Assembly (NCBI GenBank): GCA_964629805.1
Contig: CAZVTW010000002.1
Coordinates: forward strand, 1-45,373
Source: an uncultured Bacteroidales bacterium
Lineage (GTDB): Bacteria > Bacteroidota > Bacteroidia > Bacteroidales > CAZVTW01
DNA: 45,373 nt
Reading direction: 5' to 3'
The notes beneath the pieces were generated by a model, which saw only the letters and a program-made list of their open reading frames with translations, was not told the origin of the DNA and made no database searches. Below are positions 1-45,373 of the stretch, one piece after another. How positions within the stretch are numbered: position 1 is the first letter of the stretch; every line of letters starts with the position of its first letter. The translations under genes were made by a program, and so were the position numbers.

Positions 1-92
1 ATATACCGACTTTGGTCGGGCATCCTCGAAATCGAAGATTTCGGGACATACACGCCGATAATTAAAAAATTAACTGAAAGTTAATTAATTCG

Positions 93-141
93 TTTACCCC
101 GTGAAATAACTTTAACGATTGAAACAATTTCACGGGGTGAA
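93..141. repeat. Inverted repeat / stem-loop: perfect 11-bp core, extendable to about 15 bp, 19-nt loop. Possible terminator or RNA structure belonging to a unit left of the window.
   Basis: Read directly: 97-107 (ccccgtgaaat) pairs with 127-137 (atttcacgggg). Positions 93-96 and 138-141 add A-T and G-U pairs. No U-tract follows. Confidence 0.5.
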
Positions 142-183
142 ATTCGCGGACAAAAAAATTTTTGCGGTCAAAAATTTAGACAC

Positions 184-1080
184 ATGAAAACAGTACATGT
201 AAAACATGTTCTTTGCTGGCAATTATTTATAATATTTCTACTGTTTGGAGCCTGCCGGCAGGAACAATCAACGGAAACAGAATCATCAAAAAAACATGCA
301 AAAATCCCTGAACTCCGCAAACCACCTGAAAGGTCGGAAATATTTTCACCGGATTTCATCTCACACCGTCATGATGTTCGTGATATGGCAATATCACCTG
401 ATGGCAATGAAATATACTTTTCACTTGGGTTTCCTAAATTTTCATATGCTGTTATCCTTTATACGGAAAAAACAGAAGGTAGCTGGAGTGAATTAAAAAC
501 AGCCGGCTTTTCCGGAAGATATAGCGATATTGAACCTGCTTTCTCGCCGGACGGAGAAAAAATGTATTTTGCCTCAAAACGACCATTAGAAGGTGATACT
601 GAACCAAAAGACTGGGATGTTTGGTTTGTTGAACGGGACAATAATGGAGAATGGGGACTACCGGTAAACATCGGTGATTCTGTTAATACATCCGGAAACG
701 AATTTTATCCGTCTGTTTCCAGGGAAGGAAATCTGTATTTTACCGCACAACGCAGTGACTCAAAGGGGGGAGAAGATATTTATTTCTCAAAAAAAACCTC
801 AAATGGATTTTCAGAACCGGTAAACGCGGGTGATTCCATCAACTCAAAATATTATGAGTTCAATGCATATGTTTCTCCTGATGAGGATTACATCATTTTC
901 ACTTCATATGGCAGGGAGGATGATACAGGTGGAGGCGATTTATACATCAGTTATAAAAACAGTGATGGTGTATGGAAAAAGGCTGAAAACATGGGAAGTG
1001 AAATAAATTCTCCCAAACTCGATTATTGTCCCTTTGTCTTTGCTGATAGACAATCTTTTTTTTCACAAGTCAACGCATAA
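184..1080 (+). CDS. PD40/TolB-like WD40-type beta-propeller lipoprotein. The ORF is cut short by a homopolymer frameshift; the intact form would probably run 184..1190.
   Basis: Lipobox-like N-terminus (IIFLLFGAC). Repeated blade motifs: SPDGNEIYFS, SPDGEKMYFASKR, EFYPSVSREGNLYFTAQR, SPDEDYIIFTSYGR, GGGDLYISY. See the finding at 1054-1190 for the frameshift. Confidence 0.8.
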   Translation: MKTVHVKHVLCWQLFIIFLLFGACRQEQSTETESSKKHAKIPELRKPPERSEIFSPDFISHRHDVRDMAISPDGNEIYFSLGFPKFSYAVILYTEKTEGSWSELKTAGFSGRYSDIEPAFSPDGEKMYFASKRPLEGDTEPKDWDVWFVERDNNGEWGLPVNIGDSVNTSGNEFYPSVSREGNLYFTAQRSDSKGGEDIYFSKKTSNGFSEPVNAGDSINSKYYEFNAYVSPDEDYIIFTSYGREDDTGGGDLYISYKNSDGVWKKAENMGSEINSPKLDYCPFVFADRQSFFSQVNA

Positions 1081-1354
1081 ACCGGACTTTCTATTCAAAC
1101 AGGAAAAAATCTTATCCTGAAATCTTAAATCTGCTCAGTAGTTATGACAACGGCAGTTCAAATATTTACTGGATGCAGGCAGATTTTTAAAATTAATTCC
1201 TTAGTCAGTTCCTTAATGGGATAAAATTACATCTTTTTGGACATATTCTACATACCCGAATAATTATGACACATTAAATTTGCCTCCATATTAACCATTA
1301 ATAATTTAGGTGTTTTTTAGTTAGTAATTTAGTTTGTTAGTTAGTTGATGTTAT

Positions 1355-1390
1355 CCGGGATTGGTCTGTAATGCCAGTCCCGGTATTTTT
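1355..1390 (+). terminator. Intrinsic terminator downstream of the PD40 gene
   Basis: 10-bp stem: 1355-1364 (ccgggattgg) pairs with 1374-1383 (ccagtcccgg), including one G-U. 9-nt loop, followed by tattttt (1384-1390). Confidence 0.6.
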
Positions 1391-1391
1391 G
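1384..1391 (+). promoter_or_regulatory. Candidate Bacteroidota -7 promoter box (TAnnTTTG) for the GH29-GH42 pair
   Basis: tatttttg at 1384-1391 matches TAnnTTTG exactly, 36 nt upstream of the GTG at 1427. Motif match only. Confidence 0.3.
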
Positions 1392-1426
1392 CACAGAGAT
1401 TATTCAATTTTAAAGATAATATTTTC

Positions 1427-2536
1427 GTGAAAACAAACAGAAGGAACTTTTTTCGTCAACTCACTTGTGGAACAGCCGGTCTGGCTATGTTTAATCAAAA
1501 TTACTTATACCCGCTACCTGTGGAGAGTAGATTAGCCGGATCGGAAATTTCACCGACACAAGCACAGAAAGCCTGGATGAAACTTGGCTTTGGGATGTTT
1601 ATTCATTTTGGTATAAACACCTACTATGACAAAGAATGGAGTGACGGAACGCTTGATATTTCAGCATTCAATCCCCAAAAATTAGATACGGATCAGTGGT
1701 GTAAAGTGGCAAAAGATGCAGGAATGCGATATATTGTTATCGTTACAAAGCATCATGACGGGTTTTGTCTATGGCCAACAAAACATACTGAATATAATGT
1801 TAAGAACACACCTTATAAAAAAGACATTATTGAAAAAATTGTAAATTCGGCAAAAAAATACGGATTAAAAACAGGTTTTTATTACTCCCTGTGGGATGAA
1901 CATGAACCAAGTCATTTTGAAGACGAAAATGCTTATGTTGGTTTCATGAAGAATCAACTTTACGAACTCATGACTCAATATGGTGACATTGTGGAATTAT
2001 GGTTCGATGGCTTTTGGAAGAAACAGCAGTCGGGGTGGAAAAACCAGCAGGGAGAAAGGCCATGTCCTGAAGAATTTATAACCTCCTGGCGTTATGAAGG
2101 CGCATTCAGGTGGCAAATAGACCACCTGTATCATTTTGTTAAAGAACAGCAACCTGATTGTATTGTTATGAATAATCCCACTTCTGTTTTTAAGGGAGTC
2201 CCATTATTCCCTGTTGACGCTGTGTGTGCCGAAAGAGGTGTACACCTCGGTAGTTATAAAAAAACATGGAATTGGCTTGGGAAAGAAGTTTTTATGCCAT
2301 TACAGATTGAAACAACCATGTCGACAAAAGGCAATAAAAAATTTCCAAAAGGTAATTGGTTTTGGCATGAGTGGGATCACTCAGTTGCATCAGCAAGTCA
2401 AATAAATGGCTGGCTTAAGTCAGCAGGGAAACTTGGTGCGAATTTACTTCTGAACTGCGGTCCCAGGGCTGATGGTCAGTTAAGACCGGAGGATATCGCT
2501 TCTCTTTCTAAAATACAGAATCCTAATAAGAAATGA
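1427..2536 (+). CDS. GH29 alpha-L-fucosidase with a Tat-like signal (catalytic domain only, about 369 aa)
   Basis: GH29 motifs: GFGMFIHFGINTYYDKEW, YIVIVTKHHDGFCLWPT, ELWFDGFW. N-terminus from GTG 1427 reads (M)KTNRRNFFRQLTCGTAGLAMF. The track start at TTG 1361 lies inside the terminator stem, so I prefer 1427 (ATG 1486 is an alternative). The stop overlaps the next ATG (ATGA at 2533-2536). Confidence 0.85.
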   Translation: MKTNRRNFFRQLTCGTAGLAMFNQNYLYPLPVESRLAGSEISPTQAQKAWMKLGFGMFIHFGINTYYDKEWSDGTLDISAFNPQKLDTDQWCKVAKDAGMRYIVIVTKHHDGFCLWPTKHTEYNVKNTPYKKDIIEKIVNSAKKYGLKTGFYYSLWDEHEPSHFEDENAYVGFMKNQLYELMTQYGDIVELWFDGFWKKQQSGWKNQQGERPCPEEFITSWRYEGAFRWQIDHLYHFVKEQQPDCIVMNNPTSVFKGVPLFPVDAVCAERGVHLGSYKKTWNWLGKEVFMPLQIETTMSTKGNKKFPKGNWFWHEWDHSVASASQINGWLKSAGKLGANLLLNCGPRADGQLRPEDIASLSKIQNPNKK

Positions 2537-4638
2537 AAATGAAATTTTATTTAATCATTATTTGTATATGTTTTTATTTGAGTATTAAGTCTACTTCATG
2601 CCAGGTATCTGCTTATATCGGAGAAAAAAAAATCTACTATGGCTCTGCATACTACCCTGAGGCCTGGGATTTTGAAACTGTGGATGAAGATATCCGGTAT
2701 ATGAAGCAAGTGAAAATGAATGTCATGCGAATGGCTGAATTTTCCTGGTCATTGATGGAACCAAAAGAAGGGCAGTATGACTTTGAATGGTTACATAAGG
2801 TCATAGAAAAATTATATGCTCATGACATAGATGTCATTTTAGGCACGCCAACAGCTACTCCGCCTGCCTGGTTAGGAGAAAAATATCCTGAAATATACCG
2901 CGTCAATGAAGATGGGACGGTTCAAACACACGGAGCAAGAAAAAATTATAGCTACACAAGTGAATTATACAGGCAAAAATGCAGGAAAATTGTTTCAAAA
3001 ATGGCAGCAGAATTTGCTCACAAAAAAGGTGTGATTGCCTGGCAAATTGATAACGAATTTAGCCTGCACGAAGATTATAGCCAAGAAACAAAGCACAAGT
3101 GGCACGCGTGGCTGAGAAATGAGTATGATAATATCGACAATCTTAATAATCTCTGGTGTACGCAACTTTGGAGCCAGACATATAATTCTTTTGACCAAAT
3201 ACCTATGCCTCGTTCATTTGTCTGGCATCATCCTTCACTCAGGATGGCCTGGTATCGTTTCAATACCACCCAGGTTGTTGATTTTCAAAATATACAGGTT
3301 GAAGCTATCCGGAAACACTCTGACCTACCCATTACCCATGACGGGATGCCGGGTCAACGTCTGAATTATGTCAGACTGTTCGAAAATCTTGATTTCATGG
3401 CAGTAAACAATTATCATAGTTTTGAGGCATACGACAGGATACAAAGCAATTATGACAGGATGCGCGGTTATCAGAAAGGATTTCACTGGTTATTTGAAAC
3501 AGCGCCAAATTACTCCGGGGGCGGGATAAAAGGTAATACCTGGTTTCTGCACCAACCGGATGGCAGCATGTTTGCGGCTCTGTGGATGAATTATGCTCTT
3601 GGAGGACAGGGACTGATGTTCTGGTTGTTCCGGCAACACTGGGCCGGCCAGGAAATGCCTCATGGTTCGGTTATCTCATCCTGGGGAAAACCGGCCGCCA
3701 ATTTCGAAGATTTAAAAACCCTTGGGCAGCAGTTATCTTCTGAAAGTAGCTTTTTGATGGATAATCCTGTGTTACCTGCTCAGGCAGCAATATTCTGGGA
3801 CCATGAAAACATGAATGGCCTTCGTATTGAAGAATATGCAAACGGAATTAATTACTATATTGACTGGACATACAGGTTTTACAGACCTATATCCGATGCC
3901 TTTATTCACAGAGACGTTATTCATCGCCAATCTGATATTTCAGGTTACAAACTTCTGTTTATGCCCCTCATGCCATATATTCCGGACAATTTAAGGAAAA
4001 GATTAAAACAATGGGTTATGGATGGAGGAACGTTGATACTTGGGCCGATGAGTGGTTACAGAACAAAGGAATGGACAAGTTTCAAAAACCATGCAACCGG
4101 CAGTCTGGAAGAATGGACCGGGATTCACATTGAATCAAGAATACCTGTCGGAACGAAACGAAGACCTGCTGAAATACCTTTAATGCTGGATTTTCATCAG
4201 AAAATAACAACAAAAAATTCCGAAGCCGGTTTATGGAGCGAAGCTTTGTCATCGAAGCACGGGAACATCCTTGCAAGCTATCAAACAGGTATGCATAAAA
4301 ACAAGCCCGCTATTATCGAAAACAGGATTGGCAAAGGACTGGTTATCTTGTTGGGTACAGACCCTGGAAATGAAGCATATAAAAAAATTGTTTTGTATAG
4401 CGCTCAAAATGCTGGCATTTTGACTATGGCAGAAGGGGACAGCAATGTAGTCATAGCGCCCAGAAAAGGCAATAAAGAAAGTGGTTTGATTATTTTCAAC
4501 CTTGACAATTCTGATAAATCATGTTTTTGCAGGAAAGAATTCTTTCTGAATGCAGGCATGAAGGTTGATTGGCCTTCGGAATTTAAATTAGAGCCGTATG
4601 AGGTGAAAATCATCAAAAATAAGCTTTCAATCCGGTGA
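2533..4638 (+). CDS. GH42 family beta-galactosidase, secreted
   Basis: YYPEAWDFETVDEDIRYMKQVKMNVMRMAEFSWSLMEPKEGQYDFEWL, GTPTATPPAWL, WQIDNEF (acid/base), WLFETAPN (nucleophile region), trimerisation-type segment YKLLFMPLMPYIPDNLRKRLKQWVMDGGTLILGPMSG. N-terminal signal peptide. Confidence 0.9.
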   Translation: MKMKFYLIIICICFYLSIKSTSCQVSAYIGEKKIYYGSAYYPEAWDFETVDEDIRYMKQVKMNVMRMAEFSWSLMEPKEGQYDFEWLHKVIEKLYAHDIDVILGTPTATPPAWLGEKYPEIYRVNEDGTVQTHGARKNYSYTSELYRQKCRKIVSKMAAEFAHKKGVIAWQIDNEFSLHEDYSQETKHKWHAWLRNEYDNIDNLNNLWCTQLWSQTYNSFDQIPMPRSFVWHHPSLRMAWYRFNTTQVVDFQNIQVEAIRKHSDLPITHDGMPGQRLNYVRLFENLDFMAVNNYHSFEAYDRIQSNYDRMRGYQKGFHWLFETAPNYSGGGIKGNTWFLHQPDGSMFAALWMNYALGGQGLMFWLFRQHWAGQEMPHGSVISSWGKPAANFEDLKTLGQQLSSESSFLMDNPVLPAQAAIFWDHENMNGLRIEEYANGINYYIDWTYRFYRPISDAFIHRDVIHRQSDISGYKLLFMPLMPYIPDNLRKRLKQWVMDGGTLILGPMSGYRTKEWTSFKNHATGSLEEWTGIHIESRIPVGTKRRPAEIPLMLDFHQKITTKNSEAGLWSEALSSKHGNILASYQTGMHKNKPAIIENRIGKGLVILLGTDPGNEAYKKIVLYSAQNAGILTMAEGDSNVVIAPRKGNKESGLIIFNLDNSDKSCFCRKEFFLNAGMKVDWPSEFKLEPYEVKIIKNKLSIR

Positions 4639-4643
4639 ATATG

Positions 4644-5036
4644 CTATTCCCATAAATCAATTAAAAATCCTTCTTTTCCATAAACAAGGTATGCATTTGG
4701 TAAGGGTACACCGGCAATCCGTTTATCAGTATCCGGTCTTTCTCCTTCTCTGCCATAATTCATATCCCAACGTTGACCCTGTGGATAAGCTCCAACAACC
4801 ATAAAATCACTGCTGCTGTCAAGATTTTTATGCGTAACACCAGCCGGAATAAATATGATATCTCCTTTGTGTGATTTGTGCTCTATTCCTTTTTCTCCAA
4901 CCAATTTTGCAAGTACCCATCCGGAATAGATACATAAAACTTCATGAGCTGTACTCTGATAGTGATGGATACATGGGCTGTGCCTGCGCTCGTTTTCACA
5001 GACCAAATTCCGTTCAGGGACTGAATAAAACAGCAC
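4644..5036 (-). CDS. Cupin-fold protein (YjlB-like), apparently 5'-truncated
   Basis: HHYQSTAHEVLCIYSG ... GDIIFIPAGVTH ... VVGAYPQGQRWDM is the YjlB-type cupin pattern. Only about 24 residues precede HHY, against about 70 in B. subtilis YjlB as I recall it. Confidence 0.6.
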   Translation of the reverse strand: MLFYSVPERNLVCENERRHSPCIHHYQSTAHEVLCIYSGWVLAKLVGEKGIEHKSHKGDIIFIPAGVTHKNLDSSSDFMVVGAYPQGQRWDMNYGREGERPDTDKRIAGVPLPNAYLVYGKEGFLIDLWE

Positions 5037-5038
5037 AA

Positions 5039-5218
5039 ATGGTTATCAAAAGTACCAGTGAGTTGATTGATAAGATGGACTTTTTTAATGCTTTACCTAT
5101 GGGCAACCTGCTTTCTGAAAAGGATGAAAATAAAGCCTGTTGCCGTTCAAAACCAGGTCATGGTTATGCTGTATATTTTACGGACGGGGGAGAAGTTGAA
5201 CTCGATTTAGGATTATAA
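5039..5218 (+). pseudogene. C-terminal remnant (about 59 codons) of a glycosidase carrying a collagen-binding-like C-terminal domain (DUF4038/GH140-type architecture)
   Basis: The 3' part of track ORF 4871..5218 reads ...ELIDKMDFFNALPMGNLLSEKDENKACCRSKPGHGYAVYFTDGGEVELDLGL*, resembling the end of Collagen_bind_2-type domains. There is no upstream coding partner, because the 5' part of that ORF is antisense to the cupin gene. Confidence 0.4.
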
Positions 5219-5244
5219 AAAGCGATACGTCACGTATCGCTTTT
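5218..5244. terminator. Bidirectional hairpin terminator (A-tract, perfect palindrome, T-tract)
   Basis: aaaagcgatacgt c acgtatcgctttt has perfect 13-nt arms centred on 5231. It starts in the TAA of the remnant ORF. Confidence 0.6.
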
Positions 5245-5258
5245 AATTTCTCATTATG

Positions 5259-5364
5259 AATCAATGAGTCAACTCCTAAAAGTAAGATTTTTGTCTCTAC
5301 GTAGTAGAGACAAATAACGAAGAGTTTGGCAACAAATGGACTTCTGGGAGTTGACTCATCAATT
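5259..5364. repeat. Nested inverted-repeat element: outer 13-bp (18 with mismatches) arms enclosing an 11-bp hairpin
   Basis: Outer arms: 5264-5276 (atgagtcaactcc) pairs with 5347-5359 (ggagttgactcat), plus aat/att after a 2-nt mismatch. Inner hairpin: 5290-5300 pairs with 5304-5314 (tttgtctctac gta gtagagacaaa). Lies 17 nt beyond the stop of the 1814-aa gene. Confidence 0.6.
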
Positions 5365-5380
5365 ATTTATTTCAGCATGC

Positions 5381-8300
5381 TTATCGCACAATAAGGGTTT
5401 TTACAGCCCGCTTGTTATTGACAAGTATTTCAACAGAATAACAACCTGCTTCAAGGTCAGAAACATCAATTTCATGAAGGAATGTGCTGTTTGTTTTTTC
5501 AGTCCGGATAATGAGATTCTCTTTACCCAGGATATTCCTCACGTAGATTTTGAGTTTACCATAGACTTTGTTATTCAGGGAAACATACAACTTATCTTCA
5601 GCGGGAACAGGATATAAACTTAAGGATGCTGATAAATCCGGCAAGTCAATAGCAGTAATTGTGTAATCTGCTGTTGCTATTGAACTCGGCGTCATATCCT
5701 CAGCATAGGCCTTCGCCTTTATTGTTGTGGTTTGGTTAACAGATATTGCTCCTGAATATTCATTTGATGATTCATCAGGATCAGTTCCGTCAGTTGTATA
5801 ATAAATTGTTGCACCTTCAGTGTCGCAAGTTATTTCAACTGATTGAGCATCCTCATAAGTACCCTCTGCCAGACTAAAAACAGGAGTAGTAACCACATCA
5901 GGCGCTCCTTCTTTGGCCAGGGAGTATATACCATTAGCTATACCACTCACTGTGAATACAATTCTGCCGTCATTCAGACCAGGTTCAGCATCAAGGTTCA
6001 CAGCGCCTGAACCGTCATCGTATTTTAATACATACCCTTCTGCCGCGCTTGGTGAACTCAGGCCAACAGCTTCAAAGTCAAAGAAAAATTTAACATCAGC
6101 AGCATCGCCGGTAGTTTCAATGTTCCATTTTCTTTCCCAGTTATCGGCTGATGATACACTTGCACCATTATGACCGGCAAATACAAAAGCTTCCTCGGCA
6201 AGCGTCAGACCCTGCATCTCAAGGCCGCCACCAGAGCTATAATTATGTTCAACAATTGTTGAATTATCCAAATCTTTTGTTTTTCCGACACCAATTAAAT
6301 CATGGATATAGGAATCATCAGTATAAAGATTTGTTGTATTTGCGCCATCAGTCAATTCGAGACCATATTTAGCAGCAAGATAATTGTTTATAATCGTTGT
6401 CTGAGCATGGTTCACAGGTGAATTGAAAGATAAAACTTCAGCAATATTCATGGCCTGGAAACCTCCGACTATTACAGGCGCATGGGAATTATTTAATACA
6501 TCAGAAAATGCAGCAGAGTTTTCAACTAATCCGTTAGTCATAAATGATGCGAGTTCAGTGTTTCCATTGACCGCGGCATTAACAATATAATAATCTTCAG
6601 TATTTATAATTTGATCATTTTGAAGGAAAAGCTTTTTATTGAATACCACCTGCATTTCATTTGGGTTACTACCGCCATTCATCTCCAGGGTGTAGGCCTC
6701 CTGGCTTTTATCTGCGGAAATATCGCGTTTTTGTAAAATAGCGGCAAAATCCCCAAACATTTCATTACGTTTAAAGACAATGAACAGAGATATGCTTGAC
6801 GAACCATCAAGATTATCAGCATCATCCACAATCAATGAACCTTTTTCTCCTTCTGTTGCTCCGAATTCAAGGACAGGTTTCCCGTTCAGCGCGTTTTCCC
6901 TGAAAACAGGTGCTGGTTTTTCTTTTTCACCTGTGTTTTCAATTTTGTTGTCACCACCTTCTTCATACGTATTGTAAGCAACATTTTCATTTCCTGACAT
7001 ATCCGGCCAGGTTGTAATTTCATCACCCTCACTTGCAGACAGGCCTTCAGGTTTAAGCCAAAGTGCCATTTCAGGTTGTCCGACTCGGGTTAAGTCTTTA
7101 TATCCAACACCACCGGGACCTACACCAGGATCAAGATTAGTCGGAATGATATCATATGAAGCTTCAATGATTTCAGTGGAAAAAGTGAAATCTGCACTAT
7201 ATGCCTGTGCTTTAATTACTGCATCATCATCAAGGAAAATTGGCCCCTGATAAATAGTTGTCGGTTCTGAACCATCAGTTGAATAGCGAATAACAGCATC
7301 TTCCGGAACAACAGAAATCGTTACAGTAACAGAATCAGGATATTTCACAACAGGTGAGGGAGATAATTCCGGTTTCCCAACAGGTGTAACATTAAACACA
7401 TGCGAAACAACGGAACTGGGTTTCAAATCAGGCGCATATGCGATAACTGAAAGCACGGTGGTATCAGTTAATGTAATCGGGCCTGTGTATTCAGTAGAAT
7501 TATCATCCGGTATTGAACCGTCAGTTGTGTAATAGACAGTAGAGTTCGATGTCAGGGATGTGACTTCCACTTCTGCTTCTTTAATAAAACTGCCACCTGC
7601 AGGCAATACAATCGGGGTTTGAACCTGTGGCTCGTAATTGAGCAACAATGAACTACCTCTCCATTCTTTACCTGAGAACCAGGCACGCTTGCCATCCTGG
7701 TTATTCTTACCTTTTGCTACCAGGGTAACACATGTATCCCCGTTCTCAATTGCCTCGTTAATGAATTCAGTGAATTCAGGAGAACCAAGGTTATACCATT
7801 TTCCGCCCTGTACGAGTGTTCCCTCCAGCAGAACGTTATTCCCCGGATTGATTTTATTATTCCATGTAATAGCATCCTCCTGCCAGTCACAATTTGCTGT
7901 TCCAAAAAACAGGAATTCAAACCTTTGAAGATTATTCGAATTATGAATTGAGCCATATGCCTTTAGTTCGGCAGAAACAACTTCACCATAAGCATCACTG
8001 ATATCATACATAAAATAATTCCATTTTGACCCGTTAGTCTCATCTTTAATAAGATGCTGGTCTGCTTCGCCACCAAAATTAGAATCTTTTTCCCCTTCGA
8101 CCTCAGACACATATGCATCTGCAATACTTGGCATTTGCTGTATTGGAGGCTCAACAGTATAATCCAGGATTAACCTGGCCCCGTTTTTCCAGTCTTTACC
8201 TGCCATCCATAGCCTGTCTCCCGGAGTGTTGTCCTTGCCTTTAATTGTAAATGCAATTGAATCTTTACCTGCTTTAATAGCATCATTAACATAATGCGTA

Positions 8301-10825
8301 AAATCAGAGCTTGTCCACTTGGTATCTTTCCCTGAATTGAACCAGTCTACATCTGCTTCAAGCAATTTTGAACCTGTCTCAGGTTTTGTATTCCATGTCA
8401 CATCATATTCCTGCCATGATACATCATCCACAGCATAAACCACTGCTAAAAATTCATCTCTTTCAGTACCACTGTTGTGTTGTGCAATGTATATAGCAAG
8501 CTTTGCGGACCCGACAACAGCATCACTCAGTTCACTGATATCAAACTTAAGGAGTACTTCTTTATTGGTATTGTTATCATTATCTTTTCTGATTTTCATG
8601 TCTGCTGCTGATCCGAAATTATCATCCGGTGATTCCTCATCAACAAATGCATCGGCAATGTTAGTGAGAGTATCGTTCTGCACAGGCTGAGCAAACTCCA
8701 GTTCAAGTTTAGGACCCCATGATCCGTTTGCTTTACCTCCAATCCATTTGAGCTGATCGCCGGCTCCATCTTTATATTCAAGTCCGAAAGCAACCTCAGT
8801 TGCTCCCGTTGCAATTTGCTCATTAATGTAATCCGTTAGATTTGAACCAACAGAAGTAAATATTTTTGGAGAGGAGTCCATATCATATATTGCTGTCGCC
8901 AGTTCTCCTGATGAAGATGGTTTATTATTCCAGGTGGTTGTATCTCTGCTGAAATCTGTTCCGGCTTTTGTGAGTTTAACAGTCATGGTTTGATCATCCT
9001 GCATATCAGACCGGGTTGAAAACTGGGCAACAGAGACTTCCTGACCGGTAAGGTTATTTAAAGGAAATTTCATATAAGAAATGACAGTAGAATCCGTTGC
9101 TTCCCCGACAAAAATGTTTTTACTGTCCAGGAGATTTGCTGTTGCATCAGGAACAGCTTCGAAAACTGTCGCATCATTAGATGGGTATACCGAATAACTA
9201 TTTGAGAACGTTAGATTTAACATTGGTCCCCAGGAACCGTTGCCTTTTCCTCCAATCCATTTTAACTGGTCTCCGGCGCCGTCTTTATAGGCTAATCCAA
9301 ATGCCAGTTCGGTCTCTCCGGCAATCAATTTTTCATTTATGTAGTCAACTAATTTATTGTCAACAGGAACAAAAGTTTTTGGAGCAGAATTCATGTCATA
9401 AATAGCAGTTGCTAACTCACCTGAAGATGATGGTTTATTTGCCCAGATTGTTGTATCTCTCTGGAAACCCGGGTCTGCTTTGGTAAGTTTCACAGTCATG
9501 GTTTGGTCGTCCTGCATATCCGAGCGGGTAGAAAAATCGGCCTTCTCTACAACTTTGCCGGCCAATGCACTAATGTCAAATTTCACATACGAAATCACTG
9601 TTGAGTCTGTTGCCTCTCCGACAAAAATATTGTTTGCATCTTTTTCATTGGCTGTTGCATCCGGCATCGCTTCGAAAACAGTAGCATCAGAAGTTGGCAC
9701 CATGTTTAGGCTTGGATTACCTGCTCCAAACTCCATTTCAAGTAGCGGTCCCCAAGTGCCGTTTCCGACTCCGCCGGCCCACTTGAACATATCACCATCA
9801 CCTGATTTGAATTCAATTGCAAAAGCCAGATCATCTTTTCCAAGTAATAATTGTTCGTTTACATAATCACTCAGGGCTGTTCCTAAAGGTGTAAAATATT
9901 TTCTTGCAGAATTTTCATCATATACTGCCGTTGCTAATTCCCCTGAAGAAGACGGTTTGTTGTTCCAGGTTGTTGTATCTCTTGAAAAACCGTTATCTGC
10001 TTTTGTCAGTTTCACTGTCATGGTAGTCCCATCCTGCATATCAGAACGTGTTGAAAAATCAACTTTATTAACAAACTGCCCGGAGATACTGCTGATGTCA
10101 AATTTCACATATGCAATAACCGTAGAATCTGATGCTTTCCCTACGAAAATATTATTAGCATCTTGAACATTAGCTGTTGCATCCGGTATTGCTTCAAAAA
10201 CTGTTGCGTCATCAATACCATAGGAACTATATTTTCCGTTAAAGGTAATATCCAGGTTTGGCCCCCAGGAAGCGCCGTTTGCTTTTCCGCCAATCCATTT
10301 TAATTGATCACCATCACCAGCTTTATACTCAAGGCCAAAAGCAATTTCATCAGCCCCGGCAGCCAGCTTTTCATTAATATAATCTACCAGATTACCATCA
10401 ACCCCGGCAAACTCTTTCCGGGTTGACTCTTCATCATAAACCACTGTTGCCAGTTCTCCTTTTGATGATGGTTTGTTATTCCAGGTCGTTGTATCCCTGG
10501 AAAAACCAGTACCACCTTTTGTGAGTTTCACAGTCATTGTTTTACCATCCTGCATATCTGAACGTGTTGAGAAGACAGCAGATTCCACAACCCTTCCGGT
10601 AAATTTGCTGATATCAAATTTAATGAAAGATATAACGGCTGAATCAGTCGCTTCACCGACAAAAATATTTGCATCGTTCAGAAAATTTGCCGTCTCATCA
10701 GGCATTGTTTCAAATACCGTAGCATCATCTGTTGGTAACAGTTGTAAGGTTTGTGCCATGGTATAATTGCCCGTCATAAATAAAATGAGGGCTGGAAAAA
10801 TAAAATAAAGGTTAAGCTTTTTCAT
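5381..10825 (-). CDS. Giant T9SS-sorted surface protein. Six DNRLRE-like (disaggregatase-related beta-sandwich) modules, three chitobiase/hexosaminidase-C-like modules, a LamG/ConA-like module and a type-A T9SS C-terminal domain. No recognisable catalytic domain.
   Basis: Signal peptide MKKLNLYFIFPALILFMTGNYTMAQ. Modules carry D(A)xVFE..PD..AN ... (I/V)KFDIS ... TxWNNKP. Further motifs: VYYTTDGSIPDD, IRYSTDGSEP, IYYTTDGTDPDE. LamG-like segment: WPDMSGNENVAYN...NGKPVLEFG. C-terminus: LSLYPVPAEDKLYVSL...LEAGCYSVEILVNNKRAVKTLIVR. Confidence 0.85.
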   Translation of the reverse strand: MKKLNLYFIFPALILFMTGNYTMAQTLQLLPTDDATVFETMPDETANFLNDANIFVGEATDSAVISFIKFDISKFTGRVVESAVFSTRSDMQDGKTMTVKLTKGGTGFSRDTTTWNNKPSSKGELATVVYDEESTRKEFAGVDGNLVDYINEKLAAGADEIAFGLEYKAGDGDQLKWIGGKANGASWGPNLDITFNGKYSSYGIDDATVFEAIPDATANVQDANNIFVGKASDSTVIAYVKFDISSISGQFVNKVDFSTRSDMQDGTTMTVKLTKADNGFSRDTTTWNNKPSSSGELATAVYDENSARKYFTPLGTALSDYVNEQLLLGKDDLAFAIEFKSGDGDMFKWAGGVGNGTWGPLLEMEFGAGNPSLNMVPTSDATVFEAMPDATANEKDANNIFVGEATDSTVISYVKFDISALAGKVVEKADFSTRSDMQDDQTMTVKLTKADPGFQRDTTIWANKPSSSGELATAIYDMNSAPKTFVPVDNKLVDYINEKLIAGETELAFGLAYKDGAGDQLKWIGGKGNGSWGPMLNLTFSNSYSVYPSNDATVFEAVPDATANLLDSKNIFVGEATDSTVISYMKFPLNNLTGQEVSVAQFSTRSDMQDDQTMTVKLTKAGTDFSRDTTTWNNKPSSSGELATAIYDMDSSPKIFTSVGSNLTDYINEQIATGATEVAFGLEYKDGAGDQLKWIGGKANGSWGPKLELEFAQPVQNDTLTNIADAFVDEESPDDNFGSAADMKIRKDNDNNTNKEVLLKFDISELSDAVVGSAKLAIYIAQHNSGTERDEFLAVVYAVDDVSWQEYDVTWNTKPETGSKLLEADVDWFNSGKDTKWTSSDFTHYVNDAIKAGKDSIAFTIKGKDNTPGDRLWMAGKDWKNGARLILDYTVEPPIQQMPSIADAYVSEVEGEKDSNFGGEADQHLIKDETNGSKWNYFMYDISDAYGEVVSAELKAYGSIHNSNNLQRFEFLFFGTANCDWQEDAITWNNKINPGNNVLLEGTLVQGGKWYNLGSPEFTEFINEAIENGDTCVTLVAKGKNNQDGKRAWFSGKEWRGSSLLLNYEPQVQTPIVLPAGGSFIKEAEVEVTSLTSNSTVYYTTDGSIPDDNSTEYTGPITLTDTTVLSVIAYAPDLKPSSVVSHVFNVTPVGKPELSPSPVVKYPDSVTVTISVVPEDAVIRYSTDGSEPTTIYQGPIFLDDDAVIKAQAYSADFTFSTEIIEASYDIIPTNLDPGVGPGGVGYKDLTRVGQPEMALWLKPEGLSASEGDEITTWPDMSGNENVAYNTYEEGGDNKIENTGEKEKPAPVFRENALNGKPVLEFGATEGEKGSLIVDDADNLDGSSSISLFIVFKRNEMFGDFAAILQKRDISADKSQEAYTLEMNGGSNPNEMQVVFNKKLFLQNDQIINTEDYYIVNAAVNGNTELASFMTNGLVENSAAFSDVLNNSHAPVIVGGFQAMNIAEVLSFNSPVNHAQTTIINNYLAAKYGLELTDGANTTNLYTDDSYIHDLIGVGKTKDLDNSTIVEHNYSSGGGLEMQGLTLAEEAFVFAGHNGASVSSADNWERKWNIETTGDAADVKFFFDFEAVGLSSPSAAEGYVLKYDDGSGAVNLDAEPGLNDGRIVFTVSGIANGIYSLAKEGAPDVVTTPVFSLAEGTYEDAQSVEITCDTEGATIYYTTDGTDPDESSNEYSGAISVNQTTTIKAKAYAEDMTPSSIATADYTITAIDLPDLSASLSLYPVPAEDKLYVSLNNKVYGKLKIYVRNILGKENLIIRTEKTNSTFLHEIDVSDLEAGCYSVEILVNNKRAVKTLIVR
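8657..10729 (-). repeat. Four tandem in-frame repeats (516, 522, 513, 522 bp: 10214-10729, 9692-10213, 9179-9691, 8657-9178), each encoding one 171-174-aa module
   Basis: Counted from the translation (aa 33-204, 205-378, 379-549, 550-723). Confirmed by antisense shadow ORFs that both start MLFQVVVSLEKP at 9957 and 10473 (offset 516). Confidence 0.9.
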
Positions 10826-10877
10826 AATTATTTTGTTTTAGTTATTAAATAAAATTTTTTCACAAAATCAATATGCC

Positions 10878-10885
10878 CAAATCTA
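10878..10885 (-). promoter_or_regulatory. Candidate -7 box (TAgaTTTG on the minus strand) for the giant gene
   Basis: Plus-strand caaatcta is the reverse complement of TAnnTTTG, 53 nt upstream of the ATG at 10825. Motif match only. Confidence 0.25.
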
Positions 10886-10999
10886 CATGAAATTCAATTT
10901 TTTGATATGGACATATGTCTCATTCCAATAGGGTATATATATTTTTTTTACTTGAATATTTATTCTGTTAATTGTAATCCTAATTGAAGGATTTTCAGT

Positions 11000-12187
11000 T
11001 TATTCTCCATTTTTAATACATCTGACGCTTAGTCCGTAAGCTTTTGGAACATGACCACCATTCATAAATGGTGTATCTTCGGTCAGGTATTTAAAATAGG
11101 CTCTGGCAGATTTATCAGGATGTGCGTTTGAAGTCCAGAATGATGCCTGTCCTGCATTTTCATATACGGTATATCCCCAGTTGCCGGTTAATAATGCATT
11201 AAAACCTGAGCTACTGTTTGTTCCTTTTAATTTTTGACCGGAAAAAAAACCTTCGCCGTAATTTCCTGCTATATTAAGTATGCTGTCCAGTTCCTCCCAT
11301 TCACCTAATGTCGGTATATGCCATCCCTCCGGGCAAATACCCTGGATTTCAGCTTCATCACTTTCTGCACCCTCCGATCCATTTAAAGCGCTCTCCCAGC
11401 TGTAATGTGCTCCTTCTTTATTCAGGCAATATAATTCGCGGCAGTATTTTCCTGTTATTTCTGCATTATAATTATCCGGACGATGGGTTGTTTTAAGATT
11501 TTGAGAGATCCAGCATTGATCCTCAATTTGTACTGTCGGATATTTATTATTGTCAACATCCCTGATACTGTCAGAACCACAGGAGAATTCAGGCTGGTCA
11601 ACTGTAACAATGACACTGTCTCTTACCGGATTGTAAGGATTAGAGTCCCAGACTAACAGTTTATATTCACCGGCATATAGTCCGGAAATATTTTTCGTTT
11701 TTATCGAATCATCAGGATTCCAGTACTGATGTTGCCAGAGAAAAGAATAGGGTGGTATTCCTCCTTCAATGGTTGTCACTTTTATCGAACCGTTTTTTCC
11801 CTCATACCATTGAGCATCTGTTACTTCGTATTGAATATCAAGATCGTATGGCCCGGGCTCTGTTACTGTAAAAGTTTTGGTACTCACGGCTGATTCTCCA
11901 TAAGAGATACTCACTGTATAATCACCAGCGCTGAGACTGTCAATATGGGTTGTGGTTTCTCCGTTTCCCCATAAAACAAAGAAGGGTTCCTGTCCGCCTT
12001 TCAGCGTAATCTTAATCTCACCGTCATTTCCACCGTATGTACTAACATGTACAACAGAATCTTCAATAATGACTGCCGGAACAGGATCATTCAGGTCATT
12101 TTCCTCTTGGTCACAGGCCTGGAATACAATTAATAACATCATTGCAAAAAAAGAAATACCAGCAATGGATTTTATCATCATTTTCAT
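11000..12187 (-). CDS. Lipoprotein with two SprB-type repeats and a C-terminal FISUMP (Fibrobacter succinogenes major paralogous) domain
   Basis: Start chosen at MKMMIKSIAGISFFAMMLLIVFQAC (lipobox); the track N-terminal extension to 12298 has no signal. SprB-like repeats: YGGNDGEIKITLKGGQEPFFVLW and GKNGSIKVTTIEGGIPPYSFLW. FISUMP: DVDNNKYPTVQIEDQCWISQNL ... GICPEGWHIPTLGEWEEL ... FWTS ... GLSVRCIKN. Confidence 0.8.
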   Translation of the reverse strand: MKMMIKSIAGISFFAMMLLIVFQACDQEENDLNDPVPAVIIEDSVVHVSTYGGNDGEIKITLKGGQEPFFVLWGNGETTTHIDSLSAGDYTVSISYGESAVSTKTFTVTEPGPYDLDIQYEVTDAQWYEGKNGSIKVTTIEGGIPPYSFLWQHQYWNPDDSIKTKNISGLYAGEYKLLVWDSNPYNPVRDSVIVTVDQPEFSCGSDSIRDVDNNKYPTVQIEDQCWISQNLKTTHRPDNYNAEITGKYCRELYCLNKEGAHYSWESALNGSEGAESDEAEIQGICPEGWHIPTLGEWEELDSILNIAGNYGEGFFSGQKLKGTNSSSGFNALLTGNWGYTVYENAGQASFWTSNAHPDKSARAYFKYLTEDTPFMNGGHVPKAYGLSVRCIKNGE

Positions 12188-12375
12188 AAACAAATATTTA
12201 GTTTTAAAATCTGAAAATATATCTGAAGCATAAAAGTAAAACGAAATCAATAATCTGTAATGGAAATCTGTTTCTTTCACCTGATAAAATTGTCCCAAAA
12301 CCTGAATGTATTCACTTTTAATCTGTTATTGCCGTCATTATTCTTCTGTTTTTTTTTATCACAAACCAGGAGTTA

Positions 12376-12383
12376 TAATTTTG
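12376..12383 (+). promoter_or_regulatory. Candidate -7 box (TAatTTTG) upstream of the susC-like gene
   Basis: Exact TAnnTTTG match about 200 nt upstream of ATG 12588. Motif match only. Confidence 0.25.
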
Positions 12384-12587
12384 TACAATACACCTTATCT
12401 TTATTACATGAATTTAAGAATATGTTATCTGGGAAAATTGTCAATGATGAATGGGAGATTATTCCATGAGAAATACAAGTTAAATGTTTATTATTGCAAA
12501 TTACGAATCATACAGTTTCAAATTATTTTTATAATTTTATTATTCTGGCGTCATACAAATTTGCTCACAATGTTTAAACTCAAAACT

Positions 12588-15500
12588 ATGAAAAAGATAT
12601 TATTGTTATCTGCTTTTTTCTTTATACTCATCTTCTTTTCAAAAGCGCAGCAAAAAACCGTTGAAGGCACGGTCGTTCAAAAAGAAAATGGTTTTCCGAT
12701 TCCCGGTGTTACAGTTGTTGAACAAGGTACGACCAATGGTACGATTACTGATCTTGACGGACAATACAACATTGAGGTACCTCCTGAGGCGATACTTGTT
12801 TTTTCAAGTGTAGGTATGCAAAAACAGGAAATAAAGGTAGGTGATAAAACCACCATCAATGTCACACTTGAAAAGGAAGAAGTTCAGATCGATGAAATCG
12901 TTGTTGTTGGATACGGGACTAAAAGAAAACGGGATGTTATTGGTTCGGTTGCCAAAGTACAAAGTGCGGAGATGGAAGAAGGAACTGAACTCTCAATAGA
13001 TAACGCACTCCAGGGACGTGCTGCCGGGGTCCAGGTAACATCTTCAAGCGGTGTTCCCGGGGCGCCGGTAGAAGTAAAAGTACGGGGAATCAACTCTATT
13101 TCAATAGATACAGATCCTCTATGGGTCATTGACGGCATGCCTATTTATTCAGGAAAGGGATTTGAGTTTTCGCAGGGAACAACAGGGCAAAATCCTTTGT
13201 CTATGATTAATTCAAAAGACATTGAAACCATCGAAGTACTTAAAGGGGCTGCTGCAACTGCGATTTACGGTTCGCGTGGCGCAAATGGCGTTATTTTGGT
13301 GACAACCAAGGCAGGCAGAGGAGAGGCCGGCAAACTATCGGTTGATTATTCCACCGGTTTGAGTGAATTAACCAAGACGCTCGAAGATATGGGATACACA
13401 AATACACCGGAATATTTTCAACTGGCCGACATTGCTATCCAAAATGCCACAGGAAATCCGGCGGACTTTTTTACACCCGGTAAAGTTTTAAATACCAGAC
13501 CAACATTTTCATCAATGTCACGTGAACAGGCTTTACGAATACAAACCGACTGGATGGATGAGGTGATACGAACAGGTCAGTATCATGACCTGAACGTTTC
13601 AAATACGGCAAGTTACGATAAAGGTTCTGCCTTTATTTCTTTTGGCTACAGACATGATAAAAGCGTCAATGTTAATAATGACCTGCAAAGGTTTACCGGG
13701 CGAATCAATGCAGATATTGAACCTGTTAAAAATTTCACCACAGGTGTAAAAATTAGTTTTTCATATAGTGATAATGACAGGGTAAAATCAGAACAAGCAG
13801 GGGCAATTGGCACAGGAGGCGGCAAAAAAGGCGGATTTTCAACTGCCACCCGCGGCGCTTTGCCCTGGTTTCCGATATATGATGCAAGTGATCAGACCGG
13901 ATATTGGAGTCCGGCCTCTGGTGTAAATCTGACAGCCGGATTGGACAGGAAAAATATTCTTGATAAAGTCAAACAATACCGTAGTATCGGGGGTATTTTT
14001 GCTGATTTTAAGTTGCCTGTGGAAGGATGGTCAGTCAGGGGTGAGGTATCATATGATTATATACAAAACAACAGCGAATTGTGGGTTGCTGCTGCCCTGC
14101 GGGAAGAAGAAAACACCTTTGCTCATGACCGGGCGACCACTTACCAGGGAATTAATTATAATGTATATACCAGTTTTGACAGAACCATTGGAAATCATTA
14201 TTTCAACGCCGTGGTAGGTACTGAATCTCATCTCAAAAGCAGGCATGAAAGAAATATGGAAGGAATGGATTTAATCGGCCAGTACCAGGAACTGGGTAAT
14301 CCGCAAACCCGGCTTGAAATGACTTCAAATTTTAAAGACGAACGCTATCTCAGGGCATATTTTTCTCGTGCAACATACAAATTTAAGGACAGGTACCTGA
14401 TTGGTTTCAGTTTTCGTTCTGACGGCTCTTCCAAATTTGATGAAGATTACAGATGGGCTAACTTTCCCGCTGTAAAGGCTGGCTGGATTATATCAGACGA
14501 ACCTTTTCTTTCTTCGGTAAAAGCCTTCAACATACTGAAAATAAGAGGTTCATACGGCGTAACAGGAAATCAGTCAATACCGGATTCCCGTTTTTATACC
14601 ATTATGAAAAATGATGCAGATAACCGATATTCCTATCAAAATCTCAGCGGAGCGGGAACAAAAATCACAAATATTGGTAATCCTTTCCTGACCTGGGAAA
14701 CAACCCGGGAATTCGAAGCGGGTCTTGACTATGGATTATTAAATAACCGGATAAACGGTTCTATGGCTTATTATTATCAATCAGTATTTGATTTATTGTT
14801 GCAATCGGAAATTCCTCCCTCAACAGGTTTGGAAGGGAGTAATAAATTCTGGGAAAATATTGGTGATATGCACAACTACGGCTTCGAATTTGATATTTCC
14901 AGTGTCAACATCCATAAAAAATCAATTGATTTTCGATGGTCAACATCTTTTAACTTCACCTGGAACGATAATATGGTTGACAACCTCACACCAAGCATTG
15001 ACCGTTCAGGAAAAGGTATGACAAACGGAGACAGGCTCATCAGATCAGGAAACCAGCTAAACACTTGGTATCTGGCTGAATTTGCAGGTATTGATCCGGA
15101 AAAAGGCGTGGAAATGATTTATGAAATAGATTATGACCATTACCTGGAAACAGGTGAAACAGTTAAAACCGGCAGGAAAATTCCTGCAACCCTCTCCAAT
15201 GTAAGTAAACACAAGGTCATCCTTGAAGGAAAAACTGATATTCCGAAATACTATGGCGGATTAACCAACACATTCAGTTATAAAGGATTTGATTTGAGCT
15301 TTCAGATAAACTACAGCGGCGGTAATTATGTTTATGATTATAATTTGCAGCGTACTTCATTTGTGCATAATGGTCAAAACCTGATAAAAAATGAATTACT
15401 TACAGAAGCCTGGTCTGAGGATAACAGAGAAAGTGCCAAATACCCGAGGATTGTGTGGAACAGTTTCGATAATTATGGCTGGGACCCGGATGCCAACGAC

Positions 15501-15806
15501 GGAGAAGGAGCCTGGACTGAAGGACCCGGCGCAGGGAACTATACACCGGAACAACGTAAATATTCTAAATTTCTGTTCAAAGCTGATTATGTTCGCTTAA
15601 AAAATTTACGTCTGGGATACACTGTTCCGCAAAAATATTCACAGAGAATCAAAGTAAAAAAATTCAGAGTCTATGTTTCGGCAACCAACTTGCTCACATT
15701 GACCGATTACCCGGGATATGATCCTGAAACCAGTAACCACGAAATTGTCTCTGTTCCTCTACCACACTTAAAAATATATTCTCTCGGGATCAGGTTGATA
15801 TTATAA
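12588..15806 (+). CDS. SusC/RagA-family TonB-dependent outer-membrane glycan transporter
   Basis: MKKILLLSAFFFILIFFSKAQQ signal, carboxypeptidase-regulatory-like domain (TVEGTVVQKENGFPIPGVTVVEQGTTNGTITDLDGQYNIEV), TonB box DEIVVVGYG, plug (IEVLKGAAATAIYGSRGANGVILVTTK), long beta-barrel. Immediately followed by susD. ATG 12570 is an alternative start; the track start at 12306 is rejected. Confidence 0.95.
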   Translation: MKKILLLSAFFFILIFFSKAQQKTVEGTVVQKENGFPIPGVTVVEQGTTNGTITDLDGQYNIEVPPEAILVFSSVGMQKQEIKVGDKTTINVTLEKEEVQIDEIVVVGYGTKRKRDVIGSVAKVQSAEMEEGTELSIDNALQGRAAGVQVTSSSGVPGAPVEVKVRGINSISIDTDPLWVIDGMPIYSGKGFEFSQGTTGQNPLSMINSKDIETIEVLKGAAATAIYGSRGANGVILVTTKAGRGEAGKLSVDYSTGLSELTKTLEDMGYTNTPEYFQLADIAIQNATGNPADFFTPGKVLNTRPTFSSMSREQALRIQTDWMDEVIRTGQYHDLNVSNTASYDKGSAFISFGYRHDKSVNVNNDLQRFTGRINADIEPVKNFTTGVKISFSYSDNDRVKSEQAGAIGTGGGKKGGFSTATRGALPWFPIYDASDQTGYWSPASGVNLTAGLDRKNILDKVKQYRSIGGIFADFKLPVEGWSVRGEVSYDYIQNNSELWVAAALREEENTFAHDRATTYQGINYNVYTSFDRTIGNHYFNAVVGTESHLKSRHERNMEGMDLIGQYQELGNPQTRLEMTSNFKDERYLRAYFSRATYKFKDRYLIGFSFRSDGSSKFDEDYRWANFPAVKAGWIISDEPFLSSVKAFNILKIRGSYGVTGNQSIPDSRFYTIMKNDADNRYSYQNLSGAGTKITNIGNPFLTWETTREFEAGLDYGLLNNRINGSMAYYYQSVFDLLLQSEIPPSTGLEGSNKFWENIGDMHNYGFEFDISSVNIHKKSIDFRWSTSFNFTWNDNMVDNLTPSIDRSGKGMTNGDRLIRSGNQLNTWYLAEFAGIDPEKGVEMIYEIDYDHYLETGETVKTGRKIPATLSNVSKHKVILEGKTDIPKYYGGLTNTFSYKGFDLSFQINYSGGNYVYDYNLQRTSFVHNGQNLIKNELLTEAWSEDNRESAKYPRIVWNSFDNYGWDPDANDGEGAWTEGPGAGNYTPEQRKYSKFLFKADYVRLKNLRLGYTVPQKYSQRIKVKKFRVYVSATNLLTLTDYPGYDPETSNHEIVSVPLPHLKIYSLGIRLIL

Positions 15807-15843
15807 ATAAATTGATTTTGAATAACCATAAAAAAATACAATA

Positions 15844-17499
15844 ATGATAAAGCACATAAATACAATAATTACAATAATCCTGTTTTTCCTGGCGCTTTCA
15901 GGTTGTGAAAACGAGGAGTTTTTCGAATTAAAACGGCCACCACAAAATCCATGGCCAACTGTTGAAGAATATGAACTGGCAGCACAGGGCGCATACTACC
16001 GGGCTTTTATTTATAGTTCATGGGAAAGCTATTACATCAGTGACAGGGTGTTGAATTTTGTTCAGTCCGACCTGGTTCACTGGATGGGTAACCAGGAAGG
16101 ATACCCGATGGAAGAAATGCTGAATCGTTCCGTTACTGATTACGTTGGACAACAAACTAAGGCCTTTACAGAGACCTATAAGCTGATTGGCTCATGCAAT
16201 GCCGGACTGGACTATTATTATGACAATGGTGAAGATCCTTTCCCGAATGCATCAGAAATTGACAAAAAAGATAATGTTCAGCGTATTGTTGGTGAATTGC
16301 ATTTATTAAGGGCACTTGGTTATTTCCAGAATGTGCGGCGACATTGTCCGCCATATAATCCCAACGGCGCCAATGATGATAAAATATTGCCTTATCGTGT
16401 GACCTTTCCCACATCTCTTAAAGATGCTTCAGAACCGGAATATGCTACGACTGAAAAAATATATCGTCTTATTATTGAAGATTTACATATTGCCAAATCA
16501 TTTTTGCCTACGGCATATAAGGGCAGTATGCATCCATCATATCAATACGGGCGGGCTGACTGGTATGCAGCCTGTACGTTACTGGGAAATGTGTATTTTC
16601 AGATGAGCAAACATGACAGCGCTCTTGTTGAGTATAACAGGGTTATAAATAGCGGTAAATATTCCCTGGCAGAAGAACCTCTCGATAATTTCAACAAGAT
16701 GGAAATAGGAGATGACAGTCCTGAAGTTATCTGGTATATGCTTTGGAGTGATCCGGCCAGAGGAGATGGTTATGGTCCTAAAAAGTTGACTTTATTTACC
16801 AAAAATCACTACCCGGCAACAGGTGGAGGTCACGGAGAAAACTGGAGTCTTTGCCCCTGGAACCAGTTCACATTGTCAAAATCAGCAATAGACAAAACAG
16901 GATGGATGGCAGACCCGCTCAATGGCGACTACACGGAAACTGATGCCGCAAGATTCGATAAAAGATACAAGCAGGTCTTTTACAGGATGGAAGGCACCAG
17001 CAGCGATCCCAAAGCTGACAAAACCGTGTTTATTACAAGTGAGCATAACCCGGTGACTAATGTAGACAGACCGATTATTTTCTGCGATAAATATTATCGA
17101 AGTGAAATTGGGATGCATCAGCATGTCCCAATCATGAGGCTGGCTGACCTGTACCTTAAAAGGGCCGTCATCCGTTTCAGAAGTGGAGACAAACAAGGGG
17201 CAGCAGATGATTTGAACAAAATAAGGGAACGAGCTTGGGATGAAAACACTGCAGGAACTCCTTATACACCACTTACCGTTGATCAGATAACTGAAGAAAT
17301 TATTGATGGTGAATGGATAAAAGAAATGGCCTGCGAAGGCAACAGGTTGTACTACATGATGGCGCTTCAAAATCCGATAGGGCCCGGTGACAGGCGTGAA
17401 GACCGCCCAAATCAAATCCTCGAACCTCCTTATGTCAATTATTACTGGAAAATCCCACGTACTGAGGAAATATACAGGGAAACAGCCTTGGAAGACTAA
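15844..17499 (+). CDS. SusD/RagB-family outer-membrane glycan-binding lipoprotein
   Basis: Lipobox (FLALSGCENEE), about 550 aa, helical TPR-like composition, position 37 nt after susC, and SusD-like segment ADLYLKRAVIRFRSGDKQGAADDLNKIRERA. Confidence 0.9.
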   Translation: MIKHINTIITIILFFLALSGCENEEFFELKRPPQNPWPTVEEYELAAQGAYYRAFIYSSWESYYISDRVLNFVQSDLVHWMGNQEGYPMEEMLNRSVTDYVGQQTKAFTETYKLIGSCNAGLDYYYDNGEDPFPNASEIDKKDNVQRIVGELHLLRALGYFQNVRRHCPPYNPNGANDDKILPYRVTFPTSLKDASEPEYATTEKIYRLIIEDLHIAKSFLPTAYKGSMHPSYQYGRADWYAACTLLGNVYFQMSKHDSALVEYNRVINSGKYSLAEEPLDNFNKMEIGDDSPEVIWYMLWSDPARGDGYGPKKLTLFTKNHYPATGGGHGENWSLCPWNQFTLSKSAIDKTGWMADPLNGDYTETDAARFDKRYKQVFYRMEGTSSDPKADKTVFITSEHNPVTNVDRPIIFCDKYYRSEIGMHQHVPIMRLADLYLKRAVIRFRSGDKQGAADDLNKIRERAWDENTAGTPYTPLTVDQITEEIIDGEWIKEMACEGNRLYYMMALQNPIGPGDRREDRPNQILEPPYVNYYWKIPRTEEIYRETALED

Positions 17500-17517
17500 T
17501 ACATAAAATCACACCAG

Positions 17518-19713
17518 ATGAACCATATAATCAATCATGTAAAAATAATCCGCCTCATAAAAAAAATCTCATTGCCACTCATCGGTTTAATATCATTACT
17601 CTGGTTTCTTATCAGGGTTATTCCAAAACCATCAAGGGCAAACTACCCCTGCCAGCGTGCAGCCTTCCCGTTTGCAACATCATTCATCATCTGGCTGACC
17701 AGCATGGCAGCCTCTGTCACACTTTTTAAAAAAGTAAGGTATCATCTTGGCAATAAAAAAATCCTGCGGTCTGTTTTTCTTATTTTTCCTGCTATCCTGC
17801 TTTTTTTTATGGCCCAGTATTTTCAACCCGTTTCATTCTCTTTTGCCGGTATCAATGAGCAAAAAGACAGGTTTGTACCAACAGAAGAACCAAACAGCCC
17901 GGCGGGAGAAGCAAAAGGCATCTATCCCGGGCGTGTGGTCTGGGCTTATAATACTGATGCCACAAGCTGGAACGGGACAAACGGATATTGGTGGGAGGAC
18001 AACAACACAAACCAACTTGTTGTGGATTCAATGCTCTCAGATGCTCTCAGGACTATATCAGGAGCTGATGAAGATACCCGGGCCTGGGCGAAAATATTCA
18101 CACATTTCAACAAAAAACATGACAAAGGAGAAACTGGCTACAGTCCGGGAGAAAAAATAGCTGTTAAACTCAACATGAACACCTGCAATTCAAATGACGG
18201 ATATCAGAATAATTCTGTCAACTCATCTCCACATGTTGTTTTTGCCCTGGTCAGCCAGCTTATTGAATATGCAGGTGTAGCTGCTGAGGATATTATCCTG
18301 TATGACAACAGCCGCTTTCTGCCTAAAACCATCTATAACAAAATAGAACCGGTATATCCCGGCATCACTTATATTGATAAAAATGCCAGGGCAGACTGGA
18401 TTACGTCATTCACACAGGATGAAAACTGCAAACTTGCCTGGTCTCAGAAGCTGACCCTGGAAAACGGTGGCGGACACCCGACATATCTTCCCGGTTTTAT
18501 CAGCAATGCATCGTATATTATCAACCTGGGGAACCTCAAAGGACATGATCTGGCCGGTGTTACCATGTGTGCAAAAAATCATGCAGGAACCATTCTGGCA
18601 ACCAACCCGGACAAACCAAACCTGAGTCCGCCCAGGGCTGCCGGTTTTCATCCGTATGCCACAGTACATGATTTTGACTACTGGAAACTGCCCGAAAGAC
18701 CAATGGGAACATATAATACACTGGTTGACCTGATGGGACATAAAGACTTAGGCGGGAAAACGCTTTTGTTCATTGTCGACGCTTTATATGCATCAGTTAA
18801 CCAGCACGCACAGATAGATAAAAACAGCAAATGGCAAATGTCGCCGTTCAACGGAGACTGGCCTTCCAGTATTTTTGTTTCGCAGGATGGTGTGGCTATC
18901 GAATCAGTAGGTCTGGACTTTTTGCGTTCAGAACCAACACAGGTTGAAGTCTACGGAAGTGTGGACAATTACCTGCATGAAGCTTCGCAGGCCGGAGCAC
19001 CGCCATCAGGTACTTTTTATGATCCTGAAGGTGACGGAACAGCAATCCAAAGCCTGGGGGTACATGAACACTGGAATAATGAACAGGATAAACAATACAG
19101 CCGTAATCTCGGCTCAGGTGAGGGCATTGAACTCATCCTGGCCACGAAAAAGGACAACAACCAGGGGCAACAACCAATGGAAATTGATTCGCCTGATAAT
19201 TTGTCGGTAAATTTAGTACAGGAAAACATCAAGCTATTTTGGATTGACAATGCAGACAATGAAGATGCTTTTATTATTGAATATGCTGTTGGAAATGAAG
19301 ATGACTTTACAACACTTGATACGGTGTCACTTAATACAACTCAGTATCTTTTCCCGGCATATGAAGAAGGACAAATATATTTTTTCAAAGTCAGGGCTAT
19401 AGCTCAAGGTTACGCTTCGGATTATTCCAATACAGCGACCATACACATTGAAGAACAAACAGGGATTTCAAAACGTGAGGGGCAGATAAAGATTGATTTA
19501 CATCCTGCCGGAAATTTCATATCGGTCAGATCGACAGGCAGACAACTTCATTCTGTGTCCCTGTATTCCTTAAACGGTACATGTCTGTACAAAGATTCAC
19601 GGGTTTCAAAAACGGTTTATATTTGCACACAGCAGTTGTCCGCAGGCATGTATTTGGTTCAGGTTATAAGCCGTGACAGCAAGGTTTACCGGCAAAAAGT
19701 TATGAAGAAATAG
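17518..19713 (+). CDS. DUF362-family domain protein fused to an Fn3 domain and a T9SS C-terminal sorting domain. The N-terminus has three hydrophobic segments.
   Basis: DUF362-like blocks: GEKIAVKLNMN, SSPHVVFALVSQLIEYAGVAAEDIILYDNS, IINLGNLKGHDLAGVTMCAKNHAG, LLFIVDALYA, IFVSQDGVAIESVGLDFL. Fn3: NLSVNLVQENIKLFWIDNADNEDAFIIEY...YFFKVRA. CTD: IDLHPAGNFISV...VSLYSLNGTCLY...LSAGMYLVQVIS...VYRQKVMKK. Confidence 0.75.
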   Translation: MNHIINHVKIIRLIKKISLPLIGLISLLWFLIRVIPKPSRANYPCQRAAFPFATSFIIWLTSMAASVTLFKKVRYHLGNKKILRSVFLIFPAILLFFMAQYFQPVSFSFAGINEQKDRFVPTEEPNSPAGEAKGIYPGRVVWAYNTDATSWNGTNGYWWEDNNTNQLVVDSMLSDALRTISGADEDTRAWAKIFTHFNKKHDKGETGYSPGEKIAVKLNMNTCNSNDGYQNNSVNSSPHVVFALVSQLIEYAGVAAEDIILYDNSRFLPKTIYNKIEPVYPGITYIDKNARADWITSFTQDENCKLAWSQKLTLENGGGHPTYLPGFISNASYIINLGNLKGHDLAGVTMCAKNHAGTILATNPDKPNLSPPRAAGFHPYATVHDFDYWKLPERPMGTYNTLVDLMGHKDLGGKTLLFIVDALYASVNQHAQIDKNSKWQMSPFNGDWPSSIFVSQDGVAIESVGLDFLRSEPTQVEVYGSVDNYLHEASQAGAPPSGTFYDPEGDGTAIQSLGVHEHWNNEQDKQYSRNLGSGEGIELILATKKDNNQGQQPMEIDSPDNLSVNLVQENIKLFWIDNADNEDAFIIEYAVGNEDDFTTLDTVSLNTTQYLFPAYEEGQIYFFKVRAIAQGYASDYSNTATIHIEEQTGISKREGQIKIDLHPAGNFISVRSTGRQLHSVSLYSLNGTCLYKDSRVSKTVYICTQQLSAGMYLVQVISRDSKVYRQKVMKK

Positions 19714-19987
19714 TCATTTTTCGGTATTTTTCATATTCCAATAAAAGTAGTTTACAATTTTGACTTACCCCGGGGCTGAAGCTACTGCCATTTCCACAAG
19801 GAAAATGAAATTAAATTACTCATAATCAATCACATATAAAAAAAAATTTTATTATATTTACTTTATGTTTAACTATAAAATATTATACTATGAAGTAAGA
19901 CACAATGATGCTTTTTTGGACAGTAAGAAAACAGATGTCAGAGAAGAATTATTTGGAGGTGACCACTTCCTACCATTCCTGTAATAC

Positions 19988-21874
19988 TTATTCTTCAACT
20001 ATCTGACGTGGGTCAAGCTTCATCTTTGTCTTTTTATAGGATTTTAACGGCCCGGTTTCATCCGGGAGAGACAATTTTTCTGATATGCTGATTGTAAGTT
20101 TGTCAGTATTAAAATGCACAGGCAATATCTCAACGTATTGTCCGTGTTTTTCCCATCCGAATATATTTTGCCATGCCTGTAAATCCAAAAGCAAGGCTGG
20201 CTCCGGGTGTGACATTTTCATATAACCGGGTTTCATCCCTGCAAATACATTATAATCTGTCATACTGCCTTTATTGGGCAATTCAATGGCATGCTTATCA
20301 CACCTGACAAAAATATTCCGGGTAATTTCATGGTCTCTTTCAGTACCGCCACGCATACCAACTATTCTGTCGGCATTGGCGTAACACCCAAAACCGGCAT
20401 TTTCTATGTCCAGCGCCAGGTTATGATCAAAAATAATACTATCTGAGCCATCAGTATACAATGCACAACCACCTGCTCCGTAGGCGCCGCTAATCCAGTA
20501 CTGACTGTGCAGATCATAAAAAACATTGTGGTCTATCCTGCAAAGGTGACGACTTACTTCCACATACACAGCGCCACGTGCTGTCGTAATTGAAGCAAAT
20601 ACGTTTTTCGTTATCCTGCAATTTTTATTAGACTTGTAATCGAGCCAGATTCCTGGTGCATGAACGATATTTCTGAATATATTTCTCCTGATGAGTGTAC
20701 CTTCCGACTTGTGTAATTTGATGGCTCCTGCCTCCCATCCATGTTCAGCATCGTGCCATCCGATTTTTTCAAACAGGTTATCTTCAATCAGCATATGTTT
20801 TCCCCACATGGCCTCTAAACCGGCCAGTCCGCAATTGCGGATTATATTCCCCCGGAAAATATGATACCCGATAACAGGTTGCCTGACAGTGTGCCACATT
20901 TCATTACCCATGTCAACTCCCAGGGCATTGGCCCATTCCAGCATACAGTCTTCAATAATCCAGTGATGTCCGCGTGAGGTAGATACCATGCCTCTTTGTG
21001 GCACAGGAAATCCGTTACCGGCATGGATAAAATGAATGCCTTTAATTTTGATATAACCTGTTCCGTAGCTTTTTGGTGCAACCAGGCGTTCTTTTACTGT
21101 AGCTTCTATGGTAAAATCAGAAGGTTTTGTATCAAAAGGAAATTTAACATGGATAGTGAGTCCGTGGTGTTCCACCCAAAAAGCGCCACTGTCAGCTTTT
21201 GATAGTTCAATAGGCTTCATGACCTGATGTAGGGGATGTCCATCCAGAAAAATCATCCCGCGACGTTTGAAATGGGCATCCATCTTAATGTTTTTGTAAT
21301 CTACCCAGGACCTGTCATGAGCCAGGTTAAGCATAGCAAACGGGTTGTATCCGTTAAACACTTCTCCCTGAAAATTATATTCATAGACATTTGCATCCTG
21401 TCCATCCGTATCATCGGAATAATACCCCTTGCCTCCCAGTTGCCATCCTTCAGAGTGACTGAATGATTCAGGAGCCAGGATAACAGATCCTTTTACAAAC
21501 ACATCTTCACCGGGCGCTGATTCATAACAAATCATCTTTTTAGGGCTGGATCCTCCGTTCACCGGGTGAATGCTTTCGCGATAAATACCGGCTTTTATAA
21601 CAACTCTTTCTCCCGGTTGCAGTACTTGTGCAGCCTTGTTGATTGTCCTGAAAGGTTGTTCCGGACTTCCGGGATTATTGTCACCGGCTCCAGGATGCTT
21701 CTGATCTACATAATACGTTTTGCTGTATTTTTGACTTTTCTCCCATGACTTAAAATCATTACCGTAAGGAAGTTTATCCTCGTTTGTTTTTTTGAATATA
21801 TCTTCCTGAGAAAAGACATATTTTCCTGCTATAATAAAACAAAAGAGAATAAGCAGTTTTGTTCTTTTTATCAT
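19988..21874 (-). CDS. Secreted right-handed parallel beta-helix protein (pectate-lyase fold); candidate glycanase or lyase of unknown family
   Basis: Signal peptide. N-terminal cap HPGAGDNNPGSPEQPFRTINKAAQVLQPGERVVIKAGIYRE. PbH1-like coils: FRGNIIRNCGLAGLE, IEDNLFEKIGW, IRRNIFRNIVHAPGIW, ITKNVFASI, IDHNVFYDL, FDHNLALDIENAGF, ITRNIFVRCDKHAIE. Confidence 0.7.
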   Translation of the reverse strand: MIKRTKLLILFCFIIAGKYVFSQEDIFKKTNEDKLPYGNDFKSWEKSQKYSKTYYVDQKHPGAGDNNPGSPEQPFRTINKAAQVLQPGERVVIKAGIYRESIHPVNGGSSPKKMICYESAPGEDVFVKGSVILAPESFSHSEGWQLGGKGYYSDDTDGQDANVYEYNFQGEVFNGYNPFAMLNLAHDRSWVDYKNIKMDAHFKRRGMIFLDGHPLHQVMKPIELSKADSGAFWVEHHGLTIHVKFPFDTKPSDFTIEATVKERLVAPKSYGTGYIKIKGIHFIHAGNGFPVPQRGMVSTSRGHHWIIEDCMLEWANALGVDMGNEMWHTVRQPVIGYHIFRGNIIRNCGLAGLEAMWGKHMLIEDNLFEKIGWHDAEHGWEAGAIKLHKSEGTLIRRNIFRNIVHAPGIWLDYKSNKNCRITKNVFASITTARGAVYVEVSRHLCRIDHNVFYDLHSQYWISGAYGAGGCALYTDGSDSIIFDHNLALDIENAGFGCYANADRIVGMRGGTERDHEITRNIFVRCDKHAIELPNKGSMTDYNVFAGMKPGYMKMSHPEPALLLDLQAWQNIFGWEKHGQYVEILPVHFNTDKLTISISEKLSLPDETGPLKSYKKTKMKLDPRQIVEE

Positions 21875-21945
21875 AATTACTTCATTATTATTTTGTCAGT
21901 TGTTGAAACAGAATCAAAGAAAAATCATATATGGTTTCATTTCTG

Positions 21946-24243
21946 CTATTTAATACATCTTATCCACTTTGCATTCCCCGCCGGAACATTTACCCTAACA
22001 TTATTTCCTGTGTGTGTCAATTCATGTTTATCCAGGATATCTTCGGCTTTTTTATAAGTATATTGATTGCTTGTTATCCTAATTGTTTCTTCATTCCCTT
22101 CATTCAGTATAAAAAAGTGGTCTGCCAATGGCGCTGTACGTCTGAAAACGACAGACGTTTTTGCATTTTTGACGGAATATGGAGGTTCAATATTTCCAAC
22201 GGTATTAGCTGCAATAAACGTTTCAACCTTTTCTTTTCCCGGTTTGAACACCATTCTTCCTGCTTCAAAATTAAAAACCGTGCATGTTCCTTTGCCAAAA
22301 ACTGAGCTGATAACAGCCGGTTTTCCACTGTCGAAAGTTTGCAAAACTTCTGCATGTGTTATTTTTAAATCTCCGAAATATCCCTCAACAGAAAATTGCT
22401 CCAGTTCCTGCGGAACATTGAAAGTGTTAAAAAGATCCACAATTTGGAATCCAAATAATTGTTCAAACTTTGAATTTTTCTTTTGCTTGTTCAACCGTCC
22501 GTAATTATCCATAATAAACAAAGGCATATCTGCAACAATCCTGCCGCCATTTTTAACATAATAGAACAGAATATCAAAATCTTGTTCATCCAGCGCCATA
22601 ACACACGGCAGAAAAATAACCGGATACCTGTGGACAAGGCCGGCACGCAAATCCCGTTCTGTCAAATATTCAATCGGAATGTGATTGTTCATGAGGGCCC
22701 TGGAGACGCCAATTTTCGCCTGTGAATGGTATTGTCTGAATTGCTTGTCCCAGTCTGTTTTATATACTTGTGTGTTCAACGGATAAGCGCCAAGAGATAA
22801 TCTTCCGAGTATTGCTTCGTTTTCCCAGGAATACAGAATACCAACCAGAGGTTCATCCATGGCCTCCCAGAGTTCAAACCGCTGTTCCTGGAGAATACGG
22901 CTTATTTTACCAGCTTCTGTTGCTCTTTCTGATGGTTTTCCCTGAATATCACACAAGGCATATTCGCCTGTTTCCCATCCTTCGCCACGGGAGTTCCACA
23001 TCCAAAAGCCAATACCTTTGAGTCCGGCGGCAATATATGAAACCATGAGCTGCCTGATTTTATTCCGGTCAACAGTCGTCGGGAAATACCCACTGTGAAA
23101 GGTTGGCCCGCCTGTTGATTCCCAGGTTGCGGCCCAACCGCCTTTGAACATATCGGCAACTATTCTGGCCTGTATATATACAGGTTTGGTGATTTCCCCG
23201 TCAACCAGGAAAAAATGATGGCAAAGATGAATAGAGGAATAGAAAGAGCCCCCGATTGATGCTGTTTTTGCCTGACCTTCCAAATCCCAGGTGTTGATAG
23301 CCTGATTTTCAAATATCTGATGTCCCCCGGTACGCTCAGGTTCCAACGGGTCCCATTCGGTATAGAGTTCCATTGTCTTGCGGTAATTTTCTATGATTAA
23401 TTCGGATTGAAACTTCATGGCGTCCCTGAATCTCCTGAAATCTTTACTCATTTTACCAACGCCATTCCCAAACTGGTCAAAACCGGAGCCCTGTAGAAGC
23501 TTTGCTGCTTCCTGAAATGTACTGAATGTACACTGACTGATAAAACCGCAGTTCCAGGCTTTCTTCAGGTTTTCAATAGTTTCATATTCTTCCCGGAGCC
23601 AAAGAGCAAAAGAAGGTATCAGCCTTTCAGGCATCCAGGGATTATTTCTGCCGGGTTCACCCATTCCTTTTGGCTTGGGCGGTTTTTCCTTCATCCGCGC
23701 GATTCTTTTTCGCATAAGTTGAGTTTGCCAGGCCATCATTTTAGGGTGATCTTCAATGAGTGATAAATTTTCATCTGTAAGGGGTATTTCAATACCCAGT
23801 CTATCAAGAAGCTCTTGATCAATAGCCTGCCAACCACCCCTGCCGTAATACCAGGGCGCTATACCGACATCCAAAGCAGCATGAAAAACAGAATCACGAA
23901 ACCATTCAGGATTATCAGGTGATTTAAGCTGGACTTGTTTCAGAGCAGTAAAGCCCAAATCTTTAATAATCCTGAATTCCTTTTTTGCTGAATCAAGATT
24001 ATCGCCACGTTGCTGGTAATAGACAACACCAACAGGAAAAGGCTTTATGTTTCGCAATTTCTCCTGCATGGGACTGTTGTTAAGTCCAAGGTATTTTTTT
24101 GTAAGAAACGGGTCGTCACCATTCCTTGACTGTGCTTCCATGACCGGAATTTTTTTATTGACTTTCTCCGGAGACTTCTTATTATTGCATGAAAACAACA
24201 ATATAGTAATGCTAATAAGATAAAAAAAAGTGTTTGTGTTCAT
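21946..24243 (-). CDS. Divergent GH42-like (clan GH-A, three-domain) lipoprotein
   Basis: Start chosen at MNTNTFFYLISITILLFSC (lipobox, no overlap with the upstream gene). GH42-like blocks: FALWLREEYETIENLKKAWN, AATWESTGGPTFHSG (compare LMESTPS), and trimerisation-like VGILYSWENEA...YPVIFLPCVMALDEQDFDILFYYVKNGGRIVADMP. No W-x-x-D-N-E acid/base block seen. Confidence 0.55.
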   Translation of the reverse strand: MNTNTFFYLISITILLFSCNNKKSPEKVNKKIPVMEAQSRNGDDPFLTKKYLGLNNSPMQEKLRNIKPFPVGVVYYQQRGDNLDSAKKEFRIIKDLGFTALKQVQLKSPDNPEWFRDSVFHAALDVGIAPWYYGRGGWQAIDQELLDRLGIEIPLTDENLSLIEDHPKMMAWQTQLMRKRIARMKEKPPKPKGMGEPGRNNPWMPERLIPSFALWLREEYETIENLKKAWNCGFISQCTFSTFQEAAKLLQGSGFDQFGNGVGKMSKDFRRFRDAMKFQSELIIENYRKTMELYTEWDPLEPERTGGHQIFENQAINTWDLEGQAKTASIGGSFYSSIHLCHHFFLVDGEITKPVYIQARIVADMFKGGWAATWESTGGPTFHSGYFPTTVDRNKIRQLMVSYIAAGLKGIGFWMWNSRGEGWETGEYALCDIQGKPSERATEAGKISRILQEQRFELWEAMDEPLVGILYSWENEAILGRLSLGAYPLNTQVYKTDWDKQFRQYHSQAKIGVSRALMNNHIPIEYLTERDLRAGLVHRYPVIFLPCVMALDEQDFDILFYYVKNGGRIVADMPLFIMDNYGRLNKQKKNSKFEQLFGFQIVDLFNTFNVPQELEQFSVEGYFGDLKITHAEVLQTFDSGKPAVISSVFGKGTCTVFNFEAGRMVFKPGKEKVETFIAANTVGNIEPPYSVKNAKTSVVFRRTAPLADHFFILNEGNEETIRITSNQYTYKKAEDILDKHELTHTGNNVRVNVPAGNAKWIRCIK

Positions 24244-24256
24244 ATGGGTATAAGTT

Positions 24257-25864
24257 TTATTCATTTTTATGATTTTTCTGAAACACATACAATGAAGCCG
24301 GCTTCACACCACGATTAAAAAATTCAATATGGGCATGTGATGTTTTCAGGTCAGATGTATGAACAGTTCCTGAGAGATCAGTATATCCGATTTCCTGTCC
24401 ATACAGGCCTTGGACGCCAACTGCAATAATTCCGGGAACTTCTGTCATATTCCACAATATATTTTTCACTTTTCCTTTGTAGGGTTCACTGTAGCCGGCT
24501 TTCCAGTTCCACAGAACAAGTCCCTGTGCATGCGCAGGAGGTAAATATTTTTTATTTCCGCCATGTTTCCAGGTAGCACAATAAATATTATCAAACAGGT
24601 TGTTAACACTCACACTGGCATGGCAATCTATTGCAGAAGGTTCTTCTGACCAGCAATTATGAAAAACATTTCCGGTGCATTGCCCGGTTATTGTGTATGT
24701 ATGCATTTGCTGCCCGCCTTTGAGATTAAACAGGAGATTAGCAGTTGATGCTCCGCCCAGTACAAATCCATTGTGCCCGGGATTTCCGCGAATCTGGCAA
24801 TCATACACCGAGCAATTTTTACTGTGCGACAGGCCTATAGCTGTTGAGGTGTTGGAATGAATAATTGAAAAAACACACGTGTTAACTGCATAACGAACTT
24901 TGATATGATCCCATCCGTTATCATGTATTGAGTTTTTATGATGATAAAAAGTCTCATGCCAGTCGGAGAGGAGGTGAAATCCGGCTACAACAACATTCCC
25001 GACCAGGTAGTCTGCCTCCCATAGTTCAGGGTGAAATTCGGGCCTCATGTCCCTGAATAATGGAATATCAGTCTTAATTTCATTTCCGTTGATTGCTGTA
25101 ACTTTAATATATTGCCTGTACCTGTGTTTTTCAAATCCATCCGGATTTAACCGTGCTTTTCCCCATCTTTTCAGCGGAAATGTCAGGTCTTTCAACAGGT
25201 TATTAGCAGAGTCTTCTTTCATTGTGAGTAAATACGTTTTCCCTGCTTCCAGATTATGTCCCGGATTGACAATCAGGCTGCGGCTGTTTTTGTGCCCTTT
25301 TGTTATATGCGCCATGGCATTAGCAGATTCTGCCGGATACCAGGTCGAATCTGAAGGGAGTTTACTAATCAGAAAAAAGCCGGGATATCGTCCTGCAAGC
25401 CATTTTTTTGTCTCGTCGTGATACCAGCTCGGAGCATGATCATGCAATGTGGTTCCGTCAGGACCTTCACCGGCTCCGAGAATAACAATATTGGATGAAG
25501 AAACAGTTACAAAACGTTTTTCAGTTGTGACATCAAAATCATAAACTCCCGCGGAGAATTTAACAACTCCCCTGCCTTCTTTTTCAACTGCATTGACAGT
25601 TGCCTGTATGGCATCAATATCATCCTTTCCATCATCCGGCAATGCTCCAAAACTATCAACATGAAATATTTTATATCCATCAGGAAATATCTGCGGCTGT
25701 TTCACTCCGTATTCATAACCGGCAAAAGAAAAATCCGCAAGCCGGGCCGAATAGGGATCATCAAGGTATTCTGACAGTATCTCCGGGTATTCATCGCAAT
25801 CAGAACTACAAGAAACGAGATAAATAAGGAGCAGACAATATAAAATCAAATTTCGCATAAACAT
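24257..25864 (-). CDS. Beta-helix lipoprotein of the pectate-lyase-3 / GH28-related superfamily; family unassigned
   Basis: Lipobox LIYLVSCSSD. N-terminal cap FHVDSFGALPDDGKDDIDAIQATVNAVEKEGRGVVKFSAGVYDF, then NIVILGAGEG, CSVYDCQIRGNPGHNGFVLGG, NVFHNCWSEEPSAIDCHAS, NNLFDNIY. Confidence 0.65.
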   Translation of the reverse strand: MFMRNLILYCLLLIYLVSCSSDCDEYPEILSEYLDDPYSARLADFSFAGYEYGVKQPQIFPDGYKIFHVDSFGALPDDGKDDIDAIQATVNAVEKEGRGVVKFSAGVYDFDVTTEKRFVTVSSSNIVILGAGEGPDGTTLHDHAPSWYHDETKKWLAGRYPGFFLISKLPSDSTWYPAESANAMAHITKGHKNSRSLIVNPGHNLEAGKTYLLTMKEDSANNLLKDLTFPLKRWGKARLNPDGFEKHRYRQYIKVTAINGNEIKTDIPLFRDMRPEFHPELWEADYLVGNVVVAGFHLLSDWHETFYHHKNSIHDNGWDHIKVRYAVNTCVFSIIHSNTSTAIGLSHSKNCSVYDCQIRGNPGHNGFVLGGASTANLLFNLKGGQQMHTYTITGQCTGNVFHNCWSEEPSAIDCHASVSVNNLFDNIYCATWKHGGNKKYLPPAHAQGLVLWNWKAGYSEPYKGKVKNILWNMTEVPGIIAVGVQGLYGQEIGYTDLSGTVHTSDLKTSHAHIEFFNRGVKPASLYVFQKNHKNE

Positions 25865-27967
25865 CTATTTTTTCCAGATACAAACTCCTGCCGGTTCCAG
25901 CTTTTTTTTACCAATAACAATTTTTGCTCCTTTATGAACCGGGGCTTCAACTGTATTGGAAGTATAGTTAACAGTTAACCAGCATCCATCGCGATATTCG
26001 GTGAAGACATAAGAAGGCAAATCCAGTATTTCAGCGCCTGCTGATAGGTATACCTGTTTTAATATTTCATACTCAAGTAATCCTTTCCCGGTCCAGACTC
26101 CAATGTAAGTAACACTCCCTTTTCCTGCCTTTCGTGAAACAACTACCGGCGAACCTGAATAAAACTGGTCTGTATGCTTTGCCAGGACTTCAGTTTTCTT
26201 GTCAGGAATCAGAATATCAGCCCAGACATTCCAGCGATATTCCTTTCCGTCCATAATGATTTCACCATATTTGCCAGGTGGCAGGTGGTCATAAAAATCC
26301 ACTTTAGCGCCTGTTAATTCCCAAACCGGTTCCTGTAACATCGCTTCATGAAGATGACCGTTGTTATCCTTCATTCCTGTTCTGCAGGAAAGTACCAGGT
26401 GACCGCCGTTTTCAACATATTCAGACCATTTTTTAATCAACGCTTTATTAACCAATGAGTATGCCGGGGCTATCATAAAAGGATAATTGTCCGGATCAAA
26501 TCGATCCTGTTCCCGGATCATGGAGACCTGACACCCCATTCTTTTTAAAGCATCATAGTATGTATAGTAATGCTGCCAGGTATCCCAGTTATTGGTATGC
26601 GGAAGATTTTCCATATCAAAAATATTTGATTGTTTCCAAAGAAAAGCCGTTTTCCTTGAAGTCCATTCTAATGGTTCCTGCTTTGGAATGTTATGGTTGA
26701 CAGAAATATTTTGAATTTCCCTGATTGTACTGATATATTCCTTCCCGCCATGAGAAAGTGTAAGCCCATCGGTTTCGAGGATTCCTTCATGAAATTGTTC
26801 ACTTCCGTAAAGTGGTTGCCTGAATCGATACGTACATACGAATTCATCTCCCAGTCCGAAACTATGCCAAAGCCACATCCTGACCGCACCCGGTAAAGGC
26901 CTGCTGTTCCATTTGCCCCAGTTAATCTGGCCTGGCTGAAGTTCCATAATCCCGGTCTTCCCTTCCACTGACCGGGCCAGCTCATTCGAAAAAGACAGCT
27001 CAAGCCCGCTGCCAAGGCGATGAGCCAAATCTCCATCAGGGTAGTTTAAAAATGTACTGAGCAGATACATGGTATGGGATGCGAAATCAAGATCGCCACG
27101 GTTACGAAACAGGTCAACAGAAGGCAAAAATTTGTAATATGCATAATTTGTTGTTATCCATTGATTATCAATCACAGAAGAATGAAGTATTTCAGCCTGG
27201 TATCTGATGTATGAAGCAAGTTCATCTGCTGTGAACCTTTTGAAATCCAGGAATGCTGTTGGATTTCCCCCGGCATTTTCAAGCTTGTTCGGTATTCTTA
27301 TTTGCTCAAAATTATTGTACAACTGACTCCAGAAAGCAGTTCCCCAGCTTTCGTTTAAATTTTCAACCGTTGTATACTTGTTTTTCAGCCATTTCCTGAA
27401 ATGCTTTTGTGCTGTTTCAGAATAATCATACAAATTTTTAAAATGTGGCTCATTATCTATCTGCCAACCACATACAATGGAATTTTGTCCATACCGTGCT
27501 GCTAATTTTCTGACAATTCTTTTGGCAAAAAACTGATATTTTTCGTTCATCCCATTAACATGCAGACGACCACCATGCCTCATTTTTGTTCCATGTTCAT
27601 CAACAGCAAGCACTTCCGGGTAATTCACTGTTAACCAAGCAGGCGGAGTGGGTGTTGGCGTACACATTATGACTTTAAGTCCATGTTTCCCGGCCAGTTG
27701 AACACATGTATCGAGCCAGCCGAATGTGAATTTACCTTCTTCAGGTTCCATCTTTGCCCAGGCAAATTCCCCAAAATGAGTGAATTCAAATCCCTCATCT
27801 GCTATTCTTTTAATATCCATTTCCCATTGGTTTTTATCCCAATGCTCAGGATAATAATAAACGCCAACAGGCATAAGTGATTTTGATGGTATAATATTAT
27901 CCTGTGATTTGAGTGGGATGCCAACCAATAGAAAAAGAGAGATAATAATATATTTAATCATGTTCAT
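25865..27967 (-). CDS. GH42 family beta-galactosidase, secreted (second canonical copy)
   Basis: YYYPEHWDKNQWEMDIKRIADEGFEFTHFGEFAWAKMEPEEGKFTFGWLD, CTPTPTPPAWL, WQIDNEPHF, IMELQPGQINWG, YPFMIAPAYSLVNKALIKKWSEYVENGGHLVLSCRTG. Signal peptide present. Confidence 0.9.
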   Translation of the reverse strand: MNMIKYIIISLFLLVGIPLKSQDNIIPSKSLMPVGVYYYPEHWDKNQWEMDIKRIADEGFEFTHFGEFAWAKMEPEEGKFTFGWLDTCVQLAGKHGLKVIMCTPTPTPPAWLTVNYPEVLAVDEHGTKMRHGGRLHVNGMNEKYQFFAKRIVRKLAARYGQNSIVCGWQIDNEPHFKNLYDYSETAQKHFRKWLKNKYTTVENLNESWGTAFWSQLYNNFEQIRIPNKLENAGGNPTAFLDFKRFTADELASYIRYQAEILHSSVIDNQWITTNYAYYKFLPSVDLFRNRGDLDFASHTMYLLSTFLNYPDGDLAHRLGSGLELSFSNELARSVEGKTGIMELQPGQINWGKWNSRPLPGAVRMWLWHSFGLGDEFVCTYRFRQPLYGSEQFHEGILETDGLTLSHGGKEYISTIREIQNISVNHNIPKQEPLEWTSRKTAFLWKQSNIFDMENLPHTNNWDTWQHYYTYYDALKRMGCQVSMIREQDRFDPDNYPFMIAPAYSLVNKALIKKWSEYVENGGHLVLSCRTGMKDNNGHLHEAMLQEPVWELTGAKVDFYDHLPPGKYGEIIMDGKEYRWNVWADILIPDKKTEVLAKHTDQFYSGSPVVVSRKAGKGSVTYIGVWTGKGLLEYEILKQVYLSAGAEILDLPSYVFTEYRDGCWLTVNYTSNTVEAPVHKGAKIVIGKKKLEPAGVCIWKK

Positions 27968-29088
27968 TGATTATATGTTTTAAAGGAAAAAGATATGTCT
28001 TTAAGTATTTTCTTATCCTGATCTAATATTCTGATGTTGCTGTTTTTCCTGCCAGGAATAATATCCCCAATATTTTGCACGGGTTTATCTATTGTTGTTA
28101 GCAGCAGGTAATACGACTTTGTCACTGTTTCACCTGCATCTAAAAAAGTGAAAGAGCTTTGGCCATGAAACCTTGTGTCAAGTTTCAGCAAATCCTGATA
28201 AGGACGACCAATCCCGGTGGTGCCAAACTCCAGTCCCTTTGCAACAGGATTCCCTGTGCTGTCGGTTTGGTGCCAGATATTGAGCCAGGGATGTTCATCG
28301 GTTGAAAATACATAAGCAAGCAAAAGCTTCGAATTTGGATCATAAGCGCTAACCCAGCCCATGGTATCACTAAATATATGCGTTGTTACATAGTTTATAT
28401 CAATATTGCTTCTTCTTAAATCAATAATCGTACTATCACTTTTTACGGCAAAAGGCCAGTTATATTCATTTTCACATGGATTCGGATAAGAGCATTCTTG
28501 TAAAAAGCCTTTATCTGCATTGGTATTGATGACAGTAGAATCATTCAAAAAGGGCGGCCCTATCGTAGGGTGTTGGACAATATTATTGAATCTGCCAACT
28601 GTTGAAAAATTTTTGACAGTTTCGCGGGCAAAAACAACCGGTTTGTTGTGGTCTATATGAAATTCCCGTTTCACATACATATGATCAAGCGGGGCATTAC
28701 AATCCACAATAAAGCTATGTTTTTTTTTCTGAACAATGTTCCACCATTGGTTTGAAGCCTGTCCGTTATGCGGGACGCCAGCCTGCATTTCGCCTTTTGT
28801 GGGAGCGCCCCACCTTCCAAGGCATACAAAATGTCCCCTGAAGGCAGCGCCTTGTTTATTATTTTCAGGCATTTGTTCTGAGGTGAGTTCCCAGGTAAAA
28901 GGATTAATATCAGTTCCGAAAAGACGGAAGTCAATGATGGCGCCACCATACCTGTCAAAAATCATTCTGGCAGATTCGTTTTGTATCATTATCTTCCTGT
29001 TCCTGTTATTATTGGAACATTGCGTAATGACCAAGAACAAAAAAATCAACAGAGCAGAAAGGTTTAGATATTTCTTCTTTATTCTCAT
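27964..29088 (-). CDS. Lipoprotein with a galactose-mutarotase-like (aldose 1-epimerase superfamily) fold
   Basis: Lipobox FLVITQCSNN. ARMIFDRYGGAIIDFRL...NPFTW, FRGHFVCLGRWGAPTKGEMQAGVPHNGQASNQWW and LEFGTTGIG resemble the mutarotase-like pattern (GH.xC..FG ... G..HGE ... W). 4-bp ATGA overlap with the next gene. Confidence 0.5.
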   Translation of the reverse strand: MRIKKKYLNLSALLIFLFLVITQCSNNNRNRKIMIQNESARMIFDRYGGAIIDFRLFGTDINPFTWELTSEQMPENNKQGAAFRGHFVCLGRWGAPTKGEMQAGVPHNGQASNQWWNIVQKKKHSFIVDCNAPLDHMYVKREFHIDHNKPVVFARETVKNFSTVGRFNNIVQHPTIGPPFLNDSTVINTNADKGFLQECSYPNPCENEYNWPFAVKSDSTIIDLRRSNIDINYVTTHIFSDTMGWVSAYDPNSKLLLAYVFSTDEHPWLNIWHQTDSTGNPVAKGLEFGTTGIGRPYQDLLKLDTRFHGQSSFTFLDAGETVTKSYYLLLTTIDKPVQNIGDIIPGRKNSNIRILDQDKKILKDISFSFKTYNQ

Positions 29089-29090
29089 CC

Positions 29091-31127
29091 TTATTCTTTA
29101 AAAACAGGCAAATATCCTGAATAATCAACGCAATATACATTCTCGTTTTCATCCCGGAGTTGCAGCACAGAATTATTCAAACTGAAGGCCGGGCCTGAAT
29201 AGACCGGCCAGTGTTTTTGCAAATTAACCGTTTTCCCGTTCACTGCCCATGTTGCCAGGCGCTCATGGCCTTTTCCTGACGGCCATTCAGGTTGTTGAAA
29301 CGGCGGAACAGACTGTATGAGTTGGGGAGTCTCCGGGCCATATCCCCAGTCATAAAGAGGTTCGGTAAAACTGCCGGAAATTCCGTAGGTCGCTTCAATT
29401 ACATCTCCTGAGACAGATTGATACACTATTGAATGTTCATTTTTTAATGCTGTAAGGTCTAATGAGGATTTCTTCATGACAGAATCAATAAAATGTTGAA
29501 AATTTCCAAAATTCCCGCTGTCTCCTGTCTCCATTACAATTCCGGCTGTGAGACCCGGCGGTGCAAAGTCCATTATAAGATTCCCTTCTAATTGAGGAAC
29601 GGAATTGAATGAACGAATAGCAAGAAAAGACTTTTCAAGCTCTACAAAAAGCATTTTATCTTTCAACTTTATATTTCGTGGTGTATGAATAAACAAATAA
29701 CATCCGTTTCCTTTTTTGCTTGTATTCCCCGATTCCATAAATTTCACCGGATACAGATGCTTATTTCTGATTTTCTCATCATCACGCCCGTAACGTTTAA
29801 TAAAATCTCTCTTCCAGCGTTGAGCCCATACTTTAATGGTATCTTCTATCTGTTCGTAGATTTCACCGGCATTTTTTGGCATGTTATTCATCTGGATAAG
29901 CACATTTTTGTGCTGAACAGTCTGTAACCATGGATTTCTTACTTTTCCCTGCCTGTCCGGGTAAAAAGTACCCCCACCTGTGACCAAATCCGGATTTTTA
30001 CCCTGCCCGGAATCAACCCTTGATACCAGTTTCCATGTTACGTTTTTATAAGCAGCGGTTGTGAATGCTCCATAAGGATAATAAGCTGTTCCCAGGGTAA
30101 AGTTATGACTGATATAAAAATGCTGTTTGATGTATGACGCTTTAGCCAGCAGATACGATGGCTTGCTGTTTTTGTAAAAAGCCGGAACATGAATACGTTT
30201 CATTGCCAGAGGGCGTGCAATTTCCGGTGGCCGGTAATTACTTGTAGCAGCATGCACAACCTGCAAGGGATGCTTGTTTTTTTTGTCATTGAAAAAATTT
30301 TTATCTATGGGTTTAGGAGAATCGTTGTACCAGAGCCATGCCAGGTAATCGGTTTCCGTATGACAGGCTTTGGTTGTTGGCGCTCCCCTGGATTCAGAGC
30401 CACCGGTCATTCCCTGTGTGTAGTGAAGGGCAATTTCAACAGCGTAGTAATCAAGCACAGCCTTGGCCATCAGTCGCACTTCATTATCATCAGCAAAATC
30501 AAACAGATTTAACCATCCAATGATGTTGAAAATCCCGTAAGTACCGGCATTAAATTCACCTGCACCAACTTCATAAATCCGTTTGGAATAATACCGGATC
30601 CATTTTTTCATCATCTGTTTAAATTGAAGTGCTTTGGGATACCTTTCAGGATATTTTTCCATGATTTGAGCAAAAATATACCCACTTGTCCTGCTCATGC
30701 TAATATGGTTTTCCGTGCCTTCACATGTCCATGGGTTATAACTGTCGTGCCTGTTGTATACGTTGTTCAGGTAATCAAACCGGTATTTTTCCATTTCAGG
30801 GGCATGGGGGAACAATGGCATTAACCTGGCCATGCCAACCAGGATAAAATGAAAGGGATTTCTCTCAACAAATTCATCAAGAGCAATATACGAGTTAGCT
30901 ACAGTGTCGTCAATGCCATATTTTTGTAGCCTGGCAATTGTTACAGGCCAGTAGACTTTTTCAGGATCCATATAATTTGGCCTGGGAACCTGGTAGATAT
31001 CAGCAGCAAAATTAATAATATATTCCGCCCGGGCATGGAAAGGCTTTTGTCCATAAAGGACGGGGTGAAAAATCATGGGAAATAAATACAGCAATAAGCA
31101 AAATATTGTTTTGTAAGGCATTGTCAT
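29091..31127 (-). CDS. Secreted 678-aa protein of unknown family, first gene of the operon. Possibly a helical N-half plus a beta-rich C-half.
   Basis: Signal peptide (MTMPYKTIFCLLLYLFPMIFHPVLYGQ). Long uninterrupted ORF, 2-nt gap to the next gene. I recognise no family motif. Notable segments: WTCEGTENHISMSR and EFNAGTYGIFN. Confidence 0.7.
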   Translation of the reverse strand: MTMPYKTIFCLLLYLFPMIFHPVLYGQKPFHARAEYIINFAADIYQVPRPNYMDPEKVYWPVTIARLQKYGIDDTVANSYIALDEFVERNPFHFILVGMARLMPLFPHAPEMEKYRFDYLNNVYNRHDSYNPWTCEGTENHISMSRTSGYIFAQIMEKYPERYPKALQFKQMMKKWIRYYSKRIYEVGAGEFNAGTYGIFNIIGWLNLFDFADDNEVRLMAKAVLDYYAVEIALHYTQGMTGGSESRGAPTTKACHTETDYLAWLWYNDSPKPIDKNFFNDKKNKHPLQVVHAATSNYRPPEIARPLAMKRIHVPAFYKNSKPSYLLAKASYIKQHFYISHNFTLGTAYYPYGAFTTAAYKNVTWKLVSRVDSGQGKNPDLVTGGGTFYPDRQGKVRNPWLQTVQHKNVLIQMNNMPKNAGEIYEQIEDTIKVWAQRWKRDFIKRYGRDDEKIRNKHLYPVKFMESGNTSKKGNGCYLFIHTPRNIKLKDKMLFVELEKSFLAIRSFNSVPQLEGNLIMDFAPPGLTAGIVMETGDSGNFGNFQHFIDSVMKKSSLDLTALKNEHSIVYQSVSGDVIEATYGISGSFTEPLYDWGYGPETPQLIQSVPPFQQPEWPSGKGHERLATWAVNGKTVNLQKHWPVYSGPAFSLNNSVLQLRDENENVYCVDYSGYLPVFKE

Positions 31128-31147
31128 TTTTTAACTTATAAGGATCA

Positions 31148-31155
31148 CAAAAATA
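31148..31155 (-). promoter_or_regulatory. Candidate -7 box (TAttTTTG on the minus strand) for the six-gene operon
   Basis: Plus-strand caaaaata at 31148-31155, 21 nt upstream of ATG 31127. Motif match only. Confidence 0.3.
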
Positions 31156-31492
31156 ACGATACAAACAATTAAGACCATGTAAACAATCTCCAAAGATGAT
31201 ATTTTATTGATATCATCATTTCCTGTTACTTTTCTGAAAAGGCGTTCTAAGTTCATACATCGAAATTTTTTGTAAAATAAGCCTGTATTGAATTAAATGA
31301 TGTGGAAAAAATTCCTGTTTTTGGAGAAAAATATACCTTCATTCAAATTCAGATATTCAAAACATGGTCTGTAAACCATTCATAAGAAGAATGATGCTGT
31401 AATAGGGTAAGAATATTATATAGCGACATAGAATCGAACAAAAAATCCATCTAAGGTTATTAATTTGGTTTAAAAAATGAACCGGGGCGAAT

Positions 31493-34400
31493 TTATTGAT
31501 TTGAAGTAGCAAATGAACTTGGTGTTTTCCCAAATTTTTTGTTAAAGCATTTACTGAAATATTGGGGATCATTAAATCCAACTTCATAAGCGACTTCTGA
31601 TACCGTCATTTGATTTTGTTCAAGGAGTTGTGCGGCTCGTTTCAGCCTGATATTCCTGATAAATTCATTGGCAGACTGGCCGATAATGGCATCCATCTTT
31701 CTGTAAAGTACCGACCGGCTCATGCCCATCTCCGAAACAAAAACTGATACATCAAAATCAGAATCACTGACATGACTTTCGACTATGGACATGGCTTTTT
31801 TAATAAACTTTTCCTGGACAGTTTCAACTTTTTTGTTTTCCGGCCGGATTAAAATATCATTCTGAAGTTTTCTTTGTTGATTTTTTCTTGATTCAATGAT
31901 ATTGACAATTTTTGAAAATAGTATTCTCGGGTTAAAAGGTTTTATAATGTAATCTTCAGCTCCTGCCTCAATTCCTTCAACTACATGCTCTTCTGCTGTT
32001 TTGGCTGTCAACAAAATGACAGGAATATGATTTGTAATTTTGTCATTCCTGACTTTGTCAAGGAATTCCAGTCCGTCCATGACGGGCATCATTATATCAC
32101 TGATAATTAAATCAGGAAGATCATTTTTTGCAATCTCATAGCCTTGCAAACCATTTTCTGCTTCAAGAATATTAAACCTTGGACAGAGATTAAAACGTAT
32201 AAATTGCCTCAATTCGGCATTGTCTTCAACAACCAGTAATGTTGGGAATGATTCCCTTTTCATATCTGTTTCAGTAACCAGAGTATCTTCATCCCGGTCA
32301 AAGTCATCATTGAACAACTCATACAATTCCCGGTTTTTGTGCTGTGTTTCAGGCACTGTATCAGTTTCGACAATCTGTTCGTCTTTATATACAGCTTTTT
32401 CCAAAGGGAGGAAAACAATAAATTTTGTACCGACACCTTCTTTACTCTCAACGAAAATTTTCCCCTTATGTAGCTCCACAAGTTCTTTGGTCAGGGAAAG
32501 CCCTATTCCGGAGCCAAGTCTTTGATTTTTCAGCTCTTTTGATTTTGATGAATCATCAATTTGGTAAAAACGCTGAAATATTTTCGACAATCTTTCTTTG
32601 CTGATTCCGGCGCCATTGTCCTCTACGATAACTTCAAGGGTTTTGGGCCCGCTTGTAGCTACCTGCCCGTCCGAATCATTATCATGTGAATATATTGCGG
32701 TGGCTGAAAAGGTCACTTTTCCGTTGTCCGGAGTGAACTTAAAGGCATTAGAAAGAAGGTTGTAAAAAATCTTATCCAGTTTATCCCTGTCGAAATAAGC
32801 CATGAGACTATCTGTATTGGAAATAAACCTGTAATTTATTTTATGTTCGGAGGCAAAATCATCATATATCATTTTCATTTCCTGAAAAAAGGCAATGATG
32901 TCACCCTTAGCTACTTCTAATTTCAGGTTGCCGGTTTCAATCCTTCTGAATTCCATCAATTGATTAATCAGCCTTAAAAGGCGCTGGGCATTTTGATGAA
33001 TATTTCGTAATTGTTTCCCAATCATTTCAGAAATATCGCCATGATGGATGATATTCTCCAGCGGACCAATAATAAGTGTTAACGGTGTTCTGAATTCGTG
33101 AGAAATATTGGTAAAGAATCTGAGTTTCATTTGATTTACTTCCTCAATCTTTTTCCTTTCTATATCTTTAAGCATCAGATCATGTTTGATTTTTTGCCTG
33201 TTTATGAGATAACTCCTGAAAGACAGTAATAAACCAACAGTGGCAAGAACATATAATATATAAGCTATTGTGGTCTTATAAAAAGGCGGTAGAATTGTTA
33301 TTTTTAATGTAGCAGGTGTCTTATTCCACTTCCCGTCATTATTTGATCCCATAACTTTGAAAACATATTCACCCGGGTCAAGATTTGTGTATGTTGCTGT
33401 CCGTTTTGTACCGACATTATTCCATTCCCCGGAAAATCCCTCAAGCTTGTACCTGTATTGGTTTTTACGTGGTGAAGTGTAATTCAGCGCGGTATATTCA
33501 AGGGTAAAAACAGACCTGAATGGTAGGGTTATTTCATCGGTCAGACTGATATGTTTTTTTAGCGGTGAATCTTCTGCATTAATATTCACCTGCTTATTTG
33601 ATAATAAAAAATCAGTAATCAGAACAGGCGGAATATGCGGATTATCCTTAATGCTGTCCGGAACAAAAACATTAAATCCATTAATACCACCAAAATAGAA
33701 TTCCTGAGAGTCGGTTTTCAATGAAGCCGAATACGAAAACTGATTGCTTTGCAGTCCGTCGCTTACATCATAATTTTTAATATCATATGTGTCCGGATTA
33801 AATCTCGACAATCCTTTATTTGAACTCAGCCATAAGAAACCATTGTTATCTTCCTGAATCTGGTGTATTGAATTATTTGGGAGACCATCATTTGTTGTAT
33901 ATCTAAAGATACTATCTTTTTCAGGGATGTATTTGAGTAATCCGCCTCCTTCGGTTGCAATCCAGATAACATCACCTTTCATGTTTTCATAAATACATCT
34001 GACATCAAAAGAAAAATGAAGATTTTCATCAGCATTTCGTGGATTTAATAGCTTTACATCCCGCTTTCCGTTAATTTTGGCAACATAATTACTTCCTATC
34101 CACATATTATTATTTTTGTCGTAAAAAAGGGTAATGATTCTGTCGGCCAGTTGCATTGTATCTGTTTCAAGCGACACATGTTCAAAATTTGATGTTTCCG
34201 GGTCAAATATTGAGAGGCCTCCCAGTGTAGCTATCCATAGATTACCATATTTATCTTCTTCAATATCCCAGACATTATTATTCGTTATTGATGTACTATC
34301 AACAGGATTATGTTTAAAAATCTCAGAATAATTGTTTACTACATCAAATTTATTGAGTCCGCCTGCATATGTACCGGCCCATAAAACACCATCATCATCA

Positions 34401-35653
34401 ACAAAAAGCGAGGTAATCACATTACTGCTGAGTGAGTTTTTTCTTGCCGGATTATGATTATAGCTTGTAAAACTTTCCTTTTCCGGATCAAACAGGTTAA
34501 GCCCGCCACCATCTGTCCCAATCCAGATTTTATGATTCGTATTCTCGTAAAAACACAAAACTGATTTATGACTCAAGGTGTTTTTAACTCTTCTTTCCTG
34601 GGTAAAATGCTTAAATTGCTTATTATTCCTGTTAAAGATATTCAATCCGCCACCAAAAGTACCGATCCAGATTATATCATGATTGTCTTTATATAAAGCA
34701 TAAATTCCGTCACTTGTCAAACTATTGGGCGTATTGATATTATAAACATAATTTGTGACAGATCCGGAACCCAGGTTCAAAGAATTGATACCGCCACCGT
34801 CTGTGGCTATCCAGTATTCATTATCTGCCACTTCAATAATGTCCTGGATGATGTTGGAGGTCAACTGCGGGTTGGATTCTTCTGAAAAGTGCCTGATTTT
34901 TTTTTCTTTCCGGTTAAACCTGAATAATCCATTTCCTTCAGTGCAAACCCATAAGGTATGTTTTGAGTCTGAGAACAGGGTTTTATTTGTGACCATATCT
35001 TTCACAATATGCTCCTGGAATGGAAAGAATGTATAATTCTTTGATTTCGTGCCAAAACGGTAAATTCCATTCTCGGTTGTGGCTATCCAAAGTGATGTAT
35101 CAGATTCAGACAAAATTGATGAAACATGACTAAAATCACCAATCTCTTTAAAGGTATTATTTCCCGTGTAGAGGTTAAGACCACCGCCAAGAGTGCCAAT
35201 CCAGAGCTGGTGTTGTTCATCAAAGTGAAGGGCTTTAATAAAATTATGCCGGAGAGAATTAGTGTCTCCTTTTATGTGTGTAAATGACTCAAAATAGTTA
35301 TATTTCCTGATGTATTTACTCAATCCGGATTTAGTTCCAATCCACAGCGCTCCATCGTTGTCTTCTATAATGGTGTATATCTTATTTCCAACAATTGAAG
35401 TTGTGTCCTGATGGTTATTTCTGTAGACGGTGAAAGAATAACCATCATACTTATTAAGCCCGTCATTTGTGCCAAACCATAAAAATCCGTATGAGTCTTT
35501 GAAAACACAATTCACAGTATTATTTGATAGACCATGATTTATTGTCAGGTGATCAAAGTTAATACTTGGTTGACTGACAGACACAAAAGGAAAAAGAAAG
35601 GTAAACAAATATATCAGTAATATACCCGGATACTTTTTATCTTTCATAATCAC
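31493..35653 (-). CDS. Hybrid two-component system (HTCS) sensor kinase / response regulator with an AraC-type DNA-binding domain
   Basis: Signal/anchor, many periplasmic propeller repeats (LWIGT..GL..Y type), a Y_Y_Y-like segment ([16 protein letters not shown]), TM ([17 protein letters not shown]), HisKA ([16 protein letters not shown]), HATPase ([18 protein letters not shown]), receiver ([13 protein letters not shown]...[14 protein letters not shown]), and C-terminal HTH_AraC ([26 protein letters not shown]). Confidence 0.95.
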   Translation of the reverse strand: [1386 protein letters not shown]

Positions 35654-35716
35654 AAATTAAACAAACAAATATACCATAAAAATATAATATTTTTGTGGCT
35701 CTTTGCCAAATAAAAC

Positions 35717-37939
35717 CTAATTCGAAAAAGATATTTTTTGACGAAAATGTCCTACACTTATTTCGAAATCTCCCTTCTCAAGCACAGATTGGTTATTTTT
35801 ATCCGGGTATGATAAAACAAATTCCGGGGAAAAGGTAAATTCTATTGTCTTTTCCTCGCCTGGTTTTAAAAATATAATATCAACATGTTTCAGTAGTTTG
35901 ACCGGTCGTGTGATTCTTCCGTAACAATCGGATATAAACCACAGGGCGGTTTCTTTACCATTGAATTGGCCATTGTTTTTGATTGAAACTGATGCTGTAA
36001 TCGATTCCTCAAAAGTGCTTACAATTGTTTTATTTACACGAAAGTTTTTATATTCGAAATCATTATAAGATAAACCATGACCAAAGGGAAACAGCACATC
36101 ATATTGCTCCGAAGTTTTATGATAATAGTTGACATCATATCCCGAATATTTCGGATAAGAAAAACATAATTTTCCTGATGGACATTTTTTTCCCGTGATA
36201 ATATTCATAATGGCTTCAGCACCCCTAATGCCGGGATAGCCTGCAAAAAGCAAAGCATCAGTTTTTTCAGAAAATTCTGTAATGAGCCGTGGTCTGCCTT
36301 CAATCAGTATTACAACTATGGGTTTCGCGGATTCAATGGCCAGATACAATAACTTTTTATCACACTCCCTGAGTTCAAGGTCTGTAATGTTCCCCCTGAA
36401 TTCACTGTATGGCTCCTCTCCAACGGTCAGAACAATACAATCCGCCTCGTTTGCTGACTGCTCAAATCTCCTGGTGTATATCAAGCTACTGTCGTAAACT
36501 CCCATACAGGTGACATTATTTTTACCAAAAAAATCCCAGGCAACCTCAGCAAGCGTATTCATATTTTTGCTGTGTCGTTTATCCTCAGCTCCCATCCATT
36601 CATGAGTCCAGGCACCGTTGAGATTCTTCTTTGAATCTGTGGCAAATCCGGCTAAAAGTATTTTTTTATTTCTCTCGTTTAGCGGGAGTATACCATCATT
36701 TTTTAGCAGTACGATTGATCCCTCTGCAATCTGACGGGCAATATCAAGATATTCCTGACTGCCTATCCCCTGAATGTTTTTTTCTGAAGGATATGGATTG
36801 TCAAATAGTCCCAGTTCATGTTTTAAACGCAGTATTCTTCTGACCGACTCATTGATTCTTGCTTCGGTTATTTTTCCTTCTTCAATCAATTCCAACATAA
36901 TCCTGTTAAATTCAAAACCTTCGCAGGCCATATTGACATCAAAACCAGCATTGATTGCTAATAGTGTGGCCTCTTTCAAATTTTTTGCCCCGGCATGCAT
37001 TTCAACCACTTTTTGAATATCTTTTATGTCAGTGAGTAGCACCCCGTCAAAACCTAACTCTTTGCGCAAAATATCATTTAACAGCCAGTCTGAAGTATGA
37101 ACAGGTTCTCCGTTGACTTCTCCGCTATTAGCCATGATGGTTTTCACACCACTATCAATGGCTTTTTTAAATGGTGGGATAAAAAATTCAAAAAGCTTCT
37201 GTTGTGGAATTTCTGCAGGAGTCCTGTCCCATCCGGAGCGGGGGTCTGAATATCCCACAAAATGCTTTGCGCAGGCAGCCAGTTCGAAAGGCAACGTACT
37301 GTTACAATTCTGAGAACCATTGATAAATGCTGCGCCTAATTCACTGACGAGAAAAGGGTCCTCTCCGAATGTTTCGTAAAAGCGAGGCCAATATGGATTT
37401 CTTGCGAGGCCAAGAACCGGTGCGAAATTCCAGTTTATTCCCAAAACGGCTGTTTCTTTGGTTGTTATCTGAGCTGCTTTTTTCACAAGAGCCGTATCAA
37501 AACTACAACCAAGCAGGATATTATGCGGAAGTATTGTCCCCTCATCAATATAATTTGCGCCATGTATATGATCTATGCCTATGAGCAATGGGATACCCAG
37601 ACGTGTTTTTTTAACGGCAATTTGCTGCATAAGGGTGTTAAATTCGACCCAGTCATTAGCAGAGCCTGTTCCGCTCAAAAATGAACCAACATGATACTTC
37701 CGGATAGCATCAACAAACATGGAGGTATCAAGACTCAATTCCTTATTTTTTCCAAGTGTGATTTTGCTGAAACAGATTTGGGTCATTTGTCCGACTTTCT
37801 CCTCAATGGTCATCTGATTCATTAAACTATCAATAAAATTGCCGGATTTACTTGTACTGATTGTTTGATTACAGGAATTAAATCCTGTCATTAGCAATGT
37901 TAGTATTGCTCCTATTCCCCTTTTAAAAATTATACCCAT
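35717..37939 (-). CDS. GH3 family exo-glycosidase (beta-glucosidase / beta-xylosidase type) lipoprotein
   Basis: Lipobox LMTGFNSCNQ. MTIEEKVGQMTQ, GIPLLIGIDHIHGANY, KHFVGYS, GFDGVLLTDIKD (nucleophile Asp region), C-terminal Fn3-like domain. Confidence 0.9.
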   Translation of the reverse strand: MGIIFKRGIGAILTLLMTGFNSCNQTISTSKSGNFIDSLMNQMTIEEKVGQMTQICFSKITLGKNKELSLDTSMFVDAIRKYHVGSFLSGTGSANDWVEFNTLMQQIAVKKTRLGIPLLIGIDHIHGANYIDEGTILPHNILLGCSFDTALVKKAAQITTKETAVLGINWNFAPVLGLARNPYWPRFYETFGEDPFLVSELGAAFINGSQNCNSTLPFELAACAKHFVGYSDPRSGWDRTPAEIPQQKLFEFFIPPFKKAIDSGVKTIMANSGEVNGEPVHTSDWLLNDILRKELGFDGVLLTDIKDIQKVVEMHAGAKNLKEATLLAINAGFDVNMACEGFEFNRIMLELIEEGKITEARINESVRRILRLKHELGLFDNPYPSEKNIQGIGSQEYLDIARQIAEGSIVLLKNDGILPLNERNKKILLAGFATDSKKNLNGAWTHEWMGAEDKRHSKNMNTLAEVAWDFFGKNNVTCMGVYDSSLIYTRRFEQSANEADCIVLTVGEEPYSEFRGNITDLELRECDKKLLYLAIESAKPIVVILIEGRPRLITEFSEKTDALLFAGYPGIRGAEAIMNIITGKKCPSGKLCFSYPKYSGYDVNYYHKTSEQYDVLFPFGHGLSYNDFEYKNFRVNKTIVSTFEESITASVSIKNNGQFNGKETALWFISDCYGRITRPVKLLKHVDIIFLKPGEEKTIEFTFSPEFVLSYPDKNNQSVLEKGDFEISVGHFRQKISFSN

Positions 37940-38020
37940 GAACAGTAAAGTGTAAAAAATATTAAAATTCTGCCATTTTCGTTATATGTTTGTCTGCTAT
38001 TGTGTAAAGACAATTCAGAC

Positions 38021-38028
38021 CAAAATTA
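38021..38028 (-). promoter_or_regulatory. Candidate -7 box (TAatTTTG on the minus strand) upstream of the GH3-HTCS pair
   Basis: Plus-strand caaaatta at 38021-38028, 82 nt upstream of ATG 37939. Motif match only. Confidence 0.25.
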
Positions 38029-38131
38029 CAGAAAACAAGATGCTGTCTCATGTAAGTTTGTCCCAATAAAACAGGAAAAATTGACCAGGTGATAAAAAAG
38101 AGTCAGAAAATGTCTGTTTCAATGATAACTA

Positions 38132-40387
38132 CTATTTTTTCCTGAAACGGATATTTTTCTTTCCTGTAGCTTTTATGAATATTTCATTGGCATCGAGTAA
38201 TTTGTTTTCAAACCAGGGTTTTGTCAACTGGTATTCGCTTTCATCAATAAGTTTCAATGTAATATCATAGACAGAAGGATTGGATATTTGTATTTCAAAA
38301 GAATGAGGATCATCAGCAAGTATTTTTATGTCAACAAAATCAAATGCAAATACAAAATTTCTTTCAGGAATAACATAAACCCCTGGAATCTCAATATATG
38401 TTAACATCAGCGAAGTTTCACTAAAAGTAGAACCATACATAATTTCACCAATCCCCTCGAACCAGTCTGTCGTACTAACTCTTTCGGACATCCAGCCAAT
38501 ATCCATCCCTTCAATTGGCCTGTCAGGATGTGACATCATCTGTGGCATATGCCTGACAATATCTCTGAGCAGGTCCAGGTAAAAAATATGACCTGTTGCC
38601 CGGTATAGCCGCAAAAGGGCAACTCCTGAATGCGTGCAAATACCGGGAGCGCCATGTTTGTTTTGCGTATTCGCAAAAACAGTTCCGCGGGTCTTAATAT
38701 GAAGTTTGCCCAATAGGCTGTCTTCCGGAAATTCATAATTGTATGACATCACCCAGCTTGAAAACTGGACAGCCATCTCTTCTGCCATATTCAACCATTG
38801 TTTATCCTGTGTCTGCTCATATAAAACACAGAATGATTCGAGCATGGCATAAGCCGATTCACTGTCAGGATTTTGAAGTGCATCTCCTACTCCACCAGTT
38901 GTAAAACCTTTCCTAACAAAGTTTTCATAAAAATAAGCAGCAGAAGCTTTTGCCACATCCAAATATTTTTTTTCATCAAAATAAACAGAAGCGTAAACCA
39001 GAGCTGCCGGAGCCAGGGCTGCACTTGTTGAGCCTCCGACGGTAATCTCTCCGGAGATACTGTCTGTGTAATTCCCAAATTGCCCCCATGTTTCCCAGAC
39101 ATGGACGAAAGTATCAGCAACTTTTTTTGTTCCTGAAACCCAGTTTATCTCCGGTTTTTTCCCGTTTTTCTCCATGAGCCAAAATTGCTTGATGATATAA
39201 TACAGGGCATCAGCGCTTTTCCTGATAAGATGCCAGTTTTTTGTGTGAGCTTTTCTGATATCCCCGCCATACCAATATGTTTGGTTTTCATCTGACTCAG
39301 CACAATCGTAAAAAAAACCGGAAGGACTGATTCCACCTGAAAATAACCAGTCAAAATTTTTCAAAACACGATTTTTTGTATCCTGCTGTCCCTCAAAAAG
39401 AAGGGGATAAGTTGAGATCATGCCCCCTGTCCAGCCGATTTGCCAGTCCTGCAAAAATATCTCCCGCATACCCACGGCATAATACCCATGAGGTTCAACA
39501 AAGTTTTGCCTGTTAAATTTGCTCTCCTGGATGTAAAACAATGAGGAAACAGGAAAGACAACCGGAATATCTTCATATTTGACCATTACGTTTCTCAAAT
39601 CAATTAATTGCTTAAACAGTTCCTGCACTGAAGTGGTTGGGTAAGTGTAAATCCTTACTTTCAATGAAATGGTTTCTCCTGATTTCACATCCAAAGGGGT
39701 ATCATCAGAAGGGAATTGATTATCAGCGATATGGTATTTATATAATTCTCTCACCAAAGGCATTCCTACTGTGAAAATGGCCTGGCTTCTGTCCCTGTTT
39801 TCTATGATGTTATATCCGTAATCGCCATAATTGGTTGCCTGTTCAGTCAGTAGCCAGAAACTCCTTTTTTTCTCAGGATCAAAAAAACCAACAGCCGGAG
39901 TTGTCATGCTGCCTGAACGTTCCTGAATACTTGAAGGACCCTCGTGAATATTCAGTCGTGGAACATCTGAAATAATCAGTGGTTTGTTGGGACCAATGTC
40001 ACGGGAATCTAACAACTTTGGGGAATATGCAATCTTTCTTGATTCAAAACGATTGCCATTATATACTGCTCCGGGCATTAAAACATAGTGATCTTCTGAC
40101 CAGGCTGTCACATCAATATCAAGACAACAATTAATACTTTTTACCTGTCCGCTTATTAATTTAAAATCAACGATAATCTCAAAAAAACTATCCTGTAACT
40201 CTTTGATGTTGAATGCTATCTCCCATGCTCCGCCAAATGCGTTTAAGTTGATTTGATCAGTATCACTTCCGGGTCTGACCCGATATTGTTCTTTTATTTT
40301 GTTATAATAATCATAATCAAAGCGGTTTATTCTGAGGTGAGGTACACATTGATGTTTTTCCAGAAATTGCAGATGTTTACTTTCCAT
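38132..40387 (-). CDS. Cytoplasmic (signal-less) 751-aa protein of unknown family. Beta-rich N-half and a helical, possibly six-hairpin-like, C-half.
   Basis: N-terminus MESKHLQFLEKHQCVPHLRINRFDY has no hydrophobic leader. The C-half contains repeated amphipathic helices (AALAPAALVYASVYFDEKKYLDVAKASAAYFYENF, SAYAMLESFCVLYEQTQDKQWLNMAEEMAVQFSSW, GVALLRLYRATGHIFYLDLLRDIV). Divergent from kduI. Confidence 0.7.
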   Translation of the reverse strand: MESKHLQFLEKHQCVPHLRINRFDYDYYNKIKEQYRVRPGSDTDQINLNAFGGAWEIAFNIKELQDSFFEIIVDFKLISGQVKSINCCLDIDVTAWSEDHYVLMPGAVYNGNRFESRKIAYSPKLLDSRDIGPNKPLIISDVPRLNIHEGPSSIQERSGSMTTPAVGFFDPEKKRSFWLLTEQATNYGDYGYNIIENRDRSQAIFTVGMPLVRELYKYHIADNQFPSDDTPLDVKSGETISLKVRIYTYPTTSVQELFKQLIDLRNVMVKYEDIPVVFPVSSLFYIQESKFNRQNFVEPHGYYAVGMREIFLQDWQIGWTGGMISTYPLLFEGQQDTKNRVLKNFDWLFSGGISPSGFFYDCAESDENQTYWYGGDIRKAHTKNWHLIRKSADALYYIIKQFWLMEKNGKKPEINWVSGTKKVADTFVHVWETWGQFGNYTDSISGEITVGGSTSAALAPAALVYASVYFDEKKYLDVAKASAAYFYENFVRKGFTTGGVGDALQNPDSESAYAMLESFCVLYEQTQDKQWLNMAEEMAVQFSSWVMSYNYEFPEDSLLGKLHIKTRGTVFANTQNKHGAPGICTHSGVALLRLYRATGHIFYLDLLRDIVRHMPQMMSHPDRPIEGMDIGWMSERVSTTDWFEGIGEIMYGSTFSETSLMLTYIEIPGVYVIPERNFVFAFDFVDIKILADDPHSFEIQISNPSVYDITLKLIDESEYQLTKPWFENKLLDANEIFIKATGKKNIRFRKK

Positions 40388-40566
40388 GGTTATTATTCTT
40401 TTTGTAAATATTTTCTGTATAACAAAAGAATCATTATTAATCCCGCCTTATGTGTATATCTGTTTCATTATGCAGTGACATTTGTTTCTTTTTGAACCGG
40501 GGTGTTTAAAATTACTCATAATAGTACTAAATTCGCATTAAACAACCGGAAAAAAATATAGATATT

Positions 40567-41400
40567 ATGGAAATAAAAGAAGAAATACGGTATGCAAGTC
40601 ATCCAGGGGATGCAAAAAATTATGATACGACAAGAATACGGGAAGAATTTCTTGTTAAAGAATTGTTCGTAAAGAATGAAGTTAATCTGACCTATTCATT
40701 TGAAGACAGGATGATCATTGGCGGTCTTATGCCGGTTGAAAATCTCCTTGAGTTAAAACCTATGGATATTCAAAAGGCAGAATTTTTTCTGCAGCGTCGC
40801 GAAATGGGCATCATCAATGTTGGAGAGACAGGTAAAATAATCGCGGATGAACAGGAATACACCCTGAATTACAAAGATGCCCTGTATATAGGCAAAGGAA
40901 CAAAATCAATAAAATTCTTTAGTGAGGAACAGGATAAACCGGCAAAATTTTATATAAATTCAGCTCTAGCCCATACATCCTTTCCAAGCAAAAAAGTACC
41001 CCGAAAAAATGCTAATCCTGTTTATCTGGGTGACCAGGAGCATTCAAACAAAAGGGTGCTGAATCAGTATATTGTTCCCGGTATTGTTGATACCTGCCAG
41101 TTAATGCTTGGAATTACAAAGGTATATTCAGGAAACGTATGGAACACCATGCCTTGTCATTTACATCCATTAAGGATGGAGGCTTATTTTTATTTCGAAA
41201 TAGATGAAGGACAAGCTGTGATGCACCTGATGGGCAGACCTGATGAGACACGACATATATGGGTGCATAACGAGCAGGCTGTCATATCGCCATCCTGGTC
41301 AATACATTCTGCCAGCGGAACAGTTAACTATTCATTCATATGGGGAATGTCAGGTTCTGACAGTGATATGGATGGTGTTAGCATACAGGAATTAATGTAA
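40567..41400 (+). CDS. kduI: 5-dehydro-4-deoxy-D-glucuronate isomerase (4-deoxy-L-threo-5-hexosulose-uronate ketol-isomerase)
   Basis: Matches recalled E. coli KduI along its length: ...REEFLV..., DRMIIGG(L/I)MP, FFLQRREMGIINVG, AKFYINSALAHTSFPSKKV, WNTMPCHLHPLRMEAYFYF, ETRHIWVHNEQAVISPSWSIHS, FIWGM. Confidence 0.95.
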   Translation: MEIKEEIRYASHPGDAKNYDTTRIREEFLVKELFVKNEVNLTYSFEDRMIIGGLMPVENLLELKPMDIQKAEFFLQRREMGIINVGETGKIIADEQEYTLNYKDALYIGKGTKSIKFFSEEQDKPAKFYINSALAHTSFPSKKVPRKNANPVYLGDQEHSNKRVLNQYIVPGIVDTCQLMLGITKVYSGNVWNTMPCHLHPLRMEAYFYFEIDEGQAVMHLMGRPDETRHIWVHNEQAVISPSWSIHSASGTVNYSFIWGMSGSDSDMDGVSIQELM

Positions 41401-41419
41401 TATATTCAAATACCGGCAC

Positions 41420-42649
41420 ATGGATAAAATACCTTTTGTTTACACAGAAGAAAACGATGGAACACCCGTTGATAAAAAGGAAACAGAAAATACAATCAGA
41501 CTGATAGCTGACAGAATACTTAAGAACACGAGTTATCAATTCATTGACAGAAACACAAATGCTACATACCGGGAAACTGATAATATGCCCGTTGCTGATA
41601 ACATCGTATTAGAAAGCGGATACAATGACTGGAAATACTGGAATGGCGTGATTCACCTGGCCATGATGCAAATCGGCCAAACATTCAGTGATCAGAAATA
41701 CATTGATTACGTCAGAGAAAATTACAGATTTGCCTTTAAACATCTCGATTATTTCAGAAAGCTCTATGATGAAGAAATATACAATGCAAATTTTCACCAG
41801 TTTTTTCGTTTAGACAGACTCGATGACTTTGGAGCAATGGCTTCCGGCCTGCTTGAAGTTTTAAAGTATGAATCAAATCCGCAGTATACTGATTACATTG
41901 AAAAAGTTGCAAATTATATCCTCAAAAAACAGGACAGACTTGAGGACGGCATTTTTTGCCGGAATCGTTTCGGAAAAACAACGCTATGGGCTGATGATCT
42001 GTATATGAGTGTTCCGTTTCTTGCCAGGATGTGGAAAAAAACCGGGAATGAAACATTTCTTAGAGATGCAGTCAACCAGGTAAAGCTTTTTAACGAACAC
42101 CTGTACAATGAAAAGAACGGTTTATTTTATCACTGCTGGTACAAAGAGCTTAACCAGCACGGTGTAGCTTTCTGGGGAAGGGCAAATGGCTGGGTCATCA
42201 TGGGACAAACCGAATTAATGAATTTTTTACCGGATGATCATCCTGATCGCGAAATGCTTTCTGAGCTATTATTCAGCCAGATAGTTGGCATATCAAGATA
42301 CCAGTCTGCCAATGGCCTCTGGCGTCAACTTCTTGATAAAACGGACTCTTTCCATGAAACGTCATCAACTGCAATGTTTGTATATGGCATAGCAAAAGCT
42401 GTGAATGAAGGCTGGATAGATGATATTTACTCATCCGTTGCCATAAATGGCTGGAAAAGGCTTGTCAAAAATGTGACCGGCAAAGGGGAATTATTGAATG
42501 TATCTACCGGATTTAATATCAGGCAGGATTTGCCTTATTATTATAACCGCCCTATAGAAAAAGGCGGGGACCATGGTGTTGGGGCACTTTTACTTGCAGG
42601 AACTGAAATCTATAAAATGAAAGAATATCGTAATTGCGTGTGGTGTTGA
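41420..42649 (+). CDS. GH105 unsaturated rhamnogalacturonyl/uronyl hydrolase (YteR/YesR-like, Glyco_hydro_88 fold), no signal peptide
   Basis: WKYWNGVIHLAMMQ, LWADDLYMSVPFLARMW, FWGRANGWVIMG, SSTAMFVYGIAKAV. N-terminus MDKIPFVYTEENDGTPVDKKE is hydrophilic. Confidence 0.9.
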   Translation: MDKIPFVYTEENDGTPVDKKETENTIRLIADRILKNTSYQFIDRNTNATYRETDNMPVADNIVLESGYNDWKYWNGVIHLAMMQIGQTFSDQKYIDYVRENYRFAFKHLDYFRKLYDEEIYNANFHQFFRLDRLDDFGAMASGLLEVLKYESNPQYTDYIEKVANYILKKQDRLEDGIFCRNRFGKTTLWADDLYMSVPFLARMWKKTGNETFLRDAVNQVKLFNEHLYNEKNGLFYHCWYKELNQHGVAFWGRANGWVIMGQTELMNFLPDDHPDREMLSELLFSQIVGISRYQSANGLWRQLLDKTDSFHETSSTAMFVYGIAKAVNEGWIDDIYSSVAINGWKRLVKNVTGKGELLNVSTGFNIRQDLPYYYNRPIEKGGDHGVGALLLAGTEIYKMKEYRNCVWC

Positions 42650-42731
42650 AACGTTTTGAGTACTTGGAATTATTGAGAATAAGATAATTGTATGATTTAG
42701 ATTTATTCCTTTTACAATATAAAAAATAAAC

Positions 42732-44924
42732 ATGTTTGGACTGAGTATCGTTGATCTAATTATCATTTTCGTCTATCTCCTTATCATTCTTCTTATTGCC
42801 TTCAGGGCAATGAATCGCATCAGGAATTCCGAAGATTATTTTCTGGGGGGACGTAAGTTTAATAAACTCGTGCAGATTTTTTCAGCCTTCGGGCAGGCAA
42901 CCTCAGCAGATACAGGCCCCTCAGTCTCTACGACAACAATGAAAAACGGAGCTGCAGGTATCTGGAGCGCTTTGATGATGCTTTTTGTGACCCCTGCTTA
43001 TTGGTTTACCAGCGTATGGTACAGAAGACTTCGGGTTTTGACAATGGGTGATTATTTTGCAGAACGGTTCAATTCAAAACTCATGGGCGGGGTGTATTCG
43101 GTTTTTGGAAGCATAAGCATGACGATTTTACTTACAGCCGGCTACATCAGTATCACCAAAACAGTCATGGTGATGACGCCAAAAGACAAAGCAGATTTTA
43201 CTCAGGAAGAAAAAATGGAATATCAAAATGCTACGCGACTGGATGAACTTGAAGCACTGGATTTTGCCAGTCTCACACCATCAGAAAAACAAGAAATGCA
43301 ACACCTCAGAGCACAGCAACCACGAAAAAATTTCTCTCATATCGACAAAAATATCTTTATCTGGATTATAGCTGTTGTTGTGATTATCTATGCCATCATC
43401 GGTGGCCTGGAAGCAGCATTTTACAGCGATGTACTCCAGGGATTCTTTATACTCATCCTTTCAGTTCTCCTGCTACCTTTTGCCCTCAACAGAATTAATC
43501 TAACATATGGCAGTGAAGGAGTTATAGGCGCATTCAGAACCATTCATGAACAACTACCCCAGTCATTTTTCGAGATATTCGGCTCCCCGTATACCATGGA
43601 TTTTACCTGGTATTATATTTTTGCCATCTCGCTGATTGCCATGTTCAATGTGATGGTTGGTCCTAATCAGCTTGTAGCCACAGGTTCGGCAAAAAATGAA
43701 TATACCGCCCGGTATGGATTTACTTTCGGCACCTATCTTAAACGTTTTGCCATTGTTTTATGGGGCATCACAGCTCTGGCCATTACATTGCTTTTTGCAG
43801 GGACAATTGAGGACCCGGATTTGCTATTCGGATATGCAGCTTATCATCTGCTTGGTTCTCTCAATATCGGTCTGATAGGCCTGATGATTGCTTCACTGGT
43901 GGCAGCACTGATGTCAACGGCAGATATGATGATGCTCACAACAGCTGGTTTGCTTACTCATAATGTTTACAAACCTTTTGTGAAAAACAGGAGCGAAAAA
44001 CATTATGTTACTGCCGGCCGTCTGCTCGGAGCTCTGGTTGTGATAGGTTCTGCACTCATGGTTATGAATATGGACAGCATACTCAATGCCCTAAAGGCAA
44101 ACTGGGAATTTAATGTTATTATCGCTGCCGGTTTTTGGATGGGCATTTTATGGCGCCGTACCAACAGAAAAGCGGTATGGACATCAATCATTGCTACATT
44201 CATCATGTTTTACCTTATCCCAATCTTACTTCCGCTGGTATCACCTTCCTTGCGATATAATGAAAAATATTTGCAGCGGACAGAAGAACAAATCATTAAA
44301 CGTGTTTACACAGCTCATCAAATGGACGTTGAGCAGCGCGAACATGATATTCGAAAATGGGAAGAAGCAAACAGAAATGGATTGGCAATTGGAAAAAAAC
44401 CAAAACCCATAAAGGCTGGAGAGAAATTCACAAAAAAATATCAGCAACCTCAGCGTTCCGTCTTTTGGACACAAGATGTGGGCTTCGACGAAGACGGACG
44501 AATGTATGGTAAAGGAAACCTGAAAATGAGCCTTGTTTTTTACAATGCGCTTGGCTTTGACCTGACAAAAAACAAACATGCCCTGAATGAAACCATTAAA
44601 GTTCTGACAAAACTGGTTTTCCCATTCCTGATTGTTATTATTATCAGCCTGCTGACAAGGCATTCCAGCGGAGAAGAAATAATCCTTAATGATTTCTACG
44701 CCAAAATGCGGACACCTGTCACAGGAGACAAGGAAAAAGATGAGCGTGAATTACAATTGTCTATGGAGAATCCGAAAAGATTTGATTACAAACTCATGTT
44801 TCCGAAAACACAATGGCAAATCTGTAAATGGAACAAAGTAGACACTAATGGTTTTCTTGTTGCCCTTGGCATGGTTGCGGCTATTCTAGGGTTATTGTAT
44901 TTCGCAGTGAATTTGGGAGGGTGA
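42732..44924 (+). CDS. Sodium:solute symporter (SSS) family transporter with two long hydrophilic insertions
   Basis: IVDLIIIFVYLLIILLIAFRA...SEDYFLGGRKF is the SSS N-terminal signature. Multiple TM segments throughout, with insertions at aa 151-207 and aa 508-622. Confidence 0.9.
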   Translation: MFGLSIVDLIIIFVYLLIILLIAFRAMNRIRNSEDYFLGGRKFNKLVQIFSAFGQATSADTGPSVSTTTMKNGAAGIWSALMMLFVTPAYWFTSVWYRRLRVLTMGDYFAERFNSKLMGGVYSVFGSISMTILLTAGYISITKTVMVMTPKDKADFTQEEKMEYQNATRLDELEALDFASLTPSEKQEMQHLRAQQPRKNFSHIDKNIFIWIIAVVVIIYAIIGGLEAAFYSDVLQGFFILILSVLLLPFALNRINLTYGSEGVIGAFRTIHEQLPQSFFEIFGSPYTMDFTWYYIFAISLIAMFNVMVGPNQLVATGSAKNEYTARYGFTFGTYLKRFAIVLWGITALAITLLFAGTIEDPDLLFGYAAYHLLGSLNIGLIGLMIASLVAALMSTADMMMLTTAGLLTHNVYKPFVKNRSEKHYVTAGRLLGALVVIGSALMVMNMDSILNALKANWEFNVIIAAGFWMGILWRRTNRKAVWTSIIATFIMFYLIPILLPLVSPSLRYNEKYLQRTEEQIIKRVYTAHQMDVEQREHDIRKWEEANRNGLAIGKKPKPIKAGEKFTKKYQQPQRSVFWTQDVGFDEDGRMYGKGNLKMSLVFYNALGFDLTKNKHALNETIKVLTKLVFPFLIVIIISLLTRHSSGEEIILNDFYAKMRTPVTGDKEKDERELQLSMENPKRFDYKLMFPKTQWQICKWNKVDTNGFLVALGMVAAILGLLYFAVNLGG

Positions 44925-45053
44925 GTCTTGAATATGAAAAGGAGAAGGGTGAGAAGATGAAAAGAATGGAAGGGTACAACGGTCTATATGAATGTAACCG
45001 ATATCTCACGTTGGCCAATCCACAACGGAAACAGCCTGTTGTATAAGTCGGAA

Positions 45054-45084
45054 GAAAAGCTTTCCCTATATATGGAAAGTTTTC
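45054..45084 (+). terminator. Stem-loop downstream of the symporter gene (possible terminator)
   Basis: gaaaagctttcc (45054-45065) pairs with ggaaagttttc (45074-45084), with one bulged A and one G-U. The loop is ctatatat. No clean U-tract beyond the stem. Confidence 0.35.
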
Positions 45085-45373
45085 TGTTAAACCGAAATGC
45101 ATACTCATCAACTAATTAAGAAATTTGAAAAAGCGAAACAACTTCTTGAAACCAACATCCATCATCCATTTTTGAATACTGTAGCTATTAAACGAAGGTG
45201 CTGTCTAATAACGTCTTTTTCTTGAAAAGCTTTTCGAAGAGTTTTACGCAGAGAACCGCCAGGTAAGCGTTGAGTTACCCAGAGGCCTACTTCACGAAAC
45301 TCTGCAACTTCTTTGCGAAACTTAGGAACTGTAATAAAATAAACGTTGCAAATTAAGTATAAATTTCTATATT

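Follow-up and report, generated by a model that had tools for sequence, protein, structure and literature searches.

The question raised by this locus is what kind of protein is encoded directly downstream of susD, in the place of a SusE/SusF-type surface glycan-binding protein (SGBP), and how a DUF362 core, a hydrophobic multi-helix N-terminus and a T9SS C-terminal sorting domain (CTD) can belong to one and the same product. The window, that is, the whole stretch of 45,373 nucleotides analysed here, carries a PUL with SusC, SusD, two GH42 proteins, GH29, GH3, a GH127-like protein, beta-helix proteins and a hybrid two-component system (HTCS), and KduI is also encoded in it. The genes that matter for the argument are the following:

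5381..10825, minus strand: giant protein with six CBM96 repeats and a T9SS CTD
12306..15806, plus strand: susC-like TonB-dependent transporter (TIGR04056, 753 bits), upstream
15844..17499, plus strand: susD-like gene
17518..19713, plus strand: DUF362 gene, complete ORF, 731 aa
19988..21874, minus strand: right-handed beta-helix protein, convergent neighbour, kept in ortholog loci
21946..24288, minus strand: GH42M-like protein, 780 aa, conserved in this PUL type
29091..31127, minus strand: 678-aa protein conserved in this PUL type, with no family match
31493..35653, minus strand: HTCS regulator of the PUL

Along its whole length (17518..19713, plus strand), the DUF362 gene is laid out as an N-terminal membrane module, a linker, a core with the fold of lactate racemase (LarA) and the DUF362 match, an Fn3 domain and the CTD:

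17566..17613, plus strand: helix 1 (aa 17-32), hydrophobic, with a Lys/Arg-rich tail before it
17614..17667, plus strand: loop 1 (aa 33-50), RVIPKPSRANYPCQRAAF, with the family-invariant R33, P38, R40, Y43, P44 and C45
17668..17724, plus strand: helix 2 (aa 51-69)
17725..17769, plus strand: loop 2 (aa 70-84), with a strongly basic character (mean net charge in the family +4.5)
17770..17817, plus strand: helix 3 (aa 85-100)
17821..17862, plus strand: linker (aa 102-115), disordered (pLDDT <50), containing ...SFSFA/G...
17863..19152, plus strand: core (aa 116-545), LarA-like two-domain alpha/beta fold
18157..18918, plus strand: Pfam DUF362 match (aa 214-467)
19186..19440, plus strand: Fn3 domain (aa 557-641)
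19504..19710, plus strand: T9SS type A CTD (aa 663-731)

The peptide motifs quoted in the first-pass annotation were all found in the 731-aa translation, and ATG 17704, which it had offered as an alternative start, is indeed Met63. Its three hydrophobic stretches were recovered as hydropathy peaks at about aa 17-33, 50-68 and 84-100, and AF2 placed helices at residues 2-34, 44-78 and 82-101 of the module. Translation from Met63 would reduce the N-terminus to an ordinary long Sec signal, with a basic stretch followed by a hydrophobic helix in a signal-peptide-like layout, but such a start-site artefact is scarcely credible: Met63 is not a conserved residue, almost every homolog is annotated with the region of residues 17-62, and no motif of the N-terminal region is better conserved than the one these residues hold, which is kept by at least 189 of 212 members from different phyla. 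Because residues 17-62 are so strongly conserved across the family, they should be translated, which puts the start upstream of Met63. Ahead of them the frame offers a single ATG, 17518, which follows the susD stop codon by six codons (a spacing of 18 nt, on the same strand). Judged from this conservation, the multi-helix region is a family-specific module and not an artefact of start-site choice. A sigma-70 promoter/terminator scan from susC to the end of the DUF362 gene, which models no Bacteroidota promoters, returned nothing interpretable.

The assignment of the core to DUF362 was borne out by the HMM search that had been proposed for it. With the PF04015 model (cut-off 24 bits), aa 214-467 score 44.7 bits, the core alone reaches 46.5 bits over model positions 1-200 of 200, and relatives are named 'DUF362 domain-containing protein' at NCBI. 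Conservation extends beyond the Pfam domain, to about 95 residues on its N-terminal side and about 80 on its C-terminal side, the motifs HEHWNN and DNYLHEA lying in these flanks. Since the full-length Foldseek search was swamped by tandem-Fn3 matches, the core was modelled separately (AF2 pLDDT 93, pTM 0.94). It has 18 PDB matches at E <0.05, every one a LarA-family enzyme; 7s91 comes first (E 1.9e-5), alignments extend to as many as 390 columns, identities are 13-16% and TM-scores about 0.3. A kinship between DUF362 and the N-terminal domain of LarA-like proteins had been suggested in the first-pass annotation; both belong to Pfam clan CL0471, and Foldseek together with hhalign widens the kinship to the whole LarA fold. 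Sequence methods come less close. On the DUF362 HMM, LarA itself reaches 22.5 bits, and the Lar_N (PF09861) and LarA_C (PF21113) HMMs gave no match on the core at E <= 10, the genuine LarA scoring 252 and 238 bits. A sequence search of PDB chains with the full protein matched the Fn3 region only and one with the family profile matched CTDs only, leaving LarA out of reach of plain sequence search. On the strength of the predicted structure, the core is a remote homolog of the LarA fold within DUF362. DUF362 has been described in the literature as associated with iron-sulfur proteins; an iron-sulfur role was considered here and set aside, as the core has no Cys cluster. Functional studies of DUF362, PF04015 or COG2006 were looked for in the literature and none was found, and the apparent mentions of DUF362 in the TmAT paper concern DUF3623.

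The family to which the protein belongs is large, with at least 5,375 database matches and at least 590 matching loci in genomes representing 185,579 bacterial and archaeal species. Behind the core, other members carry beta-helix, Laminin_G_3 or dockerin-like tails, a beta-helix fold being fused to it in Planctomycetota, and CTD-less members of 549-560 aa also occur. Across 79 loci of all phyla no conserved operon partner was found, the commonest neighbour family being present in 10 of them, and conserved synteny is restricted to the closest orthologs. There, the gene for the CBM96 giant lies directly upstream of the DUF362 gene on the same strand in 7 of 8 places, and the beta-helix, GH42M-like and 678-aa partners are shared as well. 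In the wider family, sulfatase, GH2, GH29, GH31 and SSF are recurrent neighbours, and 23 of 80 loci have a beta-helix domain, either as a fusion or in an adjacent position. Alginate is the ligand of the founding CBM96 module, and the neighbours taken together (CBM96, beta-helix, KduI, sulfatases, fucosidases) would point to an acidic glycan as the target. The proposal of an undescribed extracytoplasmic carbohydrate role stood in part: the role fits the genomic context in many phyla, but DUF362-CBM9-dockerin proteins had already been published in 2017 (PMC5742341).

The same survey bears on the placement of the gene after susD, which had been read as the SGBP slot. A non-catalytic surface glycan-binding protein that replaces the SusE/F-type SGBP would suit a gene standing directly after susD, probably co-transcribed with it, and a product with an Fn3 spacer and a surface-targeting CTD. 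Adjacency to susCD, for which a survey had been suggested, occurs in 1 of 80 loci, however, and that one comes from the window's own organism; the gene order of the window is explained by an inversion of the [susD-susC-CBM96] block, the after-susD position being local. The protein has no lipobox, its core is not a beta-sandwich but an alpha/beta, LarA-like and enzyme-like domain, whose roughly 20 invariant His, Asp, Glu, Lys and Ser residues are typical of an active site, and the orthologs follow a protein that already bears six CBM96 modules. The slot reading was accordingly abandoned, and a substitute SGBP at this place is quite improbable.

If the core is an enzyme, the LarA fold indicates where its active site may lie. 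Two features of the alignment with LarA, whose cofactor-binding residues are Lys184, His200 and Arg75, are of interest:

18544..18576, plus strand: motif GH343DLAGVTMCAK353, aligned with LarA SH174FFAGFSGGRK184 (there the catalytic His and the cofactor-tethering Lys)
18667..18669, plus strand: His384, matched to the Ni ligand His200 of LarA by the extended alignment alone

In every local run of hhalign, H343 fell on H174 and K353 on K184, with E values of 0.009-0.04 and a probability <5%; the local modes were consistent with one another and statistically weak, and the global mode produced a meaningless alignment. The 10-residue spacing of His and Lys, followed by a later His, is a pattern common to the core and LarA, and the three residues are conserved in the family (H343 91%, K353 93%, H384 87%). 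R266 fell on LarA R75 in the hhalign register, with weak statistics and in conflict with the register given by the Pfam coordinates, and in one register a D-x-S-R-x-x-P motif lies on LarA D72-R75. With hhalign, no conserved counterpart of the catalytic His108 of LarA was found in the family, and the substrate-binding Q295 and K298 of LarA are unmatched in the core.

These correspondences could be taken literally, the protein then being a true nickel-pincer or other covalently cofactor-loaded LarA-superfamily enzyme outside the cytoplasm, a hydride-transfer epimerase or oxidoreductase that acts on the alpha-hydroxy-acid groups of uronate or aldonate sugars and whose N-terminal module helps to load or export the cofactor. 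The fold, the retention of His, Lys and His at the positions of H174, K184 and H200, the D-x-S-R-x-x-P alignment and the uronate context of the locus (KduI, CBM96) all fit with this, and so does the natural occurrence of LarA homologs with a single catalytic His, which have been linked to carbohydrate metabolism, although the His they lack is the H174 equivalent. On the other side, the nickel-pincer cofactor (NPN) is made in the cytoplasm by LarB, LarE and LarC, whereas Sec-type export with no twin-arginine motif implies that the membrane is crossed unfolded; the two Lar HMMs are silent, Q295 and K298 lack partners, and no lar genes were found within the 45-kb window. Such an enzyme is, on balance, distinctly unlikely. 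Given the cytoplasmic synthesis of NPN, the conserved Lys and His could have another function in an exported protein. A still longer shot is that the family forms an extracytoplasmic branch of the LarA superfamily in which the LarA cofactor pocket (His343, Lys353, His384) still serves an organometallic or otherwise covalently tethered cofactor, and the three-helix module with its RxxPxPxRxxYPC loop would be specialised in loading this cofactor, or a metal, on the periplasmic side ahead of release and secretion. If the cofactor reading were true, the family would provide the first example of a secreted enzyme of the nickel-pincer type (or with a new cofactor) that acts on polysaccharides. It would also represent a new class of carbohydrate-active enzymes in Bacteroidota, Planctomycetota, Acidobacteriota and other phyla.

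The destination of the protein is indicated by what follows the core, where the Fn3 domain and type A CTD expected from the first reading were both recovered. The Fn3 domain is sub-threshold in Pfam (18.7 against 25) but is confirmed by the AF2 model and by Foldseek matches to tandem Fn3 (E ~1e-10). For the C-terminus, the suggested TIGR04183 model gave 33.7 bits over aa 663-731 against a cut-off of 23, Pfam Por_Secre_tail (PF18962) remaining sub-threshold at 23.7 against 27, and the solved structures matched by the family profile are the T9SS CTDs 8glk_D (2.8e-5), 8glj_D and 5hfs_A. CTD tails were seen in 18 loci, 16 of them titled as Bacteroidota-lineage, Ignavibacteriota or KSB1 (FCB) and two with uninformative titles, and none of the 18 came from a non-FCB phylum. 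A second CTD protein is encoded at 5381-10825 in the window and several more in a paralog locus, which is indirect evidence for a T9SS machinery in the organism.

An inner-membrane anchor in front of a T9SS substrate had been pointed out as a conflict. The conflict is real and yet probably resolvable, since helix 3 and the linker behind it resemble a signal. Of 150 linkers, 78% contain a strict [AVST]-x-A motif, compared with 31% of matched control segments, and Lys and Arg are depleted in the same linkers, an enrichment that is suggestive of cleavage. Read in this way, loop 2 would be cytoplasmic and form the n-region of an internal signal, helix 3 the h-region of a Sec signal and the linker (aa 102-115) the c-region for signal peptidase I, so that helix 3 with its disordered, A-x-A-enriched linker is probably a cleavable Sec signal. 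Two other types of signal were considered. The Arg-Arg pairs that some homologs have in loop 2 lie about 12 residues before helix 3 in a context that is not Tat-like, and a twin-arginine motif beside helix 3 is absent. A lipoprotein was likewise rejected: the sequence has no signal-plus-lipobox, and the sole N-terminal Cys (C45) sits in the YPCQRAAF loop between two helices.

Taken together, we consider it about an even chance that the gene encodes a T9SS-exported cell-surface protein, probably an enzyme with a LarA-type pocket that acts on an acidic, uronate-containing glycan. According to this model, the protein would insert in the inner membrane through the three-helix module, with the N-terminal tail and loop 2 in the cytoplasm and loop 1 and the core in the periplasm; helix 3, with its basic n-region and A-x-A-type linker, would act as a Sec signal and be cut by signal peptidase I, and the freed core-Fn3-CTD part would cross the outer membrane via the T9SS. 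At the surface it may work together with the CBM96 giant, the beta-helix lyase-like enzyme, the GH42M-like protein and two proteins with no assigned function, acting on the acidic uronate-containing glycan, whose fragments would be imported through SusCD. The putative active site would lie at the place of the LarA nickel-pincer pocket, with His343, Lys353 and His384.

The N-terminal module itself is conserved among 212 distinct members from at least 8 phyla (Bacteroidota, Ignavibacteriota, KSB1, Fibrobacteria, Planctomycetota, Verrucomicrobiota, Acidobacteriota and others) and is present in 118 of the 120 top homologs, the exceptions being one truncated entry and one whose N-terminus looks like an ordinary signal. 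W29, R33, P38, R40, Y43, P44 and C45 are invariant in a 50-sequence alignment, which gives the loop motif RxxPxPxRxxYPC, and loop 1 (aa 33-50) has no match to any Pfam or NCBIfam model. Across the N-terminal region, the charge pattern of the family is +3.5 / +3.8 / +4.5 / -0.8, which counts in favour of an extracytoplasmic location. A database search with the N-terminal 105 aa alone, of clearly limited sensitivity, returned 61 short proteins and showed the module on no other passenger domain; ten were inspected, of which nine proved to be mere N-terminal pieces of family members and one an FtsX-like chimera. Two observations on loop 1 run against the export model: the loop is strongly basic (+3.8) though assigned to the periplasm, and a merely cleaved leader is not expected to hold an invariant Cys/Arg-rich loop across phyla.

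The module could instead be a permanent anchor of a periplasmic enzyme in the inner membrane, with the core processing imported oligosaccharides, the Cys and Arg of loop 1 possibly meeting the active site or a membrane substrate, and the CTD either vestigial or used for regulated release. The extreme conservation of the module and its loop-1 motif across phyla agrees with a permanent anchor, as do its restriction to the DUF362 core in the 105-aa search, the existence of the CTD-less members (549-560 aa) and the geometry of helix 3, which has 16-18 residues and is followed by a putative c-region that is long for a typical signal peptide. However, the CTD is intact and above threshold, and the confinement of CTD tails to FCB among the titled loci (16, with two more uninformative) suggests selection for use. 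AF2 leaves the module undocked on the core (linker pLDDT <50; full-length pTM 0.65 against 0.94 for the core alone), the dockerin-like, CBM and beta-helix tails found elsewhere imply an extracellular destination, and the A-x-A enrichment of the linkers also speaks for release. An anchored periplasmic enzyme therefore appears unlikely, and export to the surface remains the preferred reading.

To our knowledge, the racemase/epimerase fold of LarA has so far been known only from cytoplasmic nickel-pincer enzymes. Here it is found in a large family that extends across the main glycan-degrading phyla and is repeatedly located in, or fused to, polysaccharide-degrading machinery; if the protein is an enzyme, it would represent a new class of secreted carbohydrate-active proteins built on this fold. 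The conserved membrane leader would be an extended export signal of a new type, used by T9SS cargo and other secreted proteins, or else a membrane domain with a function of its own.

Compared with known systems, the protein belongs to Pfam DUF362 (PF04015, in clan CL0471 with Lar_N) by a whole-model match above the cut-off, to which the present family adds conserved flanks, the three-helix N-terminal module and extracytoplasmic tails, with no Cys cluster. LarA-family enzymes (L. plantarum LarA, PDB 5HUQ; Mar2, 7S91) provide its only significant structural matches, and their His, Lys and later His can be aligned with its own, at weak statistics; it differs in an identity of 13-16%, in having no counterpart of His108 and in the ambiguous mapping of R75, and it is probably exported, whereas the LarA enzymes are cytoplasmic and are loaded with the cofactor from LarB, LarE and LarC. 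The C-terminal beta-sandwich sorting domain is the same as in the type A cargo of Bacteroidota (gingipains; the GH167 enzyme in 9WHD). At the N-terminus, known T9SS cargo has a plain Sec signal peptide that is cleaved off, whereas the present protein has a conserved two-helix hairpin, bearing an invariant loop motif, in front of its signal-like helix. Like the SusE/SusF-type SGBPs, it is encoded right behind susD and on the same strand; in contrast to them, it has no lipoprotein signal and no tandem beta-sandwich binding build, its core is enzyme-like, and the after-susD position is not kept in orthologs. The DUF362-CBM9-dockerin proteins from beaver and moose gut metagenomes, noted in 2017 as candidate carbohydrate-active proteins (PMC5742341) and compared here by their published description, which covers no N-terminal module, LarA-type residues or synteny, likewise combine an extracellular DUF362 with carbohydrate-related modules, CBM9 and dockerin in their case and Fn3 and the T9SS CTD in ours.

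The gene lies directly 3' of genes for SusC (TIGR04056, 753 bits) and SusD:

17518..19713, + strand, DUF362 gene, ORF of 731 aa

All peptide motifs quoted in the first-pass annotation were found in the 731-aa translation, and its reading of the protein as a DUF362 core, an Fn3 domain and a T9SS C-terminal sorting domain (CTD) behind three hydrophobic N-terminal stretches was confirmed by HMMs, AF2 and Foldseek. The DUF362 match reaches 44.7 bits against a Pfam cut-off of 24 (aa 214-467), and the T9SS type A sorting domain TIGR04183 reaches 33.7 bits against 23 (aa 663-731). Although the Pfam scores of the CTD (23.7 vs 27) and of fn3 (18.7 vs 25) are below threshold, both domains were independently confirmed. 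The family profile matched the solved T9SS CTDs 8glk_D (2.8e-5), 8glj_D and 5hfs_A, and the Fn3 and CTD region of the full-length AF2 model (mean pLDDT 89.2) gave tandem-Fn3 Foldseek matches at ~1e-10.

The three hydrophobic peaks (~aa 17-33, 50-68 and 84-100) are helices in the AF2 model. Of the 120 top relatives, 118 share this N-terminal region; the other two are a truncated entry and a protein with a plain signal-like N-terminus. Across relatives it carries the motif WFLIRVIPKPSRAxYPCQRAAFP, in which W29, R33, P38, R40, Y43, P44 and C45 are invariant in a 50-sequence alignment; each is kept in 188-193 of 212 distinct members, the remainder being mostly gaps. The module matched no Pfam or NCBIfam model, and a search with the module alone, of limited sensitivity, gave short proteins; of ten inspected, nine were N-terminal fragments of the same family and one was an FtsX-like chimera. 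Judged by its sequence, the module is real and family-specific. It also bears on the start site. Since an in-frame susD stop lies 18 nt before it, 17518 is the first possible ATG, and the alternative start once proposed at ATG 17704 (Met63) was rejected because it would delete the most conserved stretch of the N-terminal region.

The mean net charge in the family is +3.5 for the N-tail, +3.8 for loop 1, +4.5 for loop 2 and -0.8 after helix 3. From this we infer an N-in, C-out topology, in which the two most basic segments stay in the cytoplasm and the core lies outside. The modules joined to the core agree with this, all of them being extracytoplasmic (Fn3 and CTD here; beta-helix, Laminin_G_3 and dockerin-like tails in Planctomycetota). 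The linker (aa 102-115) is disordered in AF2 (pLDDT < 50) and the module does not dock onto the core; pTM is 0.65 at full length and 0.94 when the core is modelled by itself. In sequence the linker looks like a signal-peptidase c-region and reads SFSFA|G in the query and, for example, VPALA|QD, PARA|AD and ISFA|NS in homologs. Among 150 distinct linkers, 78% hold a strict [AVST]-x-A that no Pro follows, vs 31% of control segments matched for length; the linkers have more Ala, Ser and Thr and fewer Lys and Arg. Loop 2 probably serves as the n-region of a Sec signal, helix 3 as its h-region and the linker as its c-region, so that cleavage would free core-Fn3-CTD for subsequent T9SS export. Plain cleavage, however, would leave unaccounted for the invariant, basic, Cys-containing loop, which is retained across phyla although a cut-off leader gives no reason to keep it.

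The core alone (aa 116-545) was modelled at pLDDT 93.0 and pTM 0.94. All Foldseek PDB matches at E < 0.05 are LarA-family enzymes, namely malate racemase 7s91 (1.9e-5), LarA-like 9q3j and 9q3k, 9eia and LarA 5huq (2.8e-3); the first match beyond this set has E = 0.067 and probability 0.12. DUF362 and Lar_N share one Pfam clan, so the relation to LarA stated in the first-pass annotation stood. The Lar_N and LarA_C HMMs gave no match in the DUF362 protein. Against the DUF362 HMM (PF04015; cut-off 24), genuine LarA of the L. plantarum type reaches 22.5 bits, and weak PF04015 matches occur in the lactate racemase homologs P0121 and P0125-P0127; such scores support the clan relationship directly at the level of sequence.

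For residue mapping, the L. plantarum sequence (100% identical to 5huq_A) was used as the LarA reference, with a profile of 106 sequences built from representatives. In hhalign this profile gave two collinear local matches. The first (core 201-239 on LarA 147-185, E 0.019) places GH343DLAGVTMCAK353 on SH174FFAGFSGGRK184, and the second (core 130-176 on LarA 56-107, E 0.009) places YD263-N-S-R266-F-L-P on SD72-H-T-R75-P-V-P; H384 falls on LarA H200 in an extended alignment. For LarA, the literature assigns binding of the nickel-pincer nucleotide (NPN) to K184, R75 and H200 and catalysis to the pair H108 and H174. The H343/K353 mapping was found in all hhalign runs and is consistent with the Pfam coordinates, whereas the D263/R266 register is ambiguous because it disagrees with both those coordinates and the order of secondary-structure elements. 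No His matching H108 appeared in the hhalign alignments. Among 212 members, conservation is 91% for H343, 93% for K353, 87% for H384, 91% for D263 and 75% for R266. In the 50-sequence alignment, D404, S455, D457, D467, E472, H487, E488, H516, E517 and W519 are invariant, and H408, D421 and H518 are at least 90% conserved. This pattern indicates a putative active site at the position of the LarA cofactor pocket. Since the protein seems to leave the cytoplasm unfolded via Sec, while NPN is made there, a genuine nickel-pincer cofactor is unlikely.

The database search gave at least 5,375 relatives. DUF362 is present in all 120 top relatives, 95 of which also have a precomputed Por_Secre_tail match. 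A one-genome-per-species scan found at least 590 loci in Bacteroidota, Ignavibacteriota, KSB1, Fibrobacteria, Planctomycetota, Verrucomicrobiota, Acidobacteriota, Victivallales and others, with matches usually starting at query residue 9-23. Many Planctomycetota members are 800-1,400 aa long and carry beta-helix, Laminin_G_3, metallo-beta-lactamase-like or dockerin-like C-terminal extensions. Of 80 loci, 23 have a beta-helix domain, as a fusion (18 copies) or encoded by a separate neighbouring gene (8 loci). CTD tails were seen in 18 loci; the titles of 16 name a Bacteroidota lineage, Ignavibacteriota or KSB1, the other two titles are uninformative, and no non-FCB phylum is represented. Tandem paralogs are frequent (110 copies in 79 loci), and tandem or clustered copies are seen, for example, at homolog loci L009, L026, L039, L042 and L046.

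Genes upstream of susD in the window are as follows:

5381-10825, - strand, CBM96 giant of 1,814 aa with a T9SS CTD, six CBM96 repeats (NCBIfam 'DNRLRE') and three CHB_HEX_C_1/Fn3_assoc units
11000-12298, - strand, FISUMP protein (Fib_succ_major) with SprB repeats and Big_3, between the CBM96 gene and susC
12306-15806, + strand, susC, ORF of 1,166 aa from the first ATG, called as 1,132 aa in L001, the window's counterpart

The true susC start may lie 34 codons downstream of the first ATG. Among 80 loci from all phyla, only L001 has SusC/SusD adjacency, and no neighbour is conserved family-wide; sulfatase, GH2, GH29, GH31, a GlcNAc 2-epimerase-like protein, a sodium:solute symporter and beta-helix proteins recur. 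The closest orthologs (43-52% identity) retain the Fn3 and CTD layout. In seven of eight ortholog places a protein of 1,240-1,810 aa with CBM96 repeats and a T9SS CTD is encoded directly upstream on the same strand, so the CBM96 giant, 49-61% identical to these counterparts, is the real conserved partner of the DUF362 protein. In six of the seven, susC and susD are divergent and upstream of the CBM96 gene. Other identities to ortholog loci are 56-61% for the beta-helix protein, 56-61% for the GH42M-like protein and 45-48% for SusC. Comparison of window 5381-17499 with ortholog loci L082-L084, L086, L088 and L089 showed that the window order CBM96(-), FISUMP(-), susC(+), susD(+), DUF362(+) can be derived by inverting the block [susD(-) susC(-) CBM96(+)]; only the FISUMP gene, absent at the corresponding position in ortholog loci, is extra. 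The place after susD is therefore a local rearrangement. With this slot local to the window organism and every hallmark of a surface glycan-binding protein (SGBP) missing, the earlier SGBP framing was abandoned. The assembly that contains L001 also encodes, on a separate contig (L087; GCA_054921235.1, JBUDSK010000028.1, 8001-10196), a 731-aa paralog with 44% identity, P0035, in a different CAZyme cluster with a CBM9/Big_2 CTD protein, GH94, GH3, a sulfatase and a GH30 CTD protein; no CTD match is on record for it.

Further genes of the window bear on the substrate:

21946-24288, - strand, GH42M-like protein, 780 aa, weak GH42/GH42M matches only
24257-25864, BT3328-family lyase-like beta-helix protein, upstream gene of the GH42M-like gene, whose 5' end overlaps its 3' end by 32 nt
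27964-29088, - strand, 374-aa protein, no Pfam/NCBIfam match, 38% identity in orthologous PULs
29091-31127, - strand, 678-aa protein, no Pfam/NCBIfam match, 43-56% identity in orthologous PULs
40567-41400, + strand, KduI (5-dehydro-4-deoxy-D-glucuronate isomerase), 396 bits
41420-42649, + strand, BglB-like protein
42732-44924, + strand, sodium:solute symporter

The last three form a cytoplasmic uronate-catabolism module beside the PUL, which fits an acidic glycan substrate. The founding CBM96 module is specific for alginate; together with KduI, the BT3328-family lyase-like and beta-helix proteins and the symporter, this gene content suggests an acidic, uronate-containing glycan that is partly lyase-processed. 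Conservation in orthologous PULs makes the 678-aa and 374-aa proteins candidate uncharacterised CAZymes. The genomic context fits a carbohydrate-related role, which, like the LarA relation, survives from an interpretation that loses its alternative start and its SGBP assignment.

Proteins combining DUF362 with a T9SS CTD are abundant and already so named in NCBI annotation, and extracellular DUF362-CBM9-dockerin fusions were reported in 2017 (PMC5742341). The literature search found no functional study of DUF362. Compared with the searched literature, three features appear to be new: the conserved leader of three helices and the invariant loop within it, the apparent retention of the LarA His/Lys/His constellation in an exported branch, and the conserved CBM96/beta-helix PUL partnership.

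Follow-up and report, generated by a model that had tools for sequence, protein, structure and literature searches.

Which step in the breakdown of an acidic glycan could be carried out by a large, unnamed protein encoded beside genes for the use of unsaturated uronates? This question is raised by a gene found through its open reading frame and translation at 38132-40387 on the minus strand of the window, a stretch of 45,373 nucleotides from an uncultured Bacteroidales bacterium that carries a polysaccharide utilisation locus (PUL). The gene encodes a leaderless protein of 751 aa, P0001, which belongs to an unnamed family of six-hairpin proteins. The first-pass annotation had proposed it as a candidate cytoplasmic enzyme acting on imported oligosaccharides.

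The gene and its neighbourhood

The ATG of the P0001 gene is the first start codon past the upstream in-frame stop, so a longer N-terminus is impossible. The N-terminus, MESKHLQFLEKHQ..., is hydrophilic and its highest 10-residue Kyte-Doolittle mean within the first 45 residues is 0.05. The same measure gives 2.3-3.6 for the other PUL proteins on the minus strand (GH3, HTCS, both unknowns, the GH42s, and both beta-helix proteins). All signal-peptide calls reported here, for the locus and across the family, come from this hydrophobicity heuristic and not from SignalP. By this heuristic, P0001 is the sole large minus-strand PUL protein without a signal peptide, as had been proposed. KduI (0.72) and the GH88/105 protein (0.97) are likewise leaderless.

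The P0001 gene and kduI are divergent and are separated by 179 nt (40388-40566), the length first noted for this region. When this region was aligned with its counterpart in locus L003, no common motif above chance was found beyond the coding ends. The three plus-strand neighbours had been named from the letters alone as kduI, GH105, and a symporter, and Pfam found all three. They are a KduI-family isomerase (40567-41400; PF04962, E 1e-23), a GH88/GH105-type unsaturated uronyl hydrolase of 409 aa (41420-42649; Glyco_hydro_88, PF07470, E 2.5e-78, a model that spans both GH88 and GH105), and a sodium:solute symporter family (SSF) transporter of 730 aa (42732-44924; PF00474). Downstream of the P0001 gene and on the same strand is a GH3 glycosidase with a signal peptide (35717-37939). 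This pairing is also present in the closest relatives, loci L001, L002, L003, and L064.

Another protein of the window bears on the source of the unsaturated uronates. A secreted 678-aa unknown (29091-31127, minus strand) has a model with a pLDDT of 92 and the toroid-plus-sandwich fold of uronate lyases. Its top Foldseek matches are all PL8/12/15/17/21/33/35-type lyases or dermatan-sulfate epimerase (best E 8e-8), and its E-N-H block is invariant. On the strength of its model, it is likely the periplasmic source of unsaturated oligosaccharides in the PUL. A separate lyase-fold protein is present in the window and also in its closest relatives.

Size and spread of the family

P0001 has more than 1000 homologues. 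Hundreds of these are full-length at 50-57% identity, and the gene is therefore real. The family forms at least 353 clusters at 50% identity with E <1e-30 and is found in Bacteroidota, Verrucomicrobiota, Acidobacteriota, and KSB1. Cultured species are among the homologues, for example Phaeodactylibacter xiamenensis (P0096). A signal peptide is predicted in about 70% of its members, which makes the leaderless, putatively cytoplasmic form a minority variant.

P0001 has no match in NCBIfam. When PDB chain sequences were searched with P0001 alone and with the family profiles A1 and A2, nothing significant was found, and the profiles gave no match at E up to 10. The literature was also searched for recently named PL or GH families that match the P0001 family, and none was found. 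The idea of a xanthan PUL, with its 'PL-only' and 'PL-CE' proteins of B. intestinalis, was set aside; without a sequence reference these proteins are not linkable to the family.

Longer fused forms were also searched for. In P0271, a 655-aa unknown is joined to a protein of the family; both halves have unassigned functions, so the fusion is uninformative on the function of P0001. In P0211, a CE15 glucuronoyl esterase is fused or run together with a protein of the family, beside GH10. A 346-aa ORF overlaps the end of P0211 and is presumed to be the remainder of the family protein. The CE15 'fusion' may be two or three adjacent genes merged by sequencing error, and it was counted as adjacency only.

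Predicted fold and conserved residues

The AlphaFold2 model of P0001 has a pLDDT of 85 and a pTM of 0.90. It contains both the beta-rich N-half and the six-hairpin C-half that had been proposed. By DSSP on the model, beta strands occupy residues 15-250, twelve barrel helices residues ~284-666, and further beta strands residues 670-750. The N-terminal beta-sandwich (residues about 15-250) corresponds to 39638-40345 on the minus strand. The (alpha/alpha)6 barrel, residues about 280-668, was delimited by the model helices, the alignments, and hhalign to GH127 (38384-39550). The model and alignment place a C-terminal beta-sandwich with invariant D683 and N703 at residues about 670-751 (38135-38380). 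Within the N-domain, a loop of residues about 105-160 (39908-40075) is very highly conserved in alignments A1 and A2; P105 and Y109 are invariant and N112 and R113 reach at least 95%. Its pLDDT in the model is 38-65. This loop probably closes over the barrel pocket.

Conservation was scored over 66 sequences at 27-51% identity. The conserved residues lie at the starts of the inner barrel helices: W319; R389 and D393; S453; D508-S509-E510 and E517; Q575-N576-H578 and C584; R596; and E635-R636 and D641-W642. Of the carboxylates, D508 and E635 occur in every sequence and D393, E510, E517, and D641 in at least 92%. The conserved carboxylates come paired, and the family therefore fits a glycosidase. 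The arginines R389 and R596 are likewise found in all sequences and R636 in at least 95%, and they fit an anionic substrate.

Remote relationship to GH127

The first-pass annotation had recognised no motif of a known family. This is not quite so, as P0001 has a borderline Pfam match to GH127 and the profiles of the two families align specifically. The Pfam score of P0001 is 25.8 bits for PF07944 (cut-off 24.9), across just 72 of the 376 positions of the model, and other members of the family reach about 16-18 bits, under the cut-off. With hhalign, the family aligns to eight GH127 sequences with a probability of 94.4% (E 8.5e-8, 167 columns, residues 460-642). A control alignment of the family (A2) to GH88/105 (A7) gives 2.4%. 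By these comparisons P0001 is a remote GH127 relative and not a clear member. The match spans part of the barrel only.

GH127 (DUF1680) enzymes are exo-glycosidases of plant-glycan loci. In the GH127 alignment (A6), E329, C331, C397, and C398 are invariant and make up the Glu-x-Cys and Cys-Cys zinc site, which includes the Cys nucleophile. The Glu of the 'ETC' motif is kept in the P0001 family as invariant E635. The Cys of this motif, which is the first zinc-binding one, is V637 in P0001 (V in 49, I in 11, and C in 3 of the 66 sequences). The Cys-Cys nucleophile segment lies beyond the alignable region, the GH127 acid/base Glu falls in a gap, and the conserved C584 of the P0001 family pairs with a Tyr of GH127. 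Thus, GH127 chemistry is not simply transferable to P0001. The P0001 family has instead its own conserved set of D508, E510, C584, R389, and R596.

Both families combine a six-hairpin barrel with accessory beta-sandwiches, and their order is reversed. In HypBA1 (GH127) the catalytic barrel comes first and the beta-sandwich domains follow. In the P0001 model a 235-residue beta-sandwich lies ahead of the barrel and one small sandwich lies behind it. HypBA1 (3wrg), a beta-L-arabinofuranosidase, is a weak structural match to P0001 (TMq 0.29).

Relation to PL27 and other six-hairpin enzymes

The top Foldseek match to the P0001 model is PL27 (5no8; E 7e-13, TM 0.40-0.45). VIA-align gives a Z of 21.8 over 463 residues and model residues 16-670, at an rmsd of 5.5; at a modest rmsd, 5no8 alone aligns over the N-domain as well as the barrel. 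PL27 is an L-rhamnose-alpha-1,4-D-glucuronate lyase (BACCELL_00875, PDB 5no8/5nok) built of an N-terminal beta-sandwich and then an (alpha/alpha)6 barrel (PMC8377490). The P0001 family shares this build and, like PL27, occurs with an unsaturated uronyl hydrolase of GH88/105 type. It differs from PL27 in its extra C-terminal sandwich and in an alternative GH67-like partner (below) that misfits a lyase product. No sequence similarity to PL27 was found at E up to 10 with profiles A1 and A2 against the PDB, including 5no8 and 5nok.

GH88 and GH105 enzymes have the six-hairpin barrel in common with P0001 (Z 16-19), occur in the same loci, and often hold the neighbouring gene position. However, they are without the flanking sandwich domains of the P0001 family, and P0001 has no match to PF07470. 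By sequence they appear as partners of the family rather than relatives. The top barrel-only matches are GH76 alpha-mannanases and AGE-superfamily isomerases and epimerases (Z 20-23, rmsd 3.1-3.9, about 300-350 residues). These match in the barrel alone and with no sequence signal, and a Z of 20-23 is common to many unrelated six-hairpin enzymes. On the model, this likeness is one of common fold and not evidence of common function.

Partner enzymes and location across loci

Neighbours of the family were scored in 74 loci with a partner window of five genes. A GH88/105 enzyme was found in 32 of them. In at least 10 lineages its gene usually lies directly before or after that of the P0001 family and points the same way. 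A new GH67-like protein was found in 17 of the 74. Either partner is present in 47 loci and both in 2; the 27 loci with neither include many on short contigs. Fifteen loci have the GH67-like enzyme as the only partner, with no GH88/105. This protein aligns to AguA (1k9e) over 230 collinear residues with an E of 0.006. The counterparts of AguA D364 and E392 are conserved, and a conserved Glu lies at most two positions from E285. The best reading is that the partner of the family follows the type of uronate, GH88/105 if it is unsaturated and the GH67-like enzyme if it is saturated. The family has other links to uronates, as the gene is divergent from kduI both here and in L003, and CE15 is adjacent beside GH10.

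In 48 of the 49 pairs, the family protein and its partner have the same predicted, hydrophobicity-based location. Leaderless members of the family adjoin inner-membrane transporters: an SSF transporter lies within three genes of 13 of the 21 leaderless members and of none of the 55 with a signal peptide. In locus L013, a leaderless GH88 of 414 aa, an SSF transporter, and the P0001 homologue are co-directional, with a 4-nt overlap. The link to a kduI-GH88/105-symporter module is seen again elsewhere, in L013, in L003, and in the SSF genes beside leaderless members. P0001 belongs to carbohydrate metabolism and is predicted to be cytoplasmic, as first proposed.

The enzyme that would cut the polymer is less constant. 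Lyase-fold neighbours were found in 10 loci with a GH88 partner, in 3 loci without a partner found, and in none of the 15 with only the GH67-like partner. Within the DNA fetched, no recognised lyase is present in 21 GH88-partner loci, and no classical PL Pfam family was found among about 200 neighbours. That the polymer-cutting enzyme varies while the P0001 family stays constant argues against the family being a lyase. It can also be argued from the alternation of the GH88/105 and GH67-like partners that P0001 is not itself the source of unsaturated uronate.

Possible role of P0001

The reading favoured here, to which we give an even chance, is that P0001 acts in the cytoplasm as an exo-type carbohydrate-active enzyme, from a family remotely related to GH127, and that it works in tandem with the removal of terminal uronates. 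The lyase-fold protein at 29091-31127 and other secreted enzymes would cut an acidic polysaccharide, and the SSF symporter would import the resulting unsaturated oligosaccharides. In the cytoplasm, the leaderless GH88/105 would take off the unsaturated uronate and KduI would isomerise it once released. P0001 would hydrolyse the sugar adjoining the uronate, which would be either the residue bared by uronate removal or a residue that needs prior removal. It is plausible, as was first suggested, that P0001 acts upstream of or alongside GH105. Should import be limited to unsaturated disaccharides, no obvious substrate would be left for another glycosidase in the cytoplasm. Against a hydrolase, the best whole-chain structural neighbour of P0001 is the lyase PL27.

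The similarity to PL27 allows another role, in which P0001 is an exo beta-eliminating lyase that removes the O4 substituent of a terminal glucuronate and leaves a 4,5-unsaturated uronate. The substituent would be a cap sugar (rhamnose, for example) or, conceivably, a 4-O-methyl group, and the product would pass to GH88/105 and then to KduI. This is rather unlikely, although the top Foldseek match takes in the N-domain as well as the barrel, no neighbour is commoner than GH88/105, and KduI lies alongside. In the 2017 PL27 paper, PL27 is reportedly followed by a GH105 step, which would make the two an established pair. The conserved arginines R389, R596, and R636 and the invariant Tyr109 might provide the neutralisers and the base. 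A lyase role is possible in some loci because 21 loci with a GH88 partner lack a further lyase-like gene within the DNA fetched and the neighbours include no classical PL family. Against it, the profiles carry no PL27 signal, sequence homology favours the hydrolase family GH127, a barrel Z of 20-23 is widely shared, and the window and closest relatives already hold a separate lyase-fold protein. In addition, the saturated uronate expected in the 15 loci with only a GH67-like partner does not follow from a lyase product. P0001 is therefore more likely a hydrolase than a lyase. A broader form of the lyase reading, that the whole family is a new polysaccharide-lyase family of GH127 ancestry and PL27-like build that eliminates a cap sugar or 4-O-methyl from O4 of terminal glucuronate, is improbable. 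The 4-O-methyl ether of glucuronate is common in xylans and arabinogalactan proteins. If true, P0001 would make the unsaturated uronate used by GH88/105 and KduI, and the lyase-less GH88/105 loci with GH10, CE15, GH43, GH42, GH30, and GH3 would be explained. These enzymes form a xylan- or arabinogalactan-type glycosidase setting. Rhamnose-catabolism genes have no prominence among the neighbours of the family, which thus point to no particular cap sugar.

P0001 could also be a uronidase for a saturated or unsaturated uronate linkage beyond that of the neighbouring GH88/105 or GH67-like enzyme. In favour are the conserved arginines, which could bind a carboxylate at subsite -1, and a barrel similar to those of GH105 and GH88 (4xuv, Z 19.2; 4ce7, Z 16.1; 3wiw, TMt 0.62). 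CE15 is also fused or adjacent beside GH10, and in Verrucomicrobiota the cytoplasmic partners (SSF, two GH43, and the GH67-like protein) are typical of aldouronate pathways. However, such a uronidase would repeat the work of a partner found in nearly every case. The two partners alternate almost exclusively, which suggests that the uronate step is theirs and not that of P0001, and the hhalign probability to GH88/105 is only the 2.4% of the control. We consider a uronidase somewhat more improbable still. Far down the scale is a non-cleaving isomerase or epimerase (AGE, cellobiose-2-epimerase, or YihS type) or a GH65/GH94-type phosphorylase. The barrel aligns to YihS, mannose isomerase, and cellobiose 2-epimerases with a Z of 20-21, the Foldseek matches include GH94 and GH65 phosphorylases with the N-sandwich-plus-barrel build, and D-lyxose-isomerase and mannitol-dehydrogenase genes follow in six Paludibacter-type loci. 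Secretion of about 70% of the family would be unusual for isomerases and phosphorylases. The candidates for the catalytic His pair of AGE enzymes are H386 in 19 and H578 in 58 of the 66 sequences, the GH94 and GH65 alignments have an rmsd of about 20, and no sequence signal links the family to AGE, GH65, or GH94.

Place of the family in acidic-glycan breakdown

The P0001 family is widespread in PULs, has no name, and is known from sequence and predicted structure. In acidic-glycan breakdown its position is fixed, next to the enzyme that takes off terminal uronates, and it could credibly found a new family of carbohydrate-degrading enzymes. Once its reaction is assigned, a gap in annotation that recurs in many PULs would be closed, and a new CAZy family would probably follow. 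Two companion families, no better characterised, also come to light: the GH67-like putative glucuronidase and the toroid-fold putative lyase. The matched sets of secreted and leaderless family members and partners, with the leaderless ones beside transporters, appear to be a clear natural case of the relocation of a pathway between periplasm and cytoplasm, as judged by hydrophobicity. The genome studied here also has a second leaderless copy of the family, which follows an MFS transporter.

The locus and the gene

The window contains a polysaccharide utilisation locus (PUL) of the Bacteroidota type, with SusC/SusD, GH29, three GH42-type genes, GH3, two beta-helix proteins and a hybrid two-component sensor (HTCS). 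A T9SS-secreted protein of 1814 aa (5381-10825, minus strand) carries six CBM96 and three chitobiase-C/Fn3-associated modules. The ORF at 38132-40387 (minus strand) encodes the 751-aa protein studied here, P0001, for which a longer N-terminus is impossible. The first-pass annotation had described this protein as the sole large minus-strand PUL protein without a signal peptide, lying across a 179-nt gap from a divergent operon of kduI, GH105 and a symporter. This description was right; Pfam places the hydrolase in GH88/105 (unsaturated uronyl hydrolases) and the symporter in the SSF family. At the N-terminus hydrophobicity peaks at 0.05, a hydrophilic value, whereas each other minus-strand PUL protein reaches 2.3-3.6. 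By hydrophobicity, KduI and the GH88/105 protein beyond the gap are leaderless too.

Family and predicted fold

P0001 has a borderline partial match to the GH127 catalytic domain in Pfam (residues 461-538; 25.8 bits, cut-off 24.9) and zero matches in NCBIfam. Searches of PDB sequences with the protein and its family gave no match. More than 1000 homologues are present in a 90%-clustered collection, every one labelled hypothetical. At 50% identity there are 1101 representatives, 353 of them below E 1e-30, and the taxa include Bacteroidota, Verrucomicrobiota, Acidobacteriota and KSB1.

An AlphaFold2 model made with 35 homologues as input (pLDDT 85, pTM 0.90) has a beta-sandwich (residues 15-250), an (alpha/alpha)6 barrel of twelve helices (about 284-666) and a small beta-sandwich (670-750). 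Many six-hairpin enzymes resemble the barrel to the same degree (Z 19-23; GH76, AGE-type isomerases and GH105), so this resemblance indicates the fold only. The PL27 rhamnose-glucuronate lyase structure 5no8 is the only solved chain that aligns with the N-domain and barrel jointly at modest rmsd (VIA-align Z 21.8, 463 residues, rmsd 5.5). It is also the best Foldseek match (E 7e-13).

Residues conserved among sequences of 27-51% identity are located where each inner barrel helix begins. W319, R389, D508, N576, R596 and E635 (P0001 numbering) are invariant. D393, S509, E510, Q575, C584 and R636 are at least 95% conserved, E517 and D641 92-94%, and H578 88%. A poorly modelled loop of the N-domain is also highly conserved, with Y109 invariant and N112 and R113 at 95% or more.

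A profile of 66 family sequences was compared with eight GH127 genes from the window's own genome and its relatives, in whose alignment the expected E-x-C and C-C motifs are invariant. The match had a probability of 94.4% (E 8.5e-8, 167 columns, residues 460-642). The control against seven GH88/105 sequences gave only 2.4%, so the GH127 signal is specific rather than one that any six-hairpin fold would produce. The Glu of the GH127 'ETC' motif corresponds to invariant E635. However, the Cys position of this motif is Val or Ile in the family, the Cys-Cys segment is without alignment, and GH127's acid/base Glu is opposite a gap. From these alignments, the family appears to be a GH127 relative with a differently built active site and not a GH127 member.

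The same genome (contig C49) encodes a secreted 699-aa distant relative (L099:2318-4417, about 22-23% identity, no Pfam match) that adjoins a GH95-like gene and a GH141-like beta-helix gene. By this sequence, the superfamily extends beyond the 750-aa clade.

Partner genes

Eighty loci carrying the family were fetched from species-representative genomes and 74 were scored with BLAST, HMMs and simple ORF calling, which was crude (ATG starts, longest non-overlapping ORFs). In 32 of the 74 loci GH88/105 is no more than five genes away, usually directly adjacent on the same strand, in either order; this arrangement is found in at least 10 lineages of the family tree. A GH67-like gene occurs within five genes in 17 loci, where it follows the P0001-type gene. 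One or the other partner is present in 47/74 and both are present in only two, so the two appear almost mutually exclusive; many locus contigs are short and neighbour absences are weak evidence.

The GH67-like proteins (530-585 aa; representative gene L036:4181-5929) have no Pfam match. Their remote match to the GH67 alpha-glucuronidase AguA (1k9e; E 0.006) spans 230 collinear residues. Of the AguA catalytic residues D364, E392 and E285, the first two have conserved counterparts, and the third has a conserved Glu at most two positions away. By sequence, this is a candidate new glucuronidase family. Further loci with such genes are L022, L029, L032, L038, L039, L041, L049, L059, L062, L067, L070 and L073. 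Secreted and leaderless forms exist, tracking the state of the P0001 homologue.

Most GH88/105 partners have about 605 aa, of which some 250 form an unassigned N-terminal extension (L008:12247-14073). Those of the Paludibacter type are about 990-1000 aa (L028:2607-5588), with two GH88 stretches matched by Pfam. The N-half of the partner in L042 (Chitinophagaceae) gives a weak GH26 signal.

Cellular location and transporters

Signal peptides, assigned by hydrophobicity, are present in about 70% of close homologues (83/118), and the family tree requires at least six changes of state. In 48 of 49 pairs the P0001 homologue and its partner (GH88/105 or GH67-like) share the same leader status. Of the leaderless members, 13/21 have an SSF transporter no more than three genes away, versus 0/55 of the secreted ones; these location and transporter counts are phylogenetically clustered and do not represent independent events. 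The pattern of leader, partner and transporter recurs in Bacteroidota and Verrucomicrobiota. In locus L013, leaderless GH88, SSF and P0001-type genes are co-directional with a 4-nt overlap.

Contig C141 of the window's own genome has a second leaderless copy (L098:8898-11106, minus strand, 45-56% identity). An MFS transporter gene (L098:11128-12405) directly precedes this copy, which breaks into two frames near residue 526, owing to either a frameshift or a misassembly.

Predicted function

Across the loci, the P0001-type protein is the constant element. The variable elements are polymer cutting, by a lyase or not, and, in step with it, whether GH88/105 or a GH67-like enzyme removes the terminal uronate. 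On the simplest reading, the family is an exo-enzyme for the residue next to the terminal uronate. It would most likely be a glycoside hydrolase, as its GH127 ancestry and its pairs of invariant carboxylates suggest, and the neighbouring carboxylate would be held by the conserved arginines. In the window, the symporter would import oligosaccharides, and P0001 would act on them in the cytoplasm beside the leaderless GH88/105 and KduI.

The family could instead be a lyase, which the structural match to PL27, the frequency of GH88/105 as partner and the lack of a recognised lyase within reach in many GH88 loci would favour. This appears rather unlikely.

The window also encodes a secreted 678-aa protein (29091-31127, minus strand; model pLDDT 92) of no Pfam family, modelled as an (alpha/alpha) toroid plus beta-sandwich. 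Its best structural matches are all uronate lyases (PL8/12/15/17/21/33/35) or dermatan-sulfate epimerase, and an E-N-H block is invariant. The model suggests a candidate new polysaccharide-lyase family, so a plausible source of unsaturated oligosaccharides is predicted to be present already. Such a gene also follows the P0001-type gene and GH3 in the closest relatives (L001, L002). Two lyase-fold families were scored, this one and another of 925 aa in which the heparinase-II/III signal is weak. They were found in 10 loci with a GH88 partner, three without a found partner and 0/15 with a GH67-like partner. Many homologues of the 678-aa protein have T9SS tails.

By the comparisons above, P0001 falls outside GH127, PL27 and GH88/105. 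Its family, GH127-related with a PL27-like build, would be new among six-hairpin carbohydrate-active enzymes, although a very recent CAZy family that Pfam does not yet model may coincide with it.

Other neighbours

Other recurrent neighbours are GH3, GH43, GH42, GH30, SASA and GDSL esterases, GH141-like beta-helix proteins and the CBM96 giant, homologues of which adjoin the family in six other loci. In six Paludibacter-type loci, a D-lyxose-isomerase-family cupin and a 399-aa mannitol-dehydrogenase-family gene (L044:13144-13812 and L048:4291-5490) directly follow the GH88 and P0001-type genes. The pair might be a non-orthologous replacement of KduI/KduD or serve a released neutral sugar. One metagenomic gene, with GH10 adjacent, joins a CE15 glucuronoyl esterase to the family and may be an assembly artefact. 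A 645-665-aa protein without a Pfam match is encoded upstream in L005, L009, L015 and L018, and one record (P0271, 1402 aa) has this type and the P0001 type in a single ORF. In Verrucomicrobiota, an 847-859-aa fusion of a Kelch/NanM-like (mutarotase-like) beta-propeller and an SSF symporter (L066:7428-9971 and ten other loci) lies immediately upstream of a leaderless P0001 homologue. Most of these loci continue with one or two leaderless GH43 genes, and several have a GH67-like gene.
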